From Blastocladiella emersonii ATCC 22665 (lineage: Eukaryota; Fungi; Blastocladiomycota), in assembly GCA_025594325.1 (NCBI GenBank), contig JANHCV010000008.1:1054001-1118000 (forward strand): 64,000 nt of DNA, given 5' to 3'. Within the stretch, counting starts at the first letter, position 1, and every line of letters begins with the position of its first letter. The position numbers and the translations under genes were made by a program. Below are positions 1-64,000 of this stretch, piece after piece. Below the pieces are notes generated by a model. The model did no database searches, was not told the origin of the DNA, and worked only from the letters and a program-made list of their open reading frames with translations.

Positions 1-710
1 TTCAACGGCGGCAAGCTCAAGGTCGAGCTGCTCATCAGCGCCAAGCTCCCGGTTCCGGACCGCGTGTCGGTCGTCGTGACCTCGGTCATCGTCAACCACG
101 AGCGCGGGAACGTCGGCGACCCGATCCCGCTGCCGCTGCCGGCGTCGCTGTGCAACGCCGTCGACTCGCGCAAGGCGTCAACCAATCCGCGAGTCGCGCG
201 TCTGTTTCCGTCCGGATGCACGGCTCATTAACGACGCTAAGGGGTGTATGCTGACGGCCGGCCACTACCGAGGACTGGGCCTACTTTGGCACCCGCGCCA
301 ACCCGAACACGGGGCTCTCGTTCAAGGCCGCGGCGGGCGGACGCGCTTTCTCGCTCGCTGCCCTTGACGCGGCGACGGACACGATCAAGGGTGTCGACGC
401 GGGCGCGGCCGTCACGCTGACGGGCTACGGGATCGTGCGCGACGCGAACAGCAAGCAGTTCGAGCAGGTGCAGCAGTCGTCGACGGGCAAGCTCGTTGCG
501 TTCGAGGGCGCCGAGCACGTTCACCACCGATTTGACTGCGATTCAGGCAGCTCGGGCTCGCCGCTCGTCGTCGGCGACGTCGCCATCGGGATCCACACGA
601 ACGGCGGGTGTGACGCGCGCGACGGCGGGTCGGCCAACTACGGGTCGACGGTCGCGATGCGCGGCCTGCGCGAGGCGCTGGCCAACCCGAAGGGCGTGTG
701 CAAGGGTTAG
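1..710 (+). pseudogene. Trypsin-like (V8/lysyl-endopeptidase-type) serine protease, 5'-partial, frameshifted and internally deleted
   Basis: Frame 1 reads ..SLCNAVDSRKASTNPRVARLFPSGCT, frame 2 (from 224) reads LINDAKGCMLTAGH, frame 3 (from 270) reads EDWAYFG..TGYG..DCDSGSSGSP..AIGIHTNGGC..ALANPKGVCKG*. His, Asp and Ser motifs are all present, but the usual segment between His and Asp is missing. Confidence 0.8.
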
Positions 711-1030
711 TCGCGTCGCGTGAATTGCCAATACACACTTGTGGCTCCTCATACTTGATGTCTAACCGTCTCACTTGAGAGATACGAGGGCAATCATGTC
801 GCTGATCGTCGCTGATCGGGCGCGGTCGACTGCCGAAGCAATGGCATTTGATCACGCGTTGCGATATCACGTGAAGGCGCGGCGAGGGCGTCTCGCGCTT
901 CGCTTTTTCGTCGGCGCGCCTGACTACGTTCTTCGCGTATATCACCCATACAGCAATGAATTGCTTACGAACTTCATACAATCCATTCGCCGAAGGCAGG
1001 CCGAGTACCGAACGCGTCGCCGCTGAGGAG

Positions 1031-2402
1031 ATGGCTGAGGCCGCAGGGCCGCCGCGTGCACCGACCCCGCTTGAGGTCAACGAGTGCGTCCTAGTTGGGC
1101 TGCCCGAGTCGGTCGGCCGCGCACCCACGTCGATCACAGCGTCGGTGCGACTACTCGTGTGCACCGAGCGCCTGATCGGCAACCCGTCCGCGCTGCGCGA
1201 GCTCGTGTCCCACATCAACGGCGGCGACACGAACGAGGCCATCAACATGGTCCTCAACGGCCGCCATGCTGTGGACGAGTACTGCGCGACGTGGCACCAG
1301 CTCTCGTGTAGCGCGATTGTCGGCGTCGGCAGCCCGTGGCTCAATTCGACCGTCGAGCAGGCGATCCCGCTCATCGTCATGCTCGCGTGCATCACGGACC
1401 ACCTCGCCGCCGCGTTTGGGACCAACGTGACGCTCCCACACGGCGTGAGCAAGATCGAGTGCATGGTGGCCGTCCTGCGCGTCGATCTGGCCTCGTGGCG
1501 CAAGGCCGTCGACTGGTTCATGAAGAAGCTCGCGGAAAACCCGCGTCGCGACGGCGGTACGGCCGTCACCGAGGCGTACAAGTCGGACGACCTCAACCGG
1601 CTCCGACTCGTCGCGGACGCGGGACCCATGGCCATGCTGTGTCTCGCGATCCCCGATCCGCGGCTCAAGGCGAACCAGGGCTACCTGAACCTCGCCACGT
1701 GCCACCCGGCCGGCGCGACGCGCACGAAACCGTGCCGCGCGCTGTTCGTCCCGACCGCGTACAACTTGGACTACCGCGCCGCGACTATCAGCACGACCCT
1801 CGCCCTGCTCGCCAAGCTCAACAACTACCCATTGCGGGTCGTCGTCCTCTTCTGCCTCTCCTCTTTTGCGTCCAACGCGCACTTTGTCCTGCATCTCGGC
1901 CAGCTCGTCCTCGTCCATGCAGCGGGTACGACGACTTGCTCTCATTCTCGCTACGCACGACTCACCGCGAGCCACGTCTGTAGTGACCGTGCGGCCGCCG
2001 AGCCTCATCAACCGCGGCCCGCCCAACGACATGCGCCGCATCCTCGGCCATCTCGCGCAGACGGACGTTCTCAAGGACGAGCACGAGTGGGCGTCGACCA
2101 CGCTGCCGGCTCTTCCCGATGCAGCCCAAGCCGCGACGCTCGTCGCGCAGTGCGAGACAGAGCACCAGCTCCGTGACCTCCTGCTCGCCCGCGTCGCCGG
2201 CGCGCTGTCCGGGACCGCGCACGCTGCAGCGCGGGCTTGCGTCGAGGACACGGACCCGAGCCAGGGCGTCGTCCACTGGCCAGCCTTCAAGCGCGCCAAG
2301 GGTTCTGCGTACGGCGTCACGGCCGAGGAGCGCGCAGCGAGCACGGCCACCGACGAGGACGTTCTCGCGATGCGCGAGGCTGCGGGCGGGCTGAGCTCCT
2401 GA
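1031..2402 (+). CDS. Hypothetical protein (2 exons: 1031-1925, 1984-2402); paralog of the C-terminal part of the 32870-35551 gene
   Basis: Long GC3-biased ORF. The GTACGA..CTCAC..TAG intron at 1926-1983 joins ORF 956 in frame to ORF 1866. Motifs CTERLIGNP, LACITDHL and WRKAVDWF match the 33958 ORF. Confidence 0.75.
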
Positions 2403-2473
2403 TGACTAGATCGACGAACGAGTTATGTTTTCATTCATCATCTCTTCGCATTCAGAGCAATGATAACCTTGGG

Positions 2474-3034
2474 CTACTCGCGCATGACCGTCGCGACCAA
2501 GCGGCGCCAGAAGACGAGAAATCCGATCGCCGCGAGGAATTCGACGAACGCGTGCGTCGTGATGGCAACCGCACGTCGGAGTCCGTGCCAGACTGGTCTC
2601 GGGAGAATGACGGTTGCCGCAGGGTTGGCCGCGTAGTGGTCGGCCTGCTTCAAGAATACCCAGTGGCCGTTGTTTATGCGCACGACGTCGACGACCGCGA
2701 TCAGCTCGAGGCGTGGCCGGGTCGGACCGAAGATGAAGAGTGGCAGCGTGTGGTGCTCCTGCACGACGCGCGCGACGAGCGTGGCCGTGTAGTCGCTCAG
2801 GTTCAGGATCGTGAGCAGCTCGACGGCCGTGACGCGCGGCGAAGAGTACAATGCGCGCCACCAGCGGTACACGGCGGCGATCTCGGCGTGGCCGCGCGCC
2901 TCGAGCAGCGGGTGCGACAGCGTCGCGAGCGGGTGGTAGTAGCGCGTGACGGCGTCGAGCTGCGCGTCGTCGGTCTGTGCCGCCACGAGCTGCACGATGG
3001 CGGTCGTGAGGTCGTCCTGGTTCAGCGATTCCAT
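2474..3034 (-). CDS. NTF2/SnoaL-like fold protein (small fungal type) with hydrophobic C-terminus
   Basis: 186 aa intact ORF with the pattern YYHPLATLSHPLLEARGHAEIAAVYRWW..VVDVVRINNGHWVFLKQADHY, typical of SnoaL/NTF2-like proteins. Confidence 0.65.
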   Translation of the reverse strand: MESLNQDDLTTAIVQLVAAQTDDAQLDAVTRYYHPLATLSHPLLEARGHAEIAAVYRWWRALYSSPRVTAVELLTILNLSDYTATLVARVVQEHHTLPLFIFGPTRPRLELIAVVDVVRINNGHWVFLKQADHYAANPAATVILPRPVWHGLRRAVAITTHAFVEFLAAIGFLVFWRRLVATVMRE

Positions 3035-3174
3035 TGCATCAAGTTTCGTAGCGGTTAACGTTGGGAGGATTGGCGGCCTGGAGTCAGCGGTGACTTGGCG
3101 AAATGATCAACGCGGCGCGCGCGGTCTCACGCTTCTCCCTCCTCAGCGAACCGATGCAACCTCATGAAAACGAC

Positions 3175-5040
3175 ATGGACTTGATGCAACGTAAACTTGA
3201 CGTCAGCGAGATCATCGAGAACTTACTCTTACGCGCCGTCCGGATGCACGACCCAAACGATGCGAGGGGCCTGTGCCAGTACACGCGTGTGCTCCCCCGC
3301 AGTCGAGCCCCCGCGGTGACGCGACGTGTTCTCGAGTGTTGTCCAGCATTCAGTGTCAAAGCGGCAACAAATCGTGGCAATATTGCGCTGCTTGACTTGC
3401 GATGCGACTTCAAGCTTAATTTGGACGTCCCCGTTCATGACATCTACATGGCGCTACTGCGCGGCGACAAAGATGTTTTATCGTGGTGGCGCCAGGTGTG
3501 CATCGGCCGTACCACACGACGGTTCAAGGCTACGAAACTGACCGTCGCGCTTGACCTGTTCCTTCCGTCCGAGGCGGGAATCGCGCCAGGCGACGCGGAG
3601 CTTGCTCGGATCGCCGATGACATCCAGACCGGCCGCATGACCAAAGTTCTCATCTCGAACAAACGAATCGCGTCGAATGGCATTGCGACGCTTAACCGCG
3701 CGCTGTCGGGTCCCGATGTTCGCGTCACGTCCATCACGCTCAGGCGCTGTCACCTGAGCACATCCTCGGTGTTGCAGCTTCGTCTTTCTGGATCTCTCAT
3801 CTACCCGCTTCACTTGAGCTGGGAGCACAACAGCTCAGGGATGTCAGTGCACTTTCCCGGGCTTCGCGTGCTCAAGTTGAGTTGTTGTTCGCCGGCGATT
3901 GAGCTGCTCATTGCACTCGAAAGCCACAAGTCTACCTCGATGACGACTCTTGACCTGTCGAACAATTCGTTTTCAACGACTGCAATCATGCAGCCCGCGC
4001 TTTACTTGTCGCCTGTGCTTGAGTACCTCAATGTGAGCGAGTGTTTCCTGACCTGCGAAATTACACGGGTCATTTCTGAGCACCTGCCGACGACTCTCAC
4101 CTATTTCAACTTCCGGGACAATCGCATTGACTTGGCTGGCGCGAATGCCCTCGCCCAGCGCTTACCTCTCGTTCCAAACCTGCGCTGGTTCAGTGTGGGG
4201 CGCTGCGAGCTGAACTCGCCCGCCATCACCCTTATCGTAAAAGCTCTGCCCGTCGACATCGAAGTGCTTGATTTGGGCGACAGCGATAAATGTGAAGACG
4301 CCGCCAAGGCATTCGCCGCTCGCGGTTTCACTCGACTGACATCGCTAGACCTTATGAAATCCCGCTTCAGCGAGCGTTCCGTGCACACTCTGCTCAGTGG
4401 GTTCCCAAAGACGCTTGTGAGCCTCGATGTTTCCGGCCATCCGCTTGATTCGGAGGAACTCATGGCAATTGCGCGCGTACTCGCCGTTTCTGGCCCCGGG
4501 GCGCAATCTCTCAAGCTTTGGATCCCAATGGTGTGCGATTTGGACTTGTTCGAGTTCGCGCAAACTCTCCCGCCGAGCTTGGAAGAGATTTAGTTTGGCC
4601 AGTGCGATTCCGAGGACGGACAGTTCGTTGATTTCGTTGATGGATTCCGACCAGATGCACTTCAGCGCCTCGATTTCAGTCGCAATCACCTTTCCGAGTC
4701 GGGCCTCGAAGCGTTCGTTGAGTGGCTTCGCTCGGCTGATTCGCTTCGGGTGTTGGAGCTCGGTGGAATGATGCTTGATAGCAATGAAGGGATGGAGAGC
4801 ATTATTTCGGCGATGCCAGCTTCACTCGAGACGCTTGACGTTTCGGACAACCGCTTCGATGACGCGTTAGTGGATGCACTCGTGTCTTCTCATCTACCGG
4901 CGCTCACCAAATTGATCGTTGACCACGGCGGTCTCCGATCAAGCGAAACGCCGGCTGCAGCTATTCCTTGCGCAACGCGCTGCTGCGCTACAGCAACGGG
5001 ATGTTTGAGTGTATTGATGGTGCTTCAGTTGAGCCGGTGA
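3175..5040 (+). pseudogene. F-box-like/ankyrin-like N-terminus + RNI-type LRR protein (LRR-1) with one in-frame TAG at 4591-4593
   Basis: LxxLxLxxN repeats (LTTLDLSNN, LTYFNFRDN, LVSLDVSGH). The same frame continues after the TAG as FGQCD..LQRLDFSRNHLS..LETLDVSDNRF to TGA at 5040. Confidence 0.8.
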
Positions 5041-5383
5041 TGAGTTGTGACGAAAACGACGAGGAAGCGGCGCGCCAACGAACGTCATGTCGAGGTTTGA
5101 TTCGAATTCGAATGGAAGACTTCAACCTTCAGGATGCCTAAAGCCGGGCTCGCTGATATCGCGTTGCACCAAGTTCGAGACCTCCAAGCTAAACAGTCCG
5201 GCAACCAGCAGCGAGGACTCGTCGACCCGAAACGCGTCCCAATTCGGTCACGTGACGGGTCACCTGATTGTTCGACGCGTCTCCCACTTTCGCCCGCGGG
5301 GAGGTTCGCCCGGTCAATTCATTAATTTACGATCACACGCTCTGATCCACATGAGATGTGATCAACCCGAAAAAAAAACTACC

Positions 5384-7239
5384 ATGAACCTGATGCAATG
5401 CAAATTAGATGTCAGCGACATACTCGAGAACATTCTCGTCCGCGCCATTCGGTCGCACGACTCGCATGACGCACGCGGCCTCCTCCAGTACACCCGCGTG
5501 CTCCCGCGCGGTCGTGCCCCCAAGGTGACTTGCCTTGCGCTGCGGCTTTGCCCCACGTTCAGCGCAAGTGCAGCGACGCGGAGCGGCACGACCGCGCTCC
5601 TTGACCTACGTCGCGAACTCAACCTCGATCTAAGTATCACCCGTGATGATCTCAAAGCCGCGTTTGACCGCGGTGACGAGACGATGCTTGCATGGTGGCG
5701 CGGATCGAACTCTCCAATCATTTCGACGATGTCCTTGACATGTGAGTTGCGCACCGCCTTCGACTTCGAGCACTCCGCTGTGGCAGGCGTCGCCCCAGGT
5801 GACGCCGAGCTCGATCGCCTAACCAGCGATATCGTATGCGGTCGTCTCACCACGATCACTATCGCAAAGAAACGGATCACACCTCACGGCATTGCGACAC
5901 TCAACAACGCGCTCCTCGCGCCGGGTCAGCAGGTGACATCGATCGCTCTCAACAACTGCCACTTTAGCACGGCTTGCGCTCTCGCTTTGCGTCCTTCAGC
6001 GACGGTTGTTCTCTTGGACCTTTCTTCCAACCCGTTCCTTGGGGCGGGCGCGACGCAGATCTTCGACACGGAGCCAGCTGTGACTACACAGGCTCCGCTT
6101 GTCAGCGAACTTCTCCTTACACGTTGCCCGTCGGCTGTCAATTTCATCGCGGCTCTCAAACCCGAGCAACTGGACTCACTTGTCGCACTTGATCTCTCGC
6201 ATAATAACTTCACTATCAGTGCGATCCAGCAGCTGATGCCCTGCTTGCCTTCAACGCTCCAGCGCCTGAATTTATCGACTTGCCTTTACGGCCCAAAGGC
6301 GATCATTGGCGTAGCCGCACACTTGCCACCAACCCTTAGCGATCTCAACCTCTCTAGGTGCCGGGTAGACATGGAGGGCACGCTTGCGCTTGCGTACTCC
6401 CTCTCTCGTTTGCGCGGGCTTCGTCGGCTCATCATGGAGCACTGCAGCTTGTCCTCGGAGTATATTACTGCCATCATTAGATGTCTTCCCGGCGGTGTCG
6501 AGCACCTCAACTTTAGTCACAATTCTTTTGGATGGCAAGGGCCGAAGCGTTTGCCTCGCGTGCTTTTCCCAAGCTCTCAACCCTCGAACTCGGCAGTGCG
6601 GAAATCGATTGGGTGGCCGTGCTTGATCTGGTGGACGGTTTCTCATCGTCCTTGACCACTCTCAAACTTTGCGAGAACCCGCTTGGAGCCCAAGGGATTA
6701 TGAAGATTCTTCGCAGACTGACGTCAATCGCGCCGCACTTCGAATCCCTTGAGCTGGCTGACGCCGAGTACTTCAAAGGCTTGAACCTGACCGAATTTGC
6801 TCGCTCTCTCCCGCCGTCGATTCGCGAGCTTTCAATCGGCAACTACCGATCCTACGAAGCAGATTTTGGCGAGTTCTTTATCTTCCTCCCACCGGGTCAC
6901 CTGAAGCGTCTTATGCTCAATACCCACGAGTTCCCACGACCTGTTTTTGACGCATTTACTCAGTGGCTGAGCGCGGCCGAGTCGCTTGTCTCGCTTAGTC
7001 TCTTTTACTGCGATCTCAAGGACCAGGAGGTAGCAATCGTCATTCACAACCTCCCAGTTTTAATCGAGTTCCTCAACCTCGACGGAAACGAAGTAAGCAA
7101 TGCGACCGTCTCGATGCTGGTCGCTGGTAATTTCCCCCGACTGACCAAGGTCACACTTCCGTACTGGAACGTTTCGGATGTCGGGATGATCAAGGCGGCA
7201 CTCGAAGAGCGCGCGACGGCCAGCTCCAGTCAGCAATAA
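5384..7239 (+). pseudogene. LRR-2, tandem paralog of LRR-1, with a frameshift near 6530
   Basis: N-terminus MNLMQCKLDVSDILENILVRAIR aligns with LRR-1 MDLMQRKLDVSEIIENLLLRAVR. The LRR register switches from ORF 5087 to ORF 6532 (AEAFASRAFPKLSTLEL matches LRR-1 AKAFAARGFTRLTSLDL). Confidence 0.8.
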
Positions 7240-7625
7240 TTGAGGGTTTACAGCGAAACATTTGAATTTGAAAGTGGTTGTTATACTCTATACCATCATT
7301 GAGCCGAGGTTGCTGCGACGAGGTCACCTCGGATGGCATCCATGATTGAGTGATCCATGATTCAAGTGCTGTTGAGGGAGAGTGGACGGAATCGGAGCTC
7401 CAGACAGAGCTCCAAGTAAGCTGATATTCGTTGCGGGAGGCACTTGCAGGGAGCCCCGTCTCCGTGCGAGGCAACTGACTGGCACGCGTTGGACACATTA
7501 CATGATCTTGATACGCGTCGCGCTGCGCCACAATTCGGCTCACCCCGCCGCGCGCCCTTCGTTGGCCGAAAGCGTAGCACCCGTACACGGAGGCGTTGTT
7601 ACTTTCGAGCCAAATAGGCCGTGTA

Positions 7626-10001
7626 TTACCTTTCCTCTGCGAGCACCCTCGCGAGCCACTCAACCACCCCCTCCCCACCCGACCCCTCCCTCTCCTCGAC
7701 CAACACATCAAACGCGAGCAACGGCACCGCCACCCCCCTCTCCGCTGCAGCGTCGCACCCCCATTCGATCCACGCGTCGACCTGGGCCGGCTGCCCCGCC
7801 CAATCGCGCGCCAACCCCCATGCGATGCGGTACCACGCGTCGCGGACCTCGTCGGCGGTGAGCACGCGGCGCGCGTGCATCTTGAGCAGCACGATCCACA
7901 GGGCGCGGTAATGGTGCGCGTCGAGCGTGACGGCGAGCTGCGCGAGGAGCTTGACGGTGCGGAGCAGGACGGCGCGGCCGGGCGGGTGGGCGGCGAGGAG
8001 CCAGTGGACGGCGGACGGGTGGACCTCGGGTACGGGTTCGGCAGTGTCGTCATCGCGGCGCCTTGCCCACCACCGCGAGTTGCGCCTCCCCGCCTCCCTC
8101 GCCGCCAGCACCGGCGCCGCGACGTCGGCGACAAACACGTTCCAGACATCCTCGAACCCGCGCTCGCGGACCTGGTCCGTCTGGAACCTCGAGGTATACC
8201 TCGCCGTCGCCCACGTCCTCGCGTGGACCGCGTACGCCATCATGAGCAGCGCGGGCGTCTCGCGGGACGTCTTGCCGTGCTGGCGCATGGCGCGGACGAG
8301 CCGCTCGGCGCGCGTGACGTGGCCGCGGCGCGCGTAGCTGCGCAGGAGCAGGTTGCACGCGACGGGGAGGACCGAGGTCGGGGACGAGGCGAGCAGGTGG
8401 TCGAGGATCGCGTGCGCGGTCGGCCAGTCTTCGCGCGCCGCGGGCGCGGCGACGGGGTCAGGGCGAGTGGTGGAGGTGGTGGTGAGGTCAACGGCGATGG
8501 AGTCGGGCGGCGGCACGTCCGGCTCGCCCGCGCCGGCGGCGCCCGCGGCGCTCGGCGCGGCGAGACACGCGTGGACGAGCCAGTAGCTGACAAACGGGCC
8601 GGGCGCGACGCCCGACCGCTCCTGCACACTCGCGAGGATCGCGGGCACGTGCGCGACGGACGGCGCGTGCATGAGCATCAGCCGCAGCGTGTGCGCGTCG
8701 GGCCGCGCGATGAGCGTGTCGAGGAGGTAGTGCGCTTTCGTGCGCTGGCCCGACCGCAGGTAGCCCTCGAGGACGGCGTTGAGGAACCGCGGGGTCCAGT
8801 CGAGCCCGCGCGCCGCGTCGACGAGGCGGTCGGCGAGCGCGCCCCAGTGCGCGGTCGGGGAGAGCGGGTCGGGCGCGGCGCGGGAGCCGGAGAGCGTGCG
8901 GTCGGGGGTGCGGACGACGCGCTCGAGGAGGAGCGTCAGGACGACCAGGTTGCGCGCGAACAGCGGGTGGATCGGGATCAGCGGTTTCGGGTCCGCGCCA
9001 CCCCCAACTGCGCCGGTCGCGGGCGCCGGGTCAACTGCAGCGGCGGCGCGCGCGCTCTCGATAAACGTCCGCGCCGCCAACACCTCGCGCGGCACCCCCG
9101 CGGTCCCGTCGCCGAGGTACACCGCCACGAGGTCCGCGGCATCGACCCAGGGGCACCGCGCGAGCGCGATCCACGTGGCCGCGTTCCACCGCCGCAGCGG
9201 GACGTGCGCGAGCAGCGCCGCGACGGCGGCCGGGTTCGGCGCGCAGACGGGCGGCCGGTTTGCGAGCGTGCGGGGCGGCGGGTCGGGTCCCATGACGGCG
9301 AGCAGGACGGCGTTGAGGTCGGCGGGCGAGACGGGGACCGCGGGCCACGGGAACCCGGCGATCGCGGCGGTCACGCGCGCGTTGGGCGAGGGGAACGCGC
9401 GGATGGTTGCGTGCACGCGGGCGACGAGGAGCGGCGGGGAGTGCGACGCGGTGACGACCGGGTGCGACAGCAGGCGGCGCGCGAGGTGCGGGTCTCCGTC
9501 CCCCGAAACGGCAAAGGCGGTGAGGAAGGGCAGGACGTGCGCGTCGATCCAGCTCTCGGCGGCGCGGCGCGGCAGACCGGCGTGCGCGAGCACGTCGAGC
9601 GCGGGCGCGAGGTGGCCGGCGGCGGCGAGCCGCGTCGCGGCGTCCGTTTCCGGGAAAGTGGCGTGGCGGCGGCGCAGCCAGCGGTACAGGGTATAGAGGG
9701 CGGGTATCTCGTCTGTGTCGTTGTTGCCGCTTCGTGGCCGTGGCGGGCGCGGCGGGATGTCGGGATCGGCGGCGGCAGCGGCGGCGAGGGCGGCGGCGAA
9801 GAGTGGCTGGTCGCGCACGGCGCCAAGAACGGCGAGGGTCAGCGCGACGGCCCGCTGGTGGTCCGCGACGTCGGGCTGCAGCGACGAGGCGTGCAGGCAT
9901 CGTTCTCGCAAAAGTGGTGGTGGCGGGCGTGGCAGCGGGGCGAGCGTGGATCGCCTCGCCGCGGCGGCTGCGAACAGTCGTCGCGCCGAGGAGAGATGCA
10001 T
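7626..10001 (-). CDS. Pentatricopeptide-repeat (PPR) protein, probably mitochondrial
   Basis: Arg/Ala/Ser-rich presequence MHLSSARRLFAAAAARRS. PPR-like helices: FLNAVLEGYLRSGQRTKAHYLLDTL and ACNLLLRSYARRGHVTRAERLVRAMRQHG. Strong GC3 bias. Confidence 0.75.
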   Translation of the reverse strand: MHLSSARRLFAAAAARRSTLAPLPRPPPPLLRERCLHASSLQPDVADHQRAVALTLAVLGAVRDQPLFAAALAAAAAADPDIPPRPPRPRSGNNDTDEIPALYTLYRWLRRRHATFPETDAATRLAAAGHLAPALDVLAHAGLPRRAAESWIDAHVLPFLTAFAVSGDGDPHLARRLLSHPVVTASHSPPLLVARVHATIRAFPSPNARVTAAIAGFPWPAVPVSPADLNAVLLAVMGPDPPPRTLANRPPVCAPNPAAVAALLAHVPLRRWNAATWIALARCPWVDAADLVAVYLGDGTAGVPREVLAARTFIESARAAAAVDPAPATGAVGGGADPKPLIPIHPLFARNLVVLTLLLERVVRTPDRTLSGSRAAPDPLSPTAHWGALADRLVDAARGLDWTPRFLNAVLEGYLRSGQRTKAHYLLDTLIARPDAHTLRLMLMHAPSVAHVPAILASVQERSGVAPGPFVSYWLVHACLAAPSAAGAAGAGEPDVPPPDSIAVDLTTTSTTRPDPVAAPAAREDWPTAHAILDHLLASSPTSVLPVACNLLLRSYARRGHVTRAERLVRAMRQHGKTSRETPALLMMAYAVHARTWATARYTSRFQTDQVRERGFEDVWNVFVADVAAPVLAAREAGRRNSRWWARRRDDDTAEPVPEVHPSAVHWLLAAHPPGRAVLLRTVKLLAQLAVTLDAHHYRALWIVLLKMHARRVLTADEVRDAWYRIAWGLARDWAGQPAQVDAWIEWGCDAAAERGVAVPLLAFDVLVEEREGSGGEGVVEWLARVLAEER

Positions 10002-10625
10002 GGCAGAGTGTGGTATATCGTTGCGTGCGTGAGGGATGATTCGCGGAGACGACGACGAACAGCACGTCGTTTGGATCGGCCATTCGGCGTCACCTGACCG
10101 CACGCCACGCGCCATGAAACCCATCCCGATACGCGGATGGCCGCCGAATACGTCAGCCCGGGCTGCCGCTGATTAATAATAGGAGCCGCCTGTAACGCAG
10201 CGCGCTGGCTTGCCGTGTCTTGGCTGCGGTCGCGGCGGTGGGGCCTGCGACTTGTTCGGATGCGCAGCTCGCCGATGGCAGAACCCTTGCCGATGGAGAG
10301 TTCTTCCTTCTCTCTCCCCCTGGACCACCCATCGCAGACAATCAAGCGGCAACAGTAGAGGCAGTAGAGTCGTCACCATCGCCGCGAGCAACGGACCCGG
10401 GAGACAGAGACATCGCGTCACGTTTCCCCTCCATCGCCGCGTCGCCGCCATCCCCGCCGCCGACCCGCCGCCGACCCTCGTACCGCAACGTATCACCGCC
10501 CGCCGCAACTGCGTGCACTGCGCCCGTCGTGCCACGCGCCGTCCATCGCGCGACCCGACTCGCTCGACTGCCACGCACTGCACTGCGCGCGCCGCGCCAC
10601 TCGCCCCATCAACCATCACCCGCCG

Positions 10626-12269
10626 ATGACCTCGACTCAACAACAACCACCACGCATGGCCGACCACGGCCGCCGCCGCCCGCCCGCCCTCGCCGTCGGC
10701 GCAGTGCTGTCGCCGACCCCGCGCCGCCCGCGCGCCGCGTCCGCCGGGTCCGTCGCGACCCTGCACCTGCCGCACCCGTCGCCCTACTCGGCCGCGGTGC
10801 CCTCCTACGTCGCCGTCGACGTTCCCCCACCGCCACTACCTCTCCCCCAACCAACCGGCACGCCGTCGCCCCTCGCGCTCGCGCGGTCGCGGTTCCGCGC
10901 GTTCCGCCGCGCGCCGTGGCCGACCGCGAGCGCTTTTATCGGAGCGTACCCGCTGGCGCACTCGCGGCGCGACGTGGTGCTGACGGCGGTCGCGTGGACC
11001 TACTTCTCGGCGTGCTCGTTCGTGACGTGTCTCGCCAACTCGACCGCCGACCGCATCAACCCCAACAACCTGGTCCCCGTCGCCGAGCGCCGCGTGCTCG
11101 TGGACGCGGGCATGACGTACCTCGCGTCCGTCTACGAGACGTACGTCAGCGGGCCGCGGGATATCTCGGACTGGTTCGTGCGCCTGTGCGCGGTCCTGAT
11201 GGTCACGCGCGCCGTCCTGTCGGGTCCGCGCGCCGCGACGGTCCTGCGGCGTGCGTGTTACGTCGGCGGGACCATGTACCTCCTGCGCGCGCCGACCGTG
11301 CTCATGACCGTCTTGCCGAACCCGCTCGTCGCGTGCGAGTCGCACCCGGACCCGTCGCTGTGGCGCGACGCGGTGCAGCTCTTCTTCCAGCGGCGGTTCT
11401 CGTGCGGCGACGTCTTCTTCTCGGGCCACTCGATCGTCTTCGTCACCGCCGGCCGCCTCTGGCTGCGGTACGGCGCCAACCCGCTCGCCCGCGCCGCCGT
11501 CGCTTTGGTCACGTTCGCCGCCGTCACGTCGCTCGTCGCGTCCTCGTACCACTACTCGATCGACGTCTGGATCGCGTGTATCTTGACCTCGCTCGTCTTC
11601 TCGCTCTACCACTGGACCGCCGAGGGCCGCATCGGCGCCGGCACCTGGTGGGGCGACCTGGTCACGTTCCTCGACGCCGACGAGGCCTTGCGCGCCGCCG
11701 CGTGCCGCCGCGCCGCCCGCGCCTACGCGTGCGTCCTCCCCGCTCGCAACGCACCGCGGCGCGGCCCGCAGCGCCGCACTGGCGGGTACGCGCAACTCGA
11801 CGAGGAGGAGGTCGACCTGGAAGAAGACGATCTCCCACCATCCTACGCCTCCGTCTGCGACTCGTGCGCCGCGTGGTGGCCCGCTGCGAAGATCCCGCCA
11901 ACCCATCGCCGCCGCCCGCGCGCCGAGTCCACCGACTCGATCCCGACCACCGACGCGTCATCAACGGCGACCGCACGCGTGCACCCGATCCCCGTCATCA
12001 CCGCCGCCAAGCCCAACGACAACCTGCGCGTCGCGGCAAGCGTACCCCACACGCAGCAGAGGATGTCGCAGAACCGACCGCGCGTCGTCGTTGGCGGCGG
12101 CGTGGGCGGCGGGCTCTCGGCGCCCGCCGAGTGGAGCCCGCGGCTAGTGGTCGAGCGCGGGGATAGCGGCGCGTGGGATGGGCCGCCGCGAGCGATGAGT
12201 GGGGAGGGGGAAGAGGGCGAGGTTGGGGAGTGGTTGTTTGGGCAAGAAGAGGAAGAGGAGAGTGAGTGA
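10626..12269 (+). CDS. Sphingomyelin synthase / PAP2_C-family membrane phosphotransferase
   Basis: Several TM segments. Motifs CGDVFFSGH and HYSIDV match the SMS D3/D4 catalytic motifs. Intact 547 aa ORF, head-to-head with the PPR gene. Confidence 0.85.
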   Translation: MTSTQQQPPRMADHGRRRPPALAVGAVLSPTPRRPRAASAGSVATLHLPHPSPYSAAVPSYVAVDVPPPPLPLPQPTGTPSPLALARSRFRAFRRAPWPTASAFIGAYPLAHSRRDVVLTAVAWTYFSACSFVTCLANSTADRINPNNLVPVAERRVLVDAGMTYLASVYETYVSGPRDISDWFVRLCAVLMVTRAVLSGPRAATVLRRACYVGGTMYLLRAPTVLMTVLPNPLVACESHPDPSLWRDAVQLFFQRRFSCGDVFFSGHSIVFVTAGRLWLRYGANPLARAAVALVTFAAVTSLVASSYHYSIDVWIACILTSLVFSLYHWTAEGRIGAGTWWGDLVTFLDADEALRAAACRRAARAYACVLPARNAPRRGPQRRTGGYAQLDEEEVDLEEDDLPPSYASVCDSCAAWWPAAKIPPTHRRRPRAESTDSIPTTDASSTATARVHPIPVITAAKPNDNLRVAASVPHTQQRMSQNRPRVVVGGGVGGGLSAPAEWSPRLVVERGDSGAWDGPPRAMSGEGEEGEVGEWLFGQEEEEESE

Positions 12270-13072
12270 TTGCAGAGGAGTAATTTGATATCGCGTTTCT
12301 TCGCAACTCGATGAAAGAGAGATTATCGCCTGGATCATTGCAGCGAGCAGACAGGTCCCGCTGAGCGCGATGGTCGTCGCTTATGGGCTGGCGGCTTCGT
12401 CCTACAACAACCGGTTGCACCCTTGCCCTCGCTCCGCGCTTAATGAAAAGGCGACTGCGTCGCTGAGCTGCGGATGCGCTTCCATCTCAAGCCCAAAGAA
12501 ATGGGAGACAAAAATGCGACCACGCCAGCCCGATTCCCCAGTTATGGAATGGATCCCAAAGTCGGTCGTCCTGGGTCAGCGTGTTCTCGCCACTCGATCT
12601 TTGCGGGGCTGATGTGACTACGCGTGGACGCGTGCAAACGGGCACCGGCGCCCGTGGCGCGACGCGTGCAGCCGCGCAAGACGCGCGTCGAACATAGCAC
12701 GTGATGTCTCGCGCCTCGGCCGTGATTCGTGACTACCGATGGGGTTTCCTTGAGTCCCCGGCTGCGGCCGCCGTCAACGCACGCGAAGCGGCCTGCGCTG
12801 CTGCCTTCACTCCTGCCCCTGCCGTCCCCGATCTGGATGCCCCGTTCCCATCAATGCGCCAACTAGCGGTGGACATGCTCGTAACTGGCTCCTTGATCGT
12901 CAAAACCGACCCATGGAAGCGCCTCGCCCGGTTCCAGGCAGACGAGCGGGGCGCAGCGCGAGTCCGCAGCCCAGAACCGTCCCACAACCGCGGTCAGCGC
13001 CGCGCCGAGCATTCCACGGTCCCCGGCCGCGACCCCGAGACACGACTTCGCGTGCCCGATCGCTGCTCAAAC

Positions 13073-16000
13073 TGCGGTAAGAAAAAGGTGGACCAAATGA
13101 ACCCCGCCGCGGAGGCCGAGATCCAAGCTCCGTGCAAGCCTTGCAAATCCGGGCCTTGCGAATTTGCGGCCAATTTACACGGTTTGGAGGCAAATTTTAA
13201 ACCTGAGGAAATTTGCATCAAATTGAACGGCGGCCCGCGGGTCGGCTCGGACAGCGAATTTGCAACCAATTTGTGTTCAATCTGCTGCGATTTGATGGCA
13301 GATTTGATGGCCAATTGGCGAGGCGAGCGATCCGGTTGGCGCACGAATTGATGGCATATTCTCAAGATGGGGACTGCGCTTTGGTGCTTATTTGCGAGTG
13401 TATTGCGTACAAGGGAGATCTCAGATACAGGTCAGGGCGCCGCCGCCGCGGGTCGCACGGCGTGCGAGTCGGAATCCCGGCCCGTGCGCGACGACGATGC
13501 ACGACAACCAGGTACCCGAGCGGACCGCAGACGCCGTCGCCAGCACCAGGCCTCCGCACTCGGAGCCGCCGCCCGTGACCCGAACCGCGTGCGCGTCGCA
13601 CTTGCTGCGATCCGCGGTCAGGTCGCGCCGCGACCCCGAGTACAGAAACCGGCTGGGCGAGATGGTGGTCAGAGATCGCTGCTACAAGCAAGAAAGGTCC
13701 AAGAGCTCATGTGAGTCGCGCTGCGCCTCGAGCGGCGTGTGACGAGGGCGTACCAAGTCGTCTTAGGAATCGGCACCCTACAGCTTGCGGATCTTGCTCG
13801 TCAGATGGGCCATCGAGAGGTGGCGGGTTGATGGTGCAGCGAGAGACCAGTGGATCACGAGGGGCTACGAGGAGCAATGTGAGCGAGCATGTCAGTCGCG
13901 CGCCAACTCTTGCGCAGCGACGAAAAGTGTCGAGCGTACCTGCGACTGGGACTTGACGCACGCGGTGGGCGCGGCCGAACCGCTTGAGCGAGCCCGTCGG
14001 CGCTACTGGCGCGAGCGCGTGGCGTGAGCACATACAGCAGGCGCAAGTGGTGTGGTGTTGACGGCGTACCGTCGCGCGCGATGCTGGCTCGATGGTCTCA
14101 GGTCCATGAGTCGCCAAATGTTGAGTCCCTGGTGGCGGACGCGCGCCGGCGGCTACATGGGCACCGCACAGGTGTCAGCACCTTTGATGAGCGCGCACGC
14201 GGCTGGTAGCCCGGTGGGGTCCACCTGCGCTGCGCCGTGCCGCACCCGAAGCATGAGCGCGGGGGAGCGCGCGCACGACGGCGCGCACGCGTAGCGGCGA
14301 CGACGCCGCTGGTCTCACGGTGCGTCGACCGTGGAGCGAGCAGTGGATGACGCGCACCACGCCGGGCACACCGCTCCGAAACCGCAACACGACGGTCGGC
14401 GCGATGGGAGCCAAGCGCGCGGCGGCGGCCGCGGCGGAGCGGAATGACGCGTACCTTTTGACGGTGGCCGCATGAATGCCGTGCGTCGAGGTCGCAGTGT
14501 GCTTCGTTGTCGGATGGGTGATACATTGCAGCGAGTGGTGATGAGTGAGGGAGCGGGGACCGCGCGCGGCGTGGCGAAGAGTCACTCGCTCGGCCGACGC
14601 GCGCTCGCGCTCACGTCCACGCCAACCTGTGTCACGTGCGCGTGACCGACACGTGTTTTTGCGACGCGTCTCGCAGCCCGTCTCGCAACCCGCCGTGCCA
14701 CGACTCTCGCTCAGTTTCGCTAGCCTTGAAACGCGCGGTTAAAAAAAAAACGACAAACTGCACTTGAAAGCAGGACTGCGAGGGGAGGAGGGAGGAACTG
14801 GCAGGGCACGGCGCGTTCCGGGTCGTGACGCGGCCGCGCGGTTACCCCCTTTGTTCTCGAGTTGATGAAAGCTTAGAATTTGGTTAGGCTTTGGAGCGAC
14901 GAGCCCCTTGTCATGACAGTTGTAAGCACATCGCAGCAGCCGGATCGTACCGCAGCTCACGCGAGGTTCTCAGGCGATCCTCAAAGGTCATTCATCGACC
15001 TTTGAAGGGAATCTTGCGCCTGAACGAGCACGCAGGCCAAGCGTGAACGGACGTGGCCAACGTGGCCCTGCGGTGGCGTCGGACGATGGAGTTCACACGC
15101 CTGCCACAGTTCACTCAGTTGCTCCCTCCACCTTCCGGGCATTTATTACGTATGCTGCAGATACCCCTTGATGCAATGTCTTAAACCCATGGACTTATTT
15201 CAAATTGCGCTTAGTTTATGTCTTCTTGCGCGATTCGAGCGCCGCGCCGAACCCGTAACACAGGCAACGCCAGCCGCTGACGAGCCGCGCCTGTCGCTCC
15301 AAGCGCATCAGAAGTCATGTCCGCTTTTGATTGGACCGCCGGAAGCTTCAGCTAGTTGATAGGACCGCTCGCCAAGTCGGAGACCCGCCCTTGAGTGACG
15401 AACAGAATGTCGCCTACTGATCCATGACTCTACCATGAAGCTGTAGACGTTCACGTCGCGTTTCAGCTCTAAAGGCGCCGCGTGGCAGATAGTGAAGCTC
15501 GATCACGGGGTGTTACATGCTCTACCAGCGTCAGAGGCAGCTCGAGCATGGCCGTTCCGCGACCCTGTGTTCAAGCAAAGGAATAGCACCATTCGCAACT
15601 CTCTGAAGTGGCCTTCGATGCGTTCCAGGCGATTAATCGCACCGACTGGATTGCATGCACCTCATTCAAGTCTGGAAAGATTTGCAACGTGCCGGTTCAG
15701 CGCCGTGGACGTGCTTCACTGGTTGAGCGACTGTCCCGCGCGCTCTCGCAGAAGCGCTGACATGTGAGCAAGCTATGTACCAGGGCTCACCAGCTTTACT
15801 CGAGGCTGGCAATTGTTGTCCATTCGTGCTCGCGGAAGCGGTTCACTCGCTCGCTCTCGTCAACTTGTACGAGTCAAACCAGTATGCGATCACGTTCAGA
15901 CAGTTGTTGGAAAGCTCCGAACTCTTCTTGGCCGCTTTGCTTGCCGCGCCGGTAGGTGTCCACCTAATAAGCTCGATCCGCGAGCGCGATCCGCAACAGC

Positions 16001-16658
16001 ATGCGTGCCGCAAACCCCTTCAGGCGAACATAGGTTTTGCCCTCTTTAAACTGCAATCTCGGCCAGGAAACCAAGTTTATTTACCGAGGTAGAGGTAGTT
16101 GACCAGTTTGCCGCCAGGAGAAAGCCTGTTTACCCTCTGGATTGGATGCTGTACTCGATTTGCGACCCCATGAATTCAAACAGTGTCTATCGTTTCCGTG
16201 CTCCTCTGAGCGCTAAATCTATTTCCGCGAGTCACATCCTTCACTCCGTTGCGCAGGAACGACTTTCGAGGTTAGCTTCTCGAATCAACCCCGGCGGTGT
16301 GTTAGCGTTGAGAATCCGATCGCCATTTTTTTCTCGACACCCGGCTTCCAACCACCCCAACGCTTAATTAGCTCTTTTGTAGCTCTCACCACGATCAGTT
16401 CATCACCGTCGAGAACAGGGCAATCGACTGAGCCGTTGTGGTGAAAAGTCCAACTTTCTCCAAGGGCAACTCCGACCACCGCGACCACCAGCGAAAAATC
16501 CCCCTGACCTCCCCCATCACACTCATGTATTGCATTGAACGGAAATCTTTATTTGCGATTTCGACCCTCGCCCGACCCGGCCCAAGAATTGAGTGCAAAT
16601 TTGCAGCTGGCCGCACAATTTGTGATCCGCGATTTCCGATGTTCTCCCTCTCACGGCT
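13073..16658 (+). mobile_element. Candidate ~3.6 kb TIR DNA transposon (element 3), degenerate relative of elements 1 and 2
   Basis: GCAAATT/AATTTGC motif arrays at 13140-13350 and 16550-16630. Internal CACGTG..GCGACGCGTCTCGCA motif (14650-14675) is shared with elements 1 and 2. Ends are degenerate (TGCGGTAAGAAAAAGG; TCACGGCT). Confidence 0.5.
15300..16530 (+). pseudogene. Decayed transposase remnant (CMC/EnSpm- or Plavaka-like) inside element 3
   Basis: Fragment VKLDHGVLHALP..WPFRDPVFKQRNSTIRNSL resembles the KxH..H..GP..FE..N..IR catalytic-end motif. Many stops and frameshifts. Confidence 0.4.
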
Positions 16659-16859
16659 CCTGTAAACGTGATCGCGCGCTGTCGAGCCCGCTGCAGTCGC
16701 CGCACATGCTCAATATGGCCGAGTGCGCGTTCCAGCAGTTCGACGAGCACGAGAATGCCTGCTGCCCGCCTCGCTCGCCGCGCCGTCACCGAGGACAACC
16801 AGGCCTCGTTCCGCCGTTTCAGCGTTCCCGCGCTCGCTACCGGTGTGTTACTACCAGGT

Positions 16860-17460
16860 CGGCGAGGCCAGTGCTTGCGGCCGCGCTCCCTGCGAGCCTG
16901 AACAGAGTCGACTTGCGCGGCAACTGGATCAGCGACCCTGCCGCAACCAAGATCGCCGACCGCTTGCGCGAGCCGCTCTTCGAGCTCAATTTTCAGCCAA
17001 CGCGGTTGGTGATGCCGGTGACGCGCCCATCAAGCAGAAACCGCTCGTGTCCGTCATGATGACGTTCTTCCTTGGCCGCAAGCTGATCTTCGACGCCGGC
17101 ATGCGCGCGCTTGGGGAGCGCCAGCGCGCGGTGTTCGCGTACCATCCTGCACCTTGGCGGCGGCGGCCAGGTTACGGACACGGGCCCGCACGCGCTTGGC
17201 GAGTCCCTGCCCGCGGCGCTCGCGCATCTCGGCCTCTCGTTCAACCCGAGCGTCGCCGCGGGGACGTCAGCGATCGCGTGCAAGCTGCTGCCGTCGCTGA
17301 GGACATCTGATATATCGAACAACGTGGTCGGCGACGACAGGGCCTTGCTCCTCGCGGCCGCATTACCGTGGGCCTCTAGCGGCTGGCCCTACACGCAAAC
17401 CGGATCGGCGCGACGGACTTGGCAGTGATCGCACAGTACCTCGGCGCGACGCTTTTTGTC
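16860..17460 (+). pseudogene. Heavily decayed RNI-type LRR gene fragment
   Basis: Fragments in changing frames: LPASLNRVDLRGNWISD, LPAALAHLGLSFNP, LPSLRTSDISNNVVGD, LALHANRIG. Confidence 0.7.
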
Positions 17461-17835
17461 CCGCGCAGCTCGGAAGGAAACGGATTGCGAACATGGTCAG
17501 CGGGGTGGCTGAGATGCTGTCTCGTTGCTCTTGCACCTTGGCCTCGGCGTGTGTAATCTTGGCGACACGAGCGGGTCTCCGGTCTCTGTGCGGCTGTGCT
17601 GAAGCTGATACAAATCGAGGTCGCTGGTAGCGCGATAGGGGACACGGACACGCTAGGTGTTAGAACCGAACTTCAGGGCGGGTCGCGGGTATCTAGTAAG
17701 GTCACCATCGTTTTAATGGTTCGGTCCGCTCAAGGTGCAAGACGCGAGGCGGAATTCATGCGTCACTTTCGTTCAGCACGGTAAAGCTTTGAACAGTTCA
17801 ATTTATTCACATGTACGCGTGCAATCACCACCCAA

Positions 17836-19731
17836 TCAAACCTCAACCTTTTCGGCCCACGCCCTGAACTCGGGATGGTAAGACAGGCGCGCCTGCCCAA
17901 TCAGGACGCTCCGAACCTCTGGATCAACCATGACGGGACCGTCCCACATCGCGCGGAGCAGCGCGAGGCGCGCATTCGCGTCTGCACCGAGTAAGAAACG
18001 ATGCCCAAGGTCGCCTGACATGACCCACGGTTCGCCGCGCAGCTTTGTCACCTTGCTGGCAAACTCGGGGATGCGAGCCGGATCGAACGCGACGATCGAC
18101 CCAATGACGAGAAGCATGTGAAGTCCGTGGCCGTTGACGCCGTGCGTGTGCGCGTCGCGCGGGTGGCCCGTCAAGTCGAGATCCGAAGCAGGCGTGACAA
18201 CGTCAATGAGCCGCTGGATTTGATCGACTGAGGCTGAAGCAAGGATCGACCGCCAAGTTGAGCCTCGGAAAACTCGGGCGTGGCGTGCGTCTGCCTGCAG
18301 TTCCCGTGAAGCAGTCGCGTACCTGGCATAGGACTCGAGCCAAGCAGATGGCGGAAGCGGCGAAGTGCGCCACACCCAGGGACCTTTATTGCTCGCAGCA
18401 GAGTATTCAGCTGAAACTGGACACCAAGGGAGCCGCTCCATCGCAGCAACGACGAGATCGGGATCACAAATCCCGTCAAAGACTCTGGAAAAGGCGCTGG
18501 GCGGGCGGCCGTCCCAGGGCTCGATCCAACGAAGATCGCGCGCGTAAGCGTCAAGGACTGGGAGCGAATCGACGGGCCGCATGCGGGCGATGGGGTATTC
18601 GTGCCTGCTATCGCAAACCAAAAAAAGATCGCAAGTTTGCCAACAGACCACACGGCCCGAATTGAGCAAGCTGTGTACAGCATCCAGCTGTTCGCGCATT
18701 CGAGTCGTCTCGTACTCGTCGTGCAGCGGGAAAAGCGTCTCAATTCGATTGCGCACCGAGTCCATGCCATGCGTGATCTTGAAATGGTCCTTGACCTGGC
18801 CGAGCACGGTAAACTTGGTTGAAACATCATCAGCAATCTCGCCGCCGCGGTTCGTGTAGCTCTCGTGCTCGGCCGAGAGAAGTATCAAGTCCATGGCAAC
18901 GCACGGCCGCGGGGCATCGGGCATTCCAAACGACTCGCGGCGCAAGGCATCGAGTGCCATCCCGAGGAGAAATGTGGCGCTGAAAGAATCGGCGTGGTCG
19001 ACATTATTGTCCAGGGCACGTGTTCCGTCCGTAGCAAGATGTAAGAGGAACTTGAGGCAGAAAGCGCGACCCTGGCGCAGCACGCCGCGCGCGGCCATGT
19101 GTACGAAACATTTGGTGAACAAGAGGGCCCCGTACTTGAGGAACAGAATCTGCGTCTGGTGAGCTGGCTGGCGCGGGTCGTCGAAAACGTCAAGCTCGGC
19201 AGACCGCGACCGAAGCATCGCCGCAAGTCTGGATCCATGCGAAAACCGCAAATAACTTGTCTCATTCAATCCCGTCCAATTGAGCAGGACGCGGCAAAAT
19301 GCCGACGGAACGCGCGACTGGGAAGCAAGGATCAAAAGATCCTCTTCTTGGGCGACGGTCAACGGCCACGAGCTCTCGGAAACGGTGACCGACCATTCGC
19401 CGAGCTCGGTCCATCGAGTATCGTCGACGTCCGCATTTAGCCGCACCAGCGCTCGGGCCAGGGCAAGGAAGTTGGTCGAGTGATCATCCGGGTGTTGTTC
19501 GTACTGGCAGTGACGGATCGGGGTTGGTGCAAGTTGGCGGAAATCGTCAAAACGGCCGCCAAGCAGCGGGAAGACGGCCTGCAGCCAAGGGCGGACTGCC
19601 CACAGCGACGGCTCGGCGAGTGCAGCGCGGCAAGTCGCACGAAGGGCGAGCGCAGAAGGAACATCGAGGAGTTGTGCAATGGCGCACTGAAGCTCTTGCG
19701 GCAAGTTAAATAGCGTGAGGGCTTCGTTCAT
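17836..19731 (-). CDS. F-box-like domain protein with uncharacterised C-terminus
   Basis: N-terminal LFNLPQELQCAIAQLLDVPSALALRATCR is an F-box pattern; intact ORF of about 630 aa. Confidence 0.7.
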   Translation of the reverse strand: MNEALTLFNLPQELQCAIAQLLDVPSALALRATCRAALAEPSLWAVRPWLQAVFPLLGGRFDDFRQLAPTPIRHCQYEQHPDDHSTNFLALARALVRLNADVDDTRWTELGEWSVTVSESSWPLTVAQEEDLLILASQSRVPSAFCRVLLNWTGLNETSYLRFSHGSRLAAMLRSRSAELDVFDDPRQPAHQTQILFLKYGALLFTKCFVHMAARGVLRQGRAFCLKFLLHLATDGTRALDNNVDHADSFSATFLLGMALDALRRESFGMPDAPRPCVAMDLILLSAEHESYTNRGGEIADDVSTKFTVLGQVKDHFKITHGMDSVRNRIETLFPLHDEYETTRMREQLDAVHSLLNSGRVVCWQTCDLFLVCDSRHEYPIARMRPVDSLPVLDAYARDLRWIEPWDGRPPSAFSRVFDGICDPDLVVAAMERLPWCPVSAEYSAASNKGPWVWRTSPLPPSAWLESYARYATASRELQADARHARVFRGSTWRSILASASVDQIQRLIDVVTPASDLDLTGHPRDAHTHGVNGHGLHMLLVIGSIVAFDPARIPEFASKVTKLRGEPWVMSGDLGHRFLLGADANARLALLRAMWDGPVMVDPEVRSVLIGQARLSYHPEFRAWAEKVEV

Positions 19732-19927
19732 GGTATGTATTGCATGGCAGGACGGGGCGGCGTGGGAGCGCGAACCGGAACGCGCCGTTTTCCGTTCGCC
19801 GCCTCGACTCGCCCGCTCCCTCTCCCCTCGGCGCACCACCGTGCCGTGTTTTGAATGTAACCCCATGCATTGATCTCAGCTGCCTCGTCTTATGTGAGCC
19901 TCTGCCGCGGTCGCAATGTTGGTGAAA

Positions 19928-21304
19928 TCAACCCTCCCGCTTGAGCTGCTCGATCGCCGCCCACAACGCGCCCAAGGCCCGGACACACACATCTCGCGGG
20001 ACCTGTTGCACAACGCCGAGGAACTTACGTGCGTTGGCCGCTTCAGCCGCGCCCAAGTCGCTGCCCCTCGCACGCTGCGATAACACTGTTCTGGCACCCG
20101 CCGTGGCCCGGATCAGATCTTGGAGTTCCATAGACAGTGGAGCTGGGAGTGTCACATGAAGCGCGCGATGGGCATTCACAATGGCGCGAGCGTGCGGGCC
20201 GACGTTCATAATCTCGCGGCACCGCTCAGTTGAGTGCGTACGGCTCTTGCGTTGTAGGTGGGCGCTCCGGGAGCAGAAGTCGCACGTAGGGCTTGGTATC
20301 GTTGGAAGAGCACGCACAGGTGTTGGGATGATAAGCGGCACGGCCACGGGCGCGGCGGGAACAATCACGTCGCGCAGGGATAGAGCCATGGACTCGATTG
20401 TCTCAGTCGAATTGGCAATGTGGAGGGTCAGCGGCGACAAGGCGAGGCCAAACGCATTCCGCAGCTTGGCGTAGAACATGTGCTTGATATGCCGCTGCGC
20501 TTTGAACTCGGGTGTGATCGGGACCACCTCGCCCGCCGCCCGACAGAAGCACACGTAAAAGCTCCACACTGTCTCTTTTGGTGCCGCTGCGACGGACAGC
20601 CAGCGCTGCTTCCACTCTGTCATCCATATTGGGTTCGCGGCGTTGAGGAAGATGCATCTCACTTCGTCGTCATGGGCTTCGGTCAACTGGTCGCTGAGAA
20701 AGAGCGCGTAGACCAAGTACAACTGCGGTTGCACGTTGGCCCGGGCGGCGATGAGTAGCGTTGCAAGCGGGACACCTGGGACCTGTCGCGCAAGGAGATC
20801 GAGAAAGTCGGCGGCCGTTGTGGCGACCGGCTGGTACGCGTTGCTTCGGATGAGACGCTCGTAGACTGGTCCCCTGGTACGCAAGTACTCATAGAGCTGC
20901 GTCGGAGACGACAAGGACAGTTGGCGAGGCGGTGCGTGAATTGGAAGCGACGTCGGGCGAGCGGGAAGGCGCACGGAAGTCGAGAGCGGGGCCGCGCGGG
21001 GAGTCGCTGGCGGCGAGATCGGTATTGCGGTGGATGGAACTGTTGTTGGCAACTGCTCTTGCACATGTTGTAACTGAGAAGATTGGTCAACGCGGCCGCC
21101 AAGTCTCCCGCGCAAGTACTCTCCAATTCGGTGCAGCCGATGCGATAGGGTGGATAGAAGCGGGTCGGGACAAGCAAGCTGGCGGCCCTCCGCCGACTCG
21201 GGAGCTTGACGCGCCGCTGCGAAATAGCTCGTCGCGCCTGACGAACAAGCTCGTTTAAGCTCACTGGATATATTGCATAGAGTCTCATCATGTGGGTGCT
21301 TCAT
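19928..21304 (-). CDS. Gag-like protein 1 (helical capsid-like core + CX2CX12HX4C knuckle)
   Basis: Intact 458 aa ORF. Core ADFLDLLARQVPGVPL..WKQRWL..PKETVWSFYVCF and knuckle CDFC-x12-H-STER-C; homologous over its whole length to 21432 and 53989. Confidence 0.6.
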   Translation of the reverse strand: MKHPHDETLCNISSELKRACSSGATSYFAAARQAPESAEGRQLACPDPLLSTLSHRLHRIGEYLRGRLGGRVDQSSQLQHVQEQLPTTVPSTAIPISPPATPRAAPLSTSVRLPARPTSLPIHAPPRQLSLSSPTQLYEYLRTRGPVYERLIRSNAYQPVATTAADFLDLLARQVPGVPLATLLIAARANVQPQLYLVYALFLSDQLTEAHDDEVRCIFLNAANPIWMTEWKQRWLSVAAAPKETVWSFYVCFCRAAGEVVPITPEFKAQRHIKHMFYAKLRNAFGLALSPLTLHIANSTETIESMALSLRDVIVPAAPVAVPLIIPTPVRALPTIPSPTCDFCSRSAHLQRKSRTHSTERCREIMNVGPHARAIVNAHRALHVTLPAPLSMELQDLIRATAGARTVLSQRARGSDLGAAEAANARKFLGVVQQVPRDVCVRALGALWAAIEQLKREG

Positions 21305-21431
21305 GGTGGTGGGACCTTTGGAAGGCTAACGAACGCGGGTTAGAGTCGGCAGCCAAATGAGCGACGCGCCCCGTTTCGGATACCGCTCCTCACAAACGCC
21401 TTCCTCAGCAAACAGTTGACGGTACATTCTT

Positions 21432-22760
21432 TCATTCTCCATGAAGTTGCTCAACTTTCAACCAAAACCGGTGCACAACGTCATCGCGCACTACACGCGG
21501 CAGGTGCAACAGCGTGTTGAGGAACGCGGCCGCGCGCGCCACTATCCCGCTCCCGCTTCCAGTCAGTGAGTGCGGCGTGGAGAGCTCCCGCGCAATGACC
21601 GCAGTGAGATCCAGCAACCTCGATCGTGACATTCCACGACCCGCGCTGGGCAGCCGCGCGCGGCCAATCTCGCGGTATGCAGCAATTACGGCGCGCGCGT
21701 GCGGGCGCATGTCGTCCAGCTCGGGGCACCGGGCAACCGAGTGTCGCTGGCTCGTGGCACGGAACCAGTCGCTCTGGTTGCAGAAGGCACAACCCGGCGC
21801 GAGGGAGGAGTGGGATTGTGCAGCCACCGCTGTGCTGCCGCGCGGCGCGGAAGAGGGAATCACCACGTCACGAAACTGTGCGACCATGGAATCAAGGCTT
21901 GCATCCCGCGAAGCGACGTGCGATGAGAGCAAGGCGACCGGGGTGCCGAGCGCGCCATACAGCCGGTTGACGAACACGTTTTTGATATGCCGCTGTGCCT
22001 TGAACGCGTTGTCAACGACGGCCACATCGCCCAAAATGCGGCAGAAGCGGACGTAAAATGCTTCCACAGTCTCGCCCGGTTCGGGCATCGTCGCGAGCCA
22101 CCGCTCCTTCCACTCGGACATCCAGTTCGGATCGGCCGCAAGAAGGAACAAGCGCCGCGTCTCGCGATCATCCGTCATCGACTCACGAAGGGACACAGAG
22201 TACACGGCGTACAGATCCTTGCCCACATTCGAGCGCGCAGAGAGCAGGAGCGCCGCGAGCGGGACACCGGGCACCACGCGGGCGAGGAGGTCAACGAAAT
22301 CGGACGCCGACCGCGCGATCGTCTGCCGTTGGCGGCTCCGCGGGTGTCGCAGGTAGAAGGGCGCGTTGGAGCGGAGTTTCTCGAACAGGCCCGTGTCGTA
22401 TGCGTGATTTTCGTAAAAGAGCGTGGGAGCGGAGGCGGGTTGCGGAGGTGGCAGCGGTGCGACGGGCGAAAGCGGCGGTGGCGGGAGCTCGGCAGAGATT
22501 GTGGCGGACGACCCTGTCACGGAAAGAGCACCTCGCTCGGCGCGAGGCGGATCGACCACGGAACGATCGATCCGCTCTCGCAAGCGGTCGCGGATGCCCT
22601 GCAGCCGTGCTTCCATGGCGAGCTGGATCAGGCCGTGTTCGACGAGCGAGGCGCTCGGCACATTTCGGACAGAATCAAAGGAGAGCGCCAGGTTCCGCGC
22701 AGTGCTCAGTTCATCGTTGGTTTGCATGTTGCAGCGAGTGATTTCATGGTAGTAGTCCAT
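21432..22760 (-). CDS. Gag-like protein 2, tandem paralog
   Basis: Intact ORF from MDYYHEI. Core SDFVDLLARVVPGVPL..WKERWL..PEPGETVEAFYVRF and knuckle CAFC-x12-H-SVAR-C. Confidence 0.6.
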   Translation of the reverse strand: MDYYHEITRCNMQTNDELSTARNLALSFDSVRNVPSASLVEHGLIQLAMEARLQGIRDRLRERIDRSVVDPPRAERGALSVTGSSATISAELPPPPLSPVAPLPPPQPASAPTLFYENHAYDTGLFEKLRSNAPFYLRHPRSRQRQTIARSASDFVDLLARVVPGVPLAALLLSARSNVGKDLYAVYSVSLRESMTDDRETRRLFLLAADPNWMSEWKERWLATMPEPGETVEAFYVRFCRILGDVAVVDNAFKAQRHIKNVFVNRLYGALGTPVALLSSHVASRDASLDSMVAQFRDVVIPSSAPRGSTAVAAQSHSSLAPGCAFCNQSDWFRATSQRHSVARCPELDDMRPHARAVIAAYREIGRARLPSAGRGMSRSRLLDLTAVIARELSTPHSLTGSGSGIVARAAAFLNTLLHLPRVVRDDVVHRFWLKVEQLHGE

Positions 22761-23489
22761 GGTGCGGCACGCCTGAGAGTGAGCGGTTTGCGGCAAGCGA
22801 TGTGCAGTGATCTGGCCCGCGGCCGCCCGGGAGACGCCCACACGTGGCAACAAGAGCGCCGCGTTTCAAAAGACCGCGCAAACGCCTGTGCAAACGGCCC
22901 GGCCATGGCCTTCAAAGTCGCGTCCCTGTGGCGGGCAACGGGCGGTGATTGGGGACAGCACGGAATCGAGGGCGAAAGCCCTCTTTCTAGACCGCATCGC
23001 GGCCGGATAGGCTGCCGACGCTCACGTGAGCATGTCGCCCTCTCGTCATGTGAATGTCCTCAAAACGCGTGACAGACGCGCCGTTTGTCATGTGATCGCT
23101 GTGGCGCAACGCGTCCTGGCCGTGCACGTGATCGGCCTCGGCTCAACCCCCGGAAGCGCGTCGCTTGACGCTGTTCCGCTCGGCCATCGCGGAACGTTTA
23201 ACGCTTTGCACCGACCCTCGACCAGGCCCGCGAGACTCCGAGCACATGAAAGCGTGAGAGATGCAGAAGCGCGGTAAGCCGCTAACGGAGCCCGTGCTTG
23301 GCGTGCGTGTTGGAAAACGGAGCCCGTGTTCGGTGCACATCCTTAAACGACGCGGTTCACCTGGGAGCCGCTAGCGCAGGCTCGTTGACGTGGGCGCGAG
23401 TTCAACGGTTGCACGGAGAACGACCTGCGAGGTCCCATGAACGTGAGTTCGAGTGAGGACTGCGAGGTCGAGAGATCCGCTCTTTGAGT

Positions 23490-24190
23490 TGCGGTCCGTT
23501 ACACGGACGGGTCGCTCCGTGGCTTGGGTTTGCCAGACGTTGCAGCGGGCGCCAACATCTTCGTGAGCGGATCGCTGGAACTCGCTGTTCGCGTGGGTGC
23601 GGGTCCGCGCAACGTGCTCGCTCGAGTGGGCCGTGCTCCGCTGGATCATCGCGGCCCGCGAGTTCCAGGTCGAGTGGGTCCATGGCCACGCCGTGAACTT
23701 GGAGAATGAGGAGGCTGACGCGCTCGCCAATAAGGGCTGCCGCGCATCTCCCGCTGTGAATCGCCGCCGCCGTCCGCGCGGACCTCGATGCGCCCTTCAA
23801 GGCGCGCAGGCGCGGCTGCGACTTCAACTCAGTCCCGCGACGCGCTCTCCGCCGCCTGCACGACGCGCGACACGACCCGCTGCTCTCTCTGACCGCGTCC
23901 GCTGGCATCACGTCCTCCCCCATCGATGTCCCAGCCCTTGTCACTGCGCTTCGGGGCAGCACGCGCCGCATCCACCCGAGCGAGTCCCTCACCGCGAACT
24001 CGCTCCCGTGCTTCCAGCTCCGCGCGCTCGCAGGCCAGCTGCCGACCCGCGGCTGTTTGCACCAGCTCCGGCCGCACCGCTACGAGTCCCCCAACTGCGC
24101 TGAATGCCCAAAAAGCTGGCGGCAAGGTCGCCGACACTCAAGCGTACGCGTTTGAGTGCACACTCTTCGCGCGCAATCGTCTCCGCGGCA
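23490..24190 (+). mobile_element. 5'-truncated, decayed LINE relic: RNase H remnant + zf-RVT-like C-terminus
   Basis: YTDGS at 23500 and VEWVHGH..NEEADALA at about 23670-23730 are RNase H motifs. FQLRALAGQLPTR..LHQLRPHRYESPNCAEC..DTQAYAFEC is a non-LTR ORF2 zinc-finger motif. Frameshifted. Confidence 0.75.
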
Positions 24191-24570
24191 CTGGACGACG
24201 TCCGCATCGTAAACGCCCTCGCGGCGGTCGACAAGGGCTAGATCGGGGGCAGGCTCCGCACCAGCGTCACCGGATCGCTCGCGGCGAGCGCCTTCTCAAC
24301 CCAAAACAGCGTGACCGCCATTGTGGACGCACCACTCGTCGCGTGGTTCAAACAGCTTTACTGAGACAAACTCATCGATCTACGCCTCGCGCTCCTGCCG
24401 CGACGGCCATCGCCTCGAGCGCCATGCAGGAACTTGCTTGGCGCCCTCGCTGCAGCGCGATTGCTGATGCCGCGCCGGTGACACATGACGGCACTCAACG
24501 CGAGCGACCAACCGCACCATCCTTTGTTGAAGCGCGCGCATCGCGCAGCAGGGGAACGCGCTGTGCTGTG

Positions 24571-24774
24571 ACGCGCAAAGCTGCGACGCGCAAAGCTGCG
24601 ACGCGCAAAGCTGCGACGCGCAAAGCTGCGACGCGCAAAGCTGCGACGCGCAAAGCTGCGACGCGCAAAGCTGCGACGCGCAAAGCTGCGACGCGCAAAG
24701 CTGCGACGCGCAAAGCTGCGACGCGCAAAGCTGCGACGCGCGAAGCTGCGACGCGCGAAGCTGCGACGCGCGAA
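24571..24774. repeat. 15-bp minisatellite (ACGCGCAAAGCTGCG)n
   Basis: 11 identical units, then 2 ACGCGCGAAGCTGCG variants and one partial unit; no spacers. Confidence 0.97.
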
Positions 24775-24787
24775 ACGGCTCAAGCGC

Positions 24788-24837
24788 CCAACGTGGCGCG
24801 GACTTTAGCCCTCGATTGAAAACCAGACGCGAAACGT
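24788..24837 (+). repeat. Copy of a small dispersed ~50 bp element (also 40393-40447 on +, and partially 35590-35620 on -)
   Basis: CCAACGTGGCG..TTTAGCCCTCGATTGAA(A/G)ACCAGACGCGAA(A/G)CGT is shared with 40393-40442. Confidence 0.8.
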
Positions 24838-24843
24838 TTCAAA

Positions 24844-27800
24844 CACAGTGAAAAAGCAAAATAAACAGCCGGTAAACAGCGTTTCCCCGAGTTGGTAAAC
24901 AGGAGGTAAACAGCCCGGTAAACCCAGTTTACGCCGGTAAAGGCTGTTTACCACCTGTTTGCGCTGGGAAACCCTGTTTACCAGGGCCAAGGAAATTATG
25001 AAGCTAAACTCGGGGTGAGCTTAAAATCAATGTTCCACATCAGGGAATATGCCCAATCGATGAACGACTACAGAAACTTAATTTATGCACTCAATCATCG
25101 TTCATATCACCTTCGTCACCCGCATCGTCTTCATCCATGAGCGCGGCGCGTTCCTCTGGCGGGAGCAGGTTCGGGTCGCCCGTGCCCGCGAGATCGATTT
25201 CGTGCGAGCTGTACGGGATCGGGATGTGGGCCGCGATCCACACCATCGTTCCGACAGGCACTTTGCCACCCTTGAGCTCGTTCAATGGACACGCACAGAC
25301 GCGGTCGCGGATCGCGCGCACGGGCAAGACGATCACGGAGCGTCAGAGTACGCGGCCAAGGAAATGTCGGCGTCCTCGAATCGCTTGCGCTTGGCCGCCG
25401 ATAAACTCGATTCGCGCAGGCTCATGAGAGTAAGAGGGCGGAGGATCGCGTAAATCATGCCGGCCATGTTGAAGAAGCGAGTTGCGTGGGCAATCACGGA
25501 GAACCATGGAGAGTTGGGTGCGACCGGAGTGAGTGTGCGCTCAAATGGCGCGTGCTTGGAAATGAGACCCTCGGCGAGCGTGCGTGGAATGATGGCGCGG
25601 AGGAGGGAATGCGAGCGGCTCTGGAGCGGAACGCCGCGAAGCTTTCCAGGCTTGAAGACGCAAACGGTCAAGCTGGCGCCCAACAGAAGCATGTCCTGCA
25701 GCTTCCAGTCAAGACCAAGTTGTTGATACTATGCCTGCAGAAGCGGACAGAATACCACAGCACTACTAAGAGCTCAGAAAGCACCCAGCGCAGGTTCGAG
25801 GAGCTTCGAGAGTGAATTTCTTTGTGCTTGAACTCGGGGTCGTGAACAAGCGGTTCAGACAAGTAAGCGCGGTCCAGGGGCTTTTCGAGGCTCGCAAGCA
25901 AAGGCTGCTGTTTCACGGCCAAGTCGGTCAGAGTTGTTGATGGCGCTGTTTCGAGCGCTGCGTGGGCCGTTTGCGACGTGGTCGCCGCCAGCTCATGGAA
26001 GATAGCTAACTCGAAAATCGACGAGTCCGAACGAATGCGACTGATCTAGCTCATGGAATGGGCGCATAGTGCGTTGCGCGCGAGCCGTACACGCGGCCTC
26101 ACTAGGGCAGCCGACGACGCTTGTGCAGCGGGCGGGGCGTAGCGCTCCAGTCTCGCAAAACGGCATAAATTTGACGCAATCCTGTCAAGTTCATATTCTG
26201 AATACATTGCATCAAGTAGCATCTGAGGCATGCGACAACCGTGCGAGTTAGGTGGAGGGGCGAGTGAACGAGCTGAGGCGGGCGTGGGAACTCGTTCGCT
26301 CGACGCCACTGCAACGGCGTGCCTGTTCGCCCTCGCCACGCCCGATCTGCGCGGACAAGGGGATAATCCGCATCGAGAGCTTCTTGATTGGAGCTTGCGA
26401 TAAAGATCAGTTTCTCAGCGCCGGCTCGAGGACTACCTGGCAGGCGACGTCGCGGACGAGGACGTGTTGCGGGACCCGGCGAACGACCTCAGCAACCACC
26501 GCAACGAGAGGCTCACTACCAACGAAGGGAACTCCGAGGATGACCCGCCCGTTCCACCCGGGCGTCGTGGTGGAAGTGAGCCTGCGCGACTGCTGTCCGG
26601 GCCGCGGGGCTGCCCTTGCCTCGACTTTGTTCCTCCTCGTTCCACGCGCGCAGATTGTTGTCTTCTCACTACTCCTAGCGAGCTCAGCGTCGGCTTCGGG
26701 GAATTGTAGCTCGGCGGCCTGCGAAAGGGGCTGCGAGACGCGTCCAGAAAACACGTGGGGGTCATCGGCACGTGACGTGGCCGGGCTGGTGACTCGGCGC
26801 GCGTCGGCCGGCGATCTCAGGACTTGTCGCCGCGCGGCGGTCGCTCCCCGCTCCCGCTCTCTCAATGCATCCGCCCCGCAACGATGTACTCTATACCCTC
26901 GCAGCACGGCACTCTCGCTGGCCGCCGTCACTGGGTACGCCCCGCCGCCCCCTCGCTGCCCCTCGCTGCCCCTCGCTGCCCCTCGCTGCGTCGCGCTCGC
27001 CGTCGCCGCGCTTGGCTCCAGTCGCACTGAACCTCGCGGTGCGAGCCCCGCACGCTGCCGCCGGCCACGCTCGCCACCGCGCTGTACCGCGCGAGCCGTC
27101 CCGCCGTCATGGCGCCGTGGGTGCTGTCTCGCCGCCATCGTGTCGCCGCCGCGCGTGCGCGTGTCTCACGCGCGCGCGACGCGCTGTCGTGCGCTAGCTC
27201 CACCCGCGCGCTGTCCTGCAGCGACAGGGCACGGCGCAGCGCGAGGAGACGCACCCGCTGCGCCATCAGCCGCGCGCGCATGAACCAGCGGGACTAACGA
27301 CTGAGCGGCGCTCGTGTAGCCGGCCGCGCGCGCATCCGAGTCCGCGGTCTCAAGACCTTCGACTCACGCGTGCCCGGCCATCGAGCTGGCCGCGCGCCAC
27401 ACGGTACGCTGCTGGCTGCGCGTCAGTTCCGCGCGCCTCGGTCTCACAGCGCGCATCTGTACAGTTGGTGAGCTCGCTCAAGCTTCTCGGTCGCGGCCGC
27501 CGCGCGGCGCGAGTCCACGTCTCGTATAACACCTCGAGCGCCCCTGCCCCTGCCGTGCCACGCGTCCCGCCGCCTCAGCACGCGGCAACACGGTATGCTG
27601 TCTGCTGCCGTCTGCTCGCGCGCCTCGACGCGCAACGCGACTCGCTCGACCGCATGAGTGCGTGTCTAGGCGCCGCACCGCGTATCAAGCCCGTTCCGCG
27701 CTCGAGGTACGCGTCCCCTTCCGTACGGCGACCGCGACCATGCACTGACGCGTCACCGTCGCCCGTAGCACTCGCTCATCGCCACCACCGTCCCGTCGTA

Positions 27801-28362
27801 GCCTCGGCGCTCTGCCGCACCTCCTCCCCTCACCCTCGCTGCCACCAATGCAACCTCATTTCCTTCATCCTGCTCGACCATGTGCGCCGCCTGCTCTGCA
27901 CCTACGACCCGGACGGGCGCCAGGTCGCGAGCGGCGCGTGCTGTGAGAACCGAACCGGATCGGGGCCGAAAACCGGCCCTGGTCCGGCTTTTTTTATTGC
28001 TCCAAATTCAGCCCGGTAAACAGCGTTTGCGCCGCCTGTAAACCGAACTTCCCGTCGGTAAACCAGCTTTACCGCTCGGTGTAAAGCTTGTTTACTGGCT
28101 GGTAAACTCAGTTTACCGCCCCGGGAAAGCTGGTTTACCCGCCGGGTTAGGTGCTGAATTCGACAGGGCTAAGTGCTGATTTGAGGCCCGAATTCTCAAC
28201 CTAACCTCTCCCCAATAAACAGGTGGTAAACCACCTTTACGCGGTAAACAGCCCGGTAAACTGCTGTTTATTTGGCCGCTGTAAACAGCCCTGTTTACAG
28301 CCGCGAAATCCTGTTTACCACCTGTTTACCTGGCTGTTTACCGGGGCCCCTTTTTCACTGTT
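24844..28362 (-). mobile_element. TIR DNA transposon element 1 (3519 bp), CMC/EnSpm-like, non-autonomous
   Basis: Ends CACAGTGAAAAAG and CTTTTTCACTGTT, flanked by AA on both sides. Subterminal GGTAAAC/GTTTACC arrays in both orientations at both ends. Decayed transposase-like ORF on the minus strand. Confidence 0.8.
25091..26050 (-). pseudogene. Transposase C-terminal remnant in element 1
   Basis: Frameshifted pieces VFKPGKLRGVPLQSR..IIPRTLAE..ATRFFNMAGMIYAILRPL..IVLPVRAIRDRVCACP..IPIP align with the ORF in element 2. Confidence 0.6.
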
Positions 28363-28535
28363 AACGCGTATGGCACCTAACGAGATCGCCGACCTGCCGT
28401 GTCCTGACGGGATGGAGCCGACGTCATTTGCGCTCTCCTGTCACGGCATGGTGTGCGACGCTGTCGGCAAAATCATTGCCGGCTACTTTCGCTGCGACGC
28501 GTACGACACGCTCGCCAAGATCGAGGAGGAGCTCA

Positions 28536-31500
28536 CACAGTGAACAGGCGGGGCAAAGTTCCTTTGTAGCGGCGACAAAGTAAACCCGCAAAGGATTGCA
28601 AAGTAACTTTGGGCCAACAAAGTAATGCAAAGTTACTTTGCGCAAGGGATTACTTTGCGGCCTTGAACAAGATTACTTTGGAAACGTTTACTTTGAACCC
28701 GCGCGCAAAGTGCCATGGGACCCGGAGCGCAAAGTTACTTTGCTGCACTTAGTGGTTCGGATAGCTGGTCGCGGCGGCGAGCAGCAGATTCGCCGCCTGA
28801 TCCGCTCGCTGATGGGTCGGCACTGCATTGAAGTAGCAGCAGAAACAATTATATATCGCTTCAGTTAAAGTCGTTGCCACCGTTGACCCCCGCCCCTGTC
28901 CCGCCATGCGGTTCCATGGCCGGATCGCCCGCGCCGGCCGTGTCAAGCTTGCTGTGCCGCGGGATCGGGATGCGCGAGATGGTCCACACAAACTCGTTGT
29001 CGGCGGGCGCGTCGCGAGCCGCCAGCGGTGGCCGCCGCTCGTCAGGGCACACGCACGCGCGGTCGCGAATAGCGCGGATCGGCACGACAATGGGCCGCGT
29101 GAAGTTAACGTAGCGCACGCGGCCAATACCCGCCACCACCGCCCGCGTCGCGGCTGCCGGATTAAGGTCGTTGTGGCGCAGCGGGTACATGGCGAGCGGG
29201 TTCAGCGCGGCAAACGCGACGCCGTCGAGCTTGAAAAAGTCGGTGATTTGGCCGTAGATGGACGACATGGCCGGTTCTGGTTCCGGCATCACGAACCGCG
29301 TGTAGCGGTCCAGCGCGGGGAACGCGCCGGCGACCAAGAACATGCGATCCGCCACTGTCGTGGGGATCACGACGCGGACGACAGCGTCCTCGCGACACTG
29401 GAGCGGCACGCTCGACAGCGTCGCCGAGTGGAACACGGACACGGACGCATGGTAAGCGTTGCGCGAGAGCATCTCGCCGTCGAGCCGCAGCTTGCGGCGG
29501 AACCACGAGTACCCGATCGAATCCTCCGTAGCCGCCGATCCGTCGGGCTCGAGAAGCACCGCATGCGAAAAGGACGTGAACGCTGCGGCGAGGTCGGTGG
29601 AGAGTGGGTGCGCGGTCGTGGTCCGGTGCTCGACGTGGGCCTCGCCCGAGTTGGACCCCCGTCGGCCGGGCAGCAGCGTGGCGATGCGCGGCACAGCGGC
29701 CACGGCGGCGCGGATCGTCTGGTCGAGCCTCTGATGGCGGTCGTAAGGTCGTGAAATTCGTCAACCGCGCGCTCCACCACGGCGACCGTTACAATTGGGT
29801 GCTTAGGAAAACGATACTAGCGAACGAGCATCACCCGCTCCCCATAGATCGCTGACAATGCGGAACAAGGAAGGGTACACTGGGGGCGCCTCGTGGTGCA
29901 CTCGAGGGCCTTATAAATAGCTTAGAACTTGTCTGACTTAAGATCCTTGCTTTCCGGGTAGTAGCCGGTCAGAAATCGCCTGAAGCAGCGTAAGGGTGGC
30001 GCTGTGTGGCGGCCTGGTCGAGCTGACAAGAGGTACAGGTTCGCCCAAATGGCGCCGTCTAGAGAAGGCTTTAATGTTGTTGATGCATTTGCAGTAAGTG
30101 ACAAAGGTCCCGCGTCGCTGGTGTGTCGGGGTTTGGGAGAGAAGACGTGCGGCGGCCTGCCCAGTGGCAGCCAACCTGCAGCCAGCCCCGTCGCGGACTC
30201 CATTTCCGGACTTCGCCGCGCTCCCATCCACAACACTCGTTCATTGGGTGACCGACGCTGCGATGCCTGACTAGGTGCGTCCGTTAGACATCTCTTAGGA
30301 GTGGATCCGCAAGCTCGCCGAGGTCAACTCGAGGCGGTCCGCTTCATGCCCGCTTCGACCCGCGTCCCACAGCCCCGGCCAGCAGTACCGTTGGTGCGGG
30401 TGATGATAGAGCTCCAGGTGGTGTGTTTGTGAGGGTGGCTAGTATGTTGCGCGCGAGCACCAAGACGTATCGCGAGTCGCGGTCCGCGACGAGACTGCGC
30501 GGCGCAGCGTTCTGTTTCTTAACGAACGCGAGGACCGAAGTTTGAGTTGCTACGATTGTTTTCTGCATCGTGTATGGTGGTCCGGGGTGGCGCGGACGCG
30601 TCGGGTGCGGCTCGGGCCGGACGCGCGAGACAGTGCGAGACGCGTCGCGATATCACGTGAAGCGCGTTTTTTGATCGGCGCGCTGCGCGTTGGCCGCTTC
30701 GGCGCTTCGGCGGTGGACTCTGCGCTTCCGCAGCCACACGCCCCCGCCCGCTCGCTCCCGCCCGGCCCCTACATAACCGGGCGGGTCCCCTTGCACCGAC
30801 CGACGCTCCTGCACACGCTCGCCGCCGCCGCCATCCCATACGCCGCTCCACGCCGCCGTCGCTGCACACTCGACCCGCGCCCGCCGACCAAGTGGAGCTT
30901 GCCGCCCGACCGATTGACGCTAAACGACGACACGCACCCGCACTCGCACGCTTGGCTCCACGTCACGGTGCGCATCCCCGCGACCCGCTCGTCACGGCGC
31001 ACGCGCGCGGCGGCGACGTCGATCGCCCGCCCGCCCACCTCTCGTGCTGATGGGCGCGAGACCGACGTGGATGCCGCTCCGCCGCCGCCGCCCTGCTCGC
31101 CGTCTCTCACACATCCGCGCCCGCGCAGTGTGTCTCACTCGCTCTCGTCGCGATTCCGTAGCTCGCGCGCCCCGCATCAGCGCTGAGCGGCCCGCGCAGT
31201 CGCGTCGGTTGCCACCACGACCACGGCGAGCGGGTACGCCTCCTGCAAGCGCGCTGGGTCGCAGCTCAGTGTCTCACGTCCGATCGCTCGCGCTCGCTGC
31301 CCGTCTAGACGCGTGGAGACGGTGCCAACTCGGTGCTCGAGCTTGACGAAGTCGCGTGCGGTCTCGGTACGATTGCGCTTCTCGCCTCGACCAGCGCGGC
31401 GACGACTAACTCGGCGCCTGCCGCGATCCGTTCCGTCTAGTCGAGCGCTCAGGTGCCACGGCGGCCAAGGCGGGCGCGACACGGGTACGTCCTCGTACTG

Positions 31501-32089
31501 CTTGCGCGACAGCTCCCTCAATCCCGCTCCTCACCGCGGTCCCCCGCGCTCGCCCCGCTGTAGCCTCGACCGAGCGCGTCAAGTGCTTCAACATGACCAC
31601 GGCCCCAAGTGACGGCGGCGGCGCAAGGACCGCGGCAGCGGCGCGCGCGCGTGCATGGGCTCAACGCGGGCGCGGCGCGGGTGCGGTGCGGGCGGACCGT
31701 GGTCGTGGCGGCGGTCGTCGCAGTAGCAGTGCGGGTGCGGTGCTGGGGTGCAGGGCGCGCGCGCTGGCCGCGGCCCTGAACCCAGCGCTGCACCCGCTTT
31801 TTTTTGCGTCCCGTGATCCCTATACAAAGGCCCTTTGTATACTTTGGACGGATTACTTAGTAAAGCTTTGAGGATGCTTAGGCCGAAACCCGCGCAAAAG
31901 AAACCGCAGTCCAAAGGATTCAAAGCGACTTGAACCGGCCCTCACCCAAAGTTTCCAAAGTAACTAAGTCGCCGCAAAGGATCCCAAAGTGACTTAGAAG
32001 TGTTCCGTCCAAAGGAAACGCAAAGTAAACTCCAAAGGGACTTTGCCAATCCTTTGTATCCTTTGGAGCCCGGGGCCCTTTTCACTGTG
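28536..32089 (-). mobile_element. TIR DNA transposon element 2 (3554 bp), CMC/EnSpm-like, non-autonomous
   Basis: Perfect CACAGTG..CACTGTG ends. The right end GGGGCCCTTTTCACTGTG resembles element 1 GGGGCCCCTTTTTCACTGTT. Subterminal CAAAG/CTTTG arrays and a 10-bp-stem hairpin at 31821-31841. Confidence 0.8.
28861..29900 (-). pseudogene. Transposase C-terminal remnant in element 2 (open 28861-29703, decayed upstream)
   Basis: VFHSATLSSVPLQCR..VIPTTVAD..YGQITDFFKLDGVAFAALNPL..IVVPIRAIRDRACVCP..IPIP is collinear with the element 1 remnant. Confidence 0.6.
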
Positions 32090-32869
32090 ATGTTTCGCAA
32101 GCGAGGCATCCCTGATCGTCAACGCCTAGCAACATTCTTGGACGAACTCATTACCGAGGCGCAGTTCGAACGCTACACTGCAGGCGAGCCCGTCAGCGAT
32201 CATGAATCTGAGTCCGAGCCCGAGGCTGATTACAACATTGAATCTGAATTCGACTCTGATTTCGAAACGGATTCTGAACCTGACGATCTTTGACCGCTCT
32301 GGACCGCAGTCGCACCTCTCGCGCTCTAATATATTGGTTTTAATTATGTCCGTTTACCTGTTGTTTTCCCGCCCAGAAGCTGTCTGCTGTAGGCTTACGA
32401 CACTAAATGGAGATAAATGCGGAAGGAAAATGCCCGCCCCAAGAGACCAGAAGCCTGATGGACCAGCGAGCTGTGATGCTCGAGTGCGGGGGAGTGCTGT
32501 AGGTAGCAGGAACGTCATGGCGGATCCGTTTTGTCCACTCTCACATCATAGCACTGTCTCCATTGCTGTCGCGTAAAAAGCCGACGAGAGTCGTGCTTCG
32601 ATATCACGCCAGGTCCACGTGGGCGAGAGCGATCCTGGAAAGCGCGTCGCCCTTTCCCACGCGCGCTGCACTCCCTCGCTCTCACCAAGCGAGATCATGG
32701 AACACGACCCACACATGTAACCGCATGCAATAGTTTCCCCGGACCATCCATTATTCCTGGCCACCGCGGGAACCAAATTGAGGCCGCGCGCGAGATCGTC
32801 GCGCTGCTCGCCGCGCACCTCGGCGCTCCTGTCCTCTATAGCTCATCGACTGCTGGCTCGACAGTCGAC

Positions 32870-35551
32870 GTGGACGCAATCAATGCGTACTTGGTTCTGG
32901 ACCCATTGCAATGCACGCTGACTCCTGCTCTTGTGAATCTCCTGACGCAGTCAATCGTCGCTGCGCTTCCTTCGCCAACCCGCGCTCGCGCGCTTGTCAC
33001 CTCGGCCAATTCGCTCGAGCGCGCCTGGGTTGACTCTCACCTTCAGCTCTCCCAATCGATGCCGATAGCTTCTCGAGGGCCCGCTCCGCTCGCACGGTGG
33101 ATCGCCAACAACTTGCGCGTTACGCACGAGCTCACCGTGTTCCCTTGTGTTCGCGACCCGCATGCCGCGGTTACGCTTGTCAGCTTGCATCGCAATCCGA
33201 AGAGCGGTCTGCCTGCGTTTTGCATCTTTCGCGCGGGCCACCCGATGGACGGCGCCGGCGAGGAGTTTGTGCAGAGCGTGCTGACCGAGGCCGCCAGGGT
33301 CGCGCCAGTGTTTTTCACTGTTGCGCCGCGCGATAAATGGGTCGACGCGGCGGGCTTCTACCATGGACTCGATCAGCTTCTTTAGAACCTTAATACGGTG
33401 CACTCGGCCATGGGCTCATGCCGCGATCCTTTCACTTCGCTTGGCTTGGATTGCCAGCCTCACGATGGTCGTGTCGAAGCATTTGTCTCGGTGCTTCCGC
33501 GGCTCGTCCAGTTTGCCGAGCAGTTCCGGCCACTCGGACGTGAGCTATCATCGAGAGTCGGCACGCTTCGAGAGGCGCTGGATCGTGGACCCGAAATGGC
33601 CCAGGTTGTGTCCGCGCCGATCAAGCTTTCCGCTACTTCCACTCCATTGGAGCTGACCAGCTCCTCGGCGTCCGAAATTGCGCCCGCCTTTGAAAACCCA
33701 AGCTCGGCGACACCCGCACCTGCCCCGCTGCCCTACCTTGATCACTTTCACGACGACATGAGACAGTTTGTGCGCGACGGTCCTGAAGAACAATGTCGTG
33801 GGGACACGATCTTCTCTGGTGATGCCGCCTCAGATCCGCCGTTGCCCTTTGGCTTTGAGGTACACGCAGGTCACTACTCTGCAACCACGTAACCAATCGC
33901 TGACTTGGTCGCGTGCTGTACCATTTCGACGGTTAGGCCTCCTCTCTCGTCACGGCCATGAACAATGATAAACCCAATGCGTCTGCTTTCATGACTTGTT
34001 TGCTTCCGATGCCGAGCAATCACGTTGCGCCGCTCACGCGAATGGAAATGCTTTCGACGGCTCCCATGGTCCAGTCGCAACACCAGGATATGCCTACGCC
34101 CATGGCAGTCCCGAGTCAGGCGCTGCTCCCTCACAGCTCGGTCTTAGCACTTCTTGCCGTCACCGCTTTGGTCCCGCTTCCGCCTATGCACGAATGCGGA
34201 TTCGAGGCTCTCGCACCTCCGCAGCTACTTGCGAGCTCTTCAAACCTTCGTTTTAAAGGGTTCCCCTTAGCCGCAGGGCCCAAGGCGCCGCTTGCAACAC
34301 CTAAGATTCGGTCCCTGTCCCAGAGAGTTGCTCCTGATGCCTCCTCGTTCAAGGTTCACGACGCGAGCGGAGAGCATGTCCAAAGCTTCTTTTCGGATGT
34401 TGCTCGGCTTCTTTGTCTCTGTCCGGGCCAGCATGCGGTTGCGCTACTTGCCGCTGTTGTGGCCTTGACAAACCTGTGTTGCATCGAGCGCATCCTTGGC
34501 AATCCAACAACGCGGGACCAGCTTGCCGAAATTCTAAGCATTTACCGTACCACTGCTCCAGGCCTTGGTCTCTGTCCGCTCTTCTCTCAGTCGCAGTCAA
34601 TTGACAAGTACAAGGCTATTTGGGCTATTGTTGGCTCTGTGGCAAACAATTCGATCGAAACACCGCTTACCGAGTGGGAGACTGTGCCGAGGACTCTCGC
34701 GCTCATGCAACGACTTGTTGCCGTTCTCGCGTGCGCAGCGGATCATCTCAAAGAAGCGCTTGGCCTGCCTCGCATTGATATTCCGGCAGCCACGCCCAAG
34801 ATGCACGTCATGATCGCTCTCAGCCGACTGCCGCTTAAAGATTGGACTGACGTCATCAAGTGGTTCGCACCTCGGGTCTCGTCCGTGGGCTTGGACGAGT
34901 TGAGGTTTGACAGGTCGGACCAATCTCGGGTGGTTTCTAACCCGAACCCGGCCACCGATACCGCCGCTGAACGTACCTGCCGGAGCACGCTCCTCGAGAT
35001 CCGCTCCACGCTTGACGCACATCCCCTCGCCCTGTTCCTTTATCTCCTGCTGCGCCCTCGAGTCCAGTCCAAGTACCCCGGATGCGCCGCCGCCGGAGTG
35101 TCTCGTGCGTGCTCACATAACCGGGCAAGTCGCGCGGCGTACTTGATTGCGTTCTCGGATCCAGTCGTCCTCGAGCGTGCAGTCGCCGCGACACGGGCAA
35201 TCACCCGCAGTTCGTATTGCTCTCGAGTTTGCGTGCGCCAACCTCGAGATGTCTGCATCCTTTGACTTCTACCGCTTGCCGCCCGCGCTCGTCTACGCTG
35301 ACTCGCCAGGGCAGGACCCTGAGCACAGCGTGGCCTGCCTTACAAGGCGTTCGAGTAACTGCGCCGGCGGGTCGCTCCGCCTCGTTCTAAGTACCAACAG
35401 AATGTACGGGTGGGACGAGCTCAAGGAGCGATACGCGGCCAAATTCAAGGCAATCGCGACTGGCGTCCCCGTTGCAACGAACCGTTGTTGGTGGGGGTGT
35501 CTGAGGCCGAGTGAAATCCGCACGATAGGCATGTCTCCAGCTAGGCTGTGA
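32870..35551 (+). pseudogene. Multi-domain gene: Ulp1/C48-like N-terminus, Pro/Ser linker, C-terminal domain shared with 1031-2402; TAG at 33383, intron 33860-33936, frameshift near 35205
   Basis: ORFs 32870 and 33398 are in the same frame across a single TAG. The GTACAC..GCTGAC..TAG intron joins in frame to ORF 33958. The true start lies upstream and is unclear. Confidence 0.6.
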
Positions 35552-35860
35552 AGGGCAGTAATAACGATGATTATATTAAAAGCGTAATGTTTTTTTTTGA
35601 AATCGAGGGCTAAAGCCCTCTATTTTTGCCTAGCCGACGCGCGGTCTTGGGATCTGACGTGTCTCCCTGGCCCACGTGCGTCACGCACGTGTTTCACGCG
35701 TTTCACGGGATATATCCAACGCGTCCGAGTCTCCCACCACCAAGCTCTCTCGCCTGCAGTCAATCGCGATAGTAACAAAAGAAATCAAATATTGTGAATG
35801 AGAGGACAGCAACAACAAAGGAGGGAAAAGGAGGAAGTGTAGAGAGGAACACGACGTCGT

Positions 35861-36700
35861 TCAGTTAACTGAACGGCGGCCACCGCCACGGCCGCGGCGA
35901 CGCTTGGGCATCGCCTCAAACTCGTCCTCGTTGCAGCCGCCCTCCTCGGCGGCCATGGCGGCCGTGCGCTTGGGCGCGTCAGCGGGAACGGCCGTGGCCG
36001 ACGCGACCTCGCGATCCGTCGTGCCCGCCTCCTCAATGATGGGCGCCGCGAGCGCGACTGTCGCACTTGAAGTCGACGACGACGACGACGACGCGGCCAA
36101 TGAGCCGACCGGCGGCCCGGCGGGCTGTACGGCGGTCGAGAGCTTCGAGGTCGATGACGACGAGGCGACGGTCGCGTCGACCTGCAAAATGGCGGGCTGC
36201 ACGGCGGTCGACGACGACGACGACGCGTTGGTGATCTGCGGTGCGGCGGTCTGCACGGCCGTCGTCGAGGAGGACGACGAGGCGACGCCGTCGTTGAGCT
36301 CGCGCAGGATCCCCGCCATGCGCGTCGAGAACTCGGGGTCCGAGTCGCCCTCCTCGTTGGACACGTCAAACACGAACCGCGGCTGGCGCACGGGCGAGGA
36401 CAGCGTCAGCCCCGACAGCTGCGTGGCCGGGGTTGGCGGGATGCACTCCTGCGGGCGGGCGCCGTACGGGTTGCTGCGGCCCGCGGGACCGCCGTGATGG
36501 TGCGCCGGCGGCGGCAGAGCGGGCGCTGACGACGAGCCCGCGGGACCACCGTGATGGTGATGGTGGGCCGGCGGCGGGACGGCGGGCGCCGACGACGAGG
36601 AAGAGGGGGTGGAGGGCGGGTTGAAGTGCGAGGCCGGCGGGGGCATGGCGGGCGCCGTGGGCGCCAAAGGCGGCGGCGCCGGCTTGGTGATCTGTTGCTG
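35861..36700 (-). CDS. Low-complexity Pro/Ser/Ala/His-rich ORF with basic C-terminal NLS-like tail, apparently 5'-truncated by the Helitron junction
   Basis: Internal repeats (PPPAHHH..GGPAG twice, SSSSSTAVQ three times) and ending PKRRRGRGGGRR; GC3 bias. Confidence 0.4.
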   Translation of the reverse strand, partial: QQQITKPAPPPLAPTAPAMPPPASHFNPPSTPSSSSSAPAVPPPAHHHHHGGPAGSSSAPALPPPAHHHGGPAGRSNPYGARPQECIPPTPATQLSGLTLSSPVRQPRFVFDVSNEEGDSDPEFSTRMAGILRELNDGVASSSSSTTAVQTAAPQITNASSSSSTAVQPAILQVDATVASSSSTSKLSTAVQPAGPPVGSLAASSSSSSTSSATVALAAPIIEEAGTTDREVASATAVPADAPKRTAAMAAEEGGCNEDEFEAMPKRRRGRGGGRRSVN

Positions 36701-36726
36701 CTACTGCGGCTGCACCTGCGCAATGA

Positions 36727-39700
36727 AGTCACACGGCGGCCGCCGGAATCTTCTCGCGCAAGTTCGCGCCGCTGCTGCTGTACCAGGCGATGCGGTGGCT
36801 CGACCTCGCGGGCGTCGCTGCTGGCGAGGTGACCGAGCAGGATGTCGAGTGCATCGCGAGCACCATCAGCGTCGACAGCAAGCCGATGCTCAATGTCGCG
36901 CTGCACAACTACGTGTTCCGCCCGCCCGAGCTCGAGAACCTGTCGTGGTACGAGTTTATCTCCTCGTGGTCGCGCGTCAACATGCCGCCGAAAATGCGCG
37001 AGGTCCTCGCCAACGGCGGGCGCGTCGTGCCCGCGCAAGCAGAACTCGGACCAGCTGCCGACATGCCGCCCGGCACGAGGCTGTCCTTCATGGCCGACCA
37101 CCCGCTGGCCAAGACGCACGAGCTGCGCAAGAACATCGTCGAGGTCGTGCCCAAAATCGCCGGCCCGCACATGCCCGACCCGCGCAAGTTTTGGGGACGT
37201 GCCCGGGTCTGAGGAAAAGTACTCGCGCATGGCGCTGCTGCTGCTCCGCCATTTCCGCGTCTCGAGTGGCATTCTCGACGAGAACGGCTCGGCGATCGCC
37301 AAGTTCAAGGCGTTCAAGGAGGGCCTCCAACCCGGCGACCCTGCGCTCAACCACCTCGAGTACGCCCAGGAGTACTACTTCAGTCTCGACGGTGCGCGCG
37401 CGTACCGTGAGTGCCGCGATCGCGAGAGCGCCGAGCTCTCGGCCAGGCTGTTGCAGGAGAAGCGCGGCGAGCTGATCGTTCGATCTCGCGACGGCGACCG
37501 CAACGCGTCAAGCTCGCGCGCCAAGGCGACCGCCAACGAGGACCCGACTGCAGAATGGACCATGTTCACTCAGTTGCAGCAGGACATTGCCCTCGATCCG
37601 GTCATTGCCGACAACGCCATGAACGGTGCTGGCGCCAAGGTCGCGCCCACCGTTAGCGAGCAGAACTTCAAGCTGGTGATCGACGCGCTGGTCCCTGGTG
37701 CTGCGGCAGACCTGGTCGACCACCTGCGCCTCCCTCCAGTGCGCCCGTTCGACGTCAAGGCGGCCGTCCCACCGACGACGCTCAAGGAGCCCATCTCGGC
37801 GAACACGCTGAAAGCATTCCTGGCGCAGCACCGCAGCGCCGCATCTGCAGCGCCGGCCGCAGCTGGAACCGCTCCTGTCGCTCCGCAAGGCGGGCAGTCG
37901 CCGCTCATCGGCGCGTCAACCACGGCAGACGCTGCTGCCGAGTCGCAGATCGGCGTCGATCCCGAAAACGTTGTTGAGGACGGTCCAGAAGCACCAAAAG
38001 TACCCACCGCCGACTTTTGGCGCGATACCTTCGCCGCGAGATCAACGGAATCTGCAGCGAAGCGCAAGCGGTTCCTCGTCATGAAGACTGCAGACTCGCT
38101 CAACAATTTTGACCACGCGACTCGCGGCAAGGAGTGGACGGAGGCGGAGCAGCGCACCAAGCACACACCCGCGTACGCGAGCCTCGCGCAGGTTTCGCTC
38201 AAGTTCAACCTGAACAAGGAGCAGCACCGCGCGTTCGTGCTCTTCCTCATGCCGCTCATCGCCACGTTCATTGGCGGCGACAGCGGTGTCGCCGAGGCCG
38301 CCGCGTCATCGGATCCAGGCGCCCTCGCGTCGGGCCGCGACCGGCCAAACGCACCAGCTCTCGCCTCGCTTCCGCCCATGAGCAAGGATCGCTCGCCGAT
38401 CATTCTCACAGGCTCAGGCGGCACGGGCGGCACGGGCAAGTCGCGCGTCATTGACGCGATACGGTACTTTCTCGCGTCCTGGAACCGCGAAAAGTGCATG
38501 ATGGTCTTGGCCATGACGGGCATCGCGGCCGCCAACATTGGCGGTACCACCATCCACGCCGCGTTCCAGCTCTCGCTCAAGGGGGAGAGTCTCAGCCCCG
38601 ACATCAAGCGCCTCCGCACCGACTCTGCTGTCGCCAGCGCGTGGCAAGGACGTCACGCCGTGATAATCGACGAGTTCTCCATGTGCGACCCGCAGGTGCT
38701 CGGACGGGTCAACGCGAGCCTTCGCGACCTGCGTCGGTGCGACGAGCCGTTTGGCGGCTGCATCGTCATGCTCGCCGGCGACCATTTGCAGCTTCCACCA
38801 GTGAACGGCACGGCGCTGTTCCAGCTACCCGAGGTGCTCGACGATGCGCCAGACTCGTTCTTCGAGCGGCTGCTCGCGTACGACACCACGGGCGCGAAAA
38901 AAAAGCACTCGGGCCAGCTCGCGGACTGGCGCGCCCGACGTGTCGTTCGACTCGTGCGCAGCAACCGGTTCGTCAACGACCCATCATGGGGCAGGTGTCT
39001 CGACGCGTTCCGCCTTGACAAGGCCCCGACGAGCTGCGCCGCCTGCTCGACTCGCGCACGACCGCTCGCCTGCGCCAGCTGAGCGACGACCAGGGCAACA
39101 ACGAGCTCAAGAAGTCCTCCAGACGCGCGGGCTCACAGTCATTACGCCCGACAACTACACGCGTCACACCTTCAACCTGCTGTACACGCGGCTCGCCGCT
39201 GCGGACCCAGAACGCGTCGCGTTTCAGATCAAGGCCAGCATCACGCGCAAGAAGGAGCGAAACGGCGCAACCGTCCGCCTCCCGATTGGCGAAAGGGACC
39301 TGTTCCGTCTCGCCGAGGAGTCCGACTCGATCACTCGTTTGCCAACCATCCTCGAGGTCTTTGTCGGCATGGAAGTGCGCGTCAAGGTCAACCAGTGCGT
39401 CGAGAAGGGGTGCGCGAATGGCGCTATCGGCGTCATGCACCACATCGACTGGTTTCCGGGCACGACGTTTACCGAGACCGGCTCGCGCATGTACCGCCCA
39501 TCGCGGGAGCCACATACTGTGTGGATCGACCTGCCCGACGCGCCGCCTGGCCCTTGGTTTCCTGGAATGCCGGCCGATTGGCCAGACACGGTCATCCCGC
39601 TCGCCATGCACTCGGACGACTTTCTTTACAAGGAGGGCGGTATGACGTCGCGCGAGCGAACCGAACTCAAGAAACCCGAGTCCAGCGCACTGTGCGCCAA

Positions 39701-40256
39701 GATGGTCAAGAACTTCGATACTCACGAGCAGTACAAGGACCACGAAAAGGTCAAGATCAAGCAGTTCCCAATCGTGCCCGCCTTTGCGATGACGGTGCAC
39801 GGGGTCCAAGGCGTGACCAAGAACGCCATCATCTTGACGGATCCGTGCCCAGCTGGCTCGTCTGGATCGATCAACGGGTCGTCGCTGTACGTTGCGCTCT
39901 CGCAGCTCCGCCAGAGCGCGTTTCTGTGGGTCCTCCATCCGATCCCGGACGGCGTGTACGACGTCATGGTCCCTGATCCGCGGGCCGTGGCCGAAGACTT
40001 GCGGCTCCAGGCGCTAGACGTGTTGACTGAGGGCGCGTTCGCTCACGGACAAACCGTTACGCAAAACCACCCACGAGTCGCAGAGCTCTTCTGTCACGCG
40101 ATGCAAGAGCATCGCCAGATCAAGAGCGACAAGGAGGAGAAGCAGAAGGCCCGCGAACGAGAGTACTCAAGGCGGTATCGCGAGCGTAGGCGCGAGCAGA
40201 AGCGCGCTCCAGAATTGCATGAGCAGCGGCGGAGCAAGAGGCTTCGCGATAGATAG
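36727..40256 (+). mobile_element. Helitron (Helitron2/Helentron-like) Rep-Hel ORF lacking the Rep domain; PIF1-type helicase; frameshifts near 37190, 39024 and 39108
   Basis: Inter-domain NYVFRPPELENLSWYEF..HPLAKTH..VPKIAGP..YSRMALLLLRHFR. Helicase motifs GTGGTGKS, MTGIAAANIGGTTIH, IIDEFSM, PFGG..AGDHLQLPPV, QFPIVPAFAMTVHGVQG and YVALS. Confidence 0.9.
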
Positions 40257-40607
40257 TGTAAGATTTCATTTGTAGTGTTATAAAGTATACTTAGTTGCTT
40301 TCAATTACTTTGGTGTGTGATGGGAACAGAGATGCGACTCCATAATGACGCGCGACTGTCAGCGGTACAAAACCTCCCGCGTGTGCCGTGCTCCAACGTG
40401 GCGGAGGGCTTTAGCCCTCGATTGAAGACCAGACGCGAAGCGTCTAGGTGGTTCAAGTAAAATCAGGAAATCGAGGGGAAAGCACGTTGGAATGACGCGT
40501 CGGGATATCATGTGATGAGTCATGATTCGCCGTTCCCGCGGCCTGCGGCTGAGTCTCAGCGTGTTCTTCTTCAATCTCGCCACTCCCCGCTCTGGCTTCC
40601 ATGTAAC

Positions 40608-43600
40608 ATGATGCAACCACATGAAGATATTCCCGGCCTGTTATGTGTGAGTGCTTTCCGCGGCGGCGACAAAGTGAGTGACGTCGTCCTCCTGGGCGAG
40701 CTGACCGGCCCGGTCCGCAAGGACCACATCGCTCGTGCTCACATTGAGACCGCTTCTTCCGCTCCCGAGTTCACAGCAACCAATGCTTCCCGCTTGACGA
40801 ACGAGCGGCTTGACTTGGTTGACGTGCTGGAGCGCAGTACCGCCGTTGATCCGCCGTTGTCTGTACCTGCTCCAAGCTGTCTGCCCGCGCCACCGCCACC
40901 TCTCTCAGCTTGCATTGACCGTGCCCTTGCGACGCTGGAGCTGATCGTCGCTGACTTGCGCCAAGATGTGACTTCGCCGCTTGTGCAGCTCATGTTCGCG
41001 TCCCCGCGATCGCGCCCGCCCGTCATCTTTACAGACTGGGTCAACCTCCCAGCTTTCCGTTCTCTCGCGCGTCCCGCGCACGTTGCGGCCCTCCTCGCGT
41101 CGTGGACGTGGTTCGAGTGGCTCGTCTCGTCTTTGGAAGCTTGCTCATCCAAGGAGTCTGGTTGCGCCTGGATCAAATGTAATGCGGCGCATCCGTGCCC
41201 TGTTTCCGCCGAGCTTGATCACCACACTGCCAACCAGTGGACGCTCTTGCACTACGCCGTCCTTGCCGACGCGAACGAGTACTGCAGCTACCGCCGCAAG
41301 TGCGCTGCGAATGAAAGTCTTGAGGGTGCGTTCTTAACCACGGCATTCAAGAGGAACCCTTCTCACATTCTCGCTCGCTGCTATAGGCTTCCCATGCGCA
41401 GCTCGATTTACACAGCGACTCCTCACCTCGCTTAGCAAGGACGCCCTGCAGTTGATGCTCACGGCGACCGAGATCGAAATGAGCTGGACGCCGCTGCACC
41501 TTGCTGCCGCGCTTGATGTTCCTGCCGCTATCACGCTCCTGTGTCACGCTGCGAGCGAATTGCAGCTCGTGCCGCTTCGCGACGCTCTTGGCCGCACGGC
41601 TCTTCACTACGTGCAGTCGCCTTCAGCTCTCACCGAACTTCTCAGTTGCAATTCCCACGGATCTTTGCCTGCGGACGCGTTCGGACTCCTTCCATGGGCG
41701 CACGTCGCAGCTGCACCTGCCACTAAAGCTTTGCCGCTTTTTCGCGCTTGGGTCGAGTCTGGTTGCATGCTTTGGGCGGACGGCGCGGCAATTCAGGCTA
41801 CGCGCGACTACTTCTCCTTCGCACTTACTAAACGCTTCCGTGATGGCGAGTCGGAGGTTGCCTTTGCTCTTTCGACCGCAGCATCCCACTTTCTTCCAGT
41901 CTTGAACGCGTCGGCTCAGCTTGATTCGACGCAGGGATTATCCCCAGCACCCAGCAATGATTCGGAGCTGCTGCCTGGCGCGATGGTCGAATCCGCAGCG
42001 ACTGGCGTGTGGACTTCGCTTCACGAAATTGTGCGCGTGCTTCCTGATCCTCCATCGAGATCCCTTGCGCGCACTGCGGCGGGAACGGCGCTTCCACTTT
42101 CAAGCAGTCCCGCCGCGCAGCTCAGCGTCGTCGATCTCGTTTCTAGCGACGAAGTGGAACCCTTGGCTGCTTGCAACGAATCTGATTTGTCGTCAGTCGC
42201 GGACTCGGACGAGGAATCGGAACAGGATTCCACCACCTTCATGGCGCTGCCCAGCCAAAGTGCCCCAGCTCATGATTCGCAGCTTGAGTGGTGTACGCGC
42301 GTCAAGGCCAACTTCGTCACTTGCACCTTTCCTGGTTGCGATCTCGGCGACTTGCCATACACAAAGTTTCTCGGCCATTTCAAGTCACACCTCAGTTCTG
42401 AACCGTGCACTGAATCGGGCCGCTTTCTCTGCACGATGCCTGGGTGTGGCTATACGCATTCAATAACGAGCTCCATGACGCTGCACTTCATGAGGCACTG
42501 TCCATCGCTCTTCCAGTGCCGATTCTGCGATTTCGACCACACTCATGCGGGCCGGATCGCAATGCACGCGTTCATTGTGCACCCGAACGAGCGGCCAGAT
42601 ACCGATAATCCAGAGACGCTTCTCGCTCGCGGCTCGAGTCACGTTCATATCCCCGCTTCAGTCACAGCTGCGATTCTCGCCGCTAACCCGCCGGCCGCGA
42701 CCAGCTGCTTTACGCCTGGCACGATGCGGTGCACAATTCCCGGATGCCCTGTGGAAGCTGCAGCGAGCGACTTGGTTGTCCACTTCAAAGACCATCTGAA
42801 GCGCAGTCAAGATGAGCTTGGGCACCACCTCCGGACATCGAAAGTCCTCGAAGAGGACGAGTCTTTTGCTGGATTTGCTTGTTTCTTTCCTGGCTGCAGC
42901 TTTGTGGCGTCCAAGATCAAGTCGCCTGCAGGGAACCTCGCTAGACACGTTGAAAAACTCCACGGACCGATGGTCTTCAAGTGCCCTTTCTGCGACTATC
43001 GCGATACGAACATGGGGATTGTGGTCGTTCACGCTCGTATCAAGCATGGTGTCCAGCGCGACGAGTTCCGCAAGTATCGCAATGGCCCCAGGGGCGCGGG
43101 AACGGCTCTTACCCCCGAATCAGGCGCCTCAACGACTTCCTCGCGTCACATTGTTATTCCACCAAATCTTCACCAGGCCGCTGTTGACACGGCGGACGCC
43201 CTTGATCGGGCTTGCACTGTTGCCTCAACGCACCCGCTTTTCGCTCTTGCTCAACGCGCAAACCTCGCCGCTGGTGAACCGCCTATCTGCCACGACGGTC
43301 TTTCTGAGCCATCAGCGTCGCATACACGCTTGCTTGACGTCTACATGACGGACACGGGCGAGCTTCTCCTCGGACGCGCTGTTGACCGCGTCTGGCGGTT
43401 TGGCCACCAGCCCGCGGCCGCCGAGCAGGTCGTGTACCCGCTTCTTCCGTGCAACGAGCCTGTGGATCCTGCAGTCCGTCAACACGTCGAACGCGCGCTG
43501 TCCCATTGCCCGTTGCTTGCTGATATCGGCGGCCGCGCGATCGGCCATCCGCAGCCCAAGTACAGCGCTCGCACTGATCAGCCCTTTGATTCCGCAAACT

Positions 43601-43836
43601 ACGCATTCTTCGCGGTCCGCGCTGCGACGCCCGTTCGTGTCCCGCTCAATCGCCTGCTGCGCGCTGCCGATGACGGCTTGCCCGAGCTTCTAGAGTCGCC
43701 TCCGCTCGTCGCGGTACCCAGCGCAGCCGAGGGCTATTGTGTGCTGTGGATAGCGTTCAAGCGGCGCGAGTTACTCGAGCTCATTCACGGGCTTGGGTTC
43801 CGCAACCGCGCGATTCCAGTCGCGGTCAGGCAGTGA
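40608..43836 (+). CDS. Ankyrin-repeat + six C2H2 zinc fingers + novel C-terminal domain (intron 41326-41386)
   Basis: Ankyrin-like WTLLHYAV, WTPLHLAAALD and DALGRTALHY. Six C-x2/4-C..H..H fingers. The 61-nt GTGCGT..CTCAC..TAG intron restores the frame between ORFs 40512 and 41452. Start position approximate. Confidence 0.75.
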
Positions 43837-44544
43837 TGAATACACGAATGGGATTGATCTTGAAGTTTGAAACGATACGCTGGATATCGCGGTGCAACGT
43901 GCGCAATACCTTTCGCGTGACACCTCCCTACTGTGGCTGTCTCACTTCGATCAGCTCCTTTGATCACGAGTCTCACAGGTCGTTCGTGTCAGCACGAAGT
44001 AACTTCACTGCCTCGCGATCAGGCTCGTAAGATACAGTTGCAGTTGAGTGGTACAGCGCTGGGCACAGGGAAGGTCGGTCTACGGTGCGCAAAGGAGTGG
44101 GAGAGTAAGAAATGCTGATGAGGAAACTGTCGCGAAAAATCGGGAGGAAGGAAACCGGGTATCTATTGAGGCGAAGTAGCAGCTAGCAAAATATGGAAGA
44201 GGAGCGGAGACGCCTACCCGAGGTGAGCGGTGGGTGGGCGATCCCCGGCGAGGAGGTTAGCCCACGGTGTGATAGGATGATGCGGGCGATCGCGCGCACG
44301 CACGTGCGTGGCGCGGCGCGTCTCGCGGGTGGTCACACGGTTGCGTGTGCAATTGAACTGATACGGCCTAGTGAGAGTATTTCGTGTGGGATTTGCAGCA
44401 GAAAACGATAAGCCTCAAATCCACGATGTGCAGTTTCTTTCCGATTGCACCGGCGGCATCAATAGTCAGATTGCGCCCAAAGACGCGCGAAGAGTGGGTC
44501 TCAGTAAATCGGATATTTTTCATTTTCGCGACGCGATGGCAGAA

Positions 44545-44930
44545 TCATAATGCTGACTGGTTCCGGCGCGAGGAGCAGGTGCAGTACTTGACGCGCAGCG
44601 CGTGTTCATCAAACCACGAGGAAAGCGCGTACTTGACGGTCTCAGCACAGTTGAAGCCCGCGTTGAAGTAGGTGTGGCAAGCGCCCGAGAACACCATCTA
44701 TGCGGAATGCGTCAGCGATCAGCATGAGGGACAGATAGCGAGCATCGCGAGCAACGCACCACAAAGTCGCCCGGGTTCTGCACGATGCAGCGCACGTCAA
44801 TGCCGGCGGCCTTGAGTGCATACGGGTTGACTAGCAGCGTATTGCACTCATCCTCGTGGTCGGCAAACCCAACCCAATCGCGCGCGAGCTGCTCGACCTT
44901 GGCCGCACCTTCCGACTGACGTTGCATGCG
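44545..44930 (-). pseudogene. JmjC histone-demethylase (KDM4/JMJD2-like) C-terminal fragment, with intron 44698-44759
   Basis: Spliced reading: AAKVEQLARDW..LVNPYALKAAGIDVRCIVQNPGDFV|MVFSGACHTYFNAGFNCAETVKYALSSW..YCTC, matching the KDM4 pattern QEAGEF..YHAGFNHGFNCAESTNFA..W..CSC. The N-terminal half is absent. Confidence 0.8.
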
Positions 44931-45746
44931 CTAAGGTCGCATGGAGTCACCAGCGATGACTTTGCCAGGTACCGCAAGGGCGAGTTTGGCGAGGAATCGA
45001 CCGGTTCCGCCGCTTCGTCAAGCGCTGCCATCCAAAACCTGGGCAATACTTCAGCTGTCGCGCCTCTCGCGGCCAATTTGCTTCATGACTGCACCGCCGC
45101 GTTATCTCATCCGCTCATTAAGCTTGCGTTGCACGCTGATCCTGCTTCCGCCGTGCCCGACTCGTACGCGGTGCCCAACCAACTGCTCTCACCTGTCCGC
45201 GAAGAGCGAGATGTCGTTAATGCTGGCAGATCACACCTTGATTGGATTCCCGAGCCGGCGCGATCGCAAGGGCACGCGCTCGACGTGTAAATGACGGTCA
45301 CGGCCGAGCTACTTCTCGGCCGCGCCGTCGATCGCGTGTGGCGGTTCGGCCAGGCGCCCACGGCCGCCGAGCAGCTCGTATACCTGCTCCTTCGGTGGAT
45401 CCACGCTGTCAACCCAGCGATCCGCCAACACGTTGAGCGCGCCCAGTTCCAGCACCCGACGCGCGGTACCGTGCCTCGCAAGTATCGGGTCATCGACCCT
45501 GCCTTCTACGCGTACTATGTGGTCCGCACCGCGGGGCCCGTTCGCGTCTCCCTCAACTGCCTGTTGCGCGCTGCCGAGGACGGGTTGCCTGAAATTCTCG
45601 AGACGCCGCCGCTCGTTGCAGTTCTCGGAGCGAACGAAGGCAAGTTGATGCTGTGGATGTCGTTTAGGCGGAGCGAGCTCCTCGAGATTTTCAACCGGTT
45701 TGGGTTCCGCAACCGCGCTGTTGCACCAAAGGCGGCGCGAGTTTGA
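44905..45746 (+). pseudogene. Partial duplicate of the C-terminal domain of 40608-43836, with TAC(Tyr)->TAA at 45288-45290
   Basis: LDV*MTVTAELLLGRAVDRVWRFG..GFRNRA versus parent LDVYMTDTGELLLGRAVDRVWRFG..GFRNRA. Confidence 0.85.
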
Positions 45747-46071
45747 AGATACGACCTGTGAATGTGTACAGTGTGAATTCGAAGAATGGCGCCGTGAAGA
45801 GATCTCGTTTGAGCAAGATGGCGGCCATCAACTATTCAAAATTCATGTCAGCCTAGTTTGCGCGACGGACAAGCGGAAATGAACTCGGGCAAACATGCTG
45901 CAAGGTCGGCTGCGATCGTGAATTTTATAGGCAATTCTCGGCGCGGGAAAAATAATCCAGTGTCTCGCGACGGGCAGCAAAAGGGCCCCGGGTCCCTCCC
46001 CTCAGTAGGATTCGAACACCGACGACCTACGAGCTCGTCCGCCCAAACCCCGACCACCACATGCCGGTGCT

Positions 46072-46141
46072 CGGTGACCCTGTAGCACATCATATCGCCG
46101 CACAGCCGGTGACCCTGTAGCACATCATATCGCCGCACAGC
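46072..46141. repeat. Exact 35-bp tandem duplication
   Basis: CGGTGACCCTGTAGCACATCATATCGCCGCACAGC occurs twice. Confidence 0.95.
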
Positions 46142-46339
46142 GACGCCAAACCCACGGAATTGTTTATTGAGATGAGCAACACCAACAGTCGGCGACGCGA
46201 CCAAGCGAGCGAACTGGGCGAGACGCGTCGAAGTATCATGTGACCGGCCGCCGCCACACCGACCGTCGTGCGCGTTCGGCCGGCGGCTTCGCCCCACAAC
46301 GGTTATCCCCCCGACCCGCGCAAGAACCGGAGCAGCACA

Positions 46340-47989
46340 ATGCAAACTTCATGCAACATGTGCATGGCGATGCACGTCCCTGAAATCATCGAGCGGATTC
46401 TTGTTTATGTGATCCGAGGGCACGACCCCGCCGACGTGGATGGCCTCCTTCAATATGCGCGTGTTGTGCCTCGAGCCCTGGCCCCTCGCATCGATTCCAC
46501 TCTTCTGCAACACGCGTCGCATCTCTCGCTTGATAATGCAACAGCGCGTGGCGACATCCGCGTCCTTGAAAGGTGGGCCTCGGTTGGCCTCCCTCTCAGT
46601 TGCTCGCTTGATGCGCTGGGGACAGCGATTGACGGACTTGATCTTCAAGTGCTCGAATGGTGGCGGACGAAACGCGTCCTCAACCTGGATCAGGTCAAGG
46701 CGTGGCTGGACGAGCGCGAGGCCGATCCAGACGCACACGTTGCGCTTGGGGTCCAACCTTTCGACCACGACGGGCCGTTTGCTGTAGACGAGGTCATCGA
46801 CGACTTGTGCGCTCGAATCGGGCGCGGCGAAATCGAAAACCTCAACGTCGAGCCACGGCCCCTTTCCATGGCTGGAATTGCTACGCTCAATGATGCAATG
46901 GCGGGTAGTCCACGAGCACTTGACACTTTCACCATTGACGGCTGCACAATCGACCTTCCTCGAATTTTGGCGTTCCAGCTGCCCTTGACACTGGGTTCGG
47001 TCCACTTTGCAGGCTTCTTCTGGTTTGGGAGCCTTCCCACGTCGAGCGCCGACTTGCCAGTAATGAAGTGGCCTCAACGCCTTCAGTCGCTGAGCTTTAG
47101 TGCTGCTAATCTTTCGGTTGCGGCGCCCTACATCTTCCACGAACTTCCAGCGAGTCTTCGGACCCTGACCCTCAAGCACTGCTCCCTTGACAGCACTGCA
47201 ATTCTTGCACTTGGTCGAGTTCTTCCCGAATCGCTCGAGCGACTTGAGCTATTACTTACTTCGATACCGAGGGTTTGTTTCGAATCTCTCGTGTCGCTCC
47301 TCCCCCAGTCGCTCCAGCAACTCGTCGTAGGGCAACTGATCGACGACCGCCATCACTCACCAAAAGTAACCGTCCGCGCGGTACCATTGGTAACGGTGCC
47401 TTAGGCACTTCCTCTGCAGCTCGCCCAGCTCATCATTCACGGGCCAAAGCTCACTGTCAATGTGGCCAATTCGTTTGGCACAGCACTCGCCTCCTCGCTC
47501 TATACCTTGATGCTCACGTTCGATCCAGTGGACGAGAACGCACTCCCTTCTTTCATTCGTATGCTTCCACCACAGCTTGTTGTGCTTGGCATCCACGTTG
47601 GCAACATTTTCTCCCACCCACAATAATTTGGGCTGATCAGGACCCTCCCGCGCTAATTAACTTCCCTCAATCTAGCCGGCTGTAAACTTGACTACGCCGC
47701 TGTTCAGGGATTAGCTCAGCACATGCCACCTGCTTTTCAATCCCTCTATCTCAACGGTACTCGCCTCGAGGATGTCGCTGTGTCGATTCTCGCGCCGCGG
47801 CTTCCGACCACTCTCCAAGACTTGTATCTGGGATTGAATAGGATCACAGATGCCGGCGCGCTTGTCCTAGCCAAGAACTTGCCCCGGTCTTTTGTGCTCG
47901 CCAACTTGGTTGGTACTGGCGTCACCGACACTGGTTTTGCAGCGTTTGAAGCTGCAGTTACTACTCCAATTCTCATCATTTGCTGGTAG
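46340..47989 (+). pseudogene. LRR-3 of the F-box-like/ankyrin-like/LRR family, with three in-frame stops (TAG 47402, TAA 47624, TAA 47654)
   Basis: N-terminus MHVPEIIERILVYVIR..QYARVVPR..ARGDIRVL..VLEWW. LRRs continue in one frame through all three stops (LPR*LTSLNLAGC) to TAG at 47989. Confidence 0.8.
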
Positions 47990-48589
47990 AGCGCTGTATT
48001 TATAGCTCATCGCGATTGTTGAAATCATATGATAAATACAAAGGTTTACGAGTCTCACACTGGTTGCCTTACAGTTGGTCGGCTCTACGATCATAGGACC
48101 CTCCCGCGCTCGCCTCGACTTGTGTCCAAGATGTCTTCCATATCGCTATGGCTGTCTGTTGTGACCTTCAAGATGCTCTTACGCCTCCATATTCCGGCTA
48201 TTTTGACACTTGGACACGACTCGCTGTCACGTCCGTGGACGCTGGCTGTTGCAAACGGGTTTACCAAGAGACTTCTCAGCGCGCCTTGTGGCTTCCCCGG
48301 GCCCGGCACACACTCTTGCGACTCTGGCCCTCTTATAGGTGTGTCCCAGTCAAGACCGGTTAAGGTTCGTTCCTTAAGGATCGCCTTGGCAGCTTCGCGG
48401 AATGCTTAGTAGACTTTTCGCGGTGGCGCGATGCGCTCCTCATTTGAGAGCAGCCGTACTGGGCCATAGCCTAACTTGCGTCGCAATTTCGCCCTGCTCA
48501 AGCTTCATCGAATCGCCCTTCTCTAACGCAAAGTATACAAAGATTAATACATGTTAAGCGATGGATCGCGAGTCAAAACTCCTGGCAAC

Positions 48590-49150
48590 TCACTGAACCT
48601 CCACAATCCGGTCATCGGCATCCGCGCCGGTCTCTTGCGCTGCTCCTCCACGGGTCGCGTCAGTAGTAGTGGGCGGCGTGATCGGAACGCGATACTGCGT
48701 GCCATGAGCGGGATACGTGGGCAGGATGAAGAGTCGATGAAAGTGTTTCTGGGACAGGGCGAAGAACTCGGGATCAAACTCGTTGTCGCAACTGTCCACA
48801 ATCCGCTCGGGCGACGAGTAGTACGCGAGCTGGAGCCACTGGCTCACACACTTCATGTATACTCGAAGGGGTCCCAAATGCAAGCCCGGAACGCTGCGCT
48901 GCGGGGGTCGCGCGGACGGAAAAAGTCCATGAACCGCTCGAAGAAAGTCACATTTTCCGCTTCCGGCCTGGGGTCGAAGCGCACGATATGACCCACGATT
49001 GGGTGCATCATAAAGTACGCATCAAGCACCGGCGTGTGTGCGCGCGACGCGTCAGGTGGCGGAATGACGGACATGCGGCAAAGAATGAGCACGACCATGT
49101 TTCGCGTCGCTTTGTAGCAGTGAAGAGCTCGAGGACACGCGCGCCGCAAG
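48590..49150 (-). pseudogene. Hypothetical protein fragment with a frameshift near 48880
   Basis: Coding-like pieces AYFMMHPIVGHIVRFDP..FERFMDFF and LRVYMKCVSQWLQLAYYSSPERIVD..FFALSQKHFHRLFILP; no family recognised. Confidence 0.3.
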
Positions 49151-49242
49151 CATAGGCGCGGAAGATATAGCTGAAGCGTACTCGACTGGGAGGAAGCTCG
49201 GCACGATTAACGCGCGATCTTGGCGAAGAATAAGAACGAGGC

Positions 49243-49318
49243 GGTGAAGAGGTTCACGATAGGAGACGGTGAAGAGGTTCACAAGAGGAGACGTTGAGGA
49301 GGTTCACGAGAGGACAAC
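49243..49318. repeat. About 25-bp tandem repeat, 3 degenerate units
   Basis: GGTGAAGAGGTTCACGATAGGAGAC / GGTGAAGAGGTTCACAAGAGGAGAC / GTTGAGGAGGTTCACGAGAGGACAAC. Confidence 0.85.
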
Positions 49319-49449
49319 GGGCTGTATATGATGGCTAATACTAGCAACTGGTCAAACGAGCTCACTCAAACTCCATGCAAACGATTGAAGAATGAACACA
49401 TACACGATATTCATGTTTGAGAAAAGCTACACGCCGACGCGACCGATAC

Positions 49450-50400
49450 TTTAGGCCGAGTCGTTGGGGTGAGCACGCTTGGCGGCCAGCTTGCGGTCGG
49501 CGTCCGTCGACTGCTCCTCCTCGGCCGAGCGCTTGCAATGGCGACCTATCGTGATTCGTCGTTCGTTGGTTAGCACATGGTCCGCTACTCGTTTCGACAC
49601 GACCACACAAGAAGACCGTAACCAGAACGCGGATCTCCGAGTCGCCGTGATGCACAGGAGAGACGACGTGCGCCGGCCCGGCGATGCGCTGGATGTTCTC
49701 GGCCGCGACGATGATGACGGCCGTGTCCTCGGTCTCCTGCGCAATCTGGTCGTAGAAGTACGTGGTCATGGGACCCGAGATCATGAGCTCCTCGCCGTCG
49801 ACCAGCCACAGCTGGATGTGGTCGCCCGCGCTGCGCGTGATCCTAGATGTGTGGTCGTTAGTTGCTGATTTCTTCGAGGACGCGCATGATCACTGCGAGG
49901 GCCGTTGAAAAAACGTACTTGAACTTGTGCGCAATGACGCAGATGGTGAGCGGGTCGTAGGCGAGCGAGCCTGCGCGCTGCGGCGACAGCACGTTGTTGA
50001 GCACGACGCCGCGGAGGTCGGGGTCGGGGAAGGTGAGGGGCCGTGGCCGGCGCGGTAAAAGCCCTCGACGTGGATCGTGACGGGCTCGTAGAGCGGGAGC
50101 GGCTTGGTGGCGAACCTGAAGTTGGACACCTCGCAGTAGACAAGGCCGTCGGCCTTGTACGAGACGAGCGGCACGCCGTGCACGATGATCCAGCAGTTGG
50201 TCTTAGACGTCTGTCGATGGATGATGAGCGTGAAGCGCACGTGTCGGACGGGTGTGTTGGGGGTGATTGAACCGGCTCAGTGTCAGCGAGCAGACTCCAA
50301 CTCACGAGAGGGAGGCGAGTTTCGAAGAACAGCGCCTGAATCCGCAAGGTGTGGTGGATCAATCGCTAAGCGTAAAATGGTCTCGCGAAGCAGCTCGCAG
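49450..50400 (-). CDS. Probable tandem OB-fold (RPA70-like) protein, multi-exon, one homopolymer frameshift near 50040
   Basis: ADGLVYCEVSNFRF..PLYEPV resembles RPA DBD-A (EG..Y.I.NF.V..YRP). ICVIAHK..HIQLWLVD..ISGPMTTYF..VIIVAAENIQRIAG resembles DBD-B. Clear intron 49843-49918 with an ACTAAC branch point. Boundaries approximate. Confidence 0.45.
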
Positions 50401-52315
50401 CATGGAAGAGACCGCGGGAAGGGCTGGACGTGGCTCGGCGAACTGTAGGACCTGGACTACGAGCTCGGCAGGTAAATTCGCAAGGCAGGAGGTGTATTGA
50501 TCCATGGTGTTCTGTTGCATAAAGGTCTTTCATGATGGCGGGCATTTGTGAGTGCGGGCTTGGGAGCAAAAGACCGTGAGCCGGCGCGGCCGCAACGCGC
50601 AGCGCGGCTGATGCAATCCAATCACCTGACCACGTGATTTGATCGACGCGTCCGGAACTTGGCGCGAAGCTGTTTTCGCGTATTTGTCGCCTCCTGCTTC
50701 AATGCACGCGTTCGGCGCCGACGGCTGTCGGTCTCATCTTGAGATGACCGCGGCGGATATAGTGCAACGCGGACCGATGAAAATCGCGGCGGGTTGTAGG
50801 CAAGTTAAGCGCTACATAACCTCGCGGCGTCTGGGCGCGTGTTCGATTCCGATTGAACGCGTGGCCTTGGGCGCCCTTAACGTGGGTACAGGAGCTTCTC
50901 CCGACTAGTTGCTTTTTTACATGTTTTGAAGCGCAAGCGGCGTTCGCTCGATTCGGCGGCGAAAACACGCGTTTCTCGAGCGGGACGCAGTGCGCGTCAC
51001 AACGGGGGTGGTCTCAGGTGCGTGTGCTGCGCAACGTGGGCACGCGTCGCCCAATGTGAGTGTGGGTGGCAGTGGGAGACGAGATGTGAGGGACCGCGAC
51101 GGTCGGCTGACCACTCGCTAGCTGGAAATCGTTCTGAGATGTGCTGGTAAGCGAGAGTTTATGAAGATAACAGAGGATGGAGAGGAAGGGCAACAGAACA
51201 GGGCAAGAAGAAGCGGGGATGAACCACACACCTGAGATGTCCTGGTAAGCGAGAGTAAGGAGCATCTCCTGGTGTGGGAGCGAGAGCTGTTTGGCCAGCG
51301 ACCGTTCAGGGGAGCTGGATCGTCGGTTGAAGCGAGCTGGACCGCGTGGGTCAGAAGCGGAGCTGAAACCGATCACGCGACCGAAACCATTTGCACGCGG
51401 TCGGCGAAGCGCCGCGTACCAGCAGCGGATAACTTGTCGCTCGGTGAGGCGAGGCGGTTAGCGGCGATGACGAAAGGAGATCGGTGCGATGCGCGTGCCT
51501 CGCATGTCGCCGTCGGGAGCGAGATGCGAAGTCGCGTGTGTCAAGTGGTAGCGGCCGAATCGAGGCGGGTCATGTGCACTTGAACTGCTTCTCGATCACG
51601 CAGTTCCCGTGCGTCATGGCGAAAAGCGCGGTGGGTATGAGCAGCCGTCAGCTTTCTTGCTCCAAAGCACGCTCCTGCTACTCACAATCAATCAGCTCAC
51701 CCACTTTTGAATGAAGCATTGAGAGCGCGGGGATTGCTCAGAGTCGAGTGGTAGTACAGCGGGGACGGAGCTCGCGTTTGTGTGAAGGACGAGGACCTCG
51801 GCGCCGGCCACGACTGCGCGTCCACGAACCGGGCGTCGACAAATCCTGAGGATGGTGAACACGAATGCCAGCGGAACGATCTGGATGGAGACCGCGGACA
51901 GACCCGAGCAGCCGATGCGACGACGGACGAGACGAGAGGCAGAGCAACGGAGGGGTGCTCTCCATCTCGGGGTGCGGGCGGCGGGCGGCTTAAATCGAGC
52001 CGTGGACGAGGTCCGAGCCGAGGCGAGCGGATTCGGAGGAAGCGGAGGTGATGGAAGGCGATAGAAGTCGGCGGTTTCGGGACTTCGGGAGAAGCGGAGC
52101 GGGTGGCGTCGAGCGCCGAGATGATCGTCGCGGGCTCACGTGACCGGTGCGAGACATTTTGACGCGAGTGGCACGCGTGGAGACAGGGAGCGAGCCACCA
52201 ACTCACAGCAACGGCCGAGAGTCAAAAAATAAATCTCGTTGATCATTTGGAGCAAAGAAACCCATAAAAAAAACACCGTATCAAACCCCTGCTCGTTGAC
52301 GTGCGTGCGGGTGAT

Positions 52316-53749
52316 CTAGTGGTGCGGGCGGTCGCGGCCCTCGCGAGCCCCAGACACCGCCCTGATCTCGGCCGCGCAGCCCTGGTACACGTTTTCCACG
52401 GCGGAGGCAGCAGAGTCGTCGTCCCTCTCGTCCAGGTACTCGGTATGAATGAACATGGAGGGCGGGGCTCTATAAAGGACCTGCTTCAGCTTGTCAGAGA
52501 GCTCCGACTCGTGGACCGTCACCTTCAACTGATTAATGGATGTTGGAAGGTTCTCAAGGAAGGCGTCCCAGTCCGAGAACGTGTCGCGAATGTCGAGAAT
52601 CGCGAGCTGCGGCGGGCACTTGCTGAGGAGCAAGGTCAGCGACTGGGTGTTCAGCTTATAGTTGCAGCTGAGATTGAGCGAGCAGAGAGTGTCGGGAAAG
52701 CTATGCGCAAGGGCCAAGAAGCCATCGGAATCAAGATTGCATTTGGACATGTCCAGAAGCGTCAGCCCCGGCGGCATGTTCGCGGCAAGCGCGCGAGCGC
52801 CCGCAGGGCCTATGGTAATATTGTCCAAGACGAGGCTGCGCAGTCCACGCGGAAGATGCGGGAATAGAGCCTCGGCGCGGGCATCAGCAAGCTTCGATTG
52901 CGAAAGCGTAAGGGAAACAAGCGAGGGCGGGAGTAGCTGGCCCAGAATCGAAAGCCCTGCAGCATGCAGGTCGAGGTGTTCGAGGTGGAGGTGCTCGAGA
53001 GTCGGGGGCAAGCGAGCAACAATGGTGTTGACCCCAAACGAGGTCAGGTTTGCGAAATAGTGACGGTTCAGTTGGCCGTTCTTGATCTGGAACCGCTGCA
53101 GCGTTTGCGGAACATTCTTGAGGAGACGGTCAAGTGCACCAACATCGCATGCGTCCGTGAAAACGGTCAGGCTGGTGAGGCGAGCCGGGAGCCAGTCCGC
53201 GGGAACGAGCGAGTCTGGACCGCGGAATAAGAGCGCCGAGTCGATCACGAGGCTGGTCACGGAATCGGGGAGTCGGCGGAACGCACGAAACATGCCTGCC
53301 GCAGCGGGGTAGCTCAGGGTGAGTGAATTGACGCACTGGTGGGGGGAATGGAAAGCTCGAGCGAAGGCGTTGAGCGCGTCAAGAGTATACTCGGTGTAGC
53401 CCCTCTGAAGCACAACTGCCTCGGTTTTACCAAGTGAGATCGAAAGTGTCTCCTGCGCAAGGCCGTAGTCGGGCGACTCGTACATGTCGTTGTAACCGGG
53501 ATAAGGCGCAGGTACTTTGGGTTGCGGATCACGAGCGGCTGGATCGTCAAGCGGAAGCTTTGATTCGCGAAGCCAAAGAAAGACGCCAGCGTGACCGTTG
53601 TCGTGAGCAAGCTTGAGGCAGCTCACGGGGAGCGCGGCGAGTCGGCCAGCGAGGTGCCGTTCGCGCAACGTGTCCACGTCACCGCGCGCAAATAAGGCAT
53701 CAAGTTCGCCTTGGTCCGTTGCAGCAAGTTTTGTGTCCATGAGATGCAT
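52316..53749 (-). CDS. LRR-4: ankyrin-like N-terminus + RNI-type LRRs, intact
   Basis: LFARGDVDTL..AHDNGHAGVFLWL, then repeated LPxxLxxLxL units (LPPTLEHLHL, LPPSLVSLTL, LPRGLRSLVL, MPPGLTLLDM). Confidence 0.85.
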   Translation of the reverse strand: MHLMDTKLAATDQGELDALFARGDVDTLRERHLAGRLAALPVSCLKLAHDNGHAGVFLWLRESKLPLDDPAARDPQPKVPAPYPGYNDMYESPDYGLAQETLSISLGKTEAVVLQRGYTEYTLDALNAFARAFHSPHQCVNSLTLSYPAAAGMFRAFRRLPDSVTSLVIDSALLFRGPDSLVPADWLPARLTSLTVFTDACDVGALDRLLKNVPQTLQRFQIKNGQLNRHYFANLTSFGVNTIVARLPPTLEHLHLEHLDLHAAGLSILGQLLPPSLVSLTLSQSKLADARAEALFPHLPRGLRSLVLDNITIGPAGARALAANMPPGLTLLDMSKCNLDSDGFLALAHSFPDTLCSLNLSCNYKLNTQSLTLLLSKCPPQLAILDIRDTFSDWDAFLENLPTSINQLKVTVHESELSDKLKQVLYRAPPSMFIHTEYLDERDDDSAASAVENVYQGCAAEIRAVSGAREGRDRPHH

Positions 53750-53988
53750 GAGTAGGGATGGATTGGTGGTCGAGGGAGGAGAGAGTTTGCTTGCCGCAGG
53801 CAGTTCCCTTGCCGCAGGACGACCACGTCGTTTCCACGCATCCCGTGACGTGCACGTCACGCGCGTCAACGTCGCGCCGGATGTGCCGTTCGCGACTTCC
53901 CGTTTCCTCACGTAATACGCGGACCCGAGCAAGCTGCGCAACACGATGCGCTCCGCACTTTGACAATGGGATCGAGCTTGATGCTATA

Positions 53989-55587
53989 TTATTGATATAC
54001 ACACAGCTCATGCAACTTGGCCCATAGCGGGACCAACCTTGACTTGAGCATGGCCCGAGGCATGTCCGAGAACGCGGTGAGATACAGCGCCGTGTAATGA
54101 AGGGGCTCGTTATCCACGGATGAAGATGAGGAGCGGTAAAGCATGGTGCGATTGGCGAATCCCGCGTATTCCTTGCACAGCGCTGTCAGAGTTTCGTATG
54201 ACGTGCTTTTCATTTTGTCGCGGGGCGGACATCTTCGCATCATCTTGAACCCTTGAAGCACCGAGTTGGCAATCCGCACCACGTCGGCGCATTTCAGACA
54301 ATCCAGGAGCGAGTGGCCGTGTGACCAGGGTGCAAGTGGGACAAACCGAGAGCAGTAGGTGCATGGCTTGCGCGATGCGAGCGCCATGAGCGGGTCACCG
54401 ACATCGTCCAAAAGGCGTGGGTAGTCTCGGTTTGATGTCCGGCTTTGCCGACCAGAAGAAGCTCGTGATTTTGAAGCCGAGCGCGGGCGAGAGCGAGAGC
54501 GGGCGCGTGAAGGAGAGCGAGAGCGAGCGCGTGAAGGAGATCGAGCGCGAGCGCGAGCGCGTGAAGGAGATCGAGCGCGAGCGCGAGCACGTGAAAGAGA
54601 TCGAGCGCGAGCGCGTGAACGAGAAGTACTGCGAGAAAGTCTTGACTGTGATCGAGAAGATTGCGGCGGAGCGAGGGGCGATCCAACGGTCTTTGGTTCT
54701 TGCCCATAGCGGTCCTGCATCCCCACGAGACCGTCGGCGGCAGGAATTCTAGGATTTCCCAAGTACTCCTTAATATCGATGATCGAAATGCTCTCGCTGC
54801 GCGCCATCTTGAGCACCTTTGGGCTCCTGGACTCGGGCAGGACAGACAATTTCTTGAGGTAAATCTCCTTGATGTAGGAACACCCAACGAGCGCTTGGGC
54901 GTTGCCTGATTGCTTCAGTCCGCTGCGAAACCGGATGTCGAATTCATCTAAGCTCTGTCCTGGCTGCGGCACCAAGTCGATCCATCGCCCAATCCATGTC
55001 AGCGGGCGAGCGCTTTCCTGGACAATGCATTTGAATGCCTTGGCGGTGGCAAGGTCGTTCGAGCTTTTTGGGTGAAGTACAAGCGCACAGGTCAGGTAGA
55101 TGTCATGCGGCATGTTCTCGCGCGATGCGAGAATAAGCCTGGTGAGAGGGACCTTGGGAAGCAGTGACCGAAGCGCGGAAATAAATTCGTCTGCTGAATC
55201 AACTGACATTTGACCTGGACGGCTGGGCAGCCGGAGCAAGGGTCCATCGCATTGAATGGTCTGCTCAAGCGACAAGCTTTTGGTACTTGTACATAAATAG
55301 AGCGTTTCGGGTCCGGTTTCGGCGGGGAGCTGCTTGGGAGACTTTGGAACGCAGAGGTCCATTGGCGCGGCGGCAAGGCCAGAGCTGACAACCGACTCGT
55401 TTCCCAGCCGGCTACTAAGCGCAAATCGTACTGAGAGCAGGCGCGAGTTGATCTGAGCAAAGAGGCCGGCCGGCGAAAGCTGGGCAGAGTCCCGCAGCGC
55501 GGTCGGCAAGTCGCCCGTGCTGCCTCGTTGGTCATAAGAGAAAGTTGGCATGGGCCTGATTTCATTGCATGGAGTCATGGGCTTCAT
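53989..55587 (-). CDS. Gag-like protein 3, distant paralog with an RS/RA-repeat insertion
   Basis: Core SADEFISALRSLLPKVPL..WIGRWI..PQPGQSLDEFDIRF, knuckle CTYC-x12-H-SLLD-C, and C-terminal helix PR..LWAKL.EL as in paralogs 1 and 2. Confidence 0.55.
   Translation of the reverse strand: MKPMTPCNEIRPMPTFSYDQRGSTGDLPTALRDSAQLSPAGLFAQINSRLLSVRFALSSRLGNESVVSSGLAAAPMDLCVPKSPKQLPAETGPETLYLCTSTKSLSLEQTIQCDGPLLRLPSRPGQMSVDSADEFISALRSLLPKVPLTRLILASRENMPHDIYLTCALVLHPKSSNDLATAKAFKCIVQESARPLTWIGRWIDLVPQPGQSLDEFDIRFRSGLKQSGNAQALVGCSYIKEIYLKKLSVLPESRSPKVLKMARSESISIIDIKEYLGNPRIPAADGLVGMQDRYGQEPKTVGSPLAPPQSSRSQSRLSRSTSRSRARARSLSRARARARSPSRARARARSPSRARSRSPSRARSRSRPRSASKSRASSGRQSRTSNRDYPRLLDDVGDPLMALASRKPCTYCSRFVPLAPWSHGHSLLDCLKCADVVRIANSVLQGFKMMRRCPPRDKMKSTSYETLTALCKEYAGFANRTMLYRSSSSSVDNEPLHYTALYLTAFSDMPRAMLKSRLVPLWAKLHELCVYQ
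54478..54620 (-). repeat. Coding tandem repeat (about 30 bp units) encoding SRARARARSP/RS repeats
   Basis: The plus strand shows repeated GAGCGCGAGCGCGTGAAGGAGATC. Confidence 0.9.
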
Positions 55588-56045
55588 TGGCTTGGTGTGG
55601 GTCGGTCGTGGGGAGTGCACGCGCGATCGTGGCGGTGGAAGAAAGCGTCTCCCTTCCAAGATTGAATCACGTGTTTTCCCGACGCGTCGGCAAGCCACTT
55701 CCGGTCGCTCGCAGCGGGGCCGAGCCTCTGTTGCTATAGTCTCGGTGCACATACTCGTCTCAGCCGGTTCTCGAGAACTGCCACGAAGGCTCGCAGTTCA
55801 AATAGTTGCAACGAAGTCCACCCGGAACCGCAGCAAGCGAACGCAACAGGATAGCTCAAAATTCCAACACCTATCGAGACTCTCAAGTAGCGCGTAAGGT
55901 TTAACAATATTTTTTTTATCATTCGAATTAATCTCAAAAAACTCGAGAGGAGCAGTGTTCGTGCATGCGCAAAGATCAATTGTAAACAACAAAGCAGGCG
56001 CCCGACCGACGGCGTGCGAGGCCAGCGAGCATCGCAGAAGCGTGC

Positions 56046-58547
56046 CTATACTGGATAAATCTGACCGCCGAACGAGAACCTGGGTGTGCGGTGATGGCGC
56101 GCAAATTCCTCCGGCGGCGCAAGCAAACCCGCCGCCGCGTACTTGACAGGAGCGAGGCGCTGGAGCTCGGCCAGATGGTCGACATGAGCGTCAGGCGATG
56201 CGATGAGAGTTCCGAGGACCTCCACGGTCATGGCATCGTCCAGCGAACCGGCAGGTAGAAACTTCGAACACAGAATCGGGAAGGGGTTGAGAGCCGAACA
56301 ACGCGGTGACCAGCGCCGCGTCGTGTTGCAGCAGGGTGTTGAGCACAAACTCGGTCAACCCGCCAGCCGGGTCGCGCGACGAACAGTAGCTGCACACGTA
56401 ATGGTCGCGGGAAAAGTCGAAAGAAAAATCCCTGGCCCAGCCCGCGACATCCAACAGCAGCTGCGCGAGGTTAGTCTCGCTCGCCAAGGCAGCAGCAAGG
56501 AACAACGAGAATGACTCGCGCCACGCGTCCTCGTAGTCCGAAGAACAACAGGCGCGATTGACGTGGTAGGACGACGGCTGGTCCAGCATAAGTTTCGGGT
56601 ATTTGAGACGGGTCACGACCATGGCCGCGACGAGATGTCCGGCAGCACGCGATTGACGGACAAGGTCAAGCGCTTGGTCTCGGAACTGCGGCCGCGAAAG
56701 AACAGTCACTGCCAGACACGTAAGCGAGAAGCACATAAAGTAGTCGTGGCCGATGGTCTGCGGCGACAGGCTTGGCAAGTGCTGTACGGCAATGGAGAAC
56801 AGCTCGAATAGTTCGTCGTCTGTGCTGGCGCCGTTGTTGAAAAAGGTATCGAGGAAGTTGCCCACACGGAAACCATCCGAAGACTCGAAAGCCGCTTTGA
56901 GCCGAGGGAGAAGGTAAAAGATCGACTTTTCGCCTGCAACTTGAGCGAGATCATGATGGATTCCGTAAAAGTTGTGTTCGTTTGTGTAGAAAAAGGCTAT
57001 TAATCATCGCAGGGAGTTAGCGAAGGTCAGCTAATCCATTACCTGCCGCGCACACACACACAAGCCGCAGCAAGAAACGTACCCGCTACGAAAACGTCGT
57101 CCCACATCGACGGGGGCACGGCCGATTGAATAACACGCGCCGCCTCATCCAAGTTTGCGCCGTTAACGATGCGGGCAAGAATTCGACCGAGTTCAGGCAG
57201 CAGCAGTAAGCCGTGATCGATGAGCGGCGGAAATGCGGAGAGAATCGCATGTTTGCACGTGTGCAATTCGCACTCGTAATCGCGACGCTCGTCAGGATCA
57301 AGATCCTGGTCCCGGTATGAGTCTGGACACTCGAACCACTCGGCGATTGAGCGACTGACGGAAGAGCACTGGTCTGGAGTAAATGACTCCAGGACTTGGC
57401 TGGCCAACAGTGCCACGAGTTCAGCAAGAATCCGAGGGTCGTACCTGGCGACGCTGAGCACAAGTGCAAGGGCAAGCGCATTCGGAACAGTGCAGCCGCA
57501 CGAAAGAATGGCTGCCATAACACCACGGACGTCGTCTTCTTTGATCAAGGTTTCCGCGAGAGTATTGGACATGAGGTCGCGTGCCGGTTTGAGCGAGAGA
57601 AACTCGAGAACTTGGGCCGGCGTTGTGCCAAATTGCGGAGAGAAGAGGAGCTCGAACGGACCCGCCACCCAGTAAGCGGCAGCAGCGAATGCAAGGAAGT
57701 CGGTCAGAGACGGCTCGTATGAAGCTGATGAGGCGCCCGATTCAGGAAATTCCAAGTCGTCCTCAGGACGAAAGGCACAATAGAGAGCGAGAGCATCCCA
57801 CGAGGGCCAGGAAAGCCGAGTGGCAAGCAGTTGAGGCCAGCGCAACGTGAGTGCCTCGAGTGCGTGCGCGAGAAAGGACCGGCTTCCAATAACAATCGCG
57901 GCCGAGAGAATGCGAAGGATCGTAACCACTGGGTTGAGATATAGCGAGGCGCGCAGCGGAGACTCTGTGAGCTGTCCGAGAACACTTATCAAATGCGAGG
58001 AGACCTGGTCGGCGGTCCGGCCGGCGAGTCGGGCGTGAGCGCGGGGACTCGTGCAAGCGCAAGAGAAGATGGCACGAAGAAAGGCATTGATTGTGGCGCC
58101 AAAGTCGCCGCGTGCTGCAGAGTTGCCCTGGATTGATGCAGAATTGAAGTTGGTTGATTCAGAATCGTCTTCGCTTGATCCAGTAACGTAAAAAGAGCTG
58201 TGATAGCAGTCGCTTGACTCAAAATCGCCACAAGGGAGTTGGAATAAGTGCTGAAGCTGCGAGACCGCTTCGACAATCACCAAGCTTGGCTGCCTCCGGT
58301 CGCCGAGTCGACTACTGTTCAACTCGCTGAGGCGAACAAGTTTCCGCGTCGTCCAAACCGAGAGCACTGGGAAACTTTGAGAGGCAACCGCGAGCTCTCG
58401 AGACGCTGCAGGGGCGGTGGCCCGGATCCGGGCAAGCTGCAACACGGCGGCGACCAACTCGGTCGGGAGATCGGCAAACGACAGGGGCTGTGCCGCAGGT
58501 GGTCCTTGATCGCAATGCATGGAGTGTTTCATGACAGAATGCTTCAT
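56046..58547 (-). CDS. F-box-like protein with long helical C-terminus (intron 56997-57082; probable frameshift near 56260)
   Basis: LSFADLPTELVAAVLQLA is an F-box pattern. The GTACGT..GCTAAC..TAG intron joins ORF 57039 in frame with ORF 56191 (DDVFVA|AFFYTNEH). Confidence 0.65.
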
Positions 58548-59032
58548 GGGTGGCGAGTCGGGGAGTTGAAAAGAGGCAGGACGCGACGCGTTCAAGATTG
58601 CTTGACCGTGGGAATCGCGGCGTCCGCCCTCTCGTCGTTCGACTTCCCTGCCATGCAACTTCTTGAACACGATCATCAATATCCTGAAATGTGAGTCTTA
58701 TGACTTGCTTGAGGTGTTGCTGATGCAGGCCATCCTTGCCGACTCTCTCAGCGCCAGCCGATCACAGCCGCGCGAGTGAGTTGCCCCGAACCTCTCTCAG
58801 CACCGTGACACTTCGCGAGGCTGCTCTCTCCAACATCGCGTCGAAGCAAGGGCCCCGTTGACATGTTCCCGTCTGCTCGGAGAGGTTCGCGTTGCGCCAC
58901 AACAGCCGAGGCAGCTGAGCCACGTGGCGCTGTCCAACTTTGCGAAACGCGGCCGGCGAGCGGCTGGGCGAAAACGGGCGTCCCTTCGACTTCCGGACCT
59001 TGCTCTCTTGATGCAACTCGGCCGATACTGCA

Positions 59033-60806
59033 ATGTCAACGCGCACATGGAAACCTCCGCACTTGCGCGGCGAGACGCCCGCCGCTGCGCCGCCCGCGCG
59101 CGCCCGCTCCCGCGCAGCCCAACCACGCCGCCGACTCGCTCTCGCCGCCGACCCGCTCGTGGAAACCTCCGCACTTGCGCCCGACGGCACCCGCTGCTGC
59201 GCCGCCCGCCGCTGCACCCGCGCCCGCGAAGATGGACCTCGGTCCCGACGCGCGCTGGACGTCGCCGCCGTTTCCCGGCCCGGGCATCGCCAAGGGGGTC
59301 TTTGACGAGCTTCGTTCTCTGCACGGCATCCGCTTCGTCGTGGAGCAAGTGGATGATCATGATCCGCTTCAGACAGAGCCAGCTGTCGCCGACCGCGACT
59401 GCGCTTACGTCGTCCTGTGGTCGCTCGCGACAAGCGAGCGATTCCACATGTCGCCCGAGCTCGCCAACTTGCGGAGCAGTACCTGGGCCAGATCCAGCTC
59501 GAGTTCTACTGCCCGATTCTCTCCTTTCTTGCGCTTTCTCATCGTAACATCGAACTCGAGTGGTCGATCTTGCCCGACGGCGCACTCAACGTCGGCGTGC
59601 TCGACGTCCCGCCGCCCTACTTTCGCCTTGCACCCGCAACTTCGGCTAGCCGCTCGCTCTCTGGTTACTTGAAGGAGCTCGATGTCGATGCCATCGAGTT
59701 CGGGATGAACGGGAAGCAGCTTGGCGCAGTTGGACCTCAGAACCAGTTTGGCCACAACCAGTCCCTCGAGCTGCTCTCACCGGCCGGCCAGGACGACATC
59801 GTTTCGATGCTTGTGAAGCGGCGCCAGCAGGTCTTTGCCTGGGCCAAGAAGCTCGATCCCGCGCGCCGGCCGATCGTCAAGCTCAAGGGCAGCTTCGGCG
59901 ACCTCATCTTCTCTGGGACCCGCATCTCGGGCCGCCTCGCGCACGCGGTTCCCCGCGACAGCGCACCGAGCCTCAAGTTCACCGCCGCCGAGCTGATCTC
60001 GGCGCTCGACCGGTCCGAGCTCAAGTCGTCGTTCTGCTTGTCGCTTCCGCAGCTCACGCCTAAGAGCCTGTCTTTGCAGATCGCCCCGCTTGGTTTCCAA
60101 CGGGCGTCCGATCTTCGGTACAAGCTCACCGTCGACTTCCGCCCGCCGAACAGCGGCAACACCAAACGTCCCATTTGCAGCGGCACGCGGTCCGACGACT
60201 ACCGCGCGGGCTTCCTCTTCACGCCAGCGGACGACGACGCGCCCGCGCGCTTCGAGCTGTACAAGCTGCGCATGGAGAATGTCTCCGTGCACAAGCTCTC
60301 AGTCATCTCGCCCGGCTCGCTTGAGTACCGCCTCCGCCAGACGTACCAGCAGGTCGACCTCGCGACGCCTGATGGCGAGGTGCATCCCGCCGCGCGGCAG
60401 GACGTGATCCCGGCCATCGTCGACTACCTGCGCGAAAATCTCACGGCCATCGAGTCCGCCTTGACCGACGCTCGCCGTGATCCCGCTGCGACCCTTCCCG
60501 TCACCCCGCCGCCCGCTGCTCTCAAATACAAGTGCACGCTTATCCGCATCTACACGAAACGCGTCGCGCGGTTCGAGCGCGGCGACACCAACGTGCCGCT
60601 GAGCTACTGGACCAACGTGTTTGAGAAGGACCACCGCACGGGGTGTGACAGCTTCGAGACGCGGCCGACGGTGTCTACGGTCACGGTGCACCACGCGAAA
60701 TACCACGAGCTCGCCGCAAAGGGCGACGTCAAGGCCGCCGACACGCCCGCGCGAGTTTGTCGCGACCATGGCGTCGCTCGTGGGCGCGCTCAACTCGAGC
60801 AAGTAG
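59033..60806 (+). CDS. Hypothetical protein of about 550 aa, apparently split by frameshifts near 59150, 59415 and 60745
   Basis: Strong GC3 bias across switching frames: MSTRTWKPPHLR.., ..AYVV|VVARDKRAIPHV.., ..REFVATMASLVGALNSSK*. No family recognised; start uncertain. Confidence 0.55.
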
Positions 60807-60861
60807 TAGTAGCGCGCACGCGTTGGGTCAGCGGAGCATGAAAAGAGTCAAATTTATTCGT

Positions 60862-62286
60862 TTACTCAAACCCAGACACGGACAGTGCTCCTTGTGAAGA
60901 AAACTCGTTCTGCCACGGAGTCCGCAGTTGGATTCCCTTTGGGATCGCGCGCGCCCAGCAGGCTGCAACAAAAGTACGCGTGCTGCCCTCGCCGTTCACC
61001 TCGAGGAGGGAGATCTGGGCCATCGACGGCGGCACGCTGTTGAAGAGGAGATCGGCGCCCGCGATGGACATGGTCATCTTGTGGAGATCCAAGCGCTGGA
61101 GATTGGGCGGGAAGCGGCCCGCGAGCGAGTGGATGCTCGCGTCCGTCAGCCCATTGTACGAGAGGTCGAGTTCCGTGAGAGCAGCGGGGAGGTGCTCGGC
61201 AAGGACTGCAACGCCCGCGTCGCCCAACTTGTTGGCCAGGAGGTTCAGTCGCGAAAGCCCGTGTGGCAGGTGCGGCGCCAGAAGGGCAACGGCGTCGGCG
61301 CAGAGGGAGCAGCGCTCAAGGATGAGCTCGCGCAAACTGCTTGGGAGGTGCGGTGCGAGGGTCGACATGATCTTGGACGTCAGTTTGGTCTTTCCCAGGT
61401 CCAGCACGGTCAACGACGGCGGGAGGTCGCGGAACAGCGCTGCAGTCTGAGCCGCGGTGCCGAGCGTTGAGAATCGGATGCAAAGAGTCTCGAGAGCGGT
61501 TGGAAACGGCGAAGCGCCCGCCGTGGCCAAGCTTGCGCCAGCACACGGCCAGTTCTGATGCAGCTCGATCGTCTTGACAGTGTCGGGAAGCCGGAGCGCA
61601 AGAAGCACCGGGAACGTGATGATGCACGTGTCGAGCTGGACAATCGAGAAGCGACCGTTCTGGGCCATGGCGTCCGCAAGCATCGCGGCGCCAGCTTCGG
61701 TGATACGAACTCGTGCAATCTTGACGCAGTCCGAGTTCCCATTCGCGATTCCAGGTGCAAGCTGCCGAACTCGCGCGTCGCCAATCGAAGCGCCATTTCG
61801 GCGCTCAAGCGGCTAGATCGGTCGGAATGTGAGCACATGTGACAGCGGTGAGTGTATTGTCTGCGGAGGCGTACTGACATGGCTGTCCAAGAAAAAGGGA
61901 ACGTGGTCCATGAAGCCGTGAAAATAGACGCGCGTCGAGATGTTGTAGCTCGCGCTCGGCAGCGGGAGACTGGATCTGAACCACCAGTCCACAACCTCGT
62001 ACGAATCCGCTAAGGCGAGCCCGCGGTGCGAGTAGCTGAGCGGGCGGCCCGAGTCACGCCACGCGTCGAGAATGTCGACCCGGCCTTGCTCGCTGGCGTC
62101 GTCCATGGAGGTACAAAACAAGAGCTGGCGCTTCACCGCCCAGTCGACTCGCGGCGAGTTAACTCGTGGCAGGACGAACGCGCAGTGAGCGAGGCCGGCA
62201 CGGTCGTTCGGCTCAAGTTGGCCGACGACCAAGGCGAGGATCTTGTCGATGATCGTGTAGGGCAATGCAGGGAGTCGTTGATTCAT
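60862..62286 (-). CDS. LRR-5: F-box-like/ankyrin-like N-terminus + RNI-type LRRs, intact (intron 61813-61878)
   Basis: LPYTIIDKILALVV..DDASEQGRVDILDAW..VVDWW. The GTCAGT..GCTCAC..TAG intron joins in frame to ORF 60862 with LPxxLxxLxL repeats. Confidence 0.85.
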
Positions 62287-62387
62287 AGTGTGCTTGTGAG
62301 CGTTGCTTCCGCGAAGGGTTGCAGGACAAGCCGTGCGGAGGCCTTGCCCCAAAATATAGAGTGGGCCCCTCGCGTGTGTGTCACAAG

Positions 62388-62484
62388 TGACGTGGACAAG
62401 GGAACTAAATGACGTGGACAAGGGAACTAAATGACGTGGACAAGGGAACTAAGAGACGTGGACAAGGGAACCAAATGACGTGGA
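62388..62484. repeat. 22-bp minisatellite (TGACGTGGACAAGGGAACTAAA) x about 4.4 in the upstream region of LRR-5
   Basis: Units at 62388, 62410, 62432 and 62454, with a partial unit at 62476. Confidence 0.95.
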
Positions 62485-62589
62485 TTTGGGAATTTCGTCA
62501 TTTCGGTGGCGAGTCACGTGAGTGGCTGAGCACGTCCTCACGCTTCCTCTCCCTTCCCGCGCCTGTGCCCGATATATGCCGCGCCAACT

Positions 62590-62790
62590 CCTTGCGGCTC
62601 ACAAACGTTGAAGTAGAGACAGCGTAAAGCACGAGCAGATCGCGAGCAAGCACCTCGGGGCGCGTGTCGCCAAGGACAAAGAGAGAGTCGGCACCCTTGG
62701 CCAGCTTGCGCTTGGCCTCGCTGAACGTCCGCGTGACGTCGCGCAAGTCGCCGCACTGGAACACGAGGGAAAAGAGGCGTTTAAAGACAC
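62590..62790 (-). pseudogene. DUF4470-like domain fragment
   Basis: CGDLRDVTRT..LFVLGDTRPEVLARDLLVLYAV matches the DUF4470 GCGDLR..ND..P.VLARNLLLL pattern. Stops lie upstream and the ORF ends soon after. Confidence 0.6.
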
Positions 62791-63481
62791 GCGGGTTGTG
62801 GTGGATAAAGTGGTCCCGCGCATACGACCGGCCGTCATCGTAGATTTCCCGCTGGTTTAGTACGGGTCCGTAACGTCGCCAAGAGCAAGCGTCGCGCTAG
62901 TCAAGGATGGGGTCGGCGGTTCGGTGGCCGCCTTTGCGGCTGAGGCAGCTCCTGAGCTATGAGGGCCGCATTTGCGACCAGTCTTTTTCTTCTGCTTCAT
63001 CGGTTTACATGTGCAGTGGAGGGAGGGACGACTGGGAGCCGCTCGAGCGCACTCAATCGATTCTCGTCGACGTCACCTGAAGGGTCACATGATATCGGAA
63101 CGCGTCTCTGTCTCACAGTCCCGCACGCGCTTGTTTGGCTCTTCCTCGTGAACAAGTAGGGAACTTATGCTTCAAATTAGATGTACATAGACTGGACCGG
63201 GTTGGTCCGCTCAGGTACGGCTTGAGAAGTTCACCTTCGTGCGACGCCTTTGCAATCACCGTGGGATCACGCAAGAGGGGAAGAAATGCTCGCTAGCGTT
63301 GCTGAGGCAAGCGGATCCTCGAATATCCGTTCACCGACCCTGACATGACCGGGGCGGGACGCGTTTTGGGGCGCTGGTTGGCTCGCGACAGTTGAATCGG
63401 GCTTACATCTGAAGGTTTTCAATCAGCAAGTTCATTGGCGACCGGTAGCGTTAGGAACTGCTCCCCTCCGTGATGGGCTTT

Positions 63482-63555
63482 CAACCCCACCCCTCCCCCA
63501 CCCCCACCCCCACCTCCACCCTACCCCACCCAACCCAACCCAACCCAACCTCAAC
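63482..63555. repeat. C-rich low-complexity tract ending in (CCCAA)n
   Basis: CAACCCCACCCCTCCCCC..CCCAACCCAACCCAACCCAACC. Confidence 0.8.
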
Positions 63556-64000
63556 GTCAACCTCTACTCCGCTTCCGCGTGTTGAACCTCTGCGCTGTGA
63601 TCGGAGGAGCGAGGAGCGTCTTCATGGCCATGGCCATGACCATGGCCGTCAGCGACTCTGAATTGTGTTGATCTCAAACCACGGAGACGAGCTCGGTTTA
63701 GTCCAGCCCACACTCGCGTGCATATTGATCCACGGGACCACGATGTTGGACGTGTTTGGTTGCTCGCCGCGACCTGCGCGGCCGCCGCTCCGCGGCGACT
63801 TTTCCTCCTTTGGCCGCCGCCTTTACTGCACGAGTTCGCTACGTCGAGGCGCGCGCGACATCGAACCTGACGCGAAGATCATCCCGCCGAGGGCCCAGAT
63901 TATATCTCGGCGCGACTCGAGCTGAGTCGCCAGCGCATGCGTCTCAAGCTCTGCCAGCGTCTCGTGCGGCCGCTGACCCATCAAGTTCCGAGCTGAGCAA

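Follow-up and report, generated by a model that had tools for sequence, protein, structure and literature searches.

The genome of the water mould-like fungus Blastocladiella emersonii contains a large family of genes for helical zinc-knuckle proteins. The family is real, lineage-restricted and so far known only from this species. Its expansion along one chromosome was by head-to-tail copying of DNA and not as a jumping element, and the data support moderate purifying selection on its coding sequence. Structural modelling and sequence comparison suggest that it is probably Gag-derived, to which we assign a probability of roughly 60%. The window, the whole 64,000-nucleotide stretch analysed here (strain ATCC 22665, contig JANHCV010000008.1, positions 1,054,001-1,118,000), contains three members, given below in window coordinates.

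19928-21304, minus strand: G1, intact, 458 aa, identified from the ORF list, paralogy and alignments
21432-22760, minus strand: G2, intact, 442 aa from its first ATG; a TTG-started ORF extends to 22853
53989-55752, minus strand: G3, divergent third member, 587 aa, with an Arg/Ser-rich insert between core and knuckle

An earlier note on this DNA had described three minus-strand ORFs with a single architecture. The ORFs were found as described, and tblastn among the window copies confirmed that they are paralogs, with E values of 1e-65 for G1 and G2 and 1e-11 to 1e-14 for G3 against either, far above chance. The likely start of G2 is 22760, because its first ATG aligns with the N-terminus of G1 (M-x3-H-[DE]-x-T-x-C-N); the true start of G3 may be internal, at Met56 or Met59. 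In the family tree, the closest relative of G3 is a copy ~720 kb away (L004, P0005). Exact protein-record look-up of G1, G2, G3, the adjacent gene D1 and other window ORFs returned an entry for the PAP2_C gene alone, which places the window on this contig. Scanning the window for Rfam families and tRNAs gave no matches. A word-indexed protein search with G2 as query gave no match. The same kind of search with the core profile A4 returned one family member and missed known members, and is therefore insensitive for this family.

Intact family proteins are encoded by intronless genes and consist of five parts: a short amphipathic helix at the N-terminus; a disordered Pro/Ser/Arg-rich linker; an all-helical core of ~185 aa; one four-ligand zinc knuckle, C-x2-C-x11-18-H-x4-C, preceded by a second disordered linker; and a family-specific C-terminal domain of four helices. 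The N-terminal helix, Pro-rich linker and conserved C-terminal helix claimed earlier are all present in the alignments of G1-G3.

G1 21113-21145, G2 22581-22613, G3 55417-55449, minus strand: N-terminal amphipathic helix motif, present in many relatives (alignment columns 40-80)
20363-20917, minus strand: G1 helical core (aa 130-314), candidate capsid-like region, a short hairpin then about nine helices (model, Foldseek, core alignment A4)
G1 20546-20581, G2 22044-22079, G3 54928-54963, minus strand: motif P-[GK]-E-T-V-x2-F-x3-F
54464-54635, minus strand: 12/18-nt tandem DNA repeat encoding the Arg/Ser/Ala-rich insert of G3
20219-20284, minus strand: G1 zinc knuckle, C-x2-C-x12-H-x4-C
21726-21791, minus strand: G2 zinc knuckle, C-x2-C-x12-H-x4-C
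54298-54363, minus strand: G3 zinc knuckle, C-x2-C-x12-H-x4-C
19931-20218, minus strand: G1 C-terminal four-helix domain, family-specific (model helices 240-328)

All four zinc ligands are retained by 35 of the 40 family ORFs spanning the site and are nearly invariant in the alignment of knuckle and C-terminus (A5). Across these 35 sites the loop is x12 in 20, x13 in 7 and x14 in 4, the remaining loops including x11, x16 and x18, for an overall range of 11 to 18 residues. The 2-12-4 spacing emphasised in the earlier note is thus identical in G1, G2 and G3 but not fixed family-wide. Nor is it a new rule: the C2HC zinc motif of MYST acetyltransferases, Cx2Cx12Hx3-5C (PMC2556858), shares its ligand order with the family and its spacing with the x12 majority, and differs from the family, whose loop varies, in its protein context. 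No zinc-finger Pfam family, MYST included, gave a match, and the variable spacing of the site departs from that of MYST or classical C2HC motifs. Compared with the nucleocapsid knuckle C-x2-C-x4-H-x4-C, the position, ligand order and x2/x4 arms fit, but at none of the 35 sites is the loop 4 residues long. Several relatives carry RS-rich inserts like that of G3, and in some of them the insert replaces the knuckle. Searches of the protein database and PDB sequences with profile A5 found no relatives of the C-terminal domain.

To place the family, a profile search was run against 1.84 billion annotated proteins, including metagenome proteins. It returned 14 true relatives, all hypothetical proteins of B. 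emersonii ATCC 22665 on the window's own contig, and no orthologs in other species; G1 as query found no match in viral contigs. When the window and 8 loci (about 240 kb of the contig) were scanned with an HMM, 65 hit segments were obtained, representing roughly 50 copies, far more than the three originally proposed. About half of these are full-length single ORFs and the other half are broken, and most lie in same-strand head-to-tail tandem arrays. Known copies span about 0.19 to 1.30 Mb of a single 1.8-Mb contig, and this contig, with all 14 annotated relatives, represents about 5% of the 34.27-Mb assembly. A general centromere repeat was considered and rejected, the annotated copies all being confined to one contig. 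GC content and the F-box/FNIP repeats had hinted at a Pandoravirus or Acanthamoeba source, which was rejected because database matches assign the window to B. emersonii. The GenBank annotation leaves most copies uncalled or fuses them into chimeric gene models, and this compartment of the B. emersonii genome is therefore invisible to protein-based surveys.

The mode of amplification could be read from a duplicated segment that includes two of the window genes.

19400-22961, unstranded: 3.56-kb block running from the G2 upstream region through G2 and G1 into the start of the F-box gene; a 100% identical second copy lies ~85 kb away on the same contig

At the edges of the block, identity falls abruptly to ~80% inside the F-box gene and similarity stops at 22961. 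The repetition of two genes and their spacers at 100% identity indicates that the block was copied as DNA. Multi-gene blocks also repeat inside one array in the family tree, which clusters copies by locus (13 label changes versus a shuffled value of 17.9; none of 200 shuffles was that low). A dN/dS check, proposed in the earlier note, gave 0.28-0.49 for the five closest pairs, below 1. Array neighbours are old, at 20-65% amino-acid identity, yet still open, which together with these ratios indicates constraint acting in place.

The genes and gene remnants next to the window copies were also characterized.

17836-19866, minus strand: D1, F-box protein gene, 676 aa, directly downstream of G1 with a 61-bp gap; weak Pfam F-box matches
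52316-53944, minus strand: D3, leucine-rich-repeat protein gene directly downstream of G3, one of at least 5 LRR paralogs in the window
23450-23740, plus strand: decayed, frameshifted RNase H fragment outside the family, upstream of G2 on the opposite strand; Pfam RNase_H E 3.9e-5, under the family cutoff

D1 is a member of another multi-copy family, copies of which often adjoin G copies, and its N-terminus (LPQEL...I...L...LRATCR) is conserved in three copies. A gag-pol frameshift into the ORF downstream was rejected, that ORF encoding an F-box protein, as was a Helitron context, the PIF1-like ORF having no Helitron-type Pfam match. Genes of mobile-element and virus type are abundant in the stretch that holds the tandem arrays. 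The claim that no protease, RT, integrase or LTR lies beside the copies was borne out: in the called and long uncalled ORFs at the 8 loci, none of about 50 copies has an RT, protease or integrase joined to it; no LTRs, inverted or terminal repeats or poly-A-type ends were seen flanking them; and no pol-linked relatives were found in the 8 loci plus window. The sole rve match is a weak fragment, separated from a broken copy by 5.7 kb and an intervening helicase gene.

The resemblance to Gag comes mainly from a predicted structure. An AlphaFold model of G1 residues 130-458 reached a pLDDT of 90.9; one based on a 4-row alignment (pLDDT 52) gave meaningless Foldseek matches and was discarded. Against PDB, retroviral capsids (HERV-K HML2, HTLV-1, BLV, MVV) made up 13 of the top 50 Foldseek matches, including the two best. 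Against BFVD, retroviral Gag likewise made up 13 of the top 50, the best match being a deltaretrovirus Gag (E 0.074, probability 0.89, 266 columns). In the capsid comparison proposed in the earlier note, capsid or Gag thus ranks first in both libraries, but none of these matches is significant (E at least 0.074, probability 0.47-0.89, TM at most 0.29, rmsd 11-17 A). Unrelated helical proteins share both lists, and all-helical models draw such weak matches.

Pfam matched none of G1, G2 and G3. Among about 30 members, one had a sub-threshold match to Retrotrans_gag (E 0.025, 15.2 bits, cutoff 24.1) and a different one to PNMA (E 0.033, 14.1 bits, cutoff 25). Both matches cover the same core stretch, that of the motif listed above, and they are 2 of roughly 16 sub-threshold Pfam matches, with noise matches of similar strength to unrelated families alongside. 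Family profile searches of PDB sequences found no Gag. At the Gag-like motif that the earlier note gave as P..G(E/Q)(T/S)(V/L)..F..RF, G1 reads PKETV..FYVCF, and good conservation is limited to part of the wider family. We infer Gag descent because of the best-ranked, non-significant fold matches and the two sub-threshold Pfam matches; also counted in its favour is the knuckle lying after core and linker, as nucleocapsid lies after capsid. Domestication of the Arc/PNMA type, as first suggested, agrees with stand-alone intact ORFs and the dN/dS values but not with the lack of orthologs elsewhere in the profile search, and the likeness fails for gene number, the copies forming large tandem arrays where Arc/PNMA-type genes are conserved single genes.

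The family might instead encode a lineage-specific helical zinc-binding protein unrelated to Gag, with a generic helical likeness and an independently arisen C2HC-type zinc site. We regard such an origin as unlikely. In its favour, every Gag match is non-significant, the profile searches of PDB sequences were empty, unrelated helical proteins occur among the Foldseek matches, Cx2Cx12Hx3-5C is known outside Gag in MYST acetyltransferases, and the Gag-like motif is not conserved family-wide. It fits less well with the Foldseek rankings: in two independent libraries, retroviral capsid or Gag proteins of several genera lead and occupy about a quarter of the top-50 places. The convergence of two Gag families on one stretch among the roughly 16 sub-threshold Pfam matches, the core-linker-CCHC order, which is the capsid-nucleocapsid order, and the failure of zinc-finger Pfam families, MYST type included, to match also argue against it.

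Two further explanations concern what kind of DNA the copies are. They could be the gag or ORF1 of a non-autonomous or decayed selfish retroelement, with open frames reflecting recent activity and not host function. The family is indeed multi-copy, mostly uncalled in GenBank and about half broken, its GC3 is 0.60-0.74 versus 0.90 in housekeeping genes of the same window, and the debris nearby includes the RNase H fragment, the weak rve match, Harbinger and Plavaka. What makes this very improbable is that RT is joined to 0 of about 50 copies, that LTRs, terminal repeats and poly-A-type ends were not observed, that 14 of 14 annotated relatives fall on about 5% of the assembly, that the copies are head-to-tail in duplicated blocks taking in spacers and neighbouring genes, and that array neighbours only 20-65% identical remain open at dN/dS 0.28-0.49. 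Alternatively, the family could belong to an endogenised large DNA virus or giant mobile-element compartment, as one of several giant-virus-like paralog expansions. This explanation would hold whatever the ultimate fold ancestry of the family. The same 1.1-Mb stretch carries a D5-like SF3 helicase (DUF5906, E 7.6e-18), UL9-like and PIF1-like helicases, FNIP repeats and expanded F-box and LRR families; its genes are mostly intronless, tightly spaced orphans with GC3 below that of host-type genes, and Allomyces, a related genus, has documented cases of giant-virus integration (PMC13533422). We nevertheless consider it improbable, since no major capsid protein, PolB or packaging ATPase was seen among about 50 ORFs scanned non-systematically, which yielded just the D5-like and UL9-like helicases as virus-type candidates, host-type genes (PAP2_C, chitin synthase, P450) are interspersed, the stretch exceeds 1 Mb, the viral-contig scan with G1 was empty, and the Mycodnaviridae paper (PMC13533422) does not mention Blastocladiella.

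Under Gag descent, the reading we prefer, a retroelement gag gene (capsid plus nucleocapsid) would have lost its pol partner and later been amplified as DNA. Arrays would have been built by tandem and block duplication and gene conversion, with birth and death of copies under moderate purifying selection. With less confidence than the descent itself, we propose that the core may self-associate in the manner of capsid proteins and that the knuckle and basic RS-rich linkers may bind nucleic acid. Retroelement or viral particles or RNAs could be the targets of the expanded, fast-diverging repertoire, which might, for instance, co-assemble with them and poison them, and would not itself form an infectious particle; that the family forms capsids, carries RNA or has restriction activity is purely conjectural. 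That an early-diverging fungus turned a retroelement capsid gene into an array repertoire, serving adaptively as decoys or restriction factors against retroelements or viruses, or as RNA-carrying particles, is a speculative and rather doubtful reading; if correct, it would be an array-based, large-scale deployment of Gag for which no fungal precedent has been described. The members of such a repertoire, diverging capsid-like proteins with a zinc knuckle, would number from tens to hundreds, and their genes would lie on one chromosome next to the expanded F-box and LRR families.

If Gag descent is true, this would be both the first capsid-derived gene family reported from a zoosporic fungus and the largest fungal tandem expansion of such genes, against only three reported fungal gag co-options, all single-copy and all in Dikarya (PMC8321522); the B. 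emersonii family has ~50 or more copies in tandem arrays. It would mean that capsid genes can amplify as ordinary DNA arrays and diversify like immune-gene families, and would make a tractable natural set of capsid-like proteins, with their unusual zinc site, available in a laboratory model organism.

Like co-opted gag genes of the Arc/PNMA/RTL type, the family is stand-alone, has a candidate capsid-like helical core, lacks pol and is under purifying selection, and it shows sub-threshold Pfam similarity to PNMA and Retrotrans_gag in one core stretch. Co-opted gag genes differ in matching Gag profiles significantly and in having orthologs across families of species, and the B. emersonii family adds a C-terminal domain and a long-loop knuckle. 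Orthoretroviral capsids (HERV-K HML2, HTLV-1, BLV, MVV) are the best-ranked neighbours of the model (alignments of 170-266 columns, E 0.07-3, TM at most 0.29). They share with it the modelled short hairpin, about nine helices and a zinc knuckle after the core, whereas the family has no matrix domain, protease or pol, and a single knuckle with an x11-18 loop in place of x4.

The vertebrate SCAN domain corresponds to the capsid C-terminal lobe only, and its fusion partners are C2H2 arrays and KRAB domains. As summarised in PMC8321522, SCAN-domain zinc-finger genes combine a capsid-derived helical module with zinc binding and have amplified in tandem clusters, features that the B. emersonii family would share. 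The B. emersonii proteins differ in having a whole core followed by a single CCHC site, and no sequence relation to SCAN was detected. The Gag-derived restriction factors Fv1 of mouse, Ty1 p22 and enJS56A1 of sheep are each encoded by one or few genes and have a known target. They offer an analogy for the action proposed here, in which a capsid-like protein would disturb incoming or assembling particles, although the copy number in B. emersonii is far higher. STORM in yeasts is reported to be a tandem array of four domesticated totivirus-like capsid genes of dsRNA virus origin (bioRxiv 10.64898/2026.05.24.726934). Both systems would be fungal tandem arrays of retained capsid-derived genes, the B. 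emersonii family being distinguished by its tens of genes and its retroviral-type capsid resemblance.

The paralogy of the three minus-strand ORFs with a capsid-like core, G1, G2 and G3, was supported by sequence comparison. With each protein used as a tblastn query against the window, exactly three copies were recovered; G1 and G2 matched each other at 1e-65 and G3 matched either at 1e-11 to 1e-14, and by these scores the paralogy is real. All three ORFs reported in the earlier note were present in the ORF listing and by tblastn, and the single architecture that it had described was found in each, with an N-terminal helix motif, a Pro-rich linker, a zinc knuckle and a conserved C-terminal helix. 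The start of G2 is likely 22760, the end coordinate that the earlier note had given, since the first ATG, which lies there, aligns with the N-terminus of G1. A Pfam scan of the three proteins gave no match.

Features of the three ORFs in the window
19928-21304, minus strand: G1, 458 aa in the ORF listing
21432-22853, minus strand: G2 as called by the ORF tool, which accepted a TTG start
53989-55752, minus strand: G3, 587 aa, with internal Met56 or Met59 as possible starts
20219-20284, minus strand: C-x2-C-x12-H-x4-C knuckle of G1
21726-21791, minus strand: C-x2-C-x12-H-x4-C knuckle of G2
54298-54363, minus strand: C-x2-C-x12-H-x4-C knuckle of G3
54464-54635, minus strand: Arg/Ser-rich insert of G3, from short tandem DNA repeats

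The family proved to be large, with relatives so far recovered from one genome only. A word-indexed protein search with G2 as query returned zero matches. When 1.84 billion representative proteins were searched exhaustively with a profile, by local alignment with no length filter and therefore covering fragments and fusions, 15 matches were returned, one of low complexity and 14 true relatives, with no orthologs in other species: all 14 are annotated as hypothetical proteins in Blastocladiella emersonii ATCC 22665 and encoded on one contig (1,801,506 bp; locus tags H9P43_006651 to 006885). The PAP2_C gene of the window exactly matches a protein encoded on that contig, which puts the window at JANHCV010000008.1:1,054,001-1,118,000. 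A family HMM run over every stop-to-stop ORF in about 240 kb, with eight further loci sampled between 0.19 and 1.30 Mb of the contig, gave 65 match segments corresponding to roughly 50 copies, mostly head-to-tail on the same strand, including arrays of seven copies at 1.15-1.18 Mb and at least ten at 1.28-1.30 Mb. About half of the copies are intact, each a single full-length ORF of 380-650 aa; the others are truncated or split by frameshift or stop. The GenBank record leaves most copies uncalled, including G1, together with the F-box gene downstream of it (D1), and some called copies are chimeric spliced models joining adjacent copies, such as P0001, which merges three cores. Fused or uncalled copies are exemplified at 10001-13458 of locus L001 (P0001), 10001-15141 of locus L006 (P0004) and 12270-22269 of the window.

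The family is kept open by selection, is amplified as DNA and turns over by birth and death. By the Nei-Gojobori method, the five pairs of closest relatives, at 49-65% amino-acid identity, gave dN/dS of 0.28-0.49, below the value of about 1 that the earlier note had named as counting against a domesticated capsid. At G1 and G2, a segment that runs from upstream of G2 through G2 and G1 into the next gene, of which it takes in the first 150 codons (window positions 19400-22961), has a second copy about 85 kb off that is 100% identical. Identity falls abruptly to ~80% within the gene downstream of G1, and similarity stops at 22961. An exact block with such an abrupt edge is typical of recent segmental duplication, or of gene conversion between arrays, and not of retrotransposition, though the perfect identity may be an assembly artefact. 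In a maximum-likelihood tree of 28 cores, subfamilies were well supported and two-gene blocks repeated inside one array; clustering by locus was above chance (13 label changes compared to 17.9 after shuffling; none of 200 shuffles gave so few). G1 and G2 fell in the clade of the adjacent array, and G3 partnered a copy about 720 kb off.

The zinc site is conserved across the family. Its four ligands are nearly invariant: of the 40 ORFs spanning this position, 35 keep all four, and the residues in between vary freely. The 2-12-4 spacing claimed for the window ORFs was found in all three, but it is not a fixed rule, since the central loop across the family ranges from x11 to x18 (x11 in 2 ORFs, x12 in 20, x13 in 7, x14 in 4, x16 in 1 and x18 in 1); H-x4-C was retained in all but one. 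Nor is the pattern novel, as had been proposed: the C2HC motif of MYST acetyltransferases has the form Cx2Cx12Hx3-5C (PMC2556858). Zinc-finger Pfam models did not match the family, and its spacing differs from that of the canonical Gag knuckle. We infer that the site, with its invariant C-x2-C and H-x4-C arms around a loop that can lengthen, resembles a stretched retroviral-type knuckle more than a classical finger. Some copies carry Arg/Ser-rich inserts encoded by short tandem DNA repeats, which in a few copies substitute for the knuckle. No relatives of the C-terminal four-helix domain were detected in profile searches of the protein database and PDB sequences.

G1 residues 130-458 were modelled from the 32-row family alignment (A3) with a pLDDT of 90.9; an initial model built on four aligned rows (pLDDT 52) was discarded. 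The predicted core (model residues 1-185) consists of a helix and short hairpin followed by about eight more helices, and is succeeded by a disordered Pro-rich linker, the knuckle (C212, C215, H228, C233) and four helices. In the PDB, the best Foldseek match was the HERV-K HML2 capsid (E 0.44) and the next the HTLV-1 capsid, with retroviral capsids (HML2, HTLV-1, BLV, MVV) making up 13 of the top 50. Against BFVD, a deltaretrovirus Gag ranked first (E 0.074, probability 0.89, 266 aligned columns), and retroviral Gag of delta-, lenti- and epsilonretroviruses again accounted for 13 of the top 50. Retroviral capsid or Gag ranked first in both libraries, but none of these matches was significant. 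TM-scores were at most 0.29 and rmsd was high, in part perhaps because a model of several domains was superposed as a rigid body, and the match in fold is therefore unproven. Among about 30 members scanned singly, about 16 sub-threshold Pfam matches were obtained, two of them to Gag families (PNMA, E 0.033; Retrotrans_gag, E 0.025), overlapping on the same core stretch around W..RWL..P.PGE[ST]V..F..RF. The motif that the earlier note had likened to Gag is present in variant forms, PKETV..FYVCF in G1, PGETV..FYVRF in G2 and PGQSL..FDIRF in G3, but only some members of the family conserve it well. Neither Pfam scans nor profile searches of PDB sequences, which found no Gag, gave a significant Gag profile match. 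Because capsids top two libraries, two Pfam hints concur and the core-linker-knuckle order is that of capsid and nucleocapsid, we consider Gag descent the best single explanation, with a probability of about 0.6.

The arrays are interspersed with other multi-copy families and with virus- or transposon-type genes. D1, a 676-aa gene 61 bp after G1, carries an N-terminal F-box (LPQEL...I...L...LRATCR); its family is multi-copy, about 630-680 aa with a conserved N-terminal F-box, and its copies often adjoin G copies in either orientation. The gene directly 3' of G3 encodes an LRR protein, from a set of at least five paralogs in the window.

Genes among the arrays (L-numbers, other loci of the same contig)
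Window 17836-19866, minus strand; L001 11-1369, 3171-5054 and 17982-19490; L003 11160-12993: F-box (D1) family
Window 3103-4593, 5087-6655, 46268-47947, 52316-53944 and 60862-61683, both strands: LRR paralogs (RNI/LRR_6-type, FNIP-like)
Window 23450-23740, plus strand: frameshifted RNase H fragment, upstream of G2 on the opposite strand
Window 23926-24819, plus strand: ORF after the RNase H fragment, with a 15-nt tandem repeat (24511-24810) encoding (KAATR)n
L008 14526-16931 (minus); L003 3927-6917 (plus) and 850-2016 (minus); L009 4973-6190 (plus) and 20479-20957 (minus); L006 15893-17161 (minus): virus/transposon-type genes

The virus/transposon-type genes include a D5-like SF3 helicase (DUF5906, E 7.6e-18), a UL9-like origin-binding helicase, FNIP repeats, Plavaka and Harbinger DDE_Tnp_4 transposases and a weak integrase core, and host-type genes (PAP2_C, chitin synthase, P450) lie between them. 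Given the multi-copy families together with helicases, transposases and an integrase fragment, this 1.1-Mb stretch is a distinct compartment of mobile-element or virus flavour. Viral or giant mobile DNA may have become endogenised within it; endogenised large DNA viruses are known in Allomyces, in a report that does not mention Blastocladiella (PMC13533422). No RT or protease was seen in the sampled parts of the stretch and integrase was limited to one weak fragment; no direct or inverted repeats bracket the G1/G2 or G3 locus, bearing out the earlier reading that RT, protease and LTRs are missing beside the copies. No pol-linked relatives were found in the window and eight other loci (about 240 kb).

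The RNase H and (KAATR)n element (23450-24819), probably the 3' end of a retroelement, also lies inside another G array (L006 13786-14445; 62-92% amino-acid identity). PIF1-like helicase ORFs recur (window 36842-40256, plus strand, apparently split across two frames; L001 20736-21826; L005 20328-20942), and a 794-aa C2H2 zinc-finger ORF (41452-43836, plus) has a partial paralog of 44% identity ~1 kb downstream (44916-45740, plus). A further orphan multi-copy family (window 33958-35265 and 956-2176, both plus; L004 6531-7127; 26-40% identity) had no Pfam match and is co-distributed with the arrays. GC3 was 0.60-0.74 in G genes and similar in adjacent multi-copy orphan families, compared to 0.90 in two housekeeping-type genes of the same window. 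The window holds two compositional classes: the PPR-like and PAP2_C genes (7626-10124, 10626-12269), with GC3 of 0.90 within a 70-75% GC stretch, and the rest, with all multi-copy orphan families at 0.60-0.77.

In the G proteins, a helical core predicted with confidence is combined with basic linkers and a zinc site whose four ligands are conserved. The core would self-associate in the manner of capsid domains, and the knuckle and RS-rich segments would bind nucleic acid. By analogy, we propose a conflict-type role, in which G proteins might interfere with the particles or RNAs of retroelements or viruses, much as Fv1 or Ty1 p22 does, over an Arc-like carrier, because the tandem repertoire is large and fast-diverging and lies next to expanded F-box and LRR families.

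Among known systems, co-opted gag genes come closest; a survey spanning over 740 eukaryote families found only three of these in fungi, all single-copy and in Dikarya (PMC8321522). Like these, the G family consists of stand-alone ORFs under purifying selection, both criteria for co-opted gag genes. Within the sequences searched, it lacks a significant profile match to Gag, a canonical knuckle, pol-linked relatives and orthologs. If Gag descent is true, the G family is a variant of co-opted gag; otherwise, it is an orphan family.
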